NCBI GenBank assembly: GCA_040437565.1
Contig: JBDOQK010000002.1
Coordinates: forward strand, 620,001-684,000
Reading direction: 5' to 3'
Length of the DNA stretch: 64,000 nt
Source: Albugo candida
Lineage: Eukaryota
The notes under the pieces are model-generated. The model was not told where the DNA came from and ran no database searches. It saw only the letters and a program-made list of their open reading frames with translations. Of this stretch, positions 1 through 64,000 are shown piece by piece. Every line of letters starts with the position of its first letter. Position 1 is the first letter of the stretch. The position numbers and the translations under genes are program-made.

Positions 1-472
1 TTGCGCCATATTGGCTGCTGAGAATAGTGTGATCGAGTTTTTGAAATACATGCTACTTCGGGAGAGGTATTTGGTCTGCCGGATGCAAGCAGCCTGGAAA
101 GGCTTTGTTCAACGACGAATGTACCTAAAGCTACACCGAGAGAGAGGTTGGCTGAGATCTTTGCAATTTTCCTATGCAATTAAAATACAGCGAGCATACA
201 GGAGCTACGTTGCTAGAGCGCATATCAAAATCATGCGACAAAATAAGCTTCTCGAGAGACACAAGCAGACATATTTATGGGAGAGAAAACAGAGGTTATC
301 AGCGGAAAAGCTGAGGCAAAGTCACGCACAAATACAGAGCATGTACCAGTTACAATACAGGTATGATCGAACAATGAGACAAGTAGGCGCTCCCGGTTTT
401 AGCATGAAGGCCGACACCAGTAAAACATTACGAAAGCCACGATCAAGCGCCAAAATATTCTGTATCACATAG
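1..472 (+). CDS. 3' part of an IQ-motif/coiled-coil protein; the gene begins before the window and its true end is uncertain
   Basis: ORF 11..472 carries IQ-like repeats MQAAWKGFVQRR and IQRAYRSYVAR. Confidence 0.55.
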   Translation, partial: CAILAAENSVIEFLKYMLLRERYLVCRMQAAWKGFVQRRMYLKLHRERGWLRSLQFSYAIKIQRAYRSYVARAHIKIMRQNKLLERHKQTYLWERKQRLSAEKLRQSHAQIQSMYQLQYRYDRTMRQVGAPGFSMKADTSKTLRKPRSSAKIFCIT

Positions 473-789
473 TACCAAGTTTGAAACTACATACGAGAAC
501 TTGTAGTATCAATGTGGTAGGATCGATATCGACACATTGTCTTGTCAGCGATTATGCTTGTTAGTCTTGCTATGGCAAAGCCGTCTAGCACCGTAAATTT
601 CTGCACATTGAGATTAAAGCTTTCCAAGCAAAAAATTTGAGACGAACTTCGACAGTTTGAGACCAATTGAACAATGATTTAATGAAGCATGTTGAAATTG
701 AAGCTCAAATAAGAAGGAAAAAGAAAAGCAGTGTCCGCTTTCGTACAGAAATAGCAGGATTGGTGCAGAAAGAATTCGGCAAATAAATA

Positions 790-2290
790 TTCAGCGATGG
801 TTCAATATGCGCTACAGGCCATGATATTCTCGCCAGAGAGTGCCACAATTAAGTATCTGTCTTTTTGCCTTCACTAAGATTGGCCGTTCATGCAGCAAAA
901 CAAGCCGTTGAAGCTTTGCATATACGCTATAGGTATTCCCACGACACAGAGTAGTAAATCACGTGAATAAGTAACTCGGCCTGCTAAGTAGCATGTTCTA
1001 AATGGCTGCTAGCAAAGGATATTGATTGCGTAGGAATATTGACCGGATAGTCTGAACATTGAAGTTCCTTGCTCGCAAATAAATCAAGATTTATCTGCTG
1101 CAGAAAGCAGCACGCAATTATCGAGGTCCGTACACAAAAAAGGTGGTTATTGGGTAGAAAAATGAACCTGCATAGCTGTATAGTCCAGTTCAGCAGAATG
1201 CGCTTACTAAGATCCCAAAGAAATCAAAAGAACTTTGTCGAATATTCAGTTGAGCAAAATAATGAGCGACAAGGATGCGACGCTCGTTGAGGAAATCATT
1301 CTTACGAGAACTGGGGCTCTATCCAAACAAGTTGACGAAGCATTCCAATATAAGAAATAAGCATACGCTAGAGGTCGGATGAAGCCACATCATTTGAAGA
1401 GCGAATTATAGACCTCGCGATGGTAAAAAAAATTAGGCGCGGGCACGAAAAGATGTGTTTTCACGGCAGTTCGATTAATCAGTCCTGTCATTGCATACAA
1501 CTCGCCACAAAATTTCGACAATGAATTGTATGAGCTTTCTACTTACATTCAAAAATGATCAAAAGACGGAACTGGTCGCATATAAAGAAGTACTCGAATT
1601 ACTACCGTAGCACATAATAATTCATATGAATGGGATTAGTGCCAGATTATGCCAACGGATGCTAAGAAGTAACTACGAGATATTTTAATTCACTGGCATT
1701 TTCTGGTATCCTTTGTTTCAACGAGAGCACCAATTGATCGCTTCTTACTGCATGTGTAGCAAGAGAGTATTGATGGGATGATGATATTCGGATCCTGGCT
1801 CTTCTTTGCAACTGTACTTTCAACTTCAGCGTGCTTCTTCCACAGGAGCATAATCATCTCTCTCAGTGTCCAAGGTGAGGGTTTCTATCCAAACATAGCT
1901 AATCACATGTATGTGAAATACATTTACAAATCTGTCGCAGTGCTCGTACTTGTGACACAACTCAAAAGGCTTATCATTTCTTGCACAAGAAAAACAATCG
2001 CTTACCCTGAATACGTTGTTCGAAGGAATCATTATTGCAGCGCTCCAAATTTGCTAATATCATCTTCCTTGAAAATTTGGATTTCCAACGTAATACACGT
2101 TTACCTATTCCGTGCAGGGACTTTTTTGTGAATAAGGACTGCACTGGCAGGTTGTTAGAGAATCAGAGCGTGTAGGCTAATCTCCATACATCAAGAATCC
2201 CGCGAAAGACATTTCTGCGATAGCGATTCCGATAAAGGTCGACGAACAAGCTTGCATTCTGAAGCGTGATCCCTCTCCATAGTAAGATCT
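790..2290 (-). CDS. possible multi-exon hypothetical gene
   Basis: Short open segments on the minus strand (KMILANLERCNNDSFEQRIQ; KPSPWTLREMIMLLWKKHAEVESTVAKK) end at GTAAG donors; no family recognised; ends approximate. Confidence 0.3.
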
Positions 2291-2566
2291 GATGATATGC
2301 GAAGCTACTTAGTCATATCAGTATCGGCATAGATTTCCGCATCGATTCATATTCTATTGTTCTTTAGTACATTTGGAGTACAGTTTGTATTCGAAGGCAT
2401 TCCACAACGTGCGAGATGAGAGATCAAATACAATTGAGCACAAAAGCTGTCACATCATACAATTTATCGTCAATCAATTCGATTTTGATTTTTTCCCATC
2501 ATTACAGTCATTTTGTCGAATCAAATTGGTCGTTTACGGCGCATCGGCGGCCGCAGCTACGAGTCG

Positions 2567-4762
2567 ATGATTTGGAGAGAGGACTGCGATCCGTACGAAG
2601 AACAACGAAAAAAACGGCAATATGCCAAAGATTTGACGATGCAGATTCAGTATCAGAAGCAGCAGAAAGAACAAGAAGAACGCGAATGGGAAGAATTACA
2701 GAGGAAGTTTCAACCGGATGATCAATCTCCAGCGAAGTGGATATTACAAGGTGGCAAAGTTTATCGAGATCTAAATGGACCCAAGCCAGCAAGTCATCGT
2801 GTTGCATCAACTGCCCCGAATGTTAAGCATTGTTTTGAACCAAGTCCCATCCTAGAGACGCATGAGCAATTCAAACCGACCGACACATTCGATAATGCGG
2901 GTGCTCAAGATGCCTTAATTTTCGAGAGAAAAAGTCCAGGGAGAGCTCTCGATACATCAAACCCCTTGGCTCAACATCCAAACTTTTGTCGATTTCGAAT
3001 CACAGATTACGATCAGCAAACCGATCGAATGCGTGAAAAGGTACAGCAAATGGAGTGGGAGCAAACTTTGGACGCGCAGTTGCGTGAAAAGGAATCAATG
3101 AAGATACGAAGTGTACAAGAGGACAGATGCAAAGAACAAGAGGGTCAAAACGGCTTTTCTGCGTGGAAAAGCCCGTATCTGATTGCTGAGAAGGAAACGG
3201 AATCTCTTGACAGCTCAAATCGTCCGAAGCACTCACAAAGAGACCCAATAACGTGGAAAAGTCACCTTGACAGTACCAATTCGCTTGCAGAAGATTACCA
3301 GTCACCAGGGAAGACTTACGATGATGTTTCTAACGCTAAGAAGCTACAAAGAAGCGGCATTAACATGCCACCACCACCTCCTTCGTCCTCAACATACCGG
3401 CGGCCTATTTTACACAGTCAAAGCCCTGCAACATTGCACGATAAGACTAGCCCACTTGTGACACAGAGGTTGCAAGCAAACGATAAGGTGCTAGAAGAGT
3501 CTCGTCAGTTGCTGGCTGATATACGCAATGAGAGAACTCAGCTACGTAAAGAAAAGGAAGAGTTGCGATGGGAAAGAGATCAAATCTGTGAAGAGCGTTT
3601 GATGCTTCAACTGGAAAATGAACGGGTACTAAACTTGCTCGACAAACATGCTGACAGGAAGCTGAACGACTCCATACACGAATTTGTTCCGATAAAACAA
3701 TGTGTAAAAACGAACGAGGCTATGCGAAAAGAAGATTCTGATGATTTGCCTGATTCTGCGAAGCAAAAGCGTCAGTACCCATGCTGGTCTCCCGCTGTTG
3801 CTAAGATCAACGTGTATCCTTCAAATCCACTAAAAGAATCTACTAACTCAAGAAAATTCTCACTAAAAAAATCTAATGGTACATTCAAAATTATTGATAG
3901 TGATGCGACAGAAGTTCGAGTCGACAGAATGGATTCAAGCCACTTGAGAACAAAAGATCCTTGCCAGCGATCTTACACACCAATGACAATGGAAGAATTT
4001 AATAATCAAGCACAACTTTCCTTGATCAAAGACTCAGAGTCCATGCGTCTTCAGAGACCTCGGCAATTCAGACTGGCACTCCAATCTCCTACTTATCGTG
4101 CCCCATCAACACAGGTCTCCTTTTCCTGCGGAGATCAGCATTGTGAGAACAACATGACGGAGAAACCACTCACAAGCGAAAGCAAACTTGTTCCAATTGC
4201 AGATAAGTCGAATAGGGAACGTGTTGACGTTACCGAAACGCTACTCGAAGAGAGCGTTTTGGACGGATCGAGTAGACAGAGACCGCCCGAATTACTTCAG
4301 GCCAGCGGTACTACTGACCACATAAAAAGTAGACTCAATCCCGATTTTCTGCAATCTGGTGAAAGAACTGCACACACTTCAATACGCTACAACGAAAATC
4401 ACCCCAGAAATCATTTATCCGAATCAGAAACTCGTGCTATCAAAAGTAAGGGCTTTTATAATCTGAATGTGGATCAAAGCGTTCCAGAAGAAGTATTTCG
4501 AAGGCGTAGCTCCGTTGGATTCCGATCACCTTTTCCGTCCAAATCGTCTACGAAACATAAATCTAAAGAGAAAGCAAAACATCATAAAGAAGAAGCAAAC
4601 AAAAAATCAAGTGTTAATCCAAGTCCCATAGAGTCTTTAAAGTCAAACATAGCGAAAAGAGAGGCTAAAATTCCCGAAAGCAGCGCGATTGATCAAGATG
4701 CAAGCATCAATAGCAAGGAATTGGGCTTTTTCCAAGTCAAAGTATTCGATAATGAATCATAA
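2567..4762 (+). CDS. hypothetical coiled-coil/disordered protein, possibly CSPP1/CCDC66-like centrosomal or ciliary protein
   Basis: Uninterrupted 749-codon ORF (first ATG about 2567); motifs YAKDLTMQIQYQKQQKEQE and WEQTLDAQLREKE; central coiled coil. Confidence 0.7.
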   Translation: MIWREDCDPYEEQRKKRQYAKDLTMQIQYQKQQKEQEEREWEELQRKFQPDDQSPAKWILQGGKVYRDLNGPKPASHRVASTAPNVKHCFEPSPILETHEQFKPTDTFDNAGAQDALIFERKSPGRALDTSNPLAQHPNFCRFRITDYDQQTDRMREKVQQMEWEQTLDAQLREKESMKIRSVQEDRCKEQEGQNGFSAWKSPYLIAEKETESLDSSNRPKHSQRDPITWKSHLDSTNSLAEDYQSPGKTYDDVSNAKKLQRSGINMPPPPPSSSTYRRPILHSQSPATLHDKTSPLVTQRLQANDKVLEESRQLLADIRNERTQLRKEKEELRWERDQICEERLMLQLENERVLNLLDKHADRKLNDSIHEFVPIKQCVKTNEAMRKEDSDDLPDSAKQKRQYPCWSPAVAKINVYPSNPLKESTNSRKFSLKKSNGTFKIIDSDATEVRVDRMDSSHLRTKDPCQRSYTPMTMEEFNNQAQLSLIKDSESMRLQRPRQFRLALQSPTYRAPSTQVSFSCGDQHCENNMTEKPLTSESKLVPIADKSNRERVDVTETLLEESVLDGSSRQRPPELLQASGTTDHIKSRLNPDFLQSGERTAHTSIRYNENHPRNHLSESETRAIKSKGFYNLNVDQSVPEEVFRRRSSVGFRSPFPSKSSTKHKSKEKAKHHKEEANKKSSVNPSPIESLKSNIAKREAKIPESSAIDQDASINSKELGFFQVKVFDNES

Positions 4763-4782
4763 CATTCAGCAATTTTTCCTAC

Positions 4783-4834
4783 GCTGATTGGAGAATATAG
4801 TGCAAATACTCTGTACGTGACTTCTTGATTGGCT
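4783..4834 (+). promoter_or_regulatory. two reverse CCAAT boxes (GATTGG) upstream of the 4851 ATG
   Basis: ctgattggag at about 4783 and ttgattggct at about 4825, within an 88-bp intergenic gap. Confidence 0.4.
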
Positions 4835-4850
4835 GACAGCGTCAATTATC

Positions 4851-5534
4851 ATGGACACGCTCAAATTTCCACTTGCATCAAATCATGCACGCGCTGTAAA
4901 AGTTTACGAGTGTCCAAAACCGACATGGAAACGTCCATCGCTCGATGCGAAGTCTACAAAGTCTACTTCATCACACATGGTACCATATACCGCGTTTACT
5001 GAGATGAACTATTTAATAATTCAGTGATCTCTTTTTTAAGGCTGGTGATCAAAGTAAAATAGGAGTCCGTGGAATGTTCAAGAAAGCAACAAATAGTGAG
5101 TATGAGCAAGACTTCAAGCATGTTCTGGATTCCGTATGTGGTTTCGCGTATGACAATACACGAGGGAAAGAGAAAAAGCACCTCAAAACCAAACGCGTTG
5201 AAGCTTTAGGCGGGAAAAGAACAAAAAATGAGACGCAGCCTTACCACATTATGATGGCGATACAGAAAGCCGCAGAAAAACGTGAAAAAAGACGTCAAGA
5301 AGAGGTACGCTCGATGCTCCAATGTTCTTTCTCGCCTGTTACTTACAGCGCGCTACTTATGTCTAGCAAAAACGATCGGATCTTGTATCCAAAAGGGTAA
5401 AGATCTCTGGTGCTTCTAGGCTGAAAAATCAACGCTCGAATAAGAAAGGAAAGGGTAGATCTATTGATTATGGTATTCAAGCTACGAAAGGAGAATTTAA
5501 AAATGGAATACTCAACGTTCAAAAGCTTCGCTAA
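4851..5534 (+). CDS. DUF4602/C1orf131-like small basic protein (putative SSU processome factor), 3 exons
   Basis: Spliced (introns about 4980-5040 and 5305-5367) gives ...KRVEALGGKRTKNETQPYHIMM...KGEFKNGILNVQKLR*, matching the LGxK...Y and GxFKNGxL pattern of this family. Confidence 0.7.
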
Positions 5535-5557
5535 TTTGAAGATTTGTTATTTCATCT

Positions 5558-8185
5558 TCAAGATATATATTCTGGATTGGAAGCGTCAAATTCCTTTTCG
5601 TCCACCTCAAATAGCTGTGTAGTGGGTTCATCGGGCAGTCTTATTGTTTGCCCGCTAAACTGAGCATCTGCTAATTTTCGATGCATCCAGTCTTGCAATA
5701 TTTTTTGCTTTTGCTTCCGATAATTTTCACTTTCTTCTTTATACTCCTTCACTTGCATCTTATACAACCCCAATTCCTCTTCCATCTGTTTCATATGACT
5801 TCGTTTTGCTTTCAGTGTTTCTTTGTATGCGGCCAACTGATCCAAAACCTGCGTTCCGACTTGTCGAGATAAAATCATCTTCAATTCGACATATAGTTTT
5901 TCCTTCTCCAAAATCACCAAATCTTTTGTCGCTATCTCATCGAACTTCTGTACCAGCTGACGTTGTACTATGTGCATGTTTTTTATCATCGCAAAGCGCA
6001 CTGGGTCAGACTCTTCCAGCCGGCGCCATCTATGAACATTAAGAGGGTGACTGAGCTCACTTGCAAGAGCTTTTATTTTTAGTTTTTCTTCGGCCAGATC
6101 TTTCTCAAGTCGTTGTGCTTCCTTATTCAGATCCGACTTCACTTTGACGTTCTCCTGGTCAGCATTTTGCGCAAGCTGCATTTCGTGGATTTGACTTTGC
6201 ACTATTTCTATCTCTTTGCTTCGCTCTTGTAACTCTTTTGCTCCTTGGGAAAGCGTGGCACTTTGTATCTTGATTTTCTCATGAAGAACACGCAATTCAT
6301 TCTGACATTGAAGCACTTGCTGTCGTACTTTATCACGCTCTTGTATAAGTTGACGAAATTCGTTCTTCTGACGTTGTTTTTCAAGATCCGCTGTACAAAT
6401 AATCTTGGACAATTTAGTCATCTCGACTTCCTGATTTTCCATAATCTGCTCCGATGAAGTTATCTGTTTCTTGAGTCGAGTGAGTTCATTGCGTAATAAT
6501 TCTTTGCCTTTATCAACTTTATGATGATCAAAGTGCTCTTTGACAAGAGCATGATCTTTGCAAGAGATTTCTTCCTTCAGTCGCTCAATTTGATCATTTA
6601 ATATCTTGAATTGTCGTTTGAGATCGCTGATGGTCTCTTGCGCCTCTATAAGCTGCTTGGAATACACGTTCCGGTCTGCACGTAAAGTCTCGTACAAATT
6701 CTGCTGTTTCTTCAGTCGTCTATCACTTTCACTTATTTTCTGCTGAAGTGCAGCTACCTGCGTGTCCTGCACTTTTGCCTCCTTTAGTAGAGATTGGTGT
6801 TTTTCGGACGCTTGTTTTGCATCTAATTCATATTTTTCACGTTTATCGATGAATGATTGAATCTTTTTCCTTTGTTGCTTGACCAAATCTTTGAATCCTT
6901 GTACTTCGTTCTGCAAGTTTTTTTGTGTATTTTCTTTGACTTTGACTAAATCGTACACAAGTTGAGATTGATCATGAGCCCGAGTTAGTACTCTATTGAG
7001 AGATTCTTGCTCTCGCTGAATGTGCTGAGCTTTTTTCTCCAAAGCGCTCCGCTTTTTTTTTTCATTTTCCACATTTATGTTCAAAACAGTCGCAAGATCC
7101 GCTTGACTCGACTCCTGCTCAGTTTGACATTCTACGTATTTCCTAGCGACCTCATGCAGCTGCTCTCTGGCTATCTGAATAAGTTTCTCAACCTTTATAG
7201 AATCTTTCCGGACCAATTCGGTTTTCTCTCGTTCATGTACAATATCATGCTCTATTTGCTCATTTTCATGCTGCAACTGAATGTTCTTTTGCCACTGTGC
7301 TTGTGTGGCTTCAGTGTAAATGTGAGTTGATCGGTAAATATTGTCAATTTGTTTCAGGTATTTGTCCACTTGAGCTTTGCTGTCTCGCGCGTGCGAGTCG
7401 TCTTTCCTTAATTGGTCCTCAAGATCATTGAGTTGAACTTGTTTTGTACGCATATCTTCGGACAAAATACCAAAATACAATTTTAGTTTGCGTAGCTCTC
7501 TTTCAAGCCGGGCTTTCCGACGAGTCCCACTTTCGGTATCCCGTTTCTTCTCTTCAATCAAATCCTGTTTGCGATCTCGTTGCTCTGTCAAATGTTCATT
7601 TTTTGCTGCAGCTTCCTCTAAAAGTATCGTCAGATTCGCTATGTCTTTTTTCAAATCCTCCAGCCGAATTCTCTTGGTTTCTATTTCCTGAACAATTTCG
7701 GACTTCACCGTTCTAAGCTTCAGTATGCGTGACATTAAGTCAGATCTAAAGCTAGTGCCATCATCAGATGCGGGGTTGTGCGCGGTTCCTTGCTGGTTCA
7801 ACACAAGCAATTCATTTTGTACGATGCCTAGTTCAAGCTTCTCATCGTTAAGAGTCTTTTCTTTTTCTCGTTCTGCACGTGTGGAGGCTTCGAGTTGTGA
7901 GAAAATCACATCCAGCTCCGCTCGACATTTCTCTTTTTGAGCCGAAGCTTCGTTTTCTTCTTCCTGCTCTCGAGTTCTGAAGTCATGTATCACACCAATT
8001 TCCTCTTTAATCTCAGCGTTACGCCTATGCAATACCTGTTCGCTGTCCTGAGACCTTTTATAGATTATCAAAAGTTTTTCAAGCTCATTCCGAAACGATA
8101 CAATAGTATCAGGGATACGTGAGATGACTTCTTGAACATCATCAATCAACTCATTCTTTTCCTGCACTAACTCGTCCGATCGCAT
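5558..8185 (-). CDS. CFAP58: cilia- and flagella-associated protein 58 (CCDC147)
   Basis: 875-aa coiled coil with LYETLRADRNVYSKQLIEAQ, QIERLKEEISCKDHALVKEH and PLNVHRWRRLEESDP signatures. Confidence 0.9.
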   Translation of the reverse strand: MRSDELVQEKNELIDDVQEVISRIPDTIVSFRNELEKLLIIYKRSQDSEQVLHRRNAEIKEEIGVIHDFRTREQEEENEASAQKEKCRAELDVIFSQLEASTRAEREKEKTLNDEKLELGIVQNELLVLNQQGTAHNPASDDGTSFRSDLMSRILKLRTVKSEIVQEIETKRIRLEDLKKDIANLTILLEEAAAKNEHLTEQRDRKQDLIEEKKRDTESGTRRKARLERELRKLKLYFGILSEDMRTKQVQLNDLEDQLRKDDSHARDSKAQVDKYLKQIDNIYRSTHIYTEATQAQWQKNIQLQHENEQIEHDIVHEREKTELVRKDSIKVEKLIQIAREQLHEVARKYVECQTEQESSQADLATVLNINVENEKKKRSALEKKAQHIQREQESLNRVLTRAHDQSQLVYDLVKVKENTQKNLQNEVQGFKDLVKQQRKKIQSFIDKREKYELDAKQASEKHQSLLKEAKVQDTQVAALQQKISESDRRLKKQQNLYETLRADRNVYSKQLIEAQETISDLKRQFKILNDQIERLKEEISCKDHALVKEHFDHHKVDKGKELLRNELTRLKKQITSSEQIMENQEVEMTKLSKIICTADLEKQRQKNEFRQLIQERDKVRQQVLQCQNELRVLHEKIKIQSATLSQGAKELQERSKEIEIVQSQIHEMQLAQNADQENVKVKSDLNKEAQRLEKDLAEEKLKIKALASELSHPLNVHRWRRLEESDPVRFAMIKNMHIVQRQLVQKFDEIATKDLVILEKEKLYVELKMILSRQVGTQVLDQLAAYKETLKAKRSHMKQMEEELGLYKMQVKEYKEESENYRKQKQKILQDWMHRKLADAQFSGQTIRLPDEPTTQLFEVDEKEFDASNPEYIS

Positions 8186-8301
8186 TTATATGTAGCAGAG
8201 TAGTAGCCAACTCAATTATTTAAGCAAACCGAATGACCTTTCAAGATCCACCACTGTTCGTAACCGCTCCTTATCACCATTTATACGGTAGTGCCAGCAT
8301 C

Positions 8302-11300
8302 ATGACTGACGCAGCCAATGACGAACAGAAAGCGGAGAACGACTTTTCTGCTTCATTGGTTTCTTTTCCATATGAACCATATAGCATACAATTGGACTTT
8401 ATGCGCAGTTTATGGCAAACCATAAAGAAAAAACATATCGGCATATATGAGAGTCCTACGGGGACGGTATGAGGCACCATTTTGCTACTTTTCTTGTCTT
8501 GCTAAACGCCTGATTATCAGGGCAAGTCGATGAGTCTGATTTGTGGTAGTCTTTCTTGGCTCTACAAAAATACAGATAGTGCTGGCTTACTCCAAGAAAA
8601 TGACTGCTGCGATGGAAAAGGAGAAACTGGTTTGTCCGGGACAGAAGAACCGGCTTGGTTGGCATCTTACGAACACAGCAATATCTCGCGCCACAATGAA
8701 GCGATTCAAAGTACGATTGAGACTGCTCTTGAACCAATACGCAACATTCGCCAGCGAAGTGAGGAAACTCTCTCGAAAAATAAGCGCAAAGTCAGTCAAT
8801 TGTCAGTTCACAAGCAGCTTGAATCCCACGGAAAGCGATTCAAAGGTGATAAGACAAGATGTGGTAGATTGAGTACGGATCTAAGCGGAAGGAAAAATGA
8901 TGATCTGGTGTCCTCATATGACAGTGATGGAAGCAAAAGGGATGATCGTTGCGAACCGTTTGGCAACGCAAGTGCGATTGGATTAGGCACAGAGAAAGGC
9001 AAAGGAGTCATGAAGGTATTTTGGATTATATTTCATGTAATTGAATTAGTCGTTTGAAGCTCCTGTGTGTACAGATTTTTTACTGTAGTCGAACACATTC
9101 GCAAATTTCTCAATTTGTTAGAGAAATGCAGAAAACAGTGTTCGGAAAGCAAGTTCGGGTAGTCACGTTGGGCTCTCGTAAACTTCTGTGCATCCATCCG
9201 CGAGTATCCAAATTAAATTCTGACATTGCTATGATGGAAGGATGTTTAGACCTTCTACGTCACGTAAAGAAGAGAACGGATCCGTCCTCGGCCTCTTCAT
9301 GTGCGTTCTACAATCCAGACGCCTTGGATGAGTACAAGAATTATGCACTGGTAAAAACAGAATTGGAGTAAACAAGCTGTGATGACCCGTAATGCTGTAG
9401 GCACATCTTCATGATATCGAAGATTTACACCAACTCGGACAAGAACTTGCAGTTTGTCCTTACTATGGAACACGTCAAAGTCTCGACCTGGCTCAAGTAG
9501 TGGCGCTGCCGTATACGATGATACTGAGTGCCCAAACACGTGAATCGCTTGGTATTGATCTGAAGGACAACATCATTATATTCGACGAAGCTCACAATAT
9601 CCTGGAAACTGTACAAGATATCCATCGTGCTGAAATCGATAGTACAAATATTGTCAAGACGCGTCGCTGTTTGTGGCGATACCTTCAAAAATACGAAAGT
9701 CGACTAAAAGGCCAAAACTCTTATTACATCAACCAGCTACTTGCAATACTAGAAAGACTTGGAAATTTCTTGCGTCATATACGGAAAGTCATAAAAGGAG
9801 AGCCGGAGACCTCGAAGAGCAACATCGTGGAAAGAGAATTGGAAAGGCAGCTTGAAGGCCACAGTGAAGTAATGCACAAAATGTTACGCATTGGAGACTT
9901 CTTGTGCGAAGCAGACCTGGATCATTTTAATTTATTCAAATTGATACGTTATCTCGATCAAAGCGACTTACCAAAAAAGCTCATTGGATTTGTCGAGAAG
10001 CTGCAGACCTCTAAGAATGGAGGACTTCCGAATGATGGCAGTACAGCTGAATCAGATGAAACGGAATTAAACAGCAGGTACATCTCACCTTTAAGAACAC
10101 TTCAATCATTCTTGCAGGCGCTGATCAACAATAGCATCGACGGAAGAATTCTCGTGAAAATCACTGATGTAGTTTTCTATACTTTCTCCCGTGAGCACAG
10201 ACTTCCTCACACGTCTCTGTATTTTATATGAGTTAGCCATTCAAGAACATTTCAAGTTTGCAGTACTTGCTATTAAATCCATCCCATCACTTTGAGGATA
10301 TAGTGAAAGAAGCCCGAGCAGTCATTTTTGCAGGTGGAACCATGCAACCGGTGATGTATACTTTTACCAAAGAAGAGGATCAAATCTCACGCAGATTCTA
10401 TCGTAGGTTCAGCATCTTTTCGACCAGTTACTGCCTTCAGTTCCCCGAGAAAAGATAGATGTATTTTGCTGCGGCCATGTAATTCCTCCGACAAACCTGA
10501 TGGGACTTAGTTTATCTACAGGTCCCACACGCCAGATTTTGGAATTTAACTATGCGAGACGAAATTCCCTCGAATTATTCGACGAGCTAGGCCGCATTCT
10601 TTTCAACTTCTCAAAAATTGTTCCCGGTGGAATTGTGGTGTTTTTTCCTTCGTATAAGTTGGAAGCAACTATCGTGAACCGATGGCGCGATACAGCACAA
10701 TATCAAAATCTTGAAAAACAAAAGAAAATTTTCCGAGAGCCGAAGCGCACGGACGAATCAGACAGAATTTTGAAGCAGTACTCTGACGTGTGTAAGAGCA
10801 AGGAAATTTTAGGCCATTCTCATTGCAACTCTGGGGCAATTTTACTCAGTGTTGTTGGCGGAAAGATGTCGGAAGGTATCAATTTCAGTGATGAATTAGC
10901 AAGGTAAGCTGTCGCACGTATCCGATCCCTCCATCCGTTTTTATAATGGTATGCCTAGATGTGTTGTAATGGTTGGGCTTCCATACCCGAACGCAGCTGA
11001 TCCCGAACTTTTGGAGAAAATGGCATATCTAGATACAAAAAGGAGCGGTGAAGGTAGGAAATATTACGAGACTCTCTGCATGAAAGCAGTGAATCAGTCT
11101 ATCGGTACGTTGACGTTGGTGCTCTTTCTGATTCATGAGTAATGCTGTCGCTATCTAGGTCGAGCCATTCGCCATATCAGTGATTATGCAAGCATCGTTC
11201 TTCTTGATCAGCGCTATGAGAATCATCTGATACGTTGCCAGCTGCCAGAATGGATACAGAAGAGAATGCTTCCAGCAATTCAGGTATCCCAGTCTTTTGG

Positions 11301-11358
11301 GAAAGCGTATTCCAACCTGGTGCAATTTTACTCCAGTCACCGCAAACGTACAAGGTAG
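8302..11358 (+). CDS. DDX11: ATP-dependent Fe-S DNA helicase DDX11/ChlR1 (XPD family), multi-exon
   Basis: [10 protein letters not shown]-motif; Walker A ESPTGT|GKS split by an intron; [47 protein letters not shown]. Confidence 0.95.
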
Positions 11359-11372
11359 GGACGCTAATGATA

Positions 11373-14300
11373 CTATACAAGTTTCGCATACTCATCTCGA
11401 ACGATCTGTTTCGCGATCGCGAACATCCTTCCGGCCAGTTCTTCGTCTATATATGACCAATTGATACAAATCTGCCAGTCGATCGTGACAGATAATTCGA
11501 TAGATCGTGTTTTAATCCACAAATCTTGACGGTGCATAGGCGTATCAAATAACCATTGCTTTCCTTCCTCTACAATCAATTCAAGAATGTCCATGACATT
11601 AGCCTGAGGCTGTTCTTGATCGTCTTCTTCCTCATCAGAGGCAATTGAAGCCGATAAAAGAAAGGATATTCCCGATGAAGCAGGGTGAGTATCTTTCTTA
11701 CGCTTCCGAGTGGCTTTTTCTGGGACGTACTTCCATGACTTGCTGTATTGTAGATTGTGACGCGGTTTCTTCAGTCTTCGGATCCCCGCTCCAGTCGTCA
11801 TAAGCATCATTTTTCGTCTTGTTTCCGCTATGATAACGCCTTGCACATCTTGTGGGTTCTTCAGAAAGGTTTTGTGTATCCGAATGGGAATCGATCGAGA
11901 AGCGAAAGGTATGTGCATGGGACCATCGAGCGGTACGTGATCGATTTGCATGTGAGTTCCGATATACGGATCCTTTTTTAGCTGTGCCAACAAGTACTTC
12001 CCTATGAATTTATCATCATCAGACACTGTTGACGAAGAGAGTAAGACGTGCTTGGGCGCTAGCTGACGTGCCATGTCCACAATGCTCTTGGCATCGATCT
12101 CATTCCCGCATGGAAAGTAATGTACACCGCATTCGATCTCGATACCAAGCTTTTTGCTGGCTTCGCTCCGTTCTGGATCGGCATACAGCGAATAGCTCAC
12201 GTTTCCTGGACAACAGTCTTCCGATAACACAATGAGATTTCTTGGATCATTGGCCAACGCCTTTAAAACCCTGCAAGTATCTCCTTGGGCAATGTTGGCT
12301 GGAGTTGTAAAAACTAAGAAAGAAGAGGTTTTTCCTTGATCGTGCAGTAGTTTCCAGTCAAATGGTTGACAAAAAAAAGTCTTTTGCCCGTCACTTCCCA
12401 TATGCTTATTAAAGTCTGCTAAAACGTCCCGATATGCTTTAGACAGAATGGATGTTCCCAACAAACTCGACAATCGATCAGGATACTGAATCGCTGAATC
12501 CGTCNNNNNNNNNNNNNNNNNNNNNNNNNNNNNNNNNNNNNNNNNNNNNNNNNNNNNNNNNNNNNNNNNNNNNNNNNNNNNNNNNNNNNNNNNNNNNNNN
12601 NNNNTCGTCTTCTTCCTCATCAGAGGCAATTGAAGCCGATAAAAGAAAGGATATTCCCGATGAAGCAGGGTGAGTATCTTTCTTACGCTTCCGAGTGGCT
12701 TTTTCTGGGACGTACTTCCATGACTTGCTGTATTGTAGATTGTGACGCGGTTTCTTCAGTCTTCGGATCCCCGCTCCAGTCGTCATAAGCATCATTTTTC
12801 GTCTTGTTTCCGCTATGATAACGCCTTGCACATCTTGTGGGTTCTTCAGAAAGGTTTTGTGTATCCGAATGGGAATCGATCGAGAAGCGAAAGGTATGTG
12901 CATGGGACCATCGAGCGGTACGTGATCGATTTGCATGTGAGTTCCGATATACGGATCCTTTTTTAGCTGTGCCAACAAGTACTTCCCTATGAATTTATCA
13001 TCATCAGACACTGTTGACGAAGAGAGTAAGACGTGCTTGGGCGCTAGCTGACGTGCCATGTCCACAATGCTCTTGGCATCGATCTCATTCCCGCATGGAA
13101 AGTAATGTACACCGCATTCGATCTCGATACCAAGCTTTTTGCTGGCTTCGCTCCGTTCTGGATCGGCATACAGCGAATAGCTCACGTTTCCTGGACAACA
13201 GTCTTCCGATAACACAATGAGATTTCTTGGATCATTGGCCAACGCCTTTAAAACCCTGCAAGTATCTCCTTGGGCAATGTTGGCTGGAGTTGTAAAAACT
13301 AAGAAAGAAGAGGTTTTTCCTTGATCGTGCAGTAGTTTCCAGTCAAATGGTTGACAAAAAAAAGTCTTTTGCCCGTCACTTCCCATATGCTTATTAAAGT
13401 CTGCTAAAACGTCCCGATATGCTTTAGACAGAATGGATGTTCCCAACAAACTCGACAATCGATCAGGATACTGAATCGCTGAATCCGTCACGTAAATGGG
13501 TATGCTTGCGAGCTGATAATTCTTCCAGTATCGATAGAGTATGGTCATCAACTCTTGAATGAAGCCAGTGCGATGCACTGGAATGATGACTTTTCCACTA
13601 GCTTGCAAACTTTCCAAAATAGCTTTTACGAGATCGTTCTCCATCCCAGCCTTTGTTTCCGAGACTGATACCGCATATCGGCTACTCGTTAAAAGTAGAT
13701 CTGGATACAATCGTGGAATATCAGATGGCACTACTACACAGGTTCCATTATTATTAAATCCGTTGACGTAGAATAATGTAGTTGTCGAGGTAGGTGAGAT
13801 CATCTCAATATGAAAGCACGATCCTCCAAAAGTATGGCCTGCATGGTACGCTGTGATCATCAGGTTGTCATTGATTCGAGTCTTGGCTCTCAGAGAGACT
13901 GCGGTTGCCTTGTCAAAGGCTTTTGATATATCTTGAGCATCGAACAATGAGGATGAAGTCGAAGAAGAGTTTGTGCTCGGAGAGTTTGGATATCTCTCCT
14001 TCCTACGATCAATCGAATTATGAGCTGTGAGCTACTTCGCATGCTGACTAAAACGTACCAGAGATCAGATATGACTTTCTTAGAAAGCGCGCGTGTCGCA
14101 TGCGTCATTATTATACTTGTATCTGTGGATGATAGTATCTTCTCAGTGAGGTACGGAAGCATCCAGCATGAAGCCGGACGAGAATCACTAATCAGGATAG
14201 CATCCAAGGCATACAATTGCTTATCCGGTGATTTTTGATCACCAAAATCCATCAATGCCTTCAAGTAATGCCTTCGTTTCCTACCTCGAGAAGGTTCTTG

Positions 14301-14504
14301 ATCCGATGTGCGAGTACTTCCGGTACCCGAGCCGCGTGCAGTTCCCTTTCCAAAGTCATCTTCATAAAAACTTTCTTTCTTTTCAGAATCATTAACGTTA
14401 GATGGTATGTATTCACCACATCCGAGTAAAATAGTCGTGTTGGAGGCACTCTCACGAACGATAAAGGCAGCTCCATTGCCGAGCTGCTCGACACTCAACA
14501 CCAT
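11373..14504 (-). CDS. INTS11: Integrator subunit 11 / CPSF73-like MBL-beta-CASP protein with degenerate active site; internally duplicated by an assembly overlap
   Basis: IMTHATRA, AYHAGHTFG, GKVIIPV...QEL, DAKSI...LAPKHVLL, C-terminal WSYIDEELA; one intron about 14003-14058; ORFs 13890-14546, 12478-13947 and 11373-12629 join once the duplicate is removed. Confidence 0.75.
11620..13489. repeat. 885-bp direct duplication flanking a 100-N gap (11620-12504 = 12605-13489), probable assembly artefact
   Basis: Identical sequence either side of the gap at offset 985; duplicated ORFs in the track. Confidence 0.9.
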
Positions 14505-14679
14505 TCCAAGATATAGGACAGGACTTTGTATCCTAATATGGAGCAAGATACATTATATTATACTACATGCACGTGAACGGCAAGCCAAGACTCAATTTTA
14601 CACTTGATCGCAGAAGAACGACACCATTCATATACAACTAAACAATCATGTAGGTACTTGGAAAACCTGAAAACTGAAC

Positions 14680-17600
14680 TTACACCCATTCAAATGTCAT
14701 TTGAGCAGATGGACGCGCGCGAACACGTCTCGTCACTTTACGTTTGCGGAGCCATTGCCTGAGTCCAACGTTTTCTACACTCCAAGAGTCTCGTTCGCTT
14801 GGATCACTTTCTCGCATTTCGGTAGAGGCAATGCATGGCTGTGAGTAGTTTGTATCTCCTCGTGGTTCAAGCTCCAGTGATCGTGCATAGCGACTTTCCT
14901 CCGAGTTGTAAGGCAATTCCGCACGCAACATTTCCTACATTGAGAGATATGTCATTTCAACGATACGTGTACGTCTTGAGCAATACGAACATTGATCTTA
15001 AGATCCAAACAAAGCGCATAGGCCACAGATTTTTTGTGCATTATATCCAGCACGAGTTCACCAGAAGTAAACAAACGCTTACGGTTCACGTGTTTCTGCT
15101 CTGTGACAATTGGAATCTCACTCAGCGCAACAAAATTCTGCACAAATGACGAATGACATCAAGCAGTGTACTATTTCATTGAAAAACTTGACATTGTACC
15201 TGAAGATACAAGCCCAAATATGGCATACATGGGGCTGCTGACTCAATCATCATGCGATTTAATTCGCGGCATCCTTTGTCGCAAAGCAATTGCATTTTGT
15301 GCAATGACTCTTTTGCGCGATCATGTAGCTACAAAACCGTCACTTTGACTCACTCTCAAAGATAAAGCGATGAGACACGTACGCCTTCAAATGTCCTTCG
15401 CAGGCGATGTATTGCTGTCGATTGGATCGCATACAAGACAGCGGCTAACGTATCAAAGTTTCGCAATGTCAAGCAGTGTTTCGCAACCTATATGATAGCG
15501 ACGATTATTGCCTGTAGTTCCATAAATAAAACCTCACCTTGAGAAAAAAGCGTATATTTTTCCGTCTTCCCTCAGCCGTGGGTTGTGACAGTATTACATT
15601 GACCACAAATGCTAAAAGCTAGGCACAAGAAGCAGTCAGATGAAGATTCATCGCGTAATCAATTCACAATCGATTCCCACATGCTGAAACCACCGTTTGG
15701 CACAATGAAAATGTTCGGATCGATCAATGGGCTTGCTCTTCATAAAATCGTCCACTGGAACACACGATGAATGCATAAGTTGATTTGTGTTTCATCGATC
15801 AAATCGTAAACGTACCAGGGATATCAGAAAAGACCGCATGGGTCGCAATGGTGCAAAATTCTGCAAAACGGGTTGGGCTGATGAGTCTAAGCGAACAAAA
15901 CTTTGTCAGTAACAACTGGATACTGCCAACTCAATAGTTCACTCACGAAGCGATATTTGCTACAAATTTTTCTGTGGAATAGGATGACGAGATGCAATCC
16001 ACAATACTTTGACGTGCTCGTGGATAAATGTCATGTATCAAAGACTCATCTCCATATAGAGAGAAGCAAGCATTTAGCCTGTCTACGTATTTTGTCATCA
16101 AATTGGAAGCTTCGCTTATTGGACACTGATAATGCTGGGAAACTGCTTGAGAAAACTGCTGCCAAATATTAGTATTCATGGACTCATTTGGAAGCTTCAG
16201 AAATAAAAGAATGGCCACAAAAAACATAAATCCGCGAACTAGACACAATATGCGTGAGAGACACCGTCAATAATAGCCAAATACTAATTGTAGGACTTAC
16301 GTTTTACTTCTGACCTAGAATAAACATCCACCAGCTTCAAAACATCCTCCATAGAAGTCATCGAGTCAATGAAAAATATAAAGGAAACCACTTCACTGAA
16401 TTCCAACCATGGATTGGATAGGTATGTCTCCATCATTGTGTCCACGGTGGAATTTGATGTAGACAGTGCCAGAAGATTTGCTTTGACACGTTTCGGTGTT
16501 GTCATTTCTGACCAACAATTTTGAGAAGTTCTTAACAAAAGTTTTCTAGCACAATAAGCACTCTCGTTGTCATGGTATTCGTCCGCTGTGAAGGAGAAAA
16601 TATCTTTGTCGTCGCTCTTGAAACCCAACTTGCCGACTTCGCAAATACTTTTCCTTCGAGCTGCAAACAAAATACTTTGAAAGCCACGATACACAGCTGG
16701 CTGATCAAACATAGCTATAAGGTGACGAACTCCTCGACCAAGCATATCCAGTTGACTCAGATCACATCCAGCTGCCGAAAGGAGTCTCATGCAACTCTGT
16801 GCGCTTTCAGCATTGATATGCCCATTCGAGCATGACACGAGCGCTACGATGATTGGGTTCTCTCCAAAACGATTCGTCTTGTTTGGATTGGCCCCGGCAT
16901 TAAGCAAGCATTTAATCAAGTCTACTCTTCCATGCCGCGCAGCCATATGGAGCGCTGTGTCCCCATTAGAGGCTATGCTGTTCGGATCTGCTCCTTTGGA
17001 TACGAGAAGGTCCACAAGTTCTGTTTGCTGGGCCGACGTGCTTACAAGTAATGCAGTAAATCCCTCGGACCATGCAGTGTGATCAATAGTGCATCCTAGT
17101 GCCAAGACAGTGACAGCAGCCTCATACATGCCATTCTCACACATTGACATTAGCGGTGTGTATCCTCGATGATCAAGTGAATCTACTTCTGCGCCATGTT
17201 CAATCAATTTCTGTATGATGCGAGCTGTATCAACTGACTTTCCGGTGACATGAAGTGGTGTTTGCCCCAAGTGGTTCTTGATATTCGGATTTGCATTGTT
17301 TTCTGATAAAAAGCAGACTGCCTCATATCGTCCATGACAAGATGCTGCAAGGAGAGGACTACCTTCACTGGGTATCGGAACCAAGCCTAAAACTTGTTTT
17401 CCACGAGAACTTTCCCAATGTGTCACAGTATTCATATCAACCTGTTGGGCTGAAAGCCATCTCAATGAATCCAAATCGCCGCGTTTTGCTGCCAGACACA
17501 TTGAATAGTGCAAAATGTCAAGGTCCAACTCCAACTGATTATGATAATATTCTTCGCTGAAAAACGTCAGTCGTTTCGGTAAAGCTGCTTCTCGTACAAT

Positions 17601-19238
17601 GCTGCAAATGTTTTGAAGCGGCATAAAAAACACGGGTGTATCATTGACTGCCACGAGAGAGAGTCCAGTGTCAATAGCAAGACTCAGAGCAGCTTGAGAT
17701 TGTCGTTGAATATTATGCACGATAGCACCACGGCCATTCACATCCGTCGTTAGCTGGATGCCAATGTGCTCTGTAGAAATGGTAACAACTGAACGCGAAC
17801 ATTCTGGCGCTAGTAAATTCTCAGAAGTTATTGCCTCGGTTGATGGTTTGAAATCTATGATCCATTTGATTGCCTTCAAAAATGCTTTGACGGCTGGAAC
17901 TGCTGTGCTGCAGACGGGATGAGTCTTATACGTGGATTTGATGATGATACGCAATGATACAAGATCTTCAATCGCTGTAAGAGACACAGCATATCGAAAC
18001 ATCGCGCAAAGAGTGCTTTCCATCAACATGCTCAATGATCCATGTAAATGGGTTATACTAAGAGCGGCTTCTTTGCCTGCACATACAATAAATTCCAGCT
18101 TGTGAGATGGAAGTGATACATTATCGATTCCATCTATCGCCTGTATTATTGAACTCCATTTGCAGCCTCCAAGCATCTCTTCAGTCAGTCCGAAATCGAT
18201 GATATCTCGCTGTTTTTGTATCGTGATTCTGTTTTGATTAAGCTTCTCACGTAGCTTTCGAAGCTCTTTTGTTTGCAGTGAAGTATGCAGAACATCGACA
18301 TGGGGAATAAATACGCGGTCTTCAATCTGACGGCGTACAAGTTTGATCATCTCATTTCCGGGCAATACTTCCAAGTAAGGATCTTCATAAAGCTCTCGAT
18401 GATAGTGATCGATCACCGCACTCTCCACTTGCTCAATAAGTGAATTCATTATTGCAAGGATATGAAACCCAGTTGATGATCTTTTTTTTGCACTAGCTTT
18501 GAATTTGTGCAGCAACTTGACAATTTCTTTTCTCGTCACAAAAAACTTGTTGAGGTGACGAGCGACAGCAATTGATGCCATCCGTTCTTCAGGCGCAGTA
18601 AGATCAAATTCTGTTTTATCAGGTGGTGCCAATTGGCGTGTTGAACGTAAAACGCTAACCCATACCTCCGCTTCCAATTGCGTTTGCGCATGACAGAGTA
18701 GACGATAGAAACCTTTTCTTATCTCGAAACTATAAGCTCTGTTAGTTTTCCACGCATCTATGTATTGTATTCCGATTATTCCTTCATTCAACTTGATATA
18801 ACCCTTCATCTTCACATCCCCACGCTTCCTATAATACGCTAAGGTTCCGTCCGTATAGAGCACAAAGAATCGTACTCTCCAACTCTTCCTATCATATTAC
18901 ATAATACATTTAGTAAATCCAATAGTTGATAGGATAGTAATGTGTTCAAGGTACCAGAGATGTCCTTGCTTTCTAAGCCACCCCATTTTAATATATTCAC
19001 CCATAGCCAGCATTCGTGCATAGTGTCGCTCGTTTGCAAGTCGTCTCGCCTCCAGGCAGATCTCTTTCTGTTGCTCCAAGTGCCCAGTAGTGGACGATTG
19101 ATGTCGATGATGTAACGAGACAAAGTTCTGATTCAAGAGATTATTCTTTTCATATAAAGCTGGTGATCCTATTGGATTCTCTCCGATGTATTTATTTTCT
19201 GAAAAATAGACTTTCGGTTTAGCTTGTTGTGCTCGCAT
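14680..19238 (-). CDS. multidomain protein PH - VPS9-like - PDZ-like - ankyrin repeats - RasGEF (CDC25), multi-exon
   Basis: PH: IKMGWLRKQGHLW|KSWRVRFFVL...EAEVWV; VPS9-like: LPSHKLEFI; PDZ-like: GIQLTTDVNGRGAIV...LVAVNDTPV; ANK: GQTPLH, GYTPLM, GDTALHMAA; RasGEF exons: PTRFAEFCTIATHAVF, APCMPYLGLYLQ, YARSLELEPR. Confidence 0.8.
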
Positions 19239-19510
19239 CGTATCAAAGTCTCGACTTTTAGCAGAAAGAGAAGCTAGGCAGAATTTATTTTAAATCCTTT
19301 CATGTTCGTACTTGAGAGAGAAGTTACGTTCCAATATAGAGCGTGAGTGAAGAAACTAGGTATTAGAGTAGAGCCAAGCTATTTGAAACACTGATACAAG
19401 ACATGCACTGTACTCTCCTATACTTTACACGATGGATATCTGGATTTTGTCCACTAGATAGGATCATCGAATGTCAAAAATCATCCAGTGAAAAACTGGG
19501 CTGAAGTTGG

Positions 19511-19534
19511 AGTTGCAGTTGCAGTTGCAGTTGC
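19511..19534. repeat. (AGTTGC)4 hexamer tandem repeat in a divergent promoter
   Basis: agttgc x4, with degenerate units on both sides. Confidence 0.85.
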
Positions 19535-19570
19535 AATTGGTGCGGAGCGTTCAATTAGCGAAACACGAAA

Positions 19571-22500
19571 ATGAAGAAATCACTTGCGGAGGTCTTACAG
19601 GTAGATGAAATCACAATAAGGAATGCCTCACTATAGTTGAATTCGGGCCAGTTACCTCCCCAGAAACGATGGCATTTTTTGGAGCAAATCTCAACCACCC
19701 GCGATCTAACTTCACTCAAAAGCATCAATGTGCAAGAAAATGATGACAATACATCTTTGAGTTCTATGGTGAAGCTTCTTGGGCTGGAAGCAAGAAAAAG
19801 TAACCACAGCCATGTGAGTGTTGATTCATTGCCCCAAAACTTGTAAATGTCGGATTTTCTCATTAGGTGATCATAATATTGAGGTGAACTACATAATTGC
19901 GGCTAAAACAACCAGCTCACTTGATACGTCAGCAGAGTGATTCGGTGGGCCTTTGTGAGCTCTGAAGCAATCATGAAGGTGCTCGTCCAAGGAGGATTGG
20001 ATCAGATACTCCTTTCAACAATTAAGGATCTCTACAAAAAGTCTAATGGTGAGATTGCTTAATTAAATCATACGATTGTATTCAAATCCAGTCGGTGGCA
20101 CACAGAGGATCCGAACTACTTCATATATATTGAGCAAGTTTTCTCGATTTTGGCAGATTTGGTGAGTGCAATTATTTCACTTCTATTTATGCATTTGTAT
20201 TCTAAGAATGTAGTTCGAATGGGACTTTTTTGGAGCAAATCATTACAGCAGCTACATGGTTGTTATTCTACAAATTCTGAGTCTACCTCGTGACTGCGAA
20301 AGGAACTTATTCCCTGAAGTCGCCACTACTCTCATGTCTATGGCGTCAACCAATATTGCTCAAGTTTGTGACACCCTCAAAAGAAATCCAAAGATTGAGG
20401 GTGCTCTGAAGAAGCTGCTTCACAACCTTCCAGAAGCCAAGAGTTTCCACTTTGAAGCCTTGCTGCTGGAAATTGTTTATCGTATCTTCAGAATGACCAA
20501 GAAATCCGGAGACGTGGGATTCGGATTGAGATTTCTGGAGGCACTCCCTTTGGATCTACCATCGCAGCTAAAGCTAGTACTACCAAAAGTAAGCTGTACA
20601 ATGGGGTGCCCTTCTCCTTACTAACTCGATCTGCGAAGCAATTCAAAGACAGTACAAGAAAGCTGTTGAACTCGTTCAACAGCCAAGTCGGTATTGTCAA
20701 GTCATTCGAATTGAAAAATGTCGTGTGCCGCAACCTCAACAAAAAAGTATGCGCATACTTTCCTACCGTCGTAAGGATGACCGTTCTCACTTTAAGCAGA
20801 TTTATGAATGGAAAGCTCAATGGGTTGATATTGGAGGTGCAGCGATTGAAAGCGAAGTTGTATATCATGACGAAGGTGAATCTTTTCCGGGGATTATCAA
20901 GATCCCATTTGACGCAATAAAGAGTATCAAAGCTCTGACAACCACCAAAGCGGTATCTATAACATTTTGCGATGGTACTTCTCTCGGAGATATTCTAGAC
21001 GGTGGAAGGGATATGAACTGGGTTAAAGTCTTCGACTGCACTATCGAATTTTGTTTCGACTCAATGGTATGCAGATTCTCATGCCCTGCATAAATAGGAA
21101 TTCATGATTATTTGTTTAGACTTTTGCTCCTGCACTAGAAGCCATTGAGGCTCGATTGCAGAAGGGTACAAGAACAGGGTCTACTCTAGTCAAATGTGAC
21201 CCTATGCAGGAGTGTTTAATGCAAACCCCTGGGAAGCGGGCAAGCTGTGATTACACTGAAAATGTGAGTGCCCCGATTGTTCGTTTGTGGTAGCGATCAT
21301 CTCAAAGATGTCACCAGGATCCTGCTGAATCTTTTACTGGTTCAGAACTCAAATCCTTCCGAGCGGTATCCTCTCGTGTACCAACACGAGGTTCCTGTAT
21401 CTCATCATTTATCTCGACTTAGTGTTCCAGTGAAAATCATACAATGGAAATAATGGCGTTGGATAATAAGGTAGTCCCATATATAATGATGCCAATCAAA
21501 TCATAGAATTTGGTTCCTGTAGTCATCATCTCGTGAACGCAAGATCGAATGCTGTGGAGACTTGGCCCCCACAAAAAAGAAAAAGAAGAAGGCTTGCAAC
21601 GTGACATCTTCAAAGTCAGTAAAAACAGACAGGATATCAAGTGGAGCAAGATCTCATTATGAAGGCCATGGGAAAATTCAGAATCATTGTCAGCAACCCC
21701 AAACTGCTCAAAGGGAAAACAGCAATACAGCCTCTAAAGCAATTGTAACGGAGACCGTATGATCAGTTTCTACTATCTCAATCGCTCTTCTACATATTGC
21801 TTGTGTAGACTTGCAAAAAGGTAACATCGAATGATAAAGACAAAATTATTAGGAATCAGCACAACTTTCGCGCCAAAAGGTCCGACGTCGAATCGAAGCG
21901 AGTAAAAAATACGTGTCAGATAATTGAAAAGGAGGCTGAAAGAAATATCGGGGGAAAGAAGGAAGCTAAATCCAAGTTTGATAATGTCCAGCAAGTACAT
22001 GCCGATGCTATAGAGATATGCAAAATCTCGACAGAGGTCCGATTTATATTAGATCGTTTTCACCAAGGTAACAAATCTTGATAAGAGGGATGAAACTCGA
22101 GTCTCATTCGATCTCGCATCCAGTTGTAATGACTCCACTGGATATTGGAGAGGGAATCCAGAAAGACTATGACATTGTACAGCGCAATCTATACAAACAG
22201 ATGGGGAACATTATTGATAAAATCGTATGCTCGAGGCAATCATACTGCCAAAAATGCACTGATGACGGTTGCAAGAACTTTCTGGTGAAGTACGAACCAA
22301 AACTGGATTCGTTAGCGGAGGCATTAGAGCTCTTAGATAGTTTCTCAGCGATCTCACATGAGCAACAATGCAAGTACAATGAGCGCAAAGAAACCGAGCA
22401 ACAAATACTTCACCGCCAATCACAAATTGCAGACGCGATTGATTCATTGAGCTCGATCCACCATGATAATAAAACGGAAGTCGAAGAAATTCATGCAAGC

Positions 22501-22671
22501 TTTGCACAAACGAAAGATCAATTTCGTCATCATATGCGGAAGATAATGAAAAAGATAAAAGCACAATCAGATTCGCATCTAAAGGAAGCCAGTAGTCGTA
22601 TGAAGAGTATTGAAGATTCTTTCAGTTCAGATGATTTGATGGCTATGCAGCAAATGCTTTCAAAACTATAA
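19571..22671 (+). CDS. multi-exon hypothetical protein: helical N-terminus, beta-rich middle domain, disordered linker, C-terminal coiled coil (candidate SYCP2/Red1/ASY3-like)
   Basis: Chain of GT-AG-bounded exons through ORFs 19637, 20256, 20725, 21562 and 22078; family assignment is inference. Confidence 0.6.
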
Positions 22672-22766
22672 CGTGACCAATATGATTGCAATATGTGCCA
22701 TTTTCAGTTCTTGTCTACAGCTGTCTCCTCGGAAAAGGCACATAATAGCCCTCGGACTGTTATACA

Positions 22767-25700
22767 ATGCTGGACGGTAGCGATGTCGTTGGTGCTTCAT
22801 CCAAAGCATCCCTTTCACCGTCCAACACACAAGCTGATCCACATGCGCAGACCCAAAAACCAGATTATGTCGATGGCAATTCAGTACCTACAGCCGCATC
22901 GATGACACAGACACACTCTAGTTCAGATCGAGCCGTCAGAATTTTTTCTGAAAGTAATGCACAAAGCGAATCTCGAAATTCCCTCATGGAGGCTTATCAA
23001 ACTCATGTCAAGGTGCTTTTCATTCTGCGTTCTAGTATTCTTCTCGATTTCACAGTGCTCGAATAGGTGGAACGATTACGACGAAAAAACGAGGTCAAGA
23101 AACTGCTTGTTCATGCGCGAAGGAAGGCCGTTGCTCACACTACCAGTTCACAAGCGACGAGTTCAGACAAGGCTAGACGTCGTTCACATCACAAGGATAG
23201 AATTTACATCCACCATGGAGGTGAAGGCGCATTTGTTAGTAGTTTGTTGCAAAGCAAAAGCAAGGAATCGAAAAAAGCCTTCCCAAAATTCAAATTACCA
23301 AAGTTACGCCAGCGACATCAAGGCGACATGCAGATCCATGATATTAGCTGGGCTGCTCAAAAAATCCAGAATGTCATGAGACGCCACATTGCTGTTCAAA
23401 TTTTTCGAAAAAAATTATATGGAGAAGAGGAAGCTGCACGAACTAGAGCAGCACTTGGCAAGAAGTTGTTCGAAGAATGCTGCAAGTGCAACGAGTTTGT
23501 AAAACGATCTATTGTATCAAGCGATGGAAATTTCAGGATAGCAGGACCGAATCTGTCGCAAATTAGACAGCTCCTAAAGGAGGGACATAGTAGCAAGTTT
23601 CTGGATTTACTACAGCCGCATGGAGTGGCGCAGTAAGTGCACAATGGTCGCTCGCAAGCGTGCTTAAATCATAATGTCTCGATTTTCTAGACTCACAGCA
23701 CTTCACGCCGCCGCGCAACGGGGCTACACAGAAGTATCTCGTGAGATTATTGGAAGTTGGCTTAAACAAGATTTACGATACTCTCCAAACGAGCCATACT
23801 CCATCACTGCACTTGGCGACATTCTTATTTATCTCCAACAAATGCGAGGAAGAAATAAGCTGCTATGCGAAGGATCTCATGAGAATTATCTTCGAAATCT
23901 GGTCAGCCAATTGAAGATTGAAGATTACAGCCATTTTCGTGATGGCGTCGATAATTTACTTCTAATGGATGATACGATTGAGCTGACGCTATCCCACATT
24001 GTCAAACTGTGTGGCCATCCGCTAGTTTTAAGTATCGACTCGGCAGGAAATACGCCTTTGCATTACGCGGCTGAAGGCGGATATCTACCGCTATGTGAGC
24101 TATTCCTCGATTATGGAGCCAATATAAATCAGCAAAATTCTGCAGGAGAAACACCGTGAGAAATTTGCTGTATTTACTTACTGAGCTTGCTGATGTGAGC
24201 CATTGTAGACTTCACTTTGCCATATCAAGCATGCATGAAGACGTTTGCCATCATTTTGTTCATCAAGGAGCAGACGTGAACTTGAGTCGTTATGTTCAGT
24301 TGACACTGCTAAATAATGTCACTCTAACTGGTACATTTGTCGACACGCTGACCGAAGAAAACGAATACTGCAAAGTGTTTCCCGTTCTACGGTCAAATTC
24401 CAAACGGGCTGGAGCTGCAGAAGAAAGTGGCTTTCGTGAGAAAACGATGCTTGAGTTGTCGAGCTATTTCAGCTTCATACCAAGTTGGGTCACACAATTT
24501 TGCAAACCGAGCAACACTGCTGCAGCTGCCCGCACGAATGCTCGACGACCCAGGGTATCACCCGGAATGCCATCCCCTGATTTGATTAAGAGAAAGGCTG
24601 ATGGAGGAATTGATGCCCGCTTGCCGTCCGTTATCACAGTTGCAGACGGTCTTGTCGTCCGGATCAAATCTTTGGAAACAGCTTCCCCTATCTTCCGAGG
24701 TCGGAAACCGAGGGATATCATCTACTTTCGAACCTCCTCCGGAAAAATATCAGTTCGTCCAAACACGCTCTGCGCTTTTGTTATTGGAGAGCACCTTGCT
24801 TTCTCCGACGCTTTGGATGCACGTGAGGAACAAGCTCGGACGAAATTACTTCATTTATTGATACGATTTGTCCCGCATGTCGCTACCCATGCAATCAATA
24901 ACTTTCGGACGCCGCTTTTTCGGTGTACACTGGCGAAAGGAGTCCGCTCGTATCGACAGCGTTGGATACTAAAAAACAGTATTCATTCGAAAGTTGCCAA
25001 ACGCGATGGATTACTACTGGCTATGCAACAAGATGCTACCAGTACGGCGCTGGCTAAGAAAGCTGGCCTCGAGACTCGTATCAAATTCATTCAGACGGCA
25101 GGGATGCTTCGAATCAAGAATCAAGAGCATCAGCGGCTTAAACGTTTACGACGTCGCAAATGCACATGGAACTTGTTCCTCTTAATATGGCGTGGGATGA
25201 AAAAAGTCTGGAAAACAACCATCCGATTTTGGCGGTTTTTAAGCATTCAGAGTGCGTTCGAGACCGAAAGCAGGGATACAAACGAGCGAGAAGACATCAT
25301 CGGGGAGCCGAAAGGCATTCTATACGAATACGTGTATGATAGTGCGGAGTATGGTGGAGGAATCAGCCCGACACTCGATCTGATTCTAAAGGTTTGCTAC
25401 TGCTCGCCGGCCAGGCTTCAAAAATTCTTTACGCTATTTTATTCATAGACCGAGCGAAAAGAGCTGATGTATCATCCATGGGTCACACAGTTGATGGATC
25501 ACAAGTGAGCTTCTCTTTGCCTATTCCTTGTCATGTCAAATGACCGCTTTTGCACACACTAGATGGAATTCATTTGCTCGGCGAAAGCTACGCCATGAAT
25601 TTCGTATTTATTTCCTGTACTTCGTATCCTACTTTATTTCTACGTATGCCTATCATCGCTACAGAGTGCCCTACACGAAATGATTCTAGCCCTTGTANNN

Positions 25701-27110
25701 NNNNNNNNNNNNNNNNNNNNNNNNNNNNNNNNNNNNNNNNNNNNNNNNNNNNNNNNNNNNNNNNNNNNNNNNNNNNNNNNNNNNNNNNNNNNNNNNNCGC
25801 TACAGAGTGCCCTACACGAAATGATTCTAGCCCTTGTATTCTCATCCTAGCTACTTGGATGTTGGGGATACGCTGGTTGGAATGCCAGTTGGCGGATATA
25901 GCAGTCCAATTTCATTCAGACATCAGAACTGGCAAGAAAATCTACGCGATTTGGGCAAAGTGACGTGTTCCATTATCAATGCATATTACACAGTGCAAGA
26001 GGTTCAGCTTATTGATGGGGAACTTTCAAAAGTTAACTGACTCAGTTTTTGTATGCGTAGTACCGTTCCTATCGAAAGTGCGGCAGTCTACGGATTTACT
26101 TTCGAGATGGATGGAATTGGTTTGATCTCTTGCAGATATGTTGCGTCTGGCTTCTTTTCGGCACCGAAATAGCAGCCTTATCGGATCCAAATCGTGCGAA
26201 AATCTGCTATAGTACTCAACATTCATGCTTCCATTTGATGCTTCGGTTTTGTAGTTCTCACCACGGATGCATACGAGCTCGTTGTGACAGAGGAATCGTA
26301 CTATAATCGGCGAATGTGGCGTCGGTATAAGCTCCGAACCACTCTATTGAGTATTGTCGGCCCTCAAATCTTCATCAAGTGGATACAATTCGCTAGAGGT
26401 AACCAAGTTTTTGGACCTTTTGTCCGGATGATTTTCAAGGTTTCTCGCTGCTTTCATACTTCAATCTGAATCGTGGATTGCAATTTATACGCGTCGATGT
26501 ATAGATGTTTCGGGACATTTTGGTCTTCTTCATCGTATTCTGCGTGTTTCTTTTTGGCTTCGCATTTGCTTTCTTCATTCTCCAGGTTCGATCGCTTATC
26601 AAGGCACATTCACATGTTCTCATTGCGCGCAGTTGGAAGGTTTTCGCTCCTATTTATCCGCAATAACATCCGTTTTCCAATTGAGTGTGGGGTCATGGGA
26701 CTGGGAGAGTATATATGAAGGAGGACCGATAGCAATCATATTTTTCTTCCTGTATACTCTCATAGGAACCATAATGCTGCTGAATTTGCTCATCGCGGTA
26801 ATATCGCTCAGCATTACACGTCTTGTGGAGGTAGGTTTTTTTCTGACTGGATCGTCCACTTTAGATGCTTGGAAACACTTATGATAACATCTGGGAAGAT
26901 CGTCTTCTATTCTATGAGCTGGAACGGGTACATTCGTTATCTAACGGATCGACAATTTACTATTCGTGCTGATTTTGATAGGCAAAAGCAACTCTTGCGA
27001 TCCAGACATCACTGAATGATGACGAATATGACGAGCAATACTGGTGCCGCAGATTGTACGTCCTCGAAGGTGACGCACCAATTGAAGGCATTCAGCTCCA
27101 GAAATTCTGA
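22767..27110 (+). CDS. TRP-type cation channel with IQ-like motif and ankyrin repeats, multi-exon
   Basis: AQKIQNVMRRH; LTALHAAAQRG, GNTPLHYAAEGG, GETPLH; S4-S6 region FARGNQVFGPFVRMIFKMFRDILVFFIVFCVFLFGFAFAFF...GSWDWE...IMLLNLLIAMLGNTYD. Confidence 0.85.
25657..25838. repeat. 41-bp direct duplication flanking a 100-N gap, probable assembly artefact
   Basis: 25657-25697 = 25798-25838. Confidence 0.85.
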
Positions 27111-27153
27111 TGTTGCGTCGAGAAGTCCATAGCGAGTGAGTGGATCAGGTTTT

Positions 27154-29540
27154 TTACATCGAAAGTATTTCATGCTCTAGCTGAGGATCTCGAAGTTCAT
27201 TAATTGCGGTCTTGATCATTGGCTCGTTCTTGGGTCCATAGAAACAAGCTTTTGTGTAGTACTGCATTGCTTCATCCATGTGGTTGAGCTTCTTCGACAC
27301 TTGACCCATAAGATAGTACACCGATGATTCTTGCGGAGCGAGGTCCCGTACGGCCAACAATTCATCCATAGCCTATCGCATCATATCAACAAAATGTGCT
27401 ACAAATGGACGGACCAACTTACCGCATCAAATTGCTCCTGTGAGATAAGCACATTTGCGCGTTGGATTCGGGCTTGCAGATTGAGAGGCTGAAGCTCAAT
27501 CGCTGTTTCCAGTTTTTGCAAAGCCTCATTGTATTTTTTCATGGAGTGCATCACAAGGCCGACAAAATAATGCAGCATCGAGCTGTTCGAATTGATCTCT
27601 AGAGCACGCTCAAAGTGATACCGAGCAAACTCATATTTTTCTTGCCGATAGCATATGGTCCCGAGGCCGTACCATGCATTGTAATGACGAGGATCAACAC
27701 GGATTGCATGCCTATAACAATTGGCTGCTTTTTCGTAGTCTTCATTTGCGACGTATTCATGGCCAGATAGTGTATACGCGTATACAAAAGCTGGATTTAG
27801 ATGAATTGCCTATAAGGGACGCGAACTCGATCATTTTCACGGAATAAATTGACAAAATTGCCTTACGCGTTGGAAGAAGCTTAGAGCAATGTCATGTTCA
27901 CCATGCAAACTGAAACAGTTCCCAGCAGCGCACCAAGCCTCAGGTGATAGCTTGTTTAAATCGGTCGCTTTTTGAGCAAGAAATGAAAGCTCAACTTGCT
28001 TTTTCAAATGCCAAAGTGTCGTGGAGTACAAGTCTAGTCCAGTCGTGCGTTGAGGCTTCTTTTTATACAAATTGTGCAAGACTTCATAGGCCTGCACGAG
28101 TTCTCAGCTATGATACTCAGCAAAAGGAGTGCTAGCATACCTCTTTGTAATCTGCGATTTCAAAGTATGCACGGCCAAGTTGTTGTTGAGCCCAATCGGA
28201 GGAGAAATGTAGTTTTGGTAGCTTTCGGATCATCGGTATCGCTTCCTTGCATTCGAATGTTGTGATTTTGTAATAAATTGCACCAAATGAAGCGAGTAAA
28301 CATAAAAGCTACGATACGAAACCTGAGAAATAGCAGACAACGCGGTCATGTTGGCTGCCTACCTGCGATGAATGAGTATGTTCCATCTGGTTGTGCTCTA
28401 GGTTTAAATCTGTTTGCTTTCGTTTCGAAGATGTACTTCTGAGAGAGCGCGTACGATCTTTTTGCAGTGTATTCTAGTCGATTATGATCACAGTTGACAA
28501 ATAGATCTGAAGGTATCATGAGATGTTTCTAAGTTACCGGTGTGGTGTCACCTGATACCGCCGAAGTAAATGATAGTCTTGCTCTTCTAGGTAACTTCTC
28601 CGTCATATCAGCATTGTCATTTGGCTTTCTGTATGTAGAGGGGGTAGATTGCGCGTAGTTGGACGCGATGCGAGCCTTTTTCTTGACCGCACTTGGAGTC
28701 CTAGTACTGAGGATGCCACGGGGAGTCCTCAAACTCGAAGGTTGGGAAGTGTTCACATTTTGAGATGTCGGAGTTGAAGATGCTCTGGATCGACTGGTTG
28801 TCTGTCGACAAAGTTTTTTTGGAGTCATCATACTGGATGAGATTCCATCGATGATGCTCCGGTCTAATTAGCCATGTTTGTCACAAAGTTGTTTTTCATC
28901 AAAATGCTTAGTACCCGCATCAAAGTAACTTCTTTGACCGTAGAAATCCAAGGCTTCCATATTTGCTCCCAGTTCACAGAGATTTTGGTACGAAGACCAT
29001 AGAAAAGGATCTAGTTCCAAGCTGTAGACGATCAAGATAAATAAATATGAAGGACGGTGATTTTTGCCCTACCTCTCGACGAAATATTTGATCGCTCTAT
29101 CCCGCTGATTGTTCTGACGACAAATCTTTCCCATAAGATTGAAACCTGCCGCACCATTGATCACATTATCTCCATACACTTCACCTTTGTCACTTCCGGC
29201 TGGGCCTGTGAGCGCATCTGCAGCTTCATTTGTCTTGTTCTGTTGAAAGTAGCAAAGCGCCAGCATAAATCGGCTTTTCACATTCTTGACACCTTGCAAA
29301 ATTGCGATTGCATTGTTCAAATCTCCAACACGATGATAACATGTCGCCAATGTATACAGATTCTCTTCACTCGGCCGCTTTCAATAGAAATTCACCTCAG
29401 GTCCTGTGACTGCGATTTCAACATGTTAGAAGACTTACGTAGGATACTAAACGTTCAGCGAAAAAAATGGCATCATCAAGGAGAAATGAGTCGATGCAAG
29501 CTTGTGCTCTGTCCTGTAGCGCAATAATGACTGGATTCAT
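27154..29540 (-). CDS. CDC27: anaphase-promoting complex subunit 3 (TPR protein), multi-exon
   Basis: N-terminal DDAIFFAERL; LELDPFLWSSY; LYSTTLWHLKK...SPEAWCAAGNCFSL; HYNAWYGLG; APQESSVYYLMG. Confidence 0.92.
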
Positions 29541-29639
29541 TACGAATCGAAAATCTATTCACATAGCATGTTACATTGTCAGCCATCGCGTTAAAGTGTT
29601 AAATACAGATAGCCGCAAGAGTCCCAATCGCAAAGGTTG

Positions 29640-30374
29640 ATGAGAAGCGCAAAGACAGGCCAAAGAAATGCTCGTGATGTCAGAGTTGATCGACGTCATT
29701 CAAACCCTAGTCGACAATCTTCGTCATCAAAGAAACGCCTTTCTATTAAAAGTAATGCACGTAAACGTACCGAGCTGATAGGGGCGTCAAATGTGATGCT
29801 CTCAACACGCTTTGCATCGCTTGGTGATGAGAGTGTAAAAGAGAAGGGATTGATTGTGTCGACACGACCGAAATACAAAAAACAAGCAGGATATGCGAGT
29901 GCGGAAATAACGAAGATCAAGAAGAAGCCTCTATCAAAGTCAAAATCACTTAATCGGACTTCAAATAACCAATCGATCCCGCAGTTCCAGCAGCAAAAAA
30001 TCAATGCAATGACTCAGAAAAATCGTGTCAAACGCCAAGAAGTAGTAAAAAAGAGACGGAAGGGTCTTCAGCAAGTTCAGTCGAACAAAATGAAGACTGG
30101 GGGTAACAAAACAATCGTCACACCAGCTGGCAAAGAATCAAAGTCCAAGACGTTGGGAAGTGTCAATCGCAAAAAAGAAAAAAAGGTTTTTCCTATCCGC
30201 AAGAAAAAGGCTGTGAATGGAGATCAGCTGGATGTTGAGATGGATGCATATTGGCATGAAGGTGGAAAAGGTCCAAATCCGAAAGCTGCGCAATTAGATC
30301 GTCAAATGGAGCAGTATTGGGCCAAAAAATCGGATGCGGAGAAACAACCAGTTAATGAAAACAGTCAAGCTTAA
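29640..30374 (+). CDS. basic protein with CHTOP/FoP-type C-terminal duplication (UAP56-binding motifs), putative mRNA export adaptor
   Basis: K/R-rich ORF; LSTRF near the N-terminus; tandem QLDVEMDAYW and QLDRQMEQYW. Confidence 0.7.
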   Translation: MRSAKTGQRNARDVRVDRRHSNPSRQSSSSKKRLSIKSNARKRTELIGASNVMLSTRFASLGDESVKEKGLIVSTRPKYKKQAGYASAEITKIKKKPLSKSKSLNRTSNNQSIPQFQQQKINAMTQKNRVKRQEVVKKRRKGLQQVQSNKMKTGGNKTIVTPAGKESKSKTLGSVNRKKEKKVFPIRKKKAVNGDQLDVEMDAYWHEGGKGPNPKAAQLDRQMEQYWAKKSDAEKQPVNENSQA

Positions 30375-30566
30375 TGGACTTGAATTCTCTGATGGGAGTT
30401 CTTCGATCGAGTTGTGAAGACTTTATTTGCTCAAGAATATTATGCATATTTTGCTTATCTACACATCTACTAATTCATATCCGCATGCAGAGGTATCTGA
30501 GCTGCTTAACAAAGGATGAAAAACAAAATAAAAATGCTTGCCGCAAGTAGCAGTGGAAAGAGATAT

Positions 30567-31580
30567 TCAACATCTACCACGCTCAAGGTGCTCCTTCCAT
30601 GTGATCCATTCGACAGCAGTCATAGCCGGGATCAATTCTTCCGAGAATTTTTGCGCCAAGACGTGAAATCCCTAAGATTATAATCACAAAGTATCAGACT
30701 GATGTATGCGGAGTTCTTTGGCGACGTACATGGGCGTTGAAACGAAACTCATCGAAACTTTGATTTTGTCGACGTTGAAAGACTGGAAGGTCGAGACGTG
30801 GACCTAGAACAAGTGGATTCGCGTGTTTGTAGCTTCTACGATTCACACTCAACTTCAATTTGCAGGGAAAAGTGAACGGCCTACCTCGCGCAGTAGGCTT
30901 TAATCTGTTCGTTGATACCTTGCTGGATGTGGTCATTTTGAGGGGAGAGCGCAAGTGTAGCAAGGAAAACACGCTTTTCTTTTCTTCGCAAAGCGTCACA
31001 CAGCTGGATCAGATTTGACATCATATTTGAGCCATCCTTTGAGCCTCGATGGTGCCTATACAATTCGCAGGTGATCTCGGTCTACTTGAGCACACCAAGC
31101 TCATGAATGTACCTAGCCTCAATGCTCCCTGCGATAACCACAACAATTTCAGCATCCCTTGCCGACCCTGTACGAAAGATGCGATCAAAGTATTTGGCAC
31201 CCGCTTGCCAGTCGTCCGTCTTGGAAAGCGGTATTCCTGCGTTGATCACCTCCCATTTGTGTCGAATCTGCGTCAAGATTTCTTATATTCTCCTAGCGTG
31301 ATACACAAACAACTAAATTCTCAACCTTATCGCTGCGCTGAATGAATCCGTGCAGCGCCGTAGAAAGACCGCCTGAATTTCCTAAATGAAAAGAGTCTCC
31401 TATTCCCGAAGCAAAATCGTCCCCGATTATGAGAATTTTATGATGATATTCATTCACTGGTCGAGCAAAAATTGTTGTAGAGTATTGAGAGATCCAATTT
31501 CTTATTTGGAAATAAGCGATCGCGAGATGAAAGTAAAAAGAGATGGCTATCTCCCGAAGCGTCATAGTAGATCCGAGCAT
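30567..31580 (-). CDS. SGNH/GDSL-hydrolase-fold protein with N-terminal hydrophobic segment, probably inactive, multi-exon
   Basis: Block I ILIIGDDFASGIGD; block II VINAG; block III VVVIAGSIE; block V FDEFRFNAHGF. Confidence 0.7.
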
Positions 31581-31595
31581 CTTTGAAGGATACAA

Positions 31596-32508
31596 TCACG
31601 ACTGTTGATTAGATTTGGACAATTTACATTGTGCATTCCGTTTCGGTACTGCAACCTGGAAAGCTCTAGCCCAATCTCTATGATTCATGACCTCATTTAA
31701 AGCCATAATGACAGAATTAACGTTCAAGATATGTGTCCTGGCTTCCGGCATATACTTGCGAACAGGAAGTCGAGCAGTCTGATACTGTATACGAGATGCG
31801 TAATGCATTGTTTCATTCTACGGGAAAGTAATTGTTGATTACAACGAGCACAAAATCTTATGGTCGAATATACCTTGCGAACAGTACGGTCGACAATGCC
31901 ACCTATTACATAGATTTTGGTGTTATCTAGTTGGTCGATCTCGTAAGGTGCATCTGGGGAAAGGTAAATTACATCTTCAGGCTGATAGACTTCATTGAGA
32001 GGAATCGAATGCTTCAAAATCTAAGACAGGAAGGGCTCGTAAACATCGATGAGCGCGGGTAGCGTTACTGATCTCACGGGCCAACTTGCAACGCCATGCT
32101 TGTGGCACAACGTTACAATACCTCCATGATAGGAAGTCACCTCGAGACTCAGAAGCGAGCTCAGCGAGCATGATCTGATGTACCCATATGCACAACTGAG
32201 CTGTTTCAGTAGGCTATTACATTCCTGTAATTAGACATCAGACTTTTGGTAAGCTGTGATGAGATCGCAAGAGGTACCCGAAGAGTTTGCTGAGAGGTAA
32301 AGGACAAATCGACCACGACACGTAGCCTTGGAAACATCCTTGCATGAGCTAACTTTTGCTATCAGATAAGGTCTGAGTGCACGAAAAATTCATGCTTGAA
32401 AAAGCGTACGTATTGTTCAACACGGTGCATTTTTATTCTTTCAGTTTCTTCTCGTTTGTTGCTGTCCAATTCGGTCCAACTTAACGCAATTCCAGTAGGG
32501 TTTTTCAT
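31596..32508 (-). CDS. TRM10: tRNA (guanine-9-N1)-methyltransferase TRM10 family, multi-exon (copy 1)
   Basis: RVVVDLSF, IYLSPDA, IYVIGGIVDR, TARLPV, ILNVN, DWARAFQVAVPKR. Confidence 0.9.
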
Positions 32509-32961
32509 GACCTAGCCATAGAATATTACTATGTCAAGGCATCATTCTGATACTTTGAGCTGAATCTCGGTTAATTGGTTATAAACGACCTAAATGACAA
32601 AAAATCCACTGGAAGATGCTCTTGCCGCAGCTTTGTCAACATTACAACCGGAATCCGGACGGAAAGTTCACAGGAAAGAGATGAAGAGTAAGACGAAAAA
32701 CGCTCAAGCCGAAACGAACAAGCAACCAAGTATTACAGCACCCACAAGAAGGAAGAGAAACTTTCGCGAGTNNNNNNNNNNNNNNNNNNNNNNNNNNNNN
32801 NNNNNNNNNNNNNNNNNNNNNNNNNNNNNNNNNNNNNNNNNNNNNNNNNNNNNNNNNNNNNNNNNNNNNNNTTGGAAATAAGCGATCGCGAGATGAAAGT
32901 AAAAAGAGATGGCTATCTCCCGAAGCGTCATAGTAGATCCGAGCATCTTTGAAGGATACAA

Positions 32962-33874
32962 TCACGACTGTTGATTAGATTTGGACAATTTACATTGTGC
33001 ATTCCGTTTCGGTACTGCAACCTGGAAAGCTCTAGCCCAATCTCTATGATTCATGACCTCATTTAAAGCCATAATGACAGAATTAACGTTCAAGATATGT
33101 GTCCTGGCTTCCGGCATATACTTGCGAACAGGAAGTCGAGCAGTCTGATACTGTATACGAGATGCGTAATGCATTGTTTCATTCTACGGGAAAGTAATTG
33201 TTGATTACAACGAGCACAAAATCTTATGGTCGAATATACCTTGCGAACAGTACGGTCGACAATGCCACCTATTACATAGATTTTGGTGTTATCTAGTTGG
33301 TCGATCTCGTAAGGTGCATCTGGGGAAAGGTAAATTACATCTTCAGGCTGATAGACTTCATTGAGAGGAATCGAATGCTTCAAAATCTAAGACAGGAAGG
33401 GCTCGTAAACATCGATGAGCGCGGGTAGCGTTACTGATCTCACGGGCCAACTTGCAACGCCATGCTTGTGGCACAACGTTACAATACCTCCATGATAGGA
33501 AGTCACCTCGAGACTCAGAAGCGAGCTCAGCGAGCATGATCTGATGTACCCATATGCACAACTGAGCTGTTTCAGTAGGCTATTACATTCCTGTAATTAG
33601 ACATCAGACTTTTGGTAAGCTGTGATGAGATCGCAAGAGGTACCCGAAGAGTTTGCTGAGAGGTAAAGGACAAATCGACCACGACACGTAGCCTTGGAAA
33701 CATCCTTGCATGAGCTAACTTTTGCTATCAGATAAGGTCTGAGTGCACGAAAAATTCATGCTTGAAAAAGCGTACGTATTGTTCAACACGGTGCATTTTT
33801 ATTCTTTCAGTTTCTTCTCGTTTGTTGCTGTCCAATTCGGTCCAACTTAACGCAATTCCAGTAGGGTTTTTCAT
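32962..33874 (-). CDS. TRM10: TRM10 copy 2 (identical; probably artefactual duplicate)
   Basis: Same sequence as 31596-32508. Confidence 0.5.
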
Positions 33875-33906
33875 GACCTAGCCATAGAATATTACTATGT
33901 CAAGGC

Positions 33907-33924
33907 ATCATTCTGATACTTTGA
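33907..33924 (+). promoter_or_regulatory. candidate oomycete INR/FPR-like core promoter
   Basis: TCATTCT...ACTTTG about 50 nt upstream of ATG 33960, resembling the YCAYTYY initiator plus flanking element. Confidence 0.3.
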
Positions 33925-33959
33925 GCTGAATCTCGGTTAATTGGTTATAAACGACCTAA

Positions 33960-35807
33960 ATGACAAAAAATCCACTGGAAGATGCTCTTGCCGCAGCTTT
34001 GTCAACATTACAACCGGAATCCGGACGGAAAGTTCACAGGAAAGAGATGAAGAGTAAGACGAAAAACGCTCAAGCCGAAACGAACAAGCAACCAAGTATT
34101 ACAGCACCCACAAGAAGGAAGAGAAACTTTCGCGAGTTTGTGCGCGATGAAATTGACTCAGAGGTTGCGCTTCCAAAACTCGTATGGAAGAATCAAAAGT
34201 TGAAACGTACACAAGGCCAAAATCTTTCGAAGCAACCGCCTGGGATCAAACGGACCAAGAATGAAGAAGCAAACACGCTAAAGAAAAGTACAAAGTCCAG
34301 TGGATTGTTGAAGCCACCTTCTGTGACATCCATAGCTAAAATGAAGGATGGTACCATTGCTGGAACCAAAATCGAAGTAACCTCCGCAAAAAATGCTCAG
34401 ATCGGCGCAAACAGAAACAACCGAAGTGGTGTTTGTGCAGTAATAGCTGATCACGGAAAAACTTCCTTGGATGCCCATTCTGACAGAAAACATGTTACTC
34501 TAGACAAACAATGTGACAGTGCAGCTCTCAAGGTCGTACCTACAGGGATAGAGGCTTCACGGAATAAGAAAAAGAAAGGAAAGAACAGGAAATGTGTGAT
34601 GAAATCCAATCTCGAAAGCTCACTGGGCGAGAAAAATGAAAGCGACTTGGCAAACAGAGCAATGGCAGAGTGCAAGGTTACCAAGGCAAGAGAATTAGTA
34701 GATAAAAGCATCGATAAAATCCACGATCAAGATCAAAGCATCTCTGACAAAGAAACAGTACCAGCATCAGGACTGGAGGCAGCACTTCATCAAGTTGATG
34801 GCAATGATTTTATATCTGTTAATAACAAGTCGAAAGATGAAAAGCAATGTCCGGCGTTGCAGGATACTGTCGAGATGCACGATGTCTTTTCGAAGCTCAT
34901 TGACCAAGCAGCACGTGATCAATGGGAGCTACAAGATGTAGGCAGGCTTGTCCGTTTATTTGCTTCGACATGGGACCTTGATGGCGAGAAAACGGCCGCA
35001 TTCGTGCTTCAACATTGTCCCGAACTCGTAAATTTAGACTTTCTGGAAGGCCTCAATCTCAAATTACGCAACGCTGATATATTCAACATTTTGGATCATG
35101 GCTCTGGAAATCTGAATGTGTTGCTGAACAAAACCACCAGCCTCATCGAAAATCACGTCGTTAAGATATCAGATCCCGCATTTCTGTTTTTTCTGAACAA
35201 CATTCTAATCCCCCGTGGAGTGGAAGAGTTCCAAAATAGTGATAGCGTGGCAGAATCTATCGAGCTGTCCCATCAAAATGGCATTATAAATACATTGTCA
35301 CAAATCATGGAAAGCTGTACCCACGTGCGGGATGTTGGTGTGCTTTTGCAAAGCGTGTGTAAAGATTGGCCATCCGACCATATTGTTTCTTTGGTACAAG
35401 CGCTTCTATTGAGCTCTGTGTTTGATGATTTGGAAGGTTCAGACAGGGAATTACTAGCATTTTTGCCTCGGGGCATTGAAGCACGACTGGAATTCCCAAA
35501 CAGGATAGACGATGAGGATGCTGATGAGAATGGAAATCTAAAGGGCTGGATTGTTGACGATGAAGATGGCGAGATTGACACAAAAAGGAATAACACTTCC
35601 AGTGGCTCAGACAACGATAAAGATGATTCCGATTCGGACTCTGCAGTGCAGAGTGGTGAGTCTGACTCAGACGACGAAAAAGCATCAGCCGGTTGGAACC
35701 GCCAAAGAGGAATTGCTTCTAGTCGTTTTGTATTGGATGAAGCAGAAGAAGGCGATGAGAGTGAAGACGAAGATGATACGTCTAAGGAAATCAGTGACGA
35801 CGACTGA
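33960..35807 (+). CDS. hypothetical nuclear protein: basic N-terminus, helical core, acidic tail
   Basis: Uninterrupted 615-aa ORF; NLS-like RNKKKKGKNRK; acidic motifs GNLKGWIVDDE and RFVLDEAEE. Confidence 0.8.
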   Translation: MTKNPLEDALAAALSTLQPESGRKVHRKEMKSKTKNAQAETNKQPSITAPTRRKRNFREFVRDEIDSEVALPKLVWKNQKLKRTQGQNLSKQPPGIKRTKNEEANTLKKSTKSSGLLKPPSVTSIAKMKDGTIAGTKIEVTSAKNAQIGANRNNRSGVCAVIADHGKTSLDAHSDRKHVTLDKQCDSAALKVVPTGIEASRNKKKKGKNRKCVMKSNLESSLGEKNESDLANRAMAECKVTKARELVDKSIDKIHDQDQSISDKETVPASGLEAALHQVDGNDFISVNNKSKDEKQCPALQDTVEMHDVFSKLIDQAARDQWELQDVGRLVRLFASTWDLDGEKTAAFVLQHCPELVNLDFLEGLNLKLRNADIFNILDHGSGNLNVLLNKTTSLIENHVVKISDPAFLFFLNNILIPRGVEEFQNSDSVAESIELSHQNGIINTLSQIMESCTHVRDVGVLLQSVCKDWPSDHIVSLVQALLLSSVFDDLEGSDRELLAFLPRGIEARLEFPNRIDDEDADENGNLKGWIVDDEDGEIDTKRNNTSSGSDNDKDDSDSDSAVQSGESDSDDEKASAGWNRQRGIASSRFVLDEAEEGDESEDEDDTSKEISDDD

Positions 35808-35949
35808 TTGCTTACTTGATCTACTCGCTTTGATATAAATGCGTTAGCTGCATGAACATGACGGTGTTCATGACTGAGTCGACATAAGGACAGAGTAGAT
35901 GAGTGATCTTGTTTACTAATAAGAATATGATATACACGGTTTAATACTA

Positions 35950-36415
35950 GCTACAATCACATGCAAACGAAAGTATCAGGGTGATATACAACACATAGCA
36001 AATAGCTTGAATAGAATTGTGCCGAAGAACAGCTTCAAGACACACATCGAAAGCGTGGTCTCGCTTCCAAAATACCAACAGCTAAAATGAATGCGAGCTG
36101 GTATATGCATAAGAATGTGTAATTTGTACGAATGAGCTCAACTATCCGCAAGATGCCGATCACATGTATCAAAGTGAATATCCGAGCGCTTTTAATAGCT
36201 CGATACTGCAGCCCCATTTCGTATTTTTTGAATCGCACGAATTGATTGACGCCAAACAGAGCTAATGTTGAAGTAGTACATGTGTTCAGGAAGCCAAGCA
36301 GAGGTTGGTACGCCCTGACGTGCGACAAATTTCATCATTTGTTGGCAATCCAAGGAATCACTAAGTGTTGTATGCAAGATGGTACCTGCGTGCTTTCGAC
36401 TTAAAGCAATACATT
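35950..36415 (-). CDS. possible small spliced membrane protein
   Basis: MYCFKSKAR|RAYQPLLGFLN... with a GT-AG intron and hydrophobic segments; 3' structure unresolved. Confidence 0.3.
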
Positions 36416-36578
36416 AGAAATGCACTATATCAGTCTTGAATGAGATAAGCAGAGTATACGAGCAGCCAAATGCTCATTAAATCGCAACCAGAAAGGTCAA
36501 TATATCGTCATATCAATCTTCAGATCGTGTAGAACGAACAAGCATCGATATCGCTGCTTATCTGAAACATTCCGCGCA

Positions 36579-37981
36579 TCATGACCTGAAATGTTTGATG
36601 TTTTCGAAATGTACTGCTGCCGCTGCACCAATTATACCGGCATCATATCCGGTCGATGATTTTTTGATACTGACCTAAGCAAAACAGTGAGCGATGCGTC
36701 GCAGAAGGAGCTCAATCATTAATCTGACCCTATTTGGGAATTTTGTCCAAGAATACTTTACAGCAGCTTTTCTGATCAAGTCGACAAAGAAATTCCCTGC
36801 TTCTGCTAGCCCTCCGGAGAATAGAATGAGCTACGTAGATTGCTAGATTAAGTAAGACAAACAATGCGAATCGTTTAAGCGTCATGCACCTCAGGATCAA
36901 GTATTCGACTCAAGTTGACACAGGCAAACCCCAAGTAATCCGCTGCCTACTCCATACATATTAGAATAGGAGCAATCATGAACAAGATGTTACCTCCTCA
37001 ACGATATCCATGCACATTCTATCACCTTCCACAGCAAGCCCAAAAATCATTTCAGCCGTGATGGTCTGGTCGTGAGCGTCAGACAGCTTCGTTGGGGTTC
37101 CTAAAGTCATTCCTTGATATACCACATTATATAAGCCGAGCTGTCCAACCTGCTTTGAGTTTCATCTTTGCACAAGAAATTAGAGCTGTGGCGGATGCGT
37201 AGGCCTCCAAGCATCCACGTTGACTGCAACCACATTGACGACCATCCTTCTCGATAATCTAAAGTAAATACAGTTCTTCAGTTTTTGAGGTCTGGCTTGG
37301 CACGAATATCAAACCATATGTCCTCCCTCCAAAAGGCCATGTGCACCTCGAATGAGCTGCCCATCTATCACCAAGCCAACCCCAATGCCAGTACCTAGAG
37401 CTTCAATCATCAATTGTAGACTAAAAAAGAAGCATTTATGACCCAAAGTGTACTCACTGATCATGATGAAGCTCTGTACATCTCCTTTGGCAGCTCCAAC
37501 CCATAACTCTGCTAGAACAGCTGCGTCAGCGTCATTGAGTATCTCGACCTATATTAGGTTGTAATTGATTTAGTTCTTAAACGGCGCATCGCCGTGGAAA
37601 ATCGTACACGTTGATCAAAACGTTCCTGGAAAAGCTGCTTTAGAGGAACATTCACCCAAGCGGGAAAATTAGCGGCTGCTTGGAGTACACCGTATTCATT
37701 GATCTGTCCCGGGCAGCCTATCCCGATTGCGAGTAGGTTGTCAACACTTTTGTCTAGCTACGCATTTGCGCAGAGACTGGTAAAGTCTAAACTAAATATA
37801 TGCATGACTTCCTCACCGCTTGCAGTTGTTCTATGAGCATTCTATGAGATACTGTTACCGCATCCTGTGCTGTCGTGAGTTGGGAATCGATATTGATAAA
37901 GTTACGAATCAAAAGGTTCCCTCCCAAATCAACAAGACCGAGTTTGATAGCAGAGCCTCCGATATCAATGCCAGCGTACAT
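36579..37981 (-). CDS. ROK-family sugar kinase (glucokinase-like), about 8 introns
   Basis: GIDIGGS, IGIGCPG, LNDADAA, TLGTGIGVG, EGGHM, CGCSQRGCLEAYAS, DAGIIGAA. Confidence 0.92.
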
Positions 37982-38569
37982 TTCACGGAACTTGCTGTAC
38001 GCTTCAGTGATATTCCAAAAGCTCAATTGCCTGTTTTTTTTTCACATTTCCTAGTGATTTACATGATGTTACAATAGCTTTCTTAAAACTTAAGCCAAGA
38101 TGTATTCCAATAGTCCAAGGTAGTGGGCAAGTTTAGCGTTTTTGACTATCGGTAATAGCGTCACATATTTTTGTACCCTGGAAACTTGTAGGCAAAGGAG
38201 ACGTGCGATAAAGTTTGAAAGCCGTCTGTGAGAAAACTGGTATGGAATGTGCCGTCAAACTGTGAGCAAACTGAACGATCGTTATCAGAGACTCGTCAAA
38301 CCATCATTGCTCCTATCTTCGTCCAGAGTGGGATGATCCTCATAGACCGCATCACTTAATCATGACGATAATCGTCATTCAGTGGATAAGATTCTAGAAA
38401 TCCTGCATCACATGTTACTGCAACGACATTGTATTGATGCATACTGACAGCCGAGCACTGATTCGATCGCCATCCGCCATTATGTCTCTCACCGATCGTG
38501 ATTATTCCATCGGCCGTATACATTCATACTAGAAGAACCTGAGCTTGATCGAACATACTAAAGCTAGAA

Positions 38570-39477
38570 TTAGGCGTTATTGAGCCAAAGCGATGGTGAA
38601 GACGCTGCTGAATGGGTCGATGGCGGCACGCTATTACAGTTTTATGTCGATGCACTAACTCTGGCCCGTTCCGGTCATCATAAGTGCTTAGCATCGCGTA
38701 CTACACAATCAAATTCAACAAATTTGTAATCCGTATACAGTGACCGCATTGATTTTTGACTATCGGAAATGAGGAGCATCCGTTGCATTGATCCGAAGCT
38801 AAACAGGCGATGAAGAGAAAAGAAGTTATGACGTCGAAAATTCATGTCTACTCACGTTATCAGACTATATGGTCAGCTCCCTGAGGCAACAAAATAAATA
38901 AGAGACGTGTCTTGCTAGCCGTTTACACCACAGTATTCGCCGAATGAACTGTATCTTTATAGTCAACAGCCGTCTATATCACCAATACGCTTGAAAAGCT
39001 TTTCATATCATCTCGAAATCTATTGGAAACAGTATCGGGATTTAGAGAATGCGTCTGACAACAAATTGCTTTTGGCTGCTTTTGTCGCAGCATGCTATCC
39101 GAGCGCTTCTTAGGCGGGCTGCAATCCTCAAAGTAGCATTCCGACTAATATTATCTTAGTCCCATACATATATAGCAGCGAGACAAGCACTGTCGGCATT
39201 TGATAATAAGGCTCGAGCAGCTCGGAAGATACTTTCAGGTAGAAAGAGGGAAACCAGCGCGCAACGTTACAGGGAATCTCGGACGACTAATCGGGGAGAA
39301 AAAATCTCGAAGGTGATTTGACTCGTCCGTGCAGAGCAGCAAATCAAACGCGTATCGAGTATACGTGTTGAAGAACTTTGCCTCTTTACCTTTCAACTGA
39401 CACAAGCCAGCAAGGAACGCAAACTTATGGAAATGAGACTCAAGAGAGCGAAATCAAGCGACGGAGTGCTCGAATAG
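38570..39477 (+). pseudogene. possible decayed coding sequence
   Basis: Long protein-like frames broken by isolated stops (e.g. ...KISKVI*LVRAEQQIKRVSS...); no family recognised. Confidence 0.25.
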
Positions 39478-39919
39478 CGATACTTTGACAGCTGCTGCTA
39501 GAAGGAGCTGATTAGGAAGTACAACTCACATAAATGCAAGTCATATAGTCAGACATAACTCACAAAACTTATGTGAACAAAAAGTGAAACAACCGAGATA
39601 AGTGGTTTACCAGAGACATAAGGTGCAGCGTTTGTGGAAATTGCACTTATCACGAAGATGAGAGGGACCCGATAGCTTAGAACCGTGCAGGTAGGACATT
39701 TGGAACTCGTATGGCGGGCATTTGAGTATGACTCGTCTGTGCGTAACCATCAAAGGCGAACGAAGACGTTAAGTGTCCAAAGTGAAAGATGATATATCCG
39801 AGAAGAAAGCTCGACTTGTATCATGCATGAAAGGGGCTTCACTGGAAAAGATATAAGCGTGTGGAGCAAAAGAAGATTGTGTCTTGAAGTCAAAGTCACT
39901 GACAAAATATTGAGCGGGA

Positions 39920-41090
39920 TCAAGCACGAGAAAAAACCATACGGACAGCGACTATAATGCAGAAGCAGTACAATATGAGGCAAACATCATCGAATGATGC
40001 GCGTATCATTCGAAAGATTACTACGGAGGAAAAGATCAGAATTGGAATACGTAGACAGTACATTAGAATTTGGCACACAACCTTTGAGTTTCGGACGATT
40101 GCACAAGAGCATGGATAAAATAAATCCAAGATCTTGCTCTTCTGCAAGTGGGACAGCCGAATTGCCAAATAGCTTTCGGAAGGCTTCAAACATCGAAGTC
40201 GTTGTGTATCGAATGATGACGATGGTCGCTATCAATGGAGGAGACGTGATAAAGCGCGGCATGGTTTGATCAAACCAGCCAGTCATGCTTTCTTCTTGAT
40301 AAATGGGTAATGAGTATGAGTCCATTTTATCCAACTGAGTTTTTTCCTGAATAGAACGTGAGAAAAAGCGATAAAGTCGAGAAGAAGCTCACATCATCTC
40401 GACCAAATTGCTGACGAATAGAATCGTCGGACATTTGGCCTCGGTAGCTATTTATGAAGTGCCTCAGAGCTTCTGGAGCCGTGTCTAGAGAATCATTAAC
40501 AAATTGTATGGAGAGAGGTATAGGTATTCACATTACCGATCTGTAAGCTCCGAATATCAAAAGTGAGCGCTTTGAAAACAAACGTTGGTATCATCGCAAA
40601 CGGATGTGAATACAAACACGAAGACGAAACCTGTTGTAATAGCGAAGCCGACGAGAATAGCGCGGGCAATGAATTCTTGCGTTAGTAAAAGCCGTACTTG
40701 AGGGCGACAAGAGCCCATAATTGCTGAGACGCACGTTCGTTTCCTTTCAGTAAAAAGTGATGTTTCTTCACTCTTTTCTGTAAAAATCATCTGATCAAGT
40801 AACTTCTCCTCTTTCTTTCTCCGTCTTGCAATTGCTTCCCTTCTTCGTTCCACCGGGTCTACTCGAACTAGATTATGCTTCACTTCATTGGGATCGTTTT
40901 CGATATTCTCTTTTGCATCTACATCTGCTTCTTTTTTGCTTCGTTCAGACGAATCCAGCATATCTTTGTTCGATGAAATCTCTCCAGTGACTAACTTCAT
41001 CCTACCCTCGCCATTTTGAAGAATTTTTGCGCGCCGCACCGCTCGTCTATCCGCTGCGGACATCCTTTCGATCGAGGTCACTTCGGTCAT
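39920..41090 (-). CDS. GET2/CAML-like ER receptor for tail-anchored proteins, multi-exon
   Basis: N-terminal RRAVRRAKILQNGEGRMKLVTG basic motif; hydrophobic C-terminal helices ending FDDVCLILYCFCIIVAV. Confidence 0.7.
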
Positions 41091-44000
41091 CCGTACACTA
41101 TACACTTTGACAATTTACTGTAGGTGAAAATTGCAATGCAATCACGGTTAATGAAATTCTGAGGGTGCACACTATGTACATACACCATATAGACCACAAT
41201 GTGAGGAATGATCTATCAACATGAGGAAGCGAACAAAGTCTGGCAATCAAAAGTGTAGATGCAGTCTGAATGCAAGCACATGGCAAATCGACATGTGCCT
41301 TCAAATCGCTGCCGTCAGCTTGACTACCGAGTGTAGCTGAGTGCATATACGATCGTGTATAGCTATCGGTCTGCTCATAGATGTCCGCGTAGTTCAGTAG
41401 GTGTGAATAAGAGATGATCAGAAGCGATCAAAGTAACGTAGTAGCCCAATTTTCCCGCTGGCTGGAGAGATTCCGATAGGCTCCTGAAGACCACTGAAAT
41501 TAATCCGCTTCAAAAAAAGAGTGATCGCAATGGCTGGACTTCGTAGACATTCTTGGCATCACATTTTCTGTGCTTTCGACGTCTTTTTCTTTCTGAAGGG
41601 TATCCTCTAACTCGTAGACGCCCCGAAAAGACACGTCTTTGATCGCTGTGAAGTGAGTTTATCCAATGGAAGTCTTCAATTTCACACGAGGGGTTCACAC
41701 TTCCACCTTTATCCTCGCATTGATCGTTTTTTTCTGCCGCTTCAGTTGTTCCGAAGTACCTAGAATTATAACTGCCGGCGTGGTGTATTTGAGTAAGTGT
41801 CCTCTATCAAGTCAGCTGGGATGAAAAACTACTCTGAGAGGAGCTCATGTACACAACTTCTTGTAATCTCTCCTTTCACAATTTTGTTTCAAAATAGCGT
41901 GTCCACGATCTATGTGAATCCGGCCACAAAAGGATTTAATGGAAGCTATTCGACCAGTATATCTCGAACATTGCGACGCACAATTCTGATCATACTGTAC
42001 TTGCAATAAGAAGGCCAAGGCTTGATTGCACGATGATAAATAGTGGTGAAATTCAAGTGACCGACGCCGATTAAATCGCTTAAGTCGTTTGCGCATTTTG
42101 GTACGGATAAGATCTGGACCAAAATTGACCGTCAAAGGACAGCAGCCGTCTTTTTGAGAGGACCGACGTTCAAATATTTAGATATATACCAGGCTGCATT
42201 TGGTTAGCCCCTAAAAAACGACATGTTTGTTAAGCTAGCGTCCTCCTCGAAGCGGATGCGTCGGAATGTCCGCATACGGCTTTTTCCCACCCACCACATA
42301 TGTATGGTTCTATTATGTGGTCAGATGAAGAAAAATGTGGACTGAATCGATCCGCGTGTACAACGGTGGAGGCACACCTGTCATGTCTTCGTCTACGTGA
42401 ACCAAGGATCGTTGCGATTCAGACTGACGATATTCTGAGAGTTGATTTCGAAGATAAAAATGCGAGGATGAATTGAATGATATTAATTATGATGCAAGGG
42501 GCCTGTGACTTTTATAATCGAGACGAATTGCAAATAGTGAGCAGATTGCGAATCAGAAGAAATAATTTAATTCGTACGAGGAGTTCGATGCTCTGCGCAA
42601 TTCACCAGAAGTATTACGAAGCGGCAAAAAAGCCCGTTAGTCTCACATACATGTTGAAAGGATTGCGTCATAGATATCGACCTTAATAACAGTCGCCACA
42701 AATTCCGGCTGTACAGGATTTTAACCTCATCCTACGTCAGCTGCGAAGTATTTGACAGTAGACCACGGTTTGCATCTGACAGATATGTTCGAACTCTCTC
42801 TGGAACATATAGGCCGACTCAGTAGAAGTAGAATACACTTTGATAATATGTGTTTCATTTTATCAAAAGGCAAGGTTATAAAGAGCGACCGATGACATGG
42901 ACTTTCCCGTATGATTTCGCTTTCATTTGCTTCTACGATGCTATACTTACAATAGAATCGATAAAAGTCAAATATAAGAGTTCCTTACCGATGGGGTTAG
43001 CTCATCAGGTAGATTAAAGCTATCCCACTTGCGTTGTTTTGAAACTTGCAACGTGTTTTCGTGTACGTCGCAGCCGAACCATACGTGTAATACAATGTAA
43101 CAATCTCCATTTTTTCTTTTGAACGAAGCTCGGCATCGTTCAAGATGTATTGTGGATTCAATTAGCAGTTTCTATGCCCTTTATCGTAAGGATGCGTTTT
43201 TGCCTTGCGGCTACTGCCCCGAACACCTTACAGCCGGATGAAATAATAGCAGTCTCAGGCTCTATAGCGTTCATCTAAAAAGATGATTTAGACCGTGACG
43301 ATATAGAAGCATTAAATGCTACTTCTGCTGCGAGTCAGCAAGATTAAAAATGTACTGTCAGTCAATCTATAAGGGTAGCCTTGTAATTGAAGTTTGGCGT
43401 CTACTCGAACTCTTAGAGGCCAGCTAATTACTCGTACCTGATCGATGCTTTGATTGTGTCAAGCGTGCTCTTGTTGGTCTGCATAAGCTAGCTTATGTGT
43501 ATAGGGATACCCAATGACCAAGTATTCTGTGTATCAGGAAGATTGCGCTACTTTGAATAAGGTTGAGATTGATGGAACTTACGAAAGCTTGTGAATCCCT
43601 TTTCTATTCGTATTTGACCCATAAAAGCAGTAGATGGGCTAGGGAAGAAATACACGCTCGTCAAAAAGGAAGACCGTCGTAATAGAAATAATAAGTCAGC
43701 CAAGGTCAAGAAAAGCCGGCTTGAAAACACTGCGGCATGTCATACTGACTACTAGACTTCTCTAAATCCAGTCCAATTCAAGTCACCCATGTAAGAGTTT
43801 ATCGATTTTGTACTCGATGCGGACGTAGTGTCTTTTTGAAATCAGGCAGTTTATGAAAATGAGAGTCGCAGTGTGTCAAAATTTTTTCCAGCACGTGTCT
43901 GATTTTCCAGATGGCTTGCGGTGTACGTTGATGAGTATGCGAGAATGTGAAGTGTCATTAGAGTCAATTTTGATGCAAGATATATAGATTTCTTGCAATA

Positions 44001-44230
44001 TTGTTAACATTTTCACTTCCTTTTTCTTCGATCAATGATGTGGTCTACCGTGACTCTATAAATGATGTTTAGTGCCCACCTTTCAAATTTCGAATTTGCG
44101 GTATGGAGCTCAAACTTTAACATCTCATGTTCCTGGAGTACACATAATGCAGGCACTGAAGAACTGAATGTCTCGTGTTTTTGTTTGATTGTAATCAGGT
44201 TGTTTGAATGTAGCTCGACTACACAATCAT

Positions 44231-44587
44231 ATGGCACTTTGGAACGTGAATGATGTTCGGATTGAGACGGAGTACGCCACTTTTCAGAAAGCCCACAAAG
44301 CCGATGTCGTAGTTCTTTTAGTGCTTGTTATATTTTTCATGGTGTTTTATGTTGTTGGTCGCTTTTGTATGTCATCTCGTAACTCTATCAAGAAGCAATG
44401 GCGCTACTACCCAGGCAAGAGTTTGGACCATAAAAAAGCAGCTACCAGTTATGATCAAATCGTACAAGATAATGAGATGATTGAACCCTTATTGAAAACC
44501 GCAATGTCTCAAAAGCAAGTAACCGAGGCTATTAATCATGAGTCAAGGGCACCTTCAGCACCTCCTCTACACTATCTCCATAGCTAG
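44231..44587 (+). CDS. small single-pass membrane protein with PSAP motif
   Basis: TM VVVLLVLVIFFMVFYVVG followed by a basic stretch; C-terminal APSAPPLHY. Confidence 0.65.
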   Translation: MALWNVNDVRIETEYATFQKAHKADVVVLLVLVIFFMVFYVVGRFCMSSRNSIKKQWRYYPGKSLDHKKAATSYDQIVQDNEMIEPLLKTAMSQKQVTEAINHESRAPSAPPLHYLHS

Positions 44588-44893
44588 ATGAGATTGAGAC
44601 ACAATATATACCTTTCGTATTAGCTGATTTGGATTTATTGATCATAAATTGATCAATGTATCAGAGATCCTCAGTGAAAATTCCAAGACTGGTATGGTCG
44701 GATATTAATGCGCAATATGCCAGAATAAAGTAATTATAAACTTATATATTTCCATACAGAACAGCAGGCGCTAGTAAGGTGTTCTTTTCGCAACAAAACA
44801 TCGGGTTGCAACACTCATACGGATATTACTAAAATAAGACCGGATGGCCATCTTCGTGTGTGCACGAATGAGTACGCATTCAACGTATCACTC

Positions 44894-45667
44894 ATGACCC
44901 TCTCGAGCGTTCAAATTGGATTAAACCCTCACGAATCAAAATATACATTGACATATGGAGCTGGACTAATTCTTGTGTTGGTCGGTCCTTCGTTCCTGCT
45001 GAAATATGAGCAGTATGCTGTGCAGCAAGTCGGAAGTTTGTTTGTATTCGGGCTCATCAGCTTTCTGACTTTTATAGTGCTATCAAAGCTAACGCAAATC
45101 AACATCATCAAAGTCTCCAGGGCACAACAACCGTCTCCGATAATGCACCGATCGCTTTATTCGGCGGTCCCTGCCCCCATGCGACCTATAATTCGTAAGC
45201 GGCGATTGGCGAGACTGAGGATAGCACCTCCAAATGTAAATCGTGTCGCTGACGATCAGCGGAATCGAGCAGAAATGGATTTGGCGTGTGCTAGTATCCG
45301 TGTGGGTAAAGCCTACCTCCGATCAGTCCCAGGTATACCACAAGTGCAAGACTACTACATTGTTCGGGTGGATTGTCGTCAAGGCTCTGGTCAAGAAAAG
45401 CATATGAATCCAGTTGTCATGTGGGATCTCAGTGCCTCCATTCGTGAATTCTACCGTTTGCGAGAAAAATTGGCCATTGAGGTTCAAAAAAAGCATAGAA
45501 ATGTATCCATTCCCACTTTGGGGACAGAATCATACTCTTTCATGCAATCAAAACTCAATAATGATGTATTGGCAAAGCGGCGTGAAGTGCTGCAAGCATT
45601 CCTGACAGACATACAGCAAGATTTCGGGCAGACGCAAGCATTTCGTCAATTTTGCCAAGCGTTCTAA
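44894..45667 (+). CDS. membrane protein (2 TM) with C-terminal PX-like domain; start uncertain
   Basis: Two hydrophobic helices; YYIVRV...EFYRLREKL...IPTL...LAKRREVLQAFL...AFRQFC. Confidence 0.7.
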   Translation: MTLSSVQIGLNPHESKYTLTYGAGLILVLVGPSFLLKYEQYAVQQVGSLFVFGLISFLTFIVLSKLTQINIIKVSRAQQPSPIMHRSLYSAVPAPMRPIIRKRRLARLRIAPPNVNRVADDQRNRAEMDLACASIRVGKAYLRSVPGIPQVQDYYIVRVDCRQGSGQEKHMNPVVMWDLSASIREFYRLREKLAIEVQKKHRNVSIPTLGTESYSFMQSKLNNDVLAKRREVLQAFLTDIQQDFGQTQAFRQFCQAF

Positions 45668-45750
45668 TCGAGAGATTAAAGTTGAGGTGTGTTTGTTTGC
45701 GGCCGATGATGGCAACTTCCACGTGATATAATTGGTATTCCGCAACATTT

Positions 45751-47928
45751 TTATTCATCTTCTGCTTGACTACTTCCATCACTAATGTCTGGACTGTCAT
45801 TATCTGATTCGATCGTGGTAATCTTACTATCTTGTTCTTGTGTCCTACCATCAGCCTCTTCATCAGGATACGTCGGACTCATTGTGTCATGATCAGCCTT
45901 CCTTCGCTTGTTCGGGTTTTCATCATCCAACTCGTCATCAGCCTCTATTGTACCGTTATATAATCCACCTGCGAATTACGTCCTTGAGAAACAGCTGTAC
46001 AATAGCACACATATGCGTGTACCTATATTAGACAAGACTGTATTTCGTCGGTCCTCCTCTGCCTTGGAGTATTCGCGCCGATGCACGATTGCCCCGTGGC
46101 GACGCTGATCTTCTCCGGAAATCTTGATAGCAAGAATATCTTCAGGCCCTTGCAAGAAAACTTATTTTCGCTCATACCTTTGTCTTCTTCAGTTGAATGC
46201 GATGAAGAAGCTCACAGTACGTAAATTCCTGTGATTCTGGATCTAGCATAAACAAGCGGTTCTGCGAGTCTTCCTTTCCTTTCTATTATGGTACGTTCGG
46301 GTCGTCGTGAATACAATAATCGGAGATACAGAATCAATTCCTGACGCACATTGTCGAGTTGTTGCACTGATAGTAGATACTCACGGAAATATCCGTATTT
46401 CTCTCCAACTTCGGCATCAGGGTTCTAATAAACATGTCGTCTAAGTATGAACAAAACTGTACGCTTCACTACTGAGCTGACCTCGGCCTGAGCGGAAACC
46501 GGAAGCAAAATCGAGCCTTGAATGTGATCACTGCCTTCGTTTTTTCTAGAAACACCACATAGTAAAGCTCGGCTTTCTCTTTGTGGTATGCTTTTTCCTT
46601 TGTCATCCGTAGAAGGGAGTACATCATACGACTAGCAAAAGCACAATCAATCCCGAAATAGTAACATCAAAGCTCATGTTGTCCAATACCAAATGCGCGT
46701 ATTTGTTGGGATACAGGGACTGATCGGGGTACACATCCCATACTTTTGCTGCTTTAAGGTTCTTTTTGAAAGGATGCACAATTAAATTGGGGTCGTTGAT
46801 GTCTTTGAACGAATCCTCAGCTCGCTGCTCGAGTGTTACTTGAACCTCTTCAGCAAGAGCATTTTCCGTTCCTTCACGTAATTCACTTTGGAACTCCACC
46901 TCACTTTTGAACTACACAAATGCAACAAATTAATGAGGTTTGCTAAATCACTTGATACTTGATCAGATACATTACCTTGTGCACGGGTTCATACAGATCA
47001 TTCCCCATATACTCTGTGCGCCGAAGCCAGGATACGACTGGCCGAGCTTTGTCTAGTCGATCAATGTAGCATCCGTGTTTAGCTGGAACTGACGAAACAA
47101 GGTAAGTAGGTCTTACATTTCGTGTCTTTGGATTGCGTCTCCTTCATCATCAATACGGCTTCATCACCAGCCTCTAGAGGTTCTGCTTTCGTTGGTACTG
47201 TATCAATTACACAAAACATTAAAACTCTTCCATACAAATGTCCATCAAGTGACCTACCTTCGTACTTGGCTGGGTCAATCAAATCAATGCTGAGTCCCAA
47301 ATTGGGCTCCTCGTGAATTTCGAAGACATAGTCTTGTTCAAGAGTATTAGGCTTCCATTTGATTAGTCTATACAGATCCAATTTGAACAGTCTCCCGGTA
47401 TATTTCCTATGTACTAACCGATCGCTTTCATGCGGATACTGCAAGAACTTTGTATCGAACGGAAGATCTGGTAACTTGTTACGAAACTCCAAATTAGCAA
47501 GGAATTCTGACTGTTTTCCAAGTAAAGATCTTCGCTTTGACTGTGCATGGCTCTCCAAAATCATCCGTGTATGATCTCTTCGTGCTTTTAGCTTATCCTC
47601 TTTATACTTGGCCACTTTTTTGCGTTCCAGCTCATATTTTGCTCGTTCTTCAGCCGTAAGATTCTTCAAATTAGGATGTCGAGCATTCTGTGAGCTGTGC
47701 GATCGTCCGTGCATCTTATCCAATTCCTTCCGACGTCGATCATGAGCCTCCTCACGGCTTGGTGGTCGTATTTTGGAATCCGTACTCGCTGTAGTATGTG
47801 AAAAAAACATTTATGGCAACGAGATAAAAATTCATAGTAAATAGTCGTATACCTCTTTGGCTCTTATGTTTTGAAGCAGCATTCATCTTGCCGGGGGCTT
47901 CGATTGGTGTCGAACTCATGTCGGACAT
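45751..47928 (-). CDS. PAF1: RNA polymerase II-associated factor 1, multi-exon
   Basis: FRNKLPDLPFDTKFL, EPNLGLSIDLIDP, VSWLRRTEYM, AEDSF...HPFKKNL...WDVYPD, acidic tail. Confidence 0.92.
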
Positions 47929-47991
47929 TCGAGTGACATTCGTATTAGTGATAGAAAGTATCTATTTATTACGGAAGTATGCGACTCGTGA

Positions 47992-48407
47992 TGCAGGTGA
48001 TCATGCATCAGGCAGGCAAATTAAGTATCGTAGTAGTTTTGCTTGCTTTTTTGTACGTCTGGGCACGAGTTCTTGTGCTACATTATGTGTTATGTAAGGC
48101 TCGATCCTTCATCTACCGACATCCTAAAAATTTCCCTCGGAATTACTTCATCCCATTGCTGTATTTCGCAACAATCGCGTGCATTCTCATGCCGCTTCAT
48201 GGAGGGGATTTTGGTTCATCGTGGATATATGCTATACCGCTGCCGCTTACGCTACACGATGACATGTGCAGGATGATCGGTGTCCCGCTGTATGCTTTTG
48301 TCATTGCAGTTACGAATGCGATCCAAAATTTGACAAACAAGACTCAGAACAACCTCGATCAGGTAAAAGAAACGCGTTTTGGCCATAAATCAACATGTCG
48401 AATGTAG
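47992..48407 (+). CDS. small hypothetical multi-pass membrane protein
   Basis: About 138-aa ORF with three hydrophobic segments, divergent from PAF1. Confidence 0.4.
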
Positions 48408-48618
48408 TTGCTAGGGTTTGATGCAATTCCTTCAAGAGCTGACTGGATGGTTTCATAGTCTACCCATTGCGGCTGGTCTTCCCCTTGCGTACATACAACT
48501 TGCTCTGGAAATAATCGGAGCGCTTTGTATCTGTTTTCTGCATGGTTTTGGATTGTTTTATCATGAGCCACGCAGTGGTAAAAATTGAGTGCTATTTTTC
48601 ACATGCAGCTGCAAATCA

Positions 48619-49056
48619 ATGGGATCTTTATCTGTAGTCGATGATGAATTGCGCGATGCGGCACGCAACAATGACCTTAAGCGGGCAAAGGAAGCATTGG
48701 AATGTGGTGCTGATCCTGATGCATCTGGAAACGACGGCATGACTTCATTACACATATGTGCTCAACAAGCTGCGCCTGCGATTGGGAAGCTTCTCTTAGA
48801 CCATGGATGTAGTCCAAATAAGCCAGATAGCATCGGTCTATCTCCCCTACATTGGGCAGTACAGTCACGTCGAGAGGAGCCAAATACTGAGAAAAGATTG
48901 CAGATGGTTCGACTTCTGCTTGAGTATCATGCAGACCCATACCAGCCTGATATTCGGAAAGTTACTGCACTAGCACTTGCAGAGAAGAATCAAAATCTAT
49001 TCGCGCTGGGGGCAATTAGAGAGCTGACACAGCAAAATGAGCTTGTTATGCAATGA
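48619..49056 (+). CDS. small ankyrin-repeat protein
   Basis: GMTSLHICA, GLSPLHWAV, LLLDHG, LLLEYHADP. Confidence 0.85.
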   Translation: MGSLSVVDDELRDAARNNDLKRAKEALECGADPDASGNDGMTSLHICAQQAAPAIGKLLLDHGCSPNKPDSIGLSPLHWAVQSRREEPNTEKRLQMVRLLLEYHADPYQPDIRKVTALALAEKNQNLFALGAIRELTQQNELVMQ

Positions 49057-49342
49057 AAAATTGTGGATAAATAATAATGTGTATACATCTTACTGTTCCT
49101 CCTATTCAACCACACATCGACTCAAGAGAAAATATTCTCAATGACCAGTTCTATATTTGCTTACTTCACATCCCTATAGTATTACACCTAGCTTGAATGG
49201 TACGCAAGAATCGGATTTAGAGTCCGCATATTTTGCAACAGAATCGAAGAGAACTACTGGCTACGTTGGTCGAACCTTTCTCCCGGAAGAATCGAACCGA
49301 ACCTAAGGCTTACCTTATATCTATTCAGCGATTTGAGACAAA

Positions 49343-50506
49343 ATGCGCGACTCGGGTGCTGTTACACGCATGACTTTTGGAGATTTAAATGCTACAGATA
49401 TTACGGGTAAACCCATAAAAATTTGGCTGCTATCTTCCAAAGAAGTAAATGGGAAGACGCATTTTAGAGTGGCGGGTCGTTTGTTCTCGCAAACAGATCT
49501 AACCTGGGAAGTCTATAAGCGATATTCTGATTTTCTTACGCTTCACAAGCAACTAATCAAGTTCTTCAAAGGAGTTGACTATATGTGCCCAGGATGTCAC
49601 AACTACCTACACTCCCTTGAGGTGTTCGAATTTCCAAAAAAGCATATTTTCGCGTCCAAGACGCCTGTGGTTATTAATTATCGTCTGAAAGCATTGCGCT
49701 CGTTTGTAAACACCTTGAGTTTTTGGACGTTTTCTGACGCGCCAAAGTGTCCCACTTGCGCAGGATACGCTTTTGAACTTGTATGTAACTTCTTGTTAGA
49801 TAACGCAGAAGCAATAGCGGGATCCGATCTAGTGACGATTCGGTCCAAAATGATTCTCGATACGTTTACCGGTCACACTAAAAAGGATACAGCTATGAAA
49901 TCCGAAGCATCAAGATCCAAATCGGCACAAGAGAAGCGGGATAAACCACGGAGATGTGACCAGACTTCTGATGTGTACGATCACTTTGATGATTGTTTGC
50001 AAAAGCCTTCCAGCAGGCCGAAACAACAAGAACATGATCAAAATGGCCAAGCTGATTATAAAATTCCGACCGTACAAAATACAAGGACAGCTCGGTTCTC
50101 AAAGGAGAGTGATACGAGCTCTTTACATGGAACCTTTCATTTTTACAATGATGACACAAGTCTGACGCATGGCCGTCAATCTGCGAATGACAACTCGTTC
50201 GCATCGAATTCAATAGCGCAGAACAAACGTGGTATACTAAAAAATGGATCCGTACAAAACACGGCAGAAACGTCTGTGCTTGAAAACAGTAGTTCTGGGG
50301 GTGCGGATTCTGTGTATGCAGAATCTACAGATCATGTTGGCTCTCAGCCTCACGATTCCGCACAACATGATATCAACAACCGCACTGACACATACCCCAA
50401 GAAATTCGATGACCAGTTCGCTCGTTATAACTCGGCACCTATCCAAAGTCGTCAGTCGAAATCGGGAGAAGGCCTTTGGCAACCTTGGGAACTGGCTAAC
50501 GCTTGA
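49343..50506 (+). CDS. PX-domain protein with two CxxC pairs and a disordered tail
   Basis: WEVYKRYSDFLTLHKQL, FPKKHIF, YRLKALRSFV; CPGC and CPTC. Confidence 0.85.
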   Translation: MRDSGAVTRMTFGDLNATDITGKPIKIWLLSSKEVNGKTHFRVAGRLFSQTDLTWEVYKRYSDFLTLHKQLIKFFKGVDYMCPGCHNYLHSLEVFEFPKKHIFASKTPVVINYRLKALRSFVNTLSFWTFSDAPKCPTCAGYAFELVCNFLLDNAEAIAGSDLVTIRSKMILDTFTGHTKKDTAMKSEASRSKSAQEKRDKPRRCDQTSDVYDHFDDCLQKPSSRPKQQEHDQNGQADYKIPTVQNTRTARFSKESDTSSLHGTFHFYNDDTSLTHGRQSANDNSFASNSIAQNKRGILKNGSVQNTAETSVLENSSSGGADSVYAESTDHVGSQPHDSAQHDINNRTDTYPKKFDDQFARYNSAPIQSRQSKSGEGLWQPWELANA

Positions 50507-51081
50507 AGAAGCTTCTCTGCCTTCATAGATACTCCATAAATCCGTATAAAGTGTAAAAGGTCACTGCTTTAAGGCTAACGGATTCGCGCTGTTCTTTAAT
50601 GTATAAATAATCACATTTTCTGATTTGCAGTCAATCATCACAGACACTTCGACGCAACCGCAGCGTCTAATTTATTATTGTACAGCCAGGGGCGACTCTG
50701 ATACTGTATTTACCGTACAAAATCACACAGAAATTCGCATCGAGTGTGCGTTCACTCTACAAATCGAACAAATAGGTGAGGGGCGCTATCTGATTCTAAG
50801 ATTGGGACATTTTTGTCATTTGTATCATCGTAGTCAATGTCTTCATTGTGCGTATTACAATAACGAGGAAATCTTTTCATTTCTAAACACAAACGAGGTA
50901 AAGTTGACATCCACGCAAGTGTTAATGCCAGTAATCGCGAACGGTCTACATAACACTGATAGGAAACAGCAACATCAGTCACCAGCTACTTCTTTGTCAC
51001 ATAAGATACTAGTACGTTTCTCCTCGAGCTTTTGTATCCGCAAAACGCATCAAAATCTGTTCGAATTTCTCAGATATTGCT

Positions 51082-53095
51082 ATGAGTTTGACTGTGGATG
51101 AAATCAATAGTTTCTCATCCAGTCACTCCAAGGATCATACGTGGTGGAGATGGACGCATGGTGAAAGCGGAAGCATATCTTCATCTTCAGACAGCCTCAC
51201 TTCTACTTTGCAATCTAATCTCGACTCTGATACGGCTCTCGATGGCTCCAAACACGCTTTATACATGGAGAAAGAAAACGCCGGGGTGAGATCTCCTTCG
51301 AGTACCGCTATACGGTGGCAGAAAAGAGCTTCGAGAATGAACGGTATTCTCAAAGATAACGACGCTTTCCCATCACCTGTCTGGTCAACCAATAATCAGA
51401 AGGGTACAACTTCATCTCCACAGTATCTTTGTCCGGCTCCTTTGAATAGCATAGCCCATTCCATGCGCTCGAAGGCGGCATGCTCCAGTCAACCTAATGA
51501 TCTCCGAAAACGAAATCTACCGATTCATCATTCAACTACTGAATGCGTGGAGAGTTCGTCGGGTGGAAAGGTTGGTCTTATTGTTGGGAATCCCAAAAAT
51601 AATGAATTATTGCGTCAACCTTGTACCGATATAAAATGGAGTTTGGGAACAAATAGCCGAAGAAGTTGTAAAAAAGACAAGAGAAACTTTCGGAATTCCA
51701 CCATGCGACCAACTGACCAATCGTATCGGTACAGATCTGGTGATACTCGCTCGGAAGCAAAATCAAAGCCACTGGTCTCAGGGAGGCAGACGATGTTTCA
51801 ATCTTTTCGGCGTATGGGTTCGATGGACGGTAGTCGTGATATACAAGGATGTGAAGGCGCTGGTAAAAGCAGCGCTCAAGGCTGGAAGGGGATCACACCC
51901 ACTGATAATTCATTCAATTGTCGTTCTTCTGCTACCGCCAAGAAAGCTGAAATGGTGAATTGCTCAGAGAGAGTATTGAAAGAGTCGATTCAGCAGGATT
52001 TTCGGGAAGGAAATGTTCGCAAGCGCACTGTAGAAGGTTACAAGAAAGCTGATGTTTTGGAAGGAAAGGGTCAGCATCAAAGTGTCCATATACACACCAA
52101 GAATCTAGAATCACATTGCTCCACATGCTGTTCCAGGTAAGATAAAATTCATAGTAACCACTGTATAGAACCCAAGCATAACTCGATGTTTATCTCTTCG
52201 GAAGTGATGATGAGTTGAATCAATTATCCGCCATGGAACCATCCATACTACGGTAAGTCACGCGATGTATTTCTATCAATGTTATCATAATTATGAACTT
52301 GATGATTGCAGACTGGAGCAAGAAAAACAAGAGTTAGAAGATGCTCTCGGTATCAAAACAAGTCGGCAAATATCCTATCGAGAATACATGCTACACGATA
52401 GTGACTTTGGAACCAGTCCTGATTACGAAAGGTTCAGTCCAATGTTTGAAGAAAAGTACGTTATCAAAGTCTTGAGAGTGCGCTACGGCTTACATATGTC
52501 TATACCTGTCAGAGGCCTTCCTGTTGAGATCCGATATCAATTACCGCTTGCACTGGGAACAGTAAATGAGACGGAAAAGGAGTGTACTATCTGCCAGCTT
52601 CTTTATGGCATCGGGGATCATATAGTCACGTTACCATGCGAGCATTTTTTTCAGTACGTTACTCAGACCTGATTTATTGAACGGGTTAGATCAACTTGAG
52701 TGTTTAGTGCTTGTTGTGTGGACAAATGGCTTTGGAATCATACTTCCTGCCCTCTTTGTCGCACTGAAGTCTCTTTGAATGGAAGTGGCATCAGCAAACA
52801 TCAGTTCAACGAGTGCTCGCTAGCAGATCAAGAGAATATCCGACGCATCATGCGATCATCATCACACACCGCGGGCTTTCGCCCCGTAGTACCAGCAGAT
52901 TCTAATGATGAGCACTTGAACCGACAAATTGCGCAATTGAGCATACAAGACGACACAAAAGAGGAAAGCCAAGTAAAATATTTGGTCTGGTACGTAATGC
53001 AATTCTATTGTATTCCATTGGATCAACCGCTCATCTCGCTCGTCATGTCGGCTCGTAGTCCAACACCGCGACGCAATGGGATTACGCACGATTAA
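51082..53095 (+). CDS. RING-H2 E3 ubiquitin ligase, multi-exon
   Basis: Spliced CTICQLLY...[26 protein letters not shown] (C3H2C3) after a long Ser-rich N-terminus. Confidence 0.85.
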
Positions 53096-53402
53096 TGCTC
53101 AAGGCTCTTTTTCCCACCGAAAACGGGCTCATTTCCTTCGGCTTCTACTTTACAATTCGAAAAAAAACACAAAAAGAATTTAAAAAGCCAACATTTTGCA
53201 CAATGCTCTCTAAAGCTGAAACATCAAAATATAAAAAAGCAATGTGAGCATATGTGACTCAATTTCTATCACAACTAGTCGGCATTCTTGGATTTGTGCT
53301 TCTCACGCATTACTTTTGGCTGAGATGCTCTTATTGACACTTGCACCTAATGGCCTCTTGGAATGAAATGGGCTATTGCTGTGCGGATACGTGCGTAGTT
53401 GT

Positions 53403-56400
53403 TCACATAGCAGAAATTGTGGAATCACGATACAGGTGCGTGCTTTTACGCGCTTGGTATTTTGTAAAGTGATCACAAAATGACACAATGACACGACGAA
53501 ACTTGCGAGGATTCTGCACGCAGTCTTCTCTTGATATCGTCGCCAGGAAAGCAGTGCGCGTTTCTATAGCCACTTGTGATCCGAGAAAACGATCATCCAT
53601 CAGCAAAACTTTGACGAGATCATTGATATGATCACTTCCGAAACATAACCAACACGAACGTATTGCTTCCACGACTACTTTCAAGAAATCAAACGGCAAG
53701 CATTTCCCAGCAGTATGGAGAAGTGTTGCGAGCACTTGATATAGCAATCCTTTGTCAATCAAAACGAATTGAACCTGCTGACACAGAATTATTTTCTCAT
53801 TTGTTTCACTGTTCTTCCGATGATCCATAGGTATTCGTAATCCTTCTTTGTACCAAGATCCCACTTCCAGCAAAAATAGCAGGATCGTTTTGGCAAGTTC
53901 GAGATTTTGGCAGTTCTTAAGCGCTGGCACCACTAAAGAAAGCACACTTTCCAGTTGTTTCGATTTAGCCAGGATGTTAGGCCGTGAGGATCCGATTGCA
54001 ATTACAAAATTGAAAAAGTTGATCCATATCTCTGCAGTATTATCCATACTGCCTGGACACGTTTCAATTGTGACTCTAACGACCTCAACGAGCATCTGCT
54101 GTAGAAGCTCATTAGAAGTCTCATCTGTTGCGTAGCTGCATAAAGCGCTTTTGAGGACGCGTAAGATCACCCCTACACNNNNNNNNNNNNNNNNNNNNNN
54201 NNNNNNNNNNNNNNNNNNNNNNNNNNNNNNNNNNNNNNNNNNNNNNNNNNNNNNNNNNNNNNNNNNNNNNNNNNNNNNGAATCCACTAGCCAGAGATCGC
54301 AAGGATTCGAATATCTCGATCAGCATTGCATACAACTGCTCATTGACATGATCCGAGCTTTCATACGTCTGCAACATGCTCTCAAGCATCTTCCATCGAC
54401 ACTGTAATACGCTCAGCACTGGATGGATTGCTTCTTGACTAACTCTTTGCGGAATTGACTTTGCAAAGATTCCAAGATATTCATAGAGGTTGCGCAGTGC
54501 GCGGATCATCTCAGCAGAAAAGTGCTGATGCCCTTCCATATCAAGAAGAATATGAGCAATTACTTGGTCCAGAAACATAGAGGCCTCCACATACGATGCA
54601 TTCGAAAGTAATGTGGCGAATGCTTCCACGATCAGAACGATGTTCATATTCGTTTGTGCTTTGTCGGTAGTGGGATAATGCGATTGAAAAAGCGCGAGCA
54701 AGGCATTGATCCATTGTGCATTGAGCATATACTTTCCACAGCGAGATACTAGCTTCTTCAAAGAAATGAGACCGACGTGGTCGGACTGACGACAAATAGA
54801 TGATGTAAAGGTGTCGTGTTTCATATCAAATTGAAAGCTTTTGTACCAGATTTTGAATGCGTACGTTTCAAGATAACTCGGATTTCTCGCGAACCAGGGA
54901 GAAGAGACTCCGAGAAGGACGATAATAATTTGACAAAGAGTTGGATGCATCAATTCTTCTTCTGCAAAGCAATGAAATAGGCGCGGGATGATTATAGTGT
55001 CCGCTTCACAGATACATTTTGACACTGCACTGAGAGCGTGAACGAGAACTTCAGTCCGCCTCCACCAAGCAGAAGAATGTCTTCTATCATCCCGTATCTC
55101 AAATTGATCGATTATCTGAAACACTAAGCTTGAAATAAATTTATCTTCTCTTGCTCGGGTTACAGATGCCGAAGATCGGAAAAAATTCCGTGCAGCACTT
55201 CGAAACGAAGAAAATTGCTCTCTTGCGGTGATGGAGAGAGTCAGAAAATCTTCGGGATACTCAGTTCGCTGCAGAAGGCCGTTCCATAATCGAGAGGAGA
55301 AGAGGCTAAGTTCAAAGGAATAATCTTCATCTTTCCCATGAAAATATGCCTCAAAATCCATCCAAAAATCCATTGTCAAAGTCGCTATCTCCAGCTTTGT
55401 ACACACTGTGATGTCCAGCAATAATTCAAGAAATTTGTATACGAGATATGCTGAATCGGTCAACAGCGTAAAGTCGATCAAGATTGTTAGAAAAGCCTGC
55501 CCGGATGAGACCATGGCGTTGGTAAATATACTCAAAGTGGCTTCCCTGCTGTCCTCAGGCCTCTGTTTTGAAATATGTTCTCCGAATATCACAAAATGTT
55601 CCGTGATGATCTCGATCAGCGATAAGTTTGTGTCTTTCACGGCAATCTGAATACAACCCTGGATCACATCGAATGCGTCTTCCACACTAGATAGAATTGA
55701 TGCTTGGTTAAATGCCCACGGAATCAAATTTGTCTCACAGATGAGTTTAGCCGTGATCTTCCCAGCTTCTAGCCAATTTGCAAGACATTTCATTGAGAGA
55801 GAGTAAACTAGCACACTATGAGAGCTTTGCTGAATTTCATTTATCTGAGCGATTATCGGGCATAGAACATGCTGAAGAACATAATGGCTGTCCTCTTGAA
55901 TCATGCATTCACATTCAGCGCGTTTCTCTTTGCCTAACTTCAATCGATTACTTCTGTTTTCTTCGGTAAAGCTCTTGAGTGTCAATAATATAGCACAATT
56001 CGTCGTGACAACTGAGGTGAGATCAGACTCGTCTCTCTGGTGTGTTTGATTTTGAATAAGTTCTTCAATCATTTTGATGAGTCGGGGCGTGTTTTTCTCT
56101 TCGTTGACAGCATACGGATACTCATGCATACATCGAAGCAACAGTATGGCTATACTTGCAGAAATCTGGTTCCTGACGCTATACTCATCCAAGAGTGCCC
56201 CCGACTCTGTAAGCAAATTCCACAATTGCTGGCATATTGCTGCAGATTTACCAGGAATTACATCGCTGGACTGATTCTGAAGATTATAAGCTGTGTTTAC
56301 TTCATAAGAAACAATCCGATAGATTGTGGAAGCCGCGAAAACGCGCATCACTTGCGTGAGCGGAGACGCAGATGGGCTACCAGATATTGGCTCATATAAG

Positions 56401-56932
56401 CATCGAATACAAAAGTATACTGCATCANNNNNNNNNNNNNNNNNNNNNNNNNNNNNNNNNNNNNNNNNNNNNNNNNNNNNNNNNNNNNNNNNNNNNNNNN
56501 NNNNNNNNNNNNNNNNNNNNNNNNNNNAAGCAACAGTATGGCTATACTTGCAGAAATCTGGTTCCTGACGCTATACTCATCCAAGAGTGCCCCCGACTCT
56601 GTAAGCAAATTCCACAATTGCTGGCATATTGCTGCAGATTTACCAGGAATTACATCGCTGGACTGATTCTGAAGATTATAAGCTGTGTTTACTTCATAAG
56701 AAACAATCCGATAGATTGTGGAAGCCGCGAAAACGCGCATCACTTGCGTGAGCGGAGACGCAGATGGGCTACCAGATATTGGCTCATATAAGCATCGAAT
56801 ACAAAAGTATACTGCATCAGGTGATTGCTGAAAGCATTGAAGTAGATTATCGCATTGTTTACGTTCTTTGTCGGTTGTAAGAGGGTCGTAGAGCTTTTGT
56901 AATGCTATGAAAACACCTTCAGCTTCAGTCAT
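53403..56932 (-). CDS. importin-beta family karyopherin (transportin-3/importin-13/Mtr10-like); contains two N gaps
   Basis: LQKLY...LQCFQQSPDA, FAASTI, KCLANWL, TMDFW, FSSFR, WRRTEV; helical HEAT-like composition over about 1000 aa. Confidence 0.8.
56136..56819. repeat. 292-bp direct duplication flanking a 100-N gap, probable assembly artefact
   Basis: 56136-56427 = 56528-56819. Confidence 0.9.
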
Positions 56933-56983
56933 ACGAAACGCTAGCTGCGTTATTGATACTATCAATACGGTAGTATCAATATC

Positions 56984-57153
56984 CGATACTTGTGACTAAA
57001 GTGTGAATTAAATGAAAANNNNNNNNNNNNNNNNNNNNNNNNNNNNNNNNNNNNNNNNNNNNNNNNNNNNNNNNNNNNNNNNNNNNNNNNNNNNNNNNNN
57101 NNNNNNNNNNNNNNNNNNCGATACTTGTGACTAAAGTGTGAATTAAATGAAAA
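56984..57153. repeat. 35-bp direct duplication flanking a 100-N gap, probable assembly artefact
   Basis: 56984-57018 = 57119-57153. Confidence 0.85.
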
Positions 57154-57182
57154 GATCTTCGTGAAGCTTTGATTACAGCAAT

Positions 57183-59463
57183 TCATACACTTCTCCATTC
57201 TCTGATCCAGTCGTTCTCATCCATTAATTGTTGAGACGCTAGTTTCCAAGATTCTATATCCTTTTCATTGTGACAATCAACTCCATGTCGTTTCAATATG
57301 GAAATAATCAAATTTGTTGGAGTCAAGAGCAATTCCGCTGGTGTTGCAAGCTTCTCCGAATTTAAAATGCTCAGAGTACTATCAGATGATATGATCTTCC
57401 TCATACCATCTTCGAGTTCTTCCAAACGAGCCTATTTTAGCAATCGGTAGTCAACGTGTCACAATCGAAATCGCAAGGTACCTGGAAGATATAATCCTCA
57501 AGCTCAAGCACATTGATATCAGACACCAGATCACGTGGAAGGGATTTTATTATCTGTAATGGGGAAGCAGATGCAAGGTCACCACGCGAGTTGATTGATG
57601 CCTTTTGTAAGAGCGATCCGTGCCGAGAATTGACAATATCGTTAATTTCGTCGTCCACAAGAGTGCAGGCTCCATCGCGGCCTATATGCATCAGCTAGGT
57701 TATGATGTAGACAGAAAATCGTTCAGTAAACTATAGGCGCCATAGAAACGAGTTGGTACTTCTTTGCATGTCCATCGTTCAAGATCAATATGAACCACGT
57801 CAGTATCTCTGAAATTAATGATACGAGATTTATTGCAATCATCGCAGTAAACTGTTATCCGGTCTGGTAAGTTCTTTGCGTGAATTGGATGGATGAAAGT
57901 GAGACTTTCTGTATCATTCTGACTTATACTTTCGCTATCCAAATGCTGCAATTCCATCCGTTTTTGAGCGGAAAGAGCCATTGCTTCCCTGAGCGCCTGA
58001 TTTAATAAATCATCGTCGTTGTGTCTCGAATCATTCGTGCTCTCTTCGTCGTCTTCTTTTTCCTCCTTTTCATCGTGGATTTTTGTTGTAGTCTTATTTG
58101 TTTTTTTCAACGCCTTTTGATAGGCTTCGTTTGCCTACAATGCATTCGTGATGGTGATCCGAGAGCGAGGAAAAACAGAACAAACATACGCGAGCTTCTA
58201 GTGCTTTTTTAGAGAGTTTTCTGGTGCCAAAAGAAGTATAAAATAATGACTGAGCGAATCCAATAACGTATTGCTTACCTGGTTCGGGCATCCAAGAACG
58301 ACCAATCTTCTCGGGGTAAAAGCGTCATAAGACCTTTGGCAACATCGCCATTGTATAGCCGAGCGAGATTCCAAAAGACTCTGCTCGTTGTGAGTAATCA
58401 GAAAAAGGCGCTAGAGATATAAGCATATATCGTGCCTGGGTGAACATTGCGCCATGTTAAAGGGCTTCAACATTTCTTTTCCGGTCTCGCCACCAGAAAG
58501 AAGAACGTATTTGAGGATCGCGTGAAGCTCTACTGACTGCAGCATGGAAACTTTTTCTTCAGTCCATTTTCGTACTCCTTCTTTGTACTTGACAATCATT
58601 GCTCTTCCTTCATCATTTCCATCAGAAATGTCCGAGCCACTCGTCACATTAAAATGATTGCTCAATGCCGCATGTAAACGAGCACTTGCACGAGTTATCT
58701 GGTACTGGTAATCTACAGCGTTCCGTGTGGTAGCACGAAAAAACTTTGAAGCATTGGTACTGGAGCCGTCAGCTGAAACAGCACGCAAGAGTTTTGTCTC
58801 GACATCTTCTTTGGACGAGAAATCAACTCGAGCCCTTTTCTGACCAAAAGTATGGGATTTTTTCTCGCTCCCTTCATCTTGAGAGCTTTCTTCCGTGGTT
58901 TTGCCAAGTATGAATCCTTTCTTTGAAAATTTATTTGACTTCGAGGTGGTCCTCACGCTTTTATTTGATACAAGTGAGTGGATCCCAACTTTTCTAGTAG
59001 ACTCGTTCTCTTTTCGTGAGTGATTACTGGCAACAATTTTTCTCTTTTGCTGTGGTACGGACGATCCTGACGTTGAGACATCGGATATCGACATTTCTGA
59101 GTTTTCGGTGGCGTTTTTAACAGTGCAGAGTGAGACGATAATCGTGTCATTGTTATGCATTACATCCTTCACAAAATCTTGTTTACGTGATGCATTGAGT
59201 ACGACAGGAGGAAATCCGGTGCGGACTGTGAAGTAGAGAATTAGCACCTTCGAATGCATTCACAACAACGCATACGCTGGATTCTGTCGTCTACTGAGTA
59301 CCCCAACTGCTGCTTGATGTAATCTGTGATTCCACAAATTAGACATTATAATGGCTATAAACTCAATCTTATTACTCTGAAGCACCTCAATACGCTCGTA
59401 TTCGTCCCATTCGATCCTCCGGACGGTACCATTTGGTCCACGTAGCTGGAGATTCCATGTCAT
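57183..59463 (-). CDS. multi-exon protein with ubiquitin-like (UBX/OTU1-type) N-terminus, UIM and CW-type zinc finger
   Basis: LQLRGPNG...RTGFPP; DDDLLNQALREAMALS; VYCDDCNKSR...WTC...GAC; conserved-looking KPFNMAQCSPRVFWNL block. Confidence 0.65.
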
Positions 59464-59648
59464 TGTCACGCGGTTTACTAAATCGCACACAGCGCTAAGT
59501 CCGATTGAAGATTGCGTCAGTGTGTAGCGGAAGCGGTCTGATGTGTTGTGAAGGAACAAAGACATAATGAAAGTACTAATGAAGTAAGCAAAATATCCTA
59601 TTAGCATAGGGCATCCGATCGCACCTATGCACACGAGATTTGAATTTA

Positions 59649-60599
59649 TTATAGCAACTCCGGCGCTACCATACTTTGCATTGGAACAAGCACGTTCTTT
59701 TTCCAGTGCCGATACCAGAACAGTTTGTAAAATATCCTATGGAAGAAAGACAAAGCATTTTTGTATGCAAATGAACCTCTCTGCTGATCCCATGGTTTAC
59801 TGCATTCGATGATCCACGGAATCATTGCTCGTTTGGGTCGGATAATATGGAAGACTTTTGGCATCATATATTTTACAAATTCGTCCTCTGTAAAAGTGCG
59901 TGATAAAGCTGGATGAAAAAGTCTTTCCTCTATCGTAAGCGTTTCATTCACTATTGTTCCCAGCTTTTGGATGTCTTCTTGAATTCGAGTGAGAAAAAAC
60001 GATTTTCGAGTGTCATCGTCCAAGTACCTGGGATTTGCATGAAGACTGTTCTTTATTTCCAGAATCTTTTCCATAAGGGCGATGATATCGGTATAGCTTT
60101 CCAAGATCCGCAATTTCTCGTTGTAGCGTAAATGTAAGAATGGGAACAATAGCTTGGTCTTGACACGATACTGACATTTTATATAAACCATGAAGTACTT
60201 ACGATACCAGCGAAAAAACGTAAAAAGAGCTTTTTTAGGAGAGCTGCTAGAAGACATGAGACAGTTGAAAAGTGAGTTCATTATGCATATACAATGTCGC
60301 ATTGGTTCGTGTAATCCGAGTAGGAATTTCCCATTCCATTGTTGAGATTCGATTTTTGAGAGACCATTCGAGTGTCCTGCTGTCCCACCTGACTTGATGT
60401 TCGTTATTAGTTCGGAAGCGATGATGCTGTAATCCATTTCTTGACAATTATTACGATGGTCGAACGGAAATGGCGATAGTATGTGACAAGAGGAAGCAGA
60501 TGAAGTCTTCAGCGAGTGATCAGGTTGTACAACTTTGTTGATTTGTTTCCTATCAGTTTTCATTCCACACCTCAATACACAAGGGCTACCTTCTTCCAA
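59649..60599 (-). CDS. hemerythrin (HHE)-like domain protein with degenerate ligands; start uncertain
   Basis: LHEPMR, FFRWY...LLFPFL, TLTIEERLFHPALSRTFTEDE, MIPWI. Confidence 0.6.
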   Translation of the reverse strand: MEEGSPCVLRCGMKTDRKQINKVVQPDHSLKTSSASSCHILSPFPFDHRNNCQEMDYSIIASELITNIKSGGTAGHSNGLSKIESQQWNGKFLLGLHEPMRHCICIMNSLFNCLMSSSSSPKKALFTFFRWYRKYFMVYIKCQYRVKTKLLFPFLHLRYNEKLRILESYTDIIALMEKILEIKNSLHANPRYLDDDTRKSFFLTRIQEDIQKLGTIVNETLTIEERLFHPALSRTFTEDEFVKYMMPKVFHIIRPKRAMIPWIIECSKPWDQQRGSFAYKNALSFFHRIFYKLFWYRHWKKNVLVPMQSMVAPELL

Positions 60600-61256
60600 T
60601 CGGCGTTACTCGTACGTGCGGCTTGTCTGTTCCTATATTGAAGTGCAACAATGCTTCACATGGAACGTTGCACACTCTCACTGCGATATGGCTCTAAAAT
60701 ATACTTCAAGTTACACAGGATACCAAATCATGAAAAGCTTCAGCGAGTCAGATGGGACCCTCCATACCGGCTATTTATATTTGCAGTAACGCTCACTCAC
60801 GTCCAGATGGTGCATATTGAGCTTGCAGGAAGAGGTGACTCGGTCGATTATGCTATTTGCGACCGACTTTTAGGTTGATCATTTTATTATTTGAGCAAGC
60901 ACAATTCACAGCGCTTTAAAGTATAGATCTACTCAAAATGAGTCTCCTAAAATAAACACATCGAGGAAAGCATTTAGTGCTGATAAATGGATCTTGAGAG
61001 CCTCTTATCTCACACAGTGCTACGGGTAGGACGCACTTGATCTGATACTTTAGGCAATAATTGAGAAGTATTCGTATTTCTCAAGTAAATAGAAGAGATT
61101 GCATGTTCTTCTGTGGTACGATAGCGGCAGATTTCCATCAGATAATTCCCACCAGTTTCAGGAAACCATACATCGACTTTACGGTCTTGAGCTCGATTCA
61201 AGTCAAGCAGACCTGATCGATGCAGAAGAACTACGTCGATGATGATACATAACAAG

Positions 61257-61628
61257 TCATTTCATGTATCTCGATATTGTTATGCTGTGTTATGTCACCA
61301 TTGATCCATTTGCGCATCCAAATGCGCCTACTGTCTCCGTTAACGCGGCCGTGCGCTCGATGGAGTGTTCGGCTTGAGGCTGACATTGCACGNNNNNNNN
61401 NNNNNNNNNNNNNNNNNNNNNNNNNNNNNNNNNNNNNNNNNNNNNNNNNNNNNNNNNNNNNNNNNNNNNNNNNNNNNNNNNNNNNNNNNNNNTCATTTCA
61501 TGTATCTCGATATTGTTATGCTGTGTTATGTCACCATTGATCCATTTGCGCATCCAAATGCGCCTACTGTCTCCGTTAACGCGGCCGTGCGCTCGATGGA
61601 GTGTTCGGCTTGAGGCTGACATTGCACG
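61257..61628. repeat. 136-bp direct duplication flanking a 100-N gap, probable assembly artefact
   Basis: 61257-61392 = 61493-61628. Confidence 0.9.
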
Positions 61629-63349
61629 GAACAATTTCTATTTTTCTACAAAAGATGTCACGGATGTCGCAGCTGCTTCTCTACGCAAAGTACTTCCTCC
61701 GTATCAATCTTATTGTGTGACACAAGCAACCATGGCAATATATGACATAGGGCCTCAAGGAGAAGAATTCTAGTGGGAAAATATCTGTCACAACTGAGGA
61801 GACTCATAAATCAGAGAGGCCACCAATTCTAACAGATAAAGATCTCGACAATCACAATCGCTTTTCAAGCGCTTGGCTAACAGATCAACAAAATAAAGGA
61901 TTTGATTCTGCAAGTTTTGCGCCTCGAATCATTGTAGTGGGTGTTGGAGGTGCCGGAGGCAATGCAGGTATAGCTTATGCTACTTTTCGATCTCTTGAGG
62001 AGATGAGTCTATTGTACATTTAAAGTGAACAATATGATCGCCAGAGGACTGCAAGGAGTAGATTTTATGGTGTGCAACACTGATGCGCAGCATCTGCAGA
62101 CAACATTGACAGAGAATCGAGTACAAATGGGTCCCAAATTGACTGGAGGTCTAGGCTGTGGAGCCAATCCCGAGCTGGGGTACTGTGCTGTCAAAAAGTA
62201 GCAAGTTACATCAAGTTCTTACACCCCTTCTAGTCGGGAAGCTGCTGAAGCTGCTATAAATGAAATTCTGGAGCGGATTGATGGATTCAATATGGTCAGA
62301 ATAGAATCCTTGTAAAGCTGGTACCTCTGGACTCAATGTAAAATATATAGATGTTTGTGACGGCTGGCATGGGTGGCGGCACAGGAACGGGAGCTGCTCC
62401 AGTCATCGCGAGAGCTGCAATGGACGCGGGGATCTTAACTGTTGGAGTCGTTACCAAGGTACCTAGTTCAAATAAAGTCGAGTCAGCCTACAAGCTCAGC
62501 TTTTACACTATGATAGCCATTCCGTTTCGAAGGAACACATCGGGGAAAGTTGGCGGAATCGGGACTGCTGGAGCTCAAACAGAGTGTCGATAGCTTGATA
62601 GTCATTCCAAATCAGAATCTGTTCAATGTATCGACTGCACAAACATCATTGATGGATGCTTTTAGGTGCGCCATGACATCACCAATCAAGTTGAATCGGA
62701 TGAGTAATTTGGTGTGATTATAGGCTCGCGGATGATGTGCTTTTGGCAGGAGTAAAGAATATTTCCGATCTCATGGTCATGCCCGGGCTGATCAATCTGG
62801 ATTTTGCAGACATTCAATCAGTATATCCGCGAGTGTCACAAGCGAATCGTACATTTGACAGCTTGTATGTTAGGTCATGTCAAACATGGGAATCGCCATG
62901 ATGGGAAGCGGAGAAGCTGAAGGTGAAAATCGGTAAGATCATCGACAGCATCTTTTCTTTCATTCATTGTACGGTTCAGTGCTCTACTTGCCGCCGAAGC
63001 TGCGCTAGCAAATCCGCTTTTAGGCGATATTTCAATCAAGGTATCGTTTTCATACAATCGAAGAAAAGCTCACTTTGAAAGCCGTCCTAGGATGCGAAAG
63101 GAATGCTCGTCAATATCACAGGCGGTTCAGATTTGACATTGTTTGAAGTCGATGAAGCAGCTGAGCGTGTCACGCGAGTAAGCTGTTGCGCTTTCTGGGT
63201 ACATCTGACTGTGGCTAATTTTGAATTACAAGGAAATTGAGGATCCGCACGCGAATATCATTTTTGGATCAAGCTTTGATGAGTCTTTAAACGGGAAACT
63301 ACGCACATCCATAGTAGCAACAGGAATGTCGGACCTGGATAAAAAATGA
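61558..63349 (+). CDS. ftsZ: nucleus-encoded, probably mitochondrial FtsZ, about 10 introns
   Basis: [63 protein letters not shown]; Arg-rich presequence-like N-terminus [17 protein letters not shown]. Confidence 0.95.
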
Positions 63350-63380
63350 TATTAACGCAATCGAGTTTAACAGTATACAT

Positions 63381-64000
63381 TTACAACGTGAAGCTATGCT
63401 GAGTTCCCATAGACAATCGTGACGAGTCACTGGAGAGTGATTCATACGCAAGCCACATGCTACTGAGGCGTTCCATGATATCTGCTGTTGTGCAGGCAGC
63501 ACCTTCGGGAATGACGACTTCTCTCATGGCTTGCTCTAATGGAAGTGCATCATCATGACACTTTTCGCTGCTGCTTTCGAACATATTGTTGGAGACGAAG
63601 CTAACTTCTTCTGTGGTACCTTCAGAGCTCTGACTGTGAGAATCACGATCACTTTCTGCTCGGGAAAATTCAATCTGGTTCGACTCCGGCTCTTTCAAAG
63701 CTTCGCTCTTGTTGCGATAGCATTGATGCAAGCAAAAAGTCGATTGAATTTTACAAAGATCTGATGTACCAACAGGTTGCGCTCCTCGAAGCAAAAATGC
63801 ACGCAGCACTTCTCTTACTCGCAGACCACAATTCCTACATTCGGATGTCTCTCCAAGAAAAACGATCTGGACGAGCGATCGGAGAAACTCCTGAAGCACT
63901 GCGACACGTTTACGTACATTTCGATTGGTTCGAAAAAGGCTTTTATTTGGAAATGACATTTCCATCAGATGATTTGTGAAAATCACGCAACCGGGGCAAT
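63381..64000 (-). CDS. PX-domain protein with two CxxC pairs, 5'-truncated by the window edge
   Basis: CPGC at the window edge, FPNKSLF, RKRVAVLQEFL, CRNC. Confidence 0.75.
   Translation of the reverse strand, partial: CPGCVIFTNHLMEMSFPNKSLFRTNRNVRKRVAVLQEFLRSLVQIVFLGETSECRNCGLRVREVLRAFLLRGAQPVGTSDLCKIQSTFCLHQCYRNKSEALKEPESNQIEFSRAESDRDSHSQSSEGTTEEVSFVSNNMFESSSEKCHDDALPLEQAMREVVIPEGAACTTADIMERLSSMWLAYESLSSDSSRLSMGTQHSFTL

Follow-up and report, generated by a model that had tools for sequence, protein, structure and literature searches.

Gene structure at the locus

In the window, a 64,000-nucleotide stretch of the Albugo candida genome, the minus-strand interval 14504..11373 is one gene, with an ATG at 14504 and a stop at 11375..11373. 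Its parts, from the start codon onward, are the following:

14059..14504, minus strand: exon 1, coding for residues 1-148 plus two bases of the Trp149 codon; degenerate motifs 1 and 2 and an insert of ~70 residues
14003..14058, minus strand: intron of 56 nt (GTACGT...CGTAG), phase 2, interrupting the Trp149 codon
12605..14002, minus strand: exon 2 up to the scaffold gap, with motif 3, motif 4, motif A, the beta-CASP domain, motif B, motif C, and CTD1
12505..12604, no strand: scaffold gap of 100 N
11620..12504, minus strand: 885 nt that repeat 12605..13489 exactly, this second copy being an assembly artifact to be collapsed
11373..11619, minus strand: last 81 codons and stop (11375..11373), with an acidic run and CTD2 carrying W669-SYIDEELAGR

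The 56-nt intron was the sole splice choice tried that joins both open frames free of stops, and it restores the Trp of the EYW conserved in orthologs; an alternative intron of 34 nt meets a TAA, and one of 27 nt retains the wrong frame. The N-terminus, MVLSVEQLGNGAAF, agrees with the MSxSVERLGNGAAF of oomycete orthologs. At five of the seven 100-N gaps of the window, exact flank duplicates of 41 to 1266 nt extend as far as the gap, which indicates that the 885-nt duplicate is an unmerged contig overlap and rules out a genuine internal duplication. The relative P0005 is continuous across the duplicate junction, and the repeat is absent both from P0005 and from all orthologs. Collapsing the duplication, as the original prediction had advised, leaves a repeat-free coding sequence of 2091 nt whose frame is open throughout its 696 codons, which speaks against a pseudogene.

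The claim that the protein is full-length is supported, and both the window's exon-2 piece (pLDDT 82.6) and the ortholog P0015 (pLDDT 85.4, pTM 0.76) are predicted to fold confidently. The scaffold gap and the 885-nt duplicate might suggest that the locus is an artifact, whether through pseudogenization, a sequencing error, or misassembly. We consider this extremely improbable in view of the open collapsed frame, the confident models, and the identity of the window protein to independent sequences with the same motif state (86% to P0005 and 42-47% to 34 other homologs).

Sequence and fold affinities of the encoded protein

In the Integrator cleavage module, INTS11 (CPSF3L) acts as the endonuclease and INTS9 as its inactive partner; CPSF100 (Cft2) is likewise the inactive partner of CPSF73, and plant CPSF73-II is the INTS11 ortholog. 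The original prediction that the window protein is of the INTS11 rather than the INTS9 type is borne out by comparison with solved structures. The exon-2 piece scored 105-109 bits against INTS11 (seven distinct sequences), 79-81 against human CPSF73, 35 against CPSF100, and 21-24.5 against INTS9, and a profile of the family scored 248-255, 161-163, 72, and 29-37 bits, respectively, its alignment to INTS11 extending into CTD1. Exon 1 alone matched nothing among the solved structures beyond one hit at an E-value of 1; motifs 1 and 2 were located through the family profile and alignment. Foldseek searches with the P0015 and exon-2 models gave INTS11 chains at rank 1 (E-values 4.4e-42 and 7.9e-27), with INTS9 at ranks 49 and 48. 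The domain order is that of the human and Drosophila INTS11 structures (7cun, 7bfp, 7sn8, 5v8w): metallo-beta-lactamase, beta-CASP insert, CTD1, CTD2. Plant CPSF73-II and protist INTS11 are among the top active relatives listed (green-algal and land-plant sequences reach 265 bits), and all of them keep every motif.

The C-terminal region, in which the WSYIDEELA stretch had been noticed as INTS11-like, points the same way, the W-x-Y-x-D-E-E-L pattern being shared with INTS11. It aligned to active INTS11 C-termini over 144 columns with an hhalign probability of 97.7% (E-value 1.4e-12), versus 3.2% for CPSF73 C-termini. A CTD-only profile searched against all solved chains gave 10 matches at E-values up to 10, of which eight were INTS11 and none INTS9. 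The E-values were marginal (0.012 to 0.087); the best match was the INTS11 CTD crystal 5v8w_B (0.012), an entry whose INTS9 chain the profile did not find. Among Pfam models, Lactamase_B_6 was found in the window piece (E-value 2e-9), and Beta-Casp fell slightly below its cut-off there (26.1 vs. 27.7 bits) and above it in orthologs. IntS11_C was weak, with two of 36 family members and a best E-value of 0.042, a model that matches just one of 20 active non-CPSF73 sequences; IntS9_C was found in none of the 36. CPSF73-100_C was present in the four CPSF73-clade sequences scanned and in none of four dead ones. Membership of the CPSF73 or CPSF100 groups is thus ruled out by the profile scores (163 and 72 vs. 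255 bits), by the lack of CPSF73-100_C, and by the hhalign result. By sequence, C-terminal domains, and predicted fold, the protein is closest to INTS11 and far from INTS9 and CPSF100, and its metallo-beta-lactamase/beta-CASP fold and INTS11-type C-terminal domains are predicted to be intact.

Phylogenetic trees were built from the dead family, active INTS11-like sequences, and CPSF73. A split supported at 100 separates CPSF73 from INTS11 and the dead clade (SH-aLRT 100), in trees without INTS9 or CPSF100 rows. The dead clade stands among INTS11 lineages, none of the active ones being a supported sister, and the backbone is poorly supported. In an AU test on a 38-row set, again without INTS9 or CPSF100 rows, a position of the dead family outside all active INTS11 was not rejected (p-AU 0.495). 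The trees are compatible both with a family nested in INTS11 and with one that is its sister.

The AU result would permit another reading, in which the protein is the lineage's ordinary INTS9 ortholog, slow-evolving and still resembling the common ancestor of INTS9 and INTS11. Degenerate motifs and the long insert that separates motif 1 from motif 2 would fit such an origin, as would a feature search of the ESM Atlas, in which the nearest clusters carry IntS9_C (rank 1, score 0.95, 51% of 71 members; rank 3, 28%), whereas an active control query first met an IntS9_C-bearing cluster at rank 16. The Atlas resemblance would equally suit a pseudo-nuclease of other descent and is no more than a lead. 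INTS9 is also a pseudo-nuclease of the same fold and probably a functional analog. On the other hand, the sequence and fold similarity to INTS9 is weak (37 vs. 255 bits for the family profile, and ranks of 49 and 48 in the two fold searches), IntS9_C gives no signal, and the CTD profile picks up INTS11 in a crystal whose INTS9 chain it misses. Moreover, no INTS9-like sequence occurs among the best 150 of 2800 matches in 1.84 billion representatives clustered at 50% identity. Among these 150, 35 lack HxHxDH: three belong to the dead family, one is a degenerate INTS11-like protein (P0129), one has a single His-to-Asn change, and the remaining 30 start downstream of motif 2, most of them retaining the later catalytic motifs. 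We therefore regard an INTS9 orthology as rather unlikely.

Catalytic positions and their conservation in oomycetes

Alignment to active enzymes indicated that, of the ten metal and catalytic positions of the beta-CASP family, nine have been substituted, His205 of motif 3 alone being kept (all codons on the minus strand):

14423..14421, minus strand, exon 1: motif 1, D to G28
14186..14169, minus strand, exon 1: motif 2, H/H/D/H to D107/R109/A111/S112
13836..13834, minus strand, exon 2: motif 3, His205 kept
13761..13759, minus strand, exon 2: motif 4, D to G230
13686..13684, minus strand, exon 2: motif A, E to S255
13086..13084, minus strand, exon 2: motif B, H to E455
13020..13018, minus strand, exon 2: motif C, H to S477

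The original readings of motifs 1, 2, 4, B, and C, with the AGH His as the only survivor, were all right; motif A was absent from that list. CPSF100, likewise an inactive beta-CASP paralog (72 vs. 255 bits for INTS11), also retains the motif-3 His. In these ten columns all 48 active INTS11-like sequences and all seven CPSF73 sequences examined are canonical, except for motif 1, which in the 48 reads D in 44 and N in one and is a gap in three. Judged from these alignments, the loss of motifs is far beyond chance. The complete set of intact motifs 1-4 and A-C that marks an active zinc endonuclease is lacking in the window protein, and a similar state was found in 20 oomycete and five distant relatives. 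Nor does a read error hide an HxHxDH, because the orthologs carry the same dead state. Further differences from INTS11 are the lack of an RMMBL signature (Pfam RMMBL matched all 24 active sequences tried, and in two scans of dead ones none of four and none of 36), the ~70-residue insert between motifs 1 and 2, and new conserved motifs, a basic RRLKKKxH and SFLLS followed by an acidic run. The Lys462 through which INTS11 contacts IP6, according to PMC9525679, aligns to a Lys of the window protein in a low-confidence tail, most oomycetes having an Asn nearby, and the correspondence is too uncertain to build on.

The dead state is common to all 35 homologs found, every one of which that carries a species name is an oomycete, and it also occurs in five more distant relatives, so that it is not peculiar to one genome. 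The original prediction of a dead protein in "this lineage" therefore holds for the state itself and not for its confinement to one genome, as all sampled oomycetes and a second group share it. In that second dead lineage the proteins terminate in KRAIW, and a profile of the five distant dead members matched only P0063 itself, plant CPSF73-II, and archaeal aCPSF1. The 36 sequences average 55% identity per column, dozens of columns away from the former active site being invariant, and the motifs PDYRP, CGVHYxPCxDExD, NLIVLSEYC, and WSYxDEELAGR are conserved in oomycetes along with the two named above. Databases annotate these homologs as "Integrator complex subunit 11". On this comparative evidence, the family is an old, conserved putative pseudo-nuclease of oomycetes.

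Some residues capable of binding metal are nevertheless left. Among the dead-family members, Asp is found at the D107 position in 18 of 19, His at H205 in 19 of 20, and Glu at E455 in 20 of 20, and the motif-4 Asp is retained in most Phytophthora; for this reason the dead protein may still bind some metal. One could go further and suppose that it is still an enzyme, with a remodeled site (Asp107, His205, Glu455, and the motif-4 Asp of most oomycetes) that uses one metal ion or performs another reaction, all four side chains being metal-capable and three of them conserved in nearly all members. Such an activity seems highly unlikely, given that most ligands of both zinc sites are lost, the motif-A Glu and the His residues of motifs B and C are gone, and even the motif-4 Asp is missing from the window protein, from P0005, and from Lagenidium. 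In addition, an Arg occupies the second-His position of motif 2, a metal ligand, in all 19 oomycete sequences that cover the site.

A probable structural role in Integrator

The loss of nine of the ten catalytic residues, seen likewise in all oomycete relatives found, suggests that the protein is probably a non-cutting structural partner. Our preferred reading, to which we give a probability of roughly 0.55, is that the product is a beta-CASP protein of the INTS11 type, unable to cleave RNA and kept as a structural subunit. By analogy with INTS9 and CPSF100, which accompany INTS11 and CPSF73, respectively, it would occupy the seat of the inactive partner in the Integrator cleavage module, presumably held there via CTD1 and CTD2. 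The cut itself would fall to a different nuclease from another locus, an active INTS11 paralog or CPSF73, and the Arg conserved in place of the second motif-2 His may occupy the empty metal site. The original prediction had proposed a scaffold, or a replacement partner for an active paralog, as a possible role, which would imply a rewired snRNA machinery. The review PMC8501993 describes active/inactive pairing as a rule in the beta-CASP family, including bacterial RNase J1/J2-type pairs in which the inactive paralog is retained as partner. The recurring pattern is the same, although these pairs are prokaryotic and belong to a different branch of the family.

An active partner of the INTS11 type was looked for, and no active oomycete INTS11, nor any oomycete INTS9 or INTS4, was found among the matches listed, which included the best 150 of 2800 clustered at 50% identity, the word-based searches being too insensitive. 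A protist INTS11 clade (P0061 and relatives) that could have been stramenopile consists of diplonemids, according to a protein search; the other rows of that search, among the 120 matches listed, were mostly animals. That no active copy was found among these matches would agree with an alternative in which the dead protein is the sole INTS11-type subunit of oomycetes, the ortholog itself having died, and Integrator is nuclease-free, either not cutting or borrowing CPSF73. All 35 recovered oomycete homologs are indeed dead, the databases name the protein INTS11, and its position in the tree, among INTS11 lineages with no supported active sister, would agree with this. But the absence of an active copy from such a clustered sample is weak evidence, and the pairing rule of PMC8501993 speaks against a lone dead subunit; we consider this alternative possible but unlikely. 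Extended to the KRAIW-ending lineage, it would mean that neither group has a competent INTS11, that the one subunit of the INTS11 type they possess had already become a pseudo-nuclease before the oomycetes radiated, and that Integrator does not cleave or has ceded the cut, for example to CPSF73, a scenario that we likewise hold to be doubtful.

Full-text searching of the literature brought up no publication on INTS11 or INTS9 from oomycetes or other stramenopiles, and none describing a dead oomycete INTS11-like protein; a Phytophthora proteomics paper mentions an unspecified "integrator complex subunit" (PMC7285336).

The loss of the active site matters for annotation on any of these readings, as the automatic label "Integrator complex subunit 11" implies an activity that, to judge from their motifs, these proteins cannot have. 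INTS11 is regarded as the subunit at the core of Integrator's catalysis. In the present case an entire class of eukaryotes, with major crop pathogens among its members, appears to retain, under clear constraint, an INTS11-type protein whose active site has been taken apart. If this is true, either an active/inactive beta-CASP pair would have been re-invented from INTS11, replacing INTS9 or adding to it, or Integrator would be functional without a nuclease of its own.

Gene structure and assembly gaps

The INTS11-like gene consists of two long open frames on the minus strand, from 14504 to 11373, split by a run of 100 N at 12505..12604. The 885 nt on either side of this gap are identical (11620..12504 = 12605..13489), and exact flank duplicates of 41 to 1266 nt that reach the gap edge were found at five of the seven 100-N gaps in the window:

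12505..12604, duplicate of 885 nt
25698..25797, duplicate of 41 nt
32772..32871, duplicate of 1266 nt
56428..56527, duplicate of 292 nt
61393..61492, duplicate of 136 nt

In the same comparison of all seven gaps, those at 54179 and 57019 had no flank duplicate. The five duplicates are unmerged contig overlaps, and gene models spanning any of these gaps will contain false internal repeats or frame breaks. Once the duplicate is collapsed, the INTS11-like coding sequence is 2091 nt long and encodes 696 aa. The two frames are joined by a 56-nt intron (14058..14003, GTACGT...CGTAG) that interrupts a Trp codon, and the protein agrees with orthologues at its N-terminus and at the EYW of the splice; alternative introns of 27 and 34 nt do not work as frame joins. 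P0005, a relative 86% identical to the window protein, is continuous across the gap junction. The window sequence comes from an oomycete; its GC content is 37-45%, which may point to a white-rust (Albugo-like) lineage. The following coding regions were also observed:

9401..11358, plus strand, DDX11/Chl1-type helicase (Pfam DEAD_2 and Helicase_C_2)
5558..8185, minus strand, and 16284..18896, minus strand, one a CFAP58-type flagellar coiled-coil protein, another a PH plus ankyrin-repeat protein
2489..4762, plus strand, 24099..25448, plus strand, 33960..35807, plus strand, and 53403..56570, minus strand, four long open frames (449 to 1055 aa) with no Pfam match at E<=0.001

The helicase gene is convergent with the INTS11-like gene, with stop codons about 15 nt apart, and probably contains short introns, because its coding sequence is spread over several successive frames.

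An intact INTS11-type protein without a catalytic site

The gene product is an intact, conserved INTS11-type protein that lacks a catalytic site and is common to oomycetes. We aligned the ten catalytic columns of the beta-CASP fold in 81 sequences: the window protein, 20 oomycete relatives, five distant relatives, 48 active INTS11-like proteins and seven CPSF73.

Residues at the ten catalytic columns in the window protein and in the oomycete relatives (n=20)
Motif 1, D: window G28; relatives G 17, S 2, gap 1
Motif 2, first H: window D107; relatives D 18, N 1, gap 1
Motif 2, second H: window R109; relatives R 19, gap 1
Motif 2, D: window A111; relatives G 9, E 8, S 1, D 1, gap 1
Motif 2, third H: window S112; relatives A 12, V 3, T 3, S 1, gap 1
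Motif 3, H: window H205 (kept); relatives H 19, D 1
Motif 4, D: window G230; relatives D 17, G 2, A 1
Motif A, E: window S255; relatives R 17, S 1, C 1, N 1
Motif B, H: window E455; relatives E 20
Motif C, H: window S477; relatives Y 15, S 2, H 2, F 1

The motif-4 Asp is still present in most oomycete relatives, and the degeneracy seen in the five distant relatives falls at the same positions as in the oomycete proteins. All ten columns are canonical in 7/7 CPSF73 and in 48/48 active INTS11-like proteins, except for motif 1 in the latter (44 D, 1 N, 3 gaps). At the second His of motif 2 the window protein has Arg109 (codon 14180..14178), and an Arg is also found there in all 19 oomycete sequences covering the column and in two distant relatives; this residue may substitute for the lost metal ion.

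Pfam detected Lactamase_B_6 and Beta-Casp in the window protein, the latter slightly below cut-off (26.1 bits), and no RMMBL. This last domain was present in 24/24 active sequences scanned, in 0/4 dead ones (catalytic positions replaced) and in 0/36 family members at E<=10. Against solved chains, both the 465-aa exon-2 piece and the oomycete family profile scored highest with INTS11, the profile alignment extending into the C-terminal domain CTD1.

Scores against solved chains, in bits (exon-2 piece; family profile)
INTS11: 105-109; 248-255
CPSF73: 79-81; 161-163
Ysh1: 62; 151
CPSF100: 35; 72
INTS9: 21-24.5; 29-37

In profile-profile comparisons, the region past motif C matched 44 active INTS11-like C-termini with 97.7% probability (E 1.4e-12, 144 columns), as against 3.2% for 16 CPSF73 C-termini (control, INTS11 versus CPSF73: 92.8%). 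A profile of the last ~180 residues alone retrieved ten solved sequences at E<=10, eight of them INTS11, aligned at a W-x-Y-x-DEEL motif, and none INTS9; E-values were marginal, at best 0.012 for the INTS11 CTD in crystal structure 5v8w. The dead family also keeps a RRLKK(K/P)xH basic stretch in CTD1 and a SFLLS motif with an acidic run after it (11700..11800, minus strand; family alignment A2). In contrast, human INTS11, the single INTS11 alignment examined, has uncharged residues opposite the basic stretch. These motifs may act as a nuclear-localisation signal or provide a new surface for binding.

AlphaFold gave confident predicted models for the full-length Phytophthora infestans orthologue (pLDDT 85.4, pTM 0.76) and for the window protein's piece (pLDDT 82.6). 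Foldseek ranked INTS11 chains first for both (E 4.4e-42 and 7.9e-27); CPSF100 came 48th and 43rd, and INTS9 49th and 48th.

Distribution and phylogeny

A word-based search identified 35 homologues; all but P0005 are 42-47% identical to the window protein. All those named are from oomycetes (Phytophthora, Hyaloperonospora, Peronospora, Plasmopara, Bremia, Pythium, Globisporangium, Lagenidium), some labelled "Integrator complex subunit 11" in the database. The 36-sequence family alignment has a mean column identity of 55%, with numerous invariant columns outside the old active site. P0042, a 1014-aa dead-family relative, carries about 480 additional N-terminal residues, which may reflect a gene model fused with its upstream neighbour.

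An exhaustive family-profile search over 1.84 billion representatives gave 2800 matches. The best 150, which were examined, include the family itself; among them, the relatives P0043 and P0044 scored 405 and 327 bits, and P0063, P0076 and P0137 223, 208 and 161 bits; active sequences start at 265 bits and go down. HxHxDH was present in 108 of the 143 non-family rows. The other 35 comprise the distant dead members P0063, P0076 and P0137, another degenerate INTS11-like fragment (P0129), one sequence with a single His-to-Asn change (P0147), and 30 that start downstream of motif 2, most of them apparently retaining the later catalytic motifs. P0063, P0076 and P0137 form a second, distant dead INTS11-like group, which has the CTDs and a SFxLS-acidic motif in common with the family; all three end in a (K/R)RAIW tail, absent from the oomycete proteins. 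P0129 (446 aa) is nearer to active INTS11, but its motif 4 reads YTGS, its motif C reads VDG and the motif-B His is missing; the cause may be a separate loss of activity or a faulty gene model.

In a FastTree analysis of 139 rows, from which rows under 450 aa, P0129 among them, were excluded, the dead sequences formed a single clade of 17 (support 100), and a 27-row clade was assigned to CPSF73 by the CPSF73-100_C domain in 4/4 members scanned. IQ-TREE (LG+C20, quick search, 70 rows) recovered a dead clade of 10 rows and the CPSF73 split, both with SH-aLRT 100, and placed the former on the INTS11 side with no supported sister group. In both trees the window protein lies outside the Phytophthora/Pythium/Lagenidium group, within a clade including P0043 and P0044. 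Forcing the 27 active INTS11-like rows of a 38-row subset into one clade was not rejected (p-AU 0.495, log-likelihood 0.34 higher), and the trees therefore cannot separate a fast-evolving orthologue, an INTS11-derived paralogue and an older sister lineage.

Possible roles in the Integrator cleavage module

An ordinary INTS9 orthologue would be compatible with these trees, which contain no INTS9 or CPSF100 rows. An ESM Atlas feature search also placed IntS9_C-carrying clusters at ranks 1 (0.95; 51% of 71 members) and 3 (28%), INTS11-like clusters taking ranks 2 and 4, while an active control query met its first IntS9_C-carrying cluster as low as rank 16. This ranking, a feature score without alignment or E-value, hints that the protein may "look like" an inactive partner. 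The sequence, domain and fold comparisons count against INTS9 orthology, which we regard as quite improbable.

It is unlikely, if somewhat less so, that the dead protein is the sole INTS11 of these organisms, leaving Integrator without a nuclease of its own. In Arabidopsis, snRNA 3' processing reportedly requires CPSF73-I and not the INTS11 orthologue CPSF73-II, which, if so, would be a precedent for an outsourced cut.

We favour, with a probability of roughly 55%, a role in the Integrator cleavage module as a subunit that does not itself catalyse: its INTS11-type CTDs would pair it with a partner beta-CASP protein, and it most likely would take the part usually played by INTS9, beside an active nuclease encoded elsewhere.
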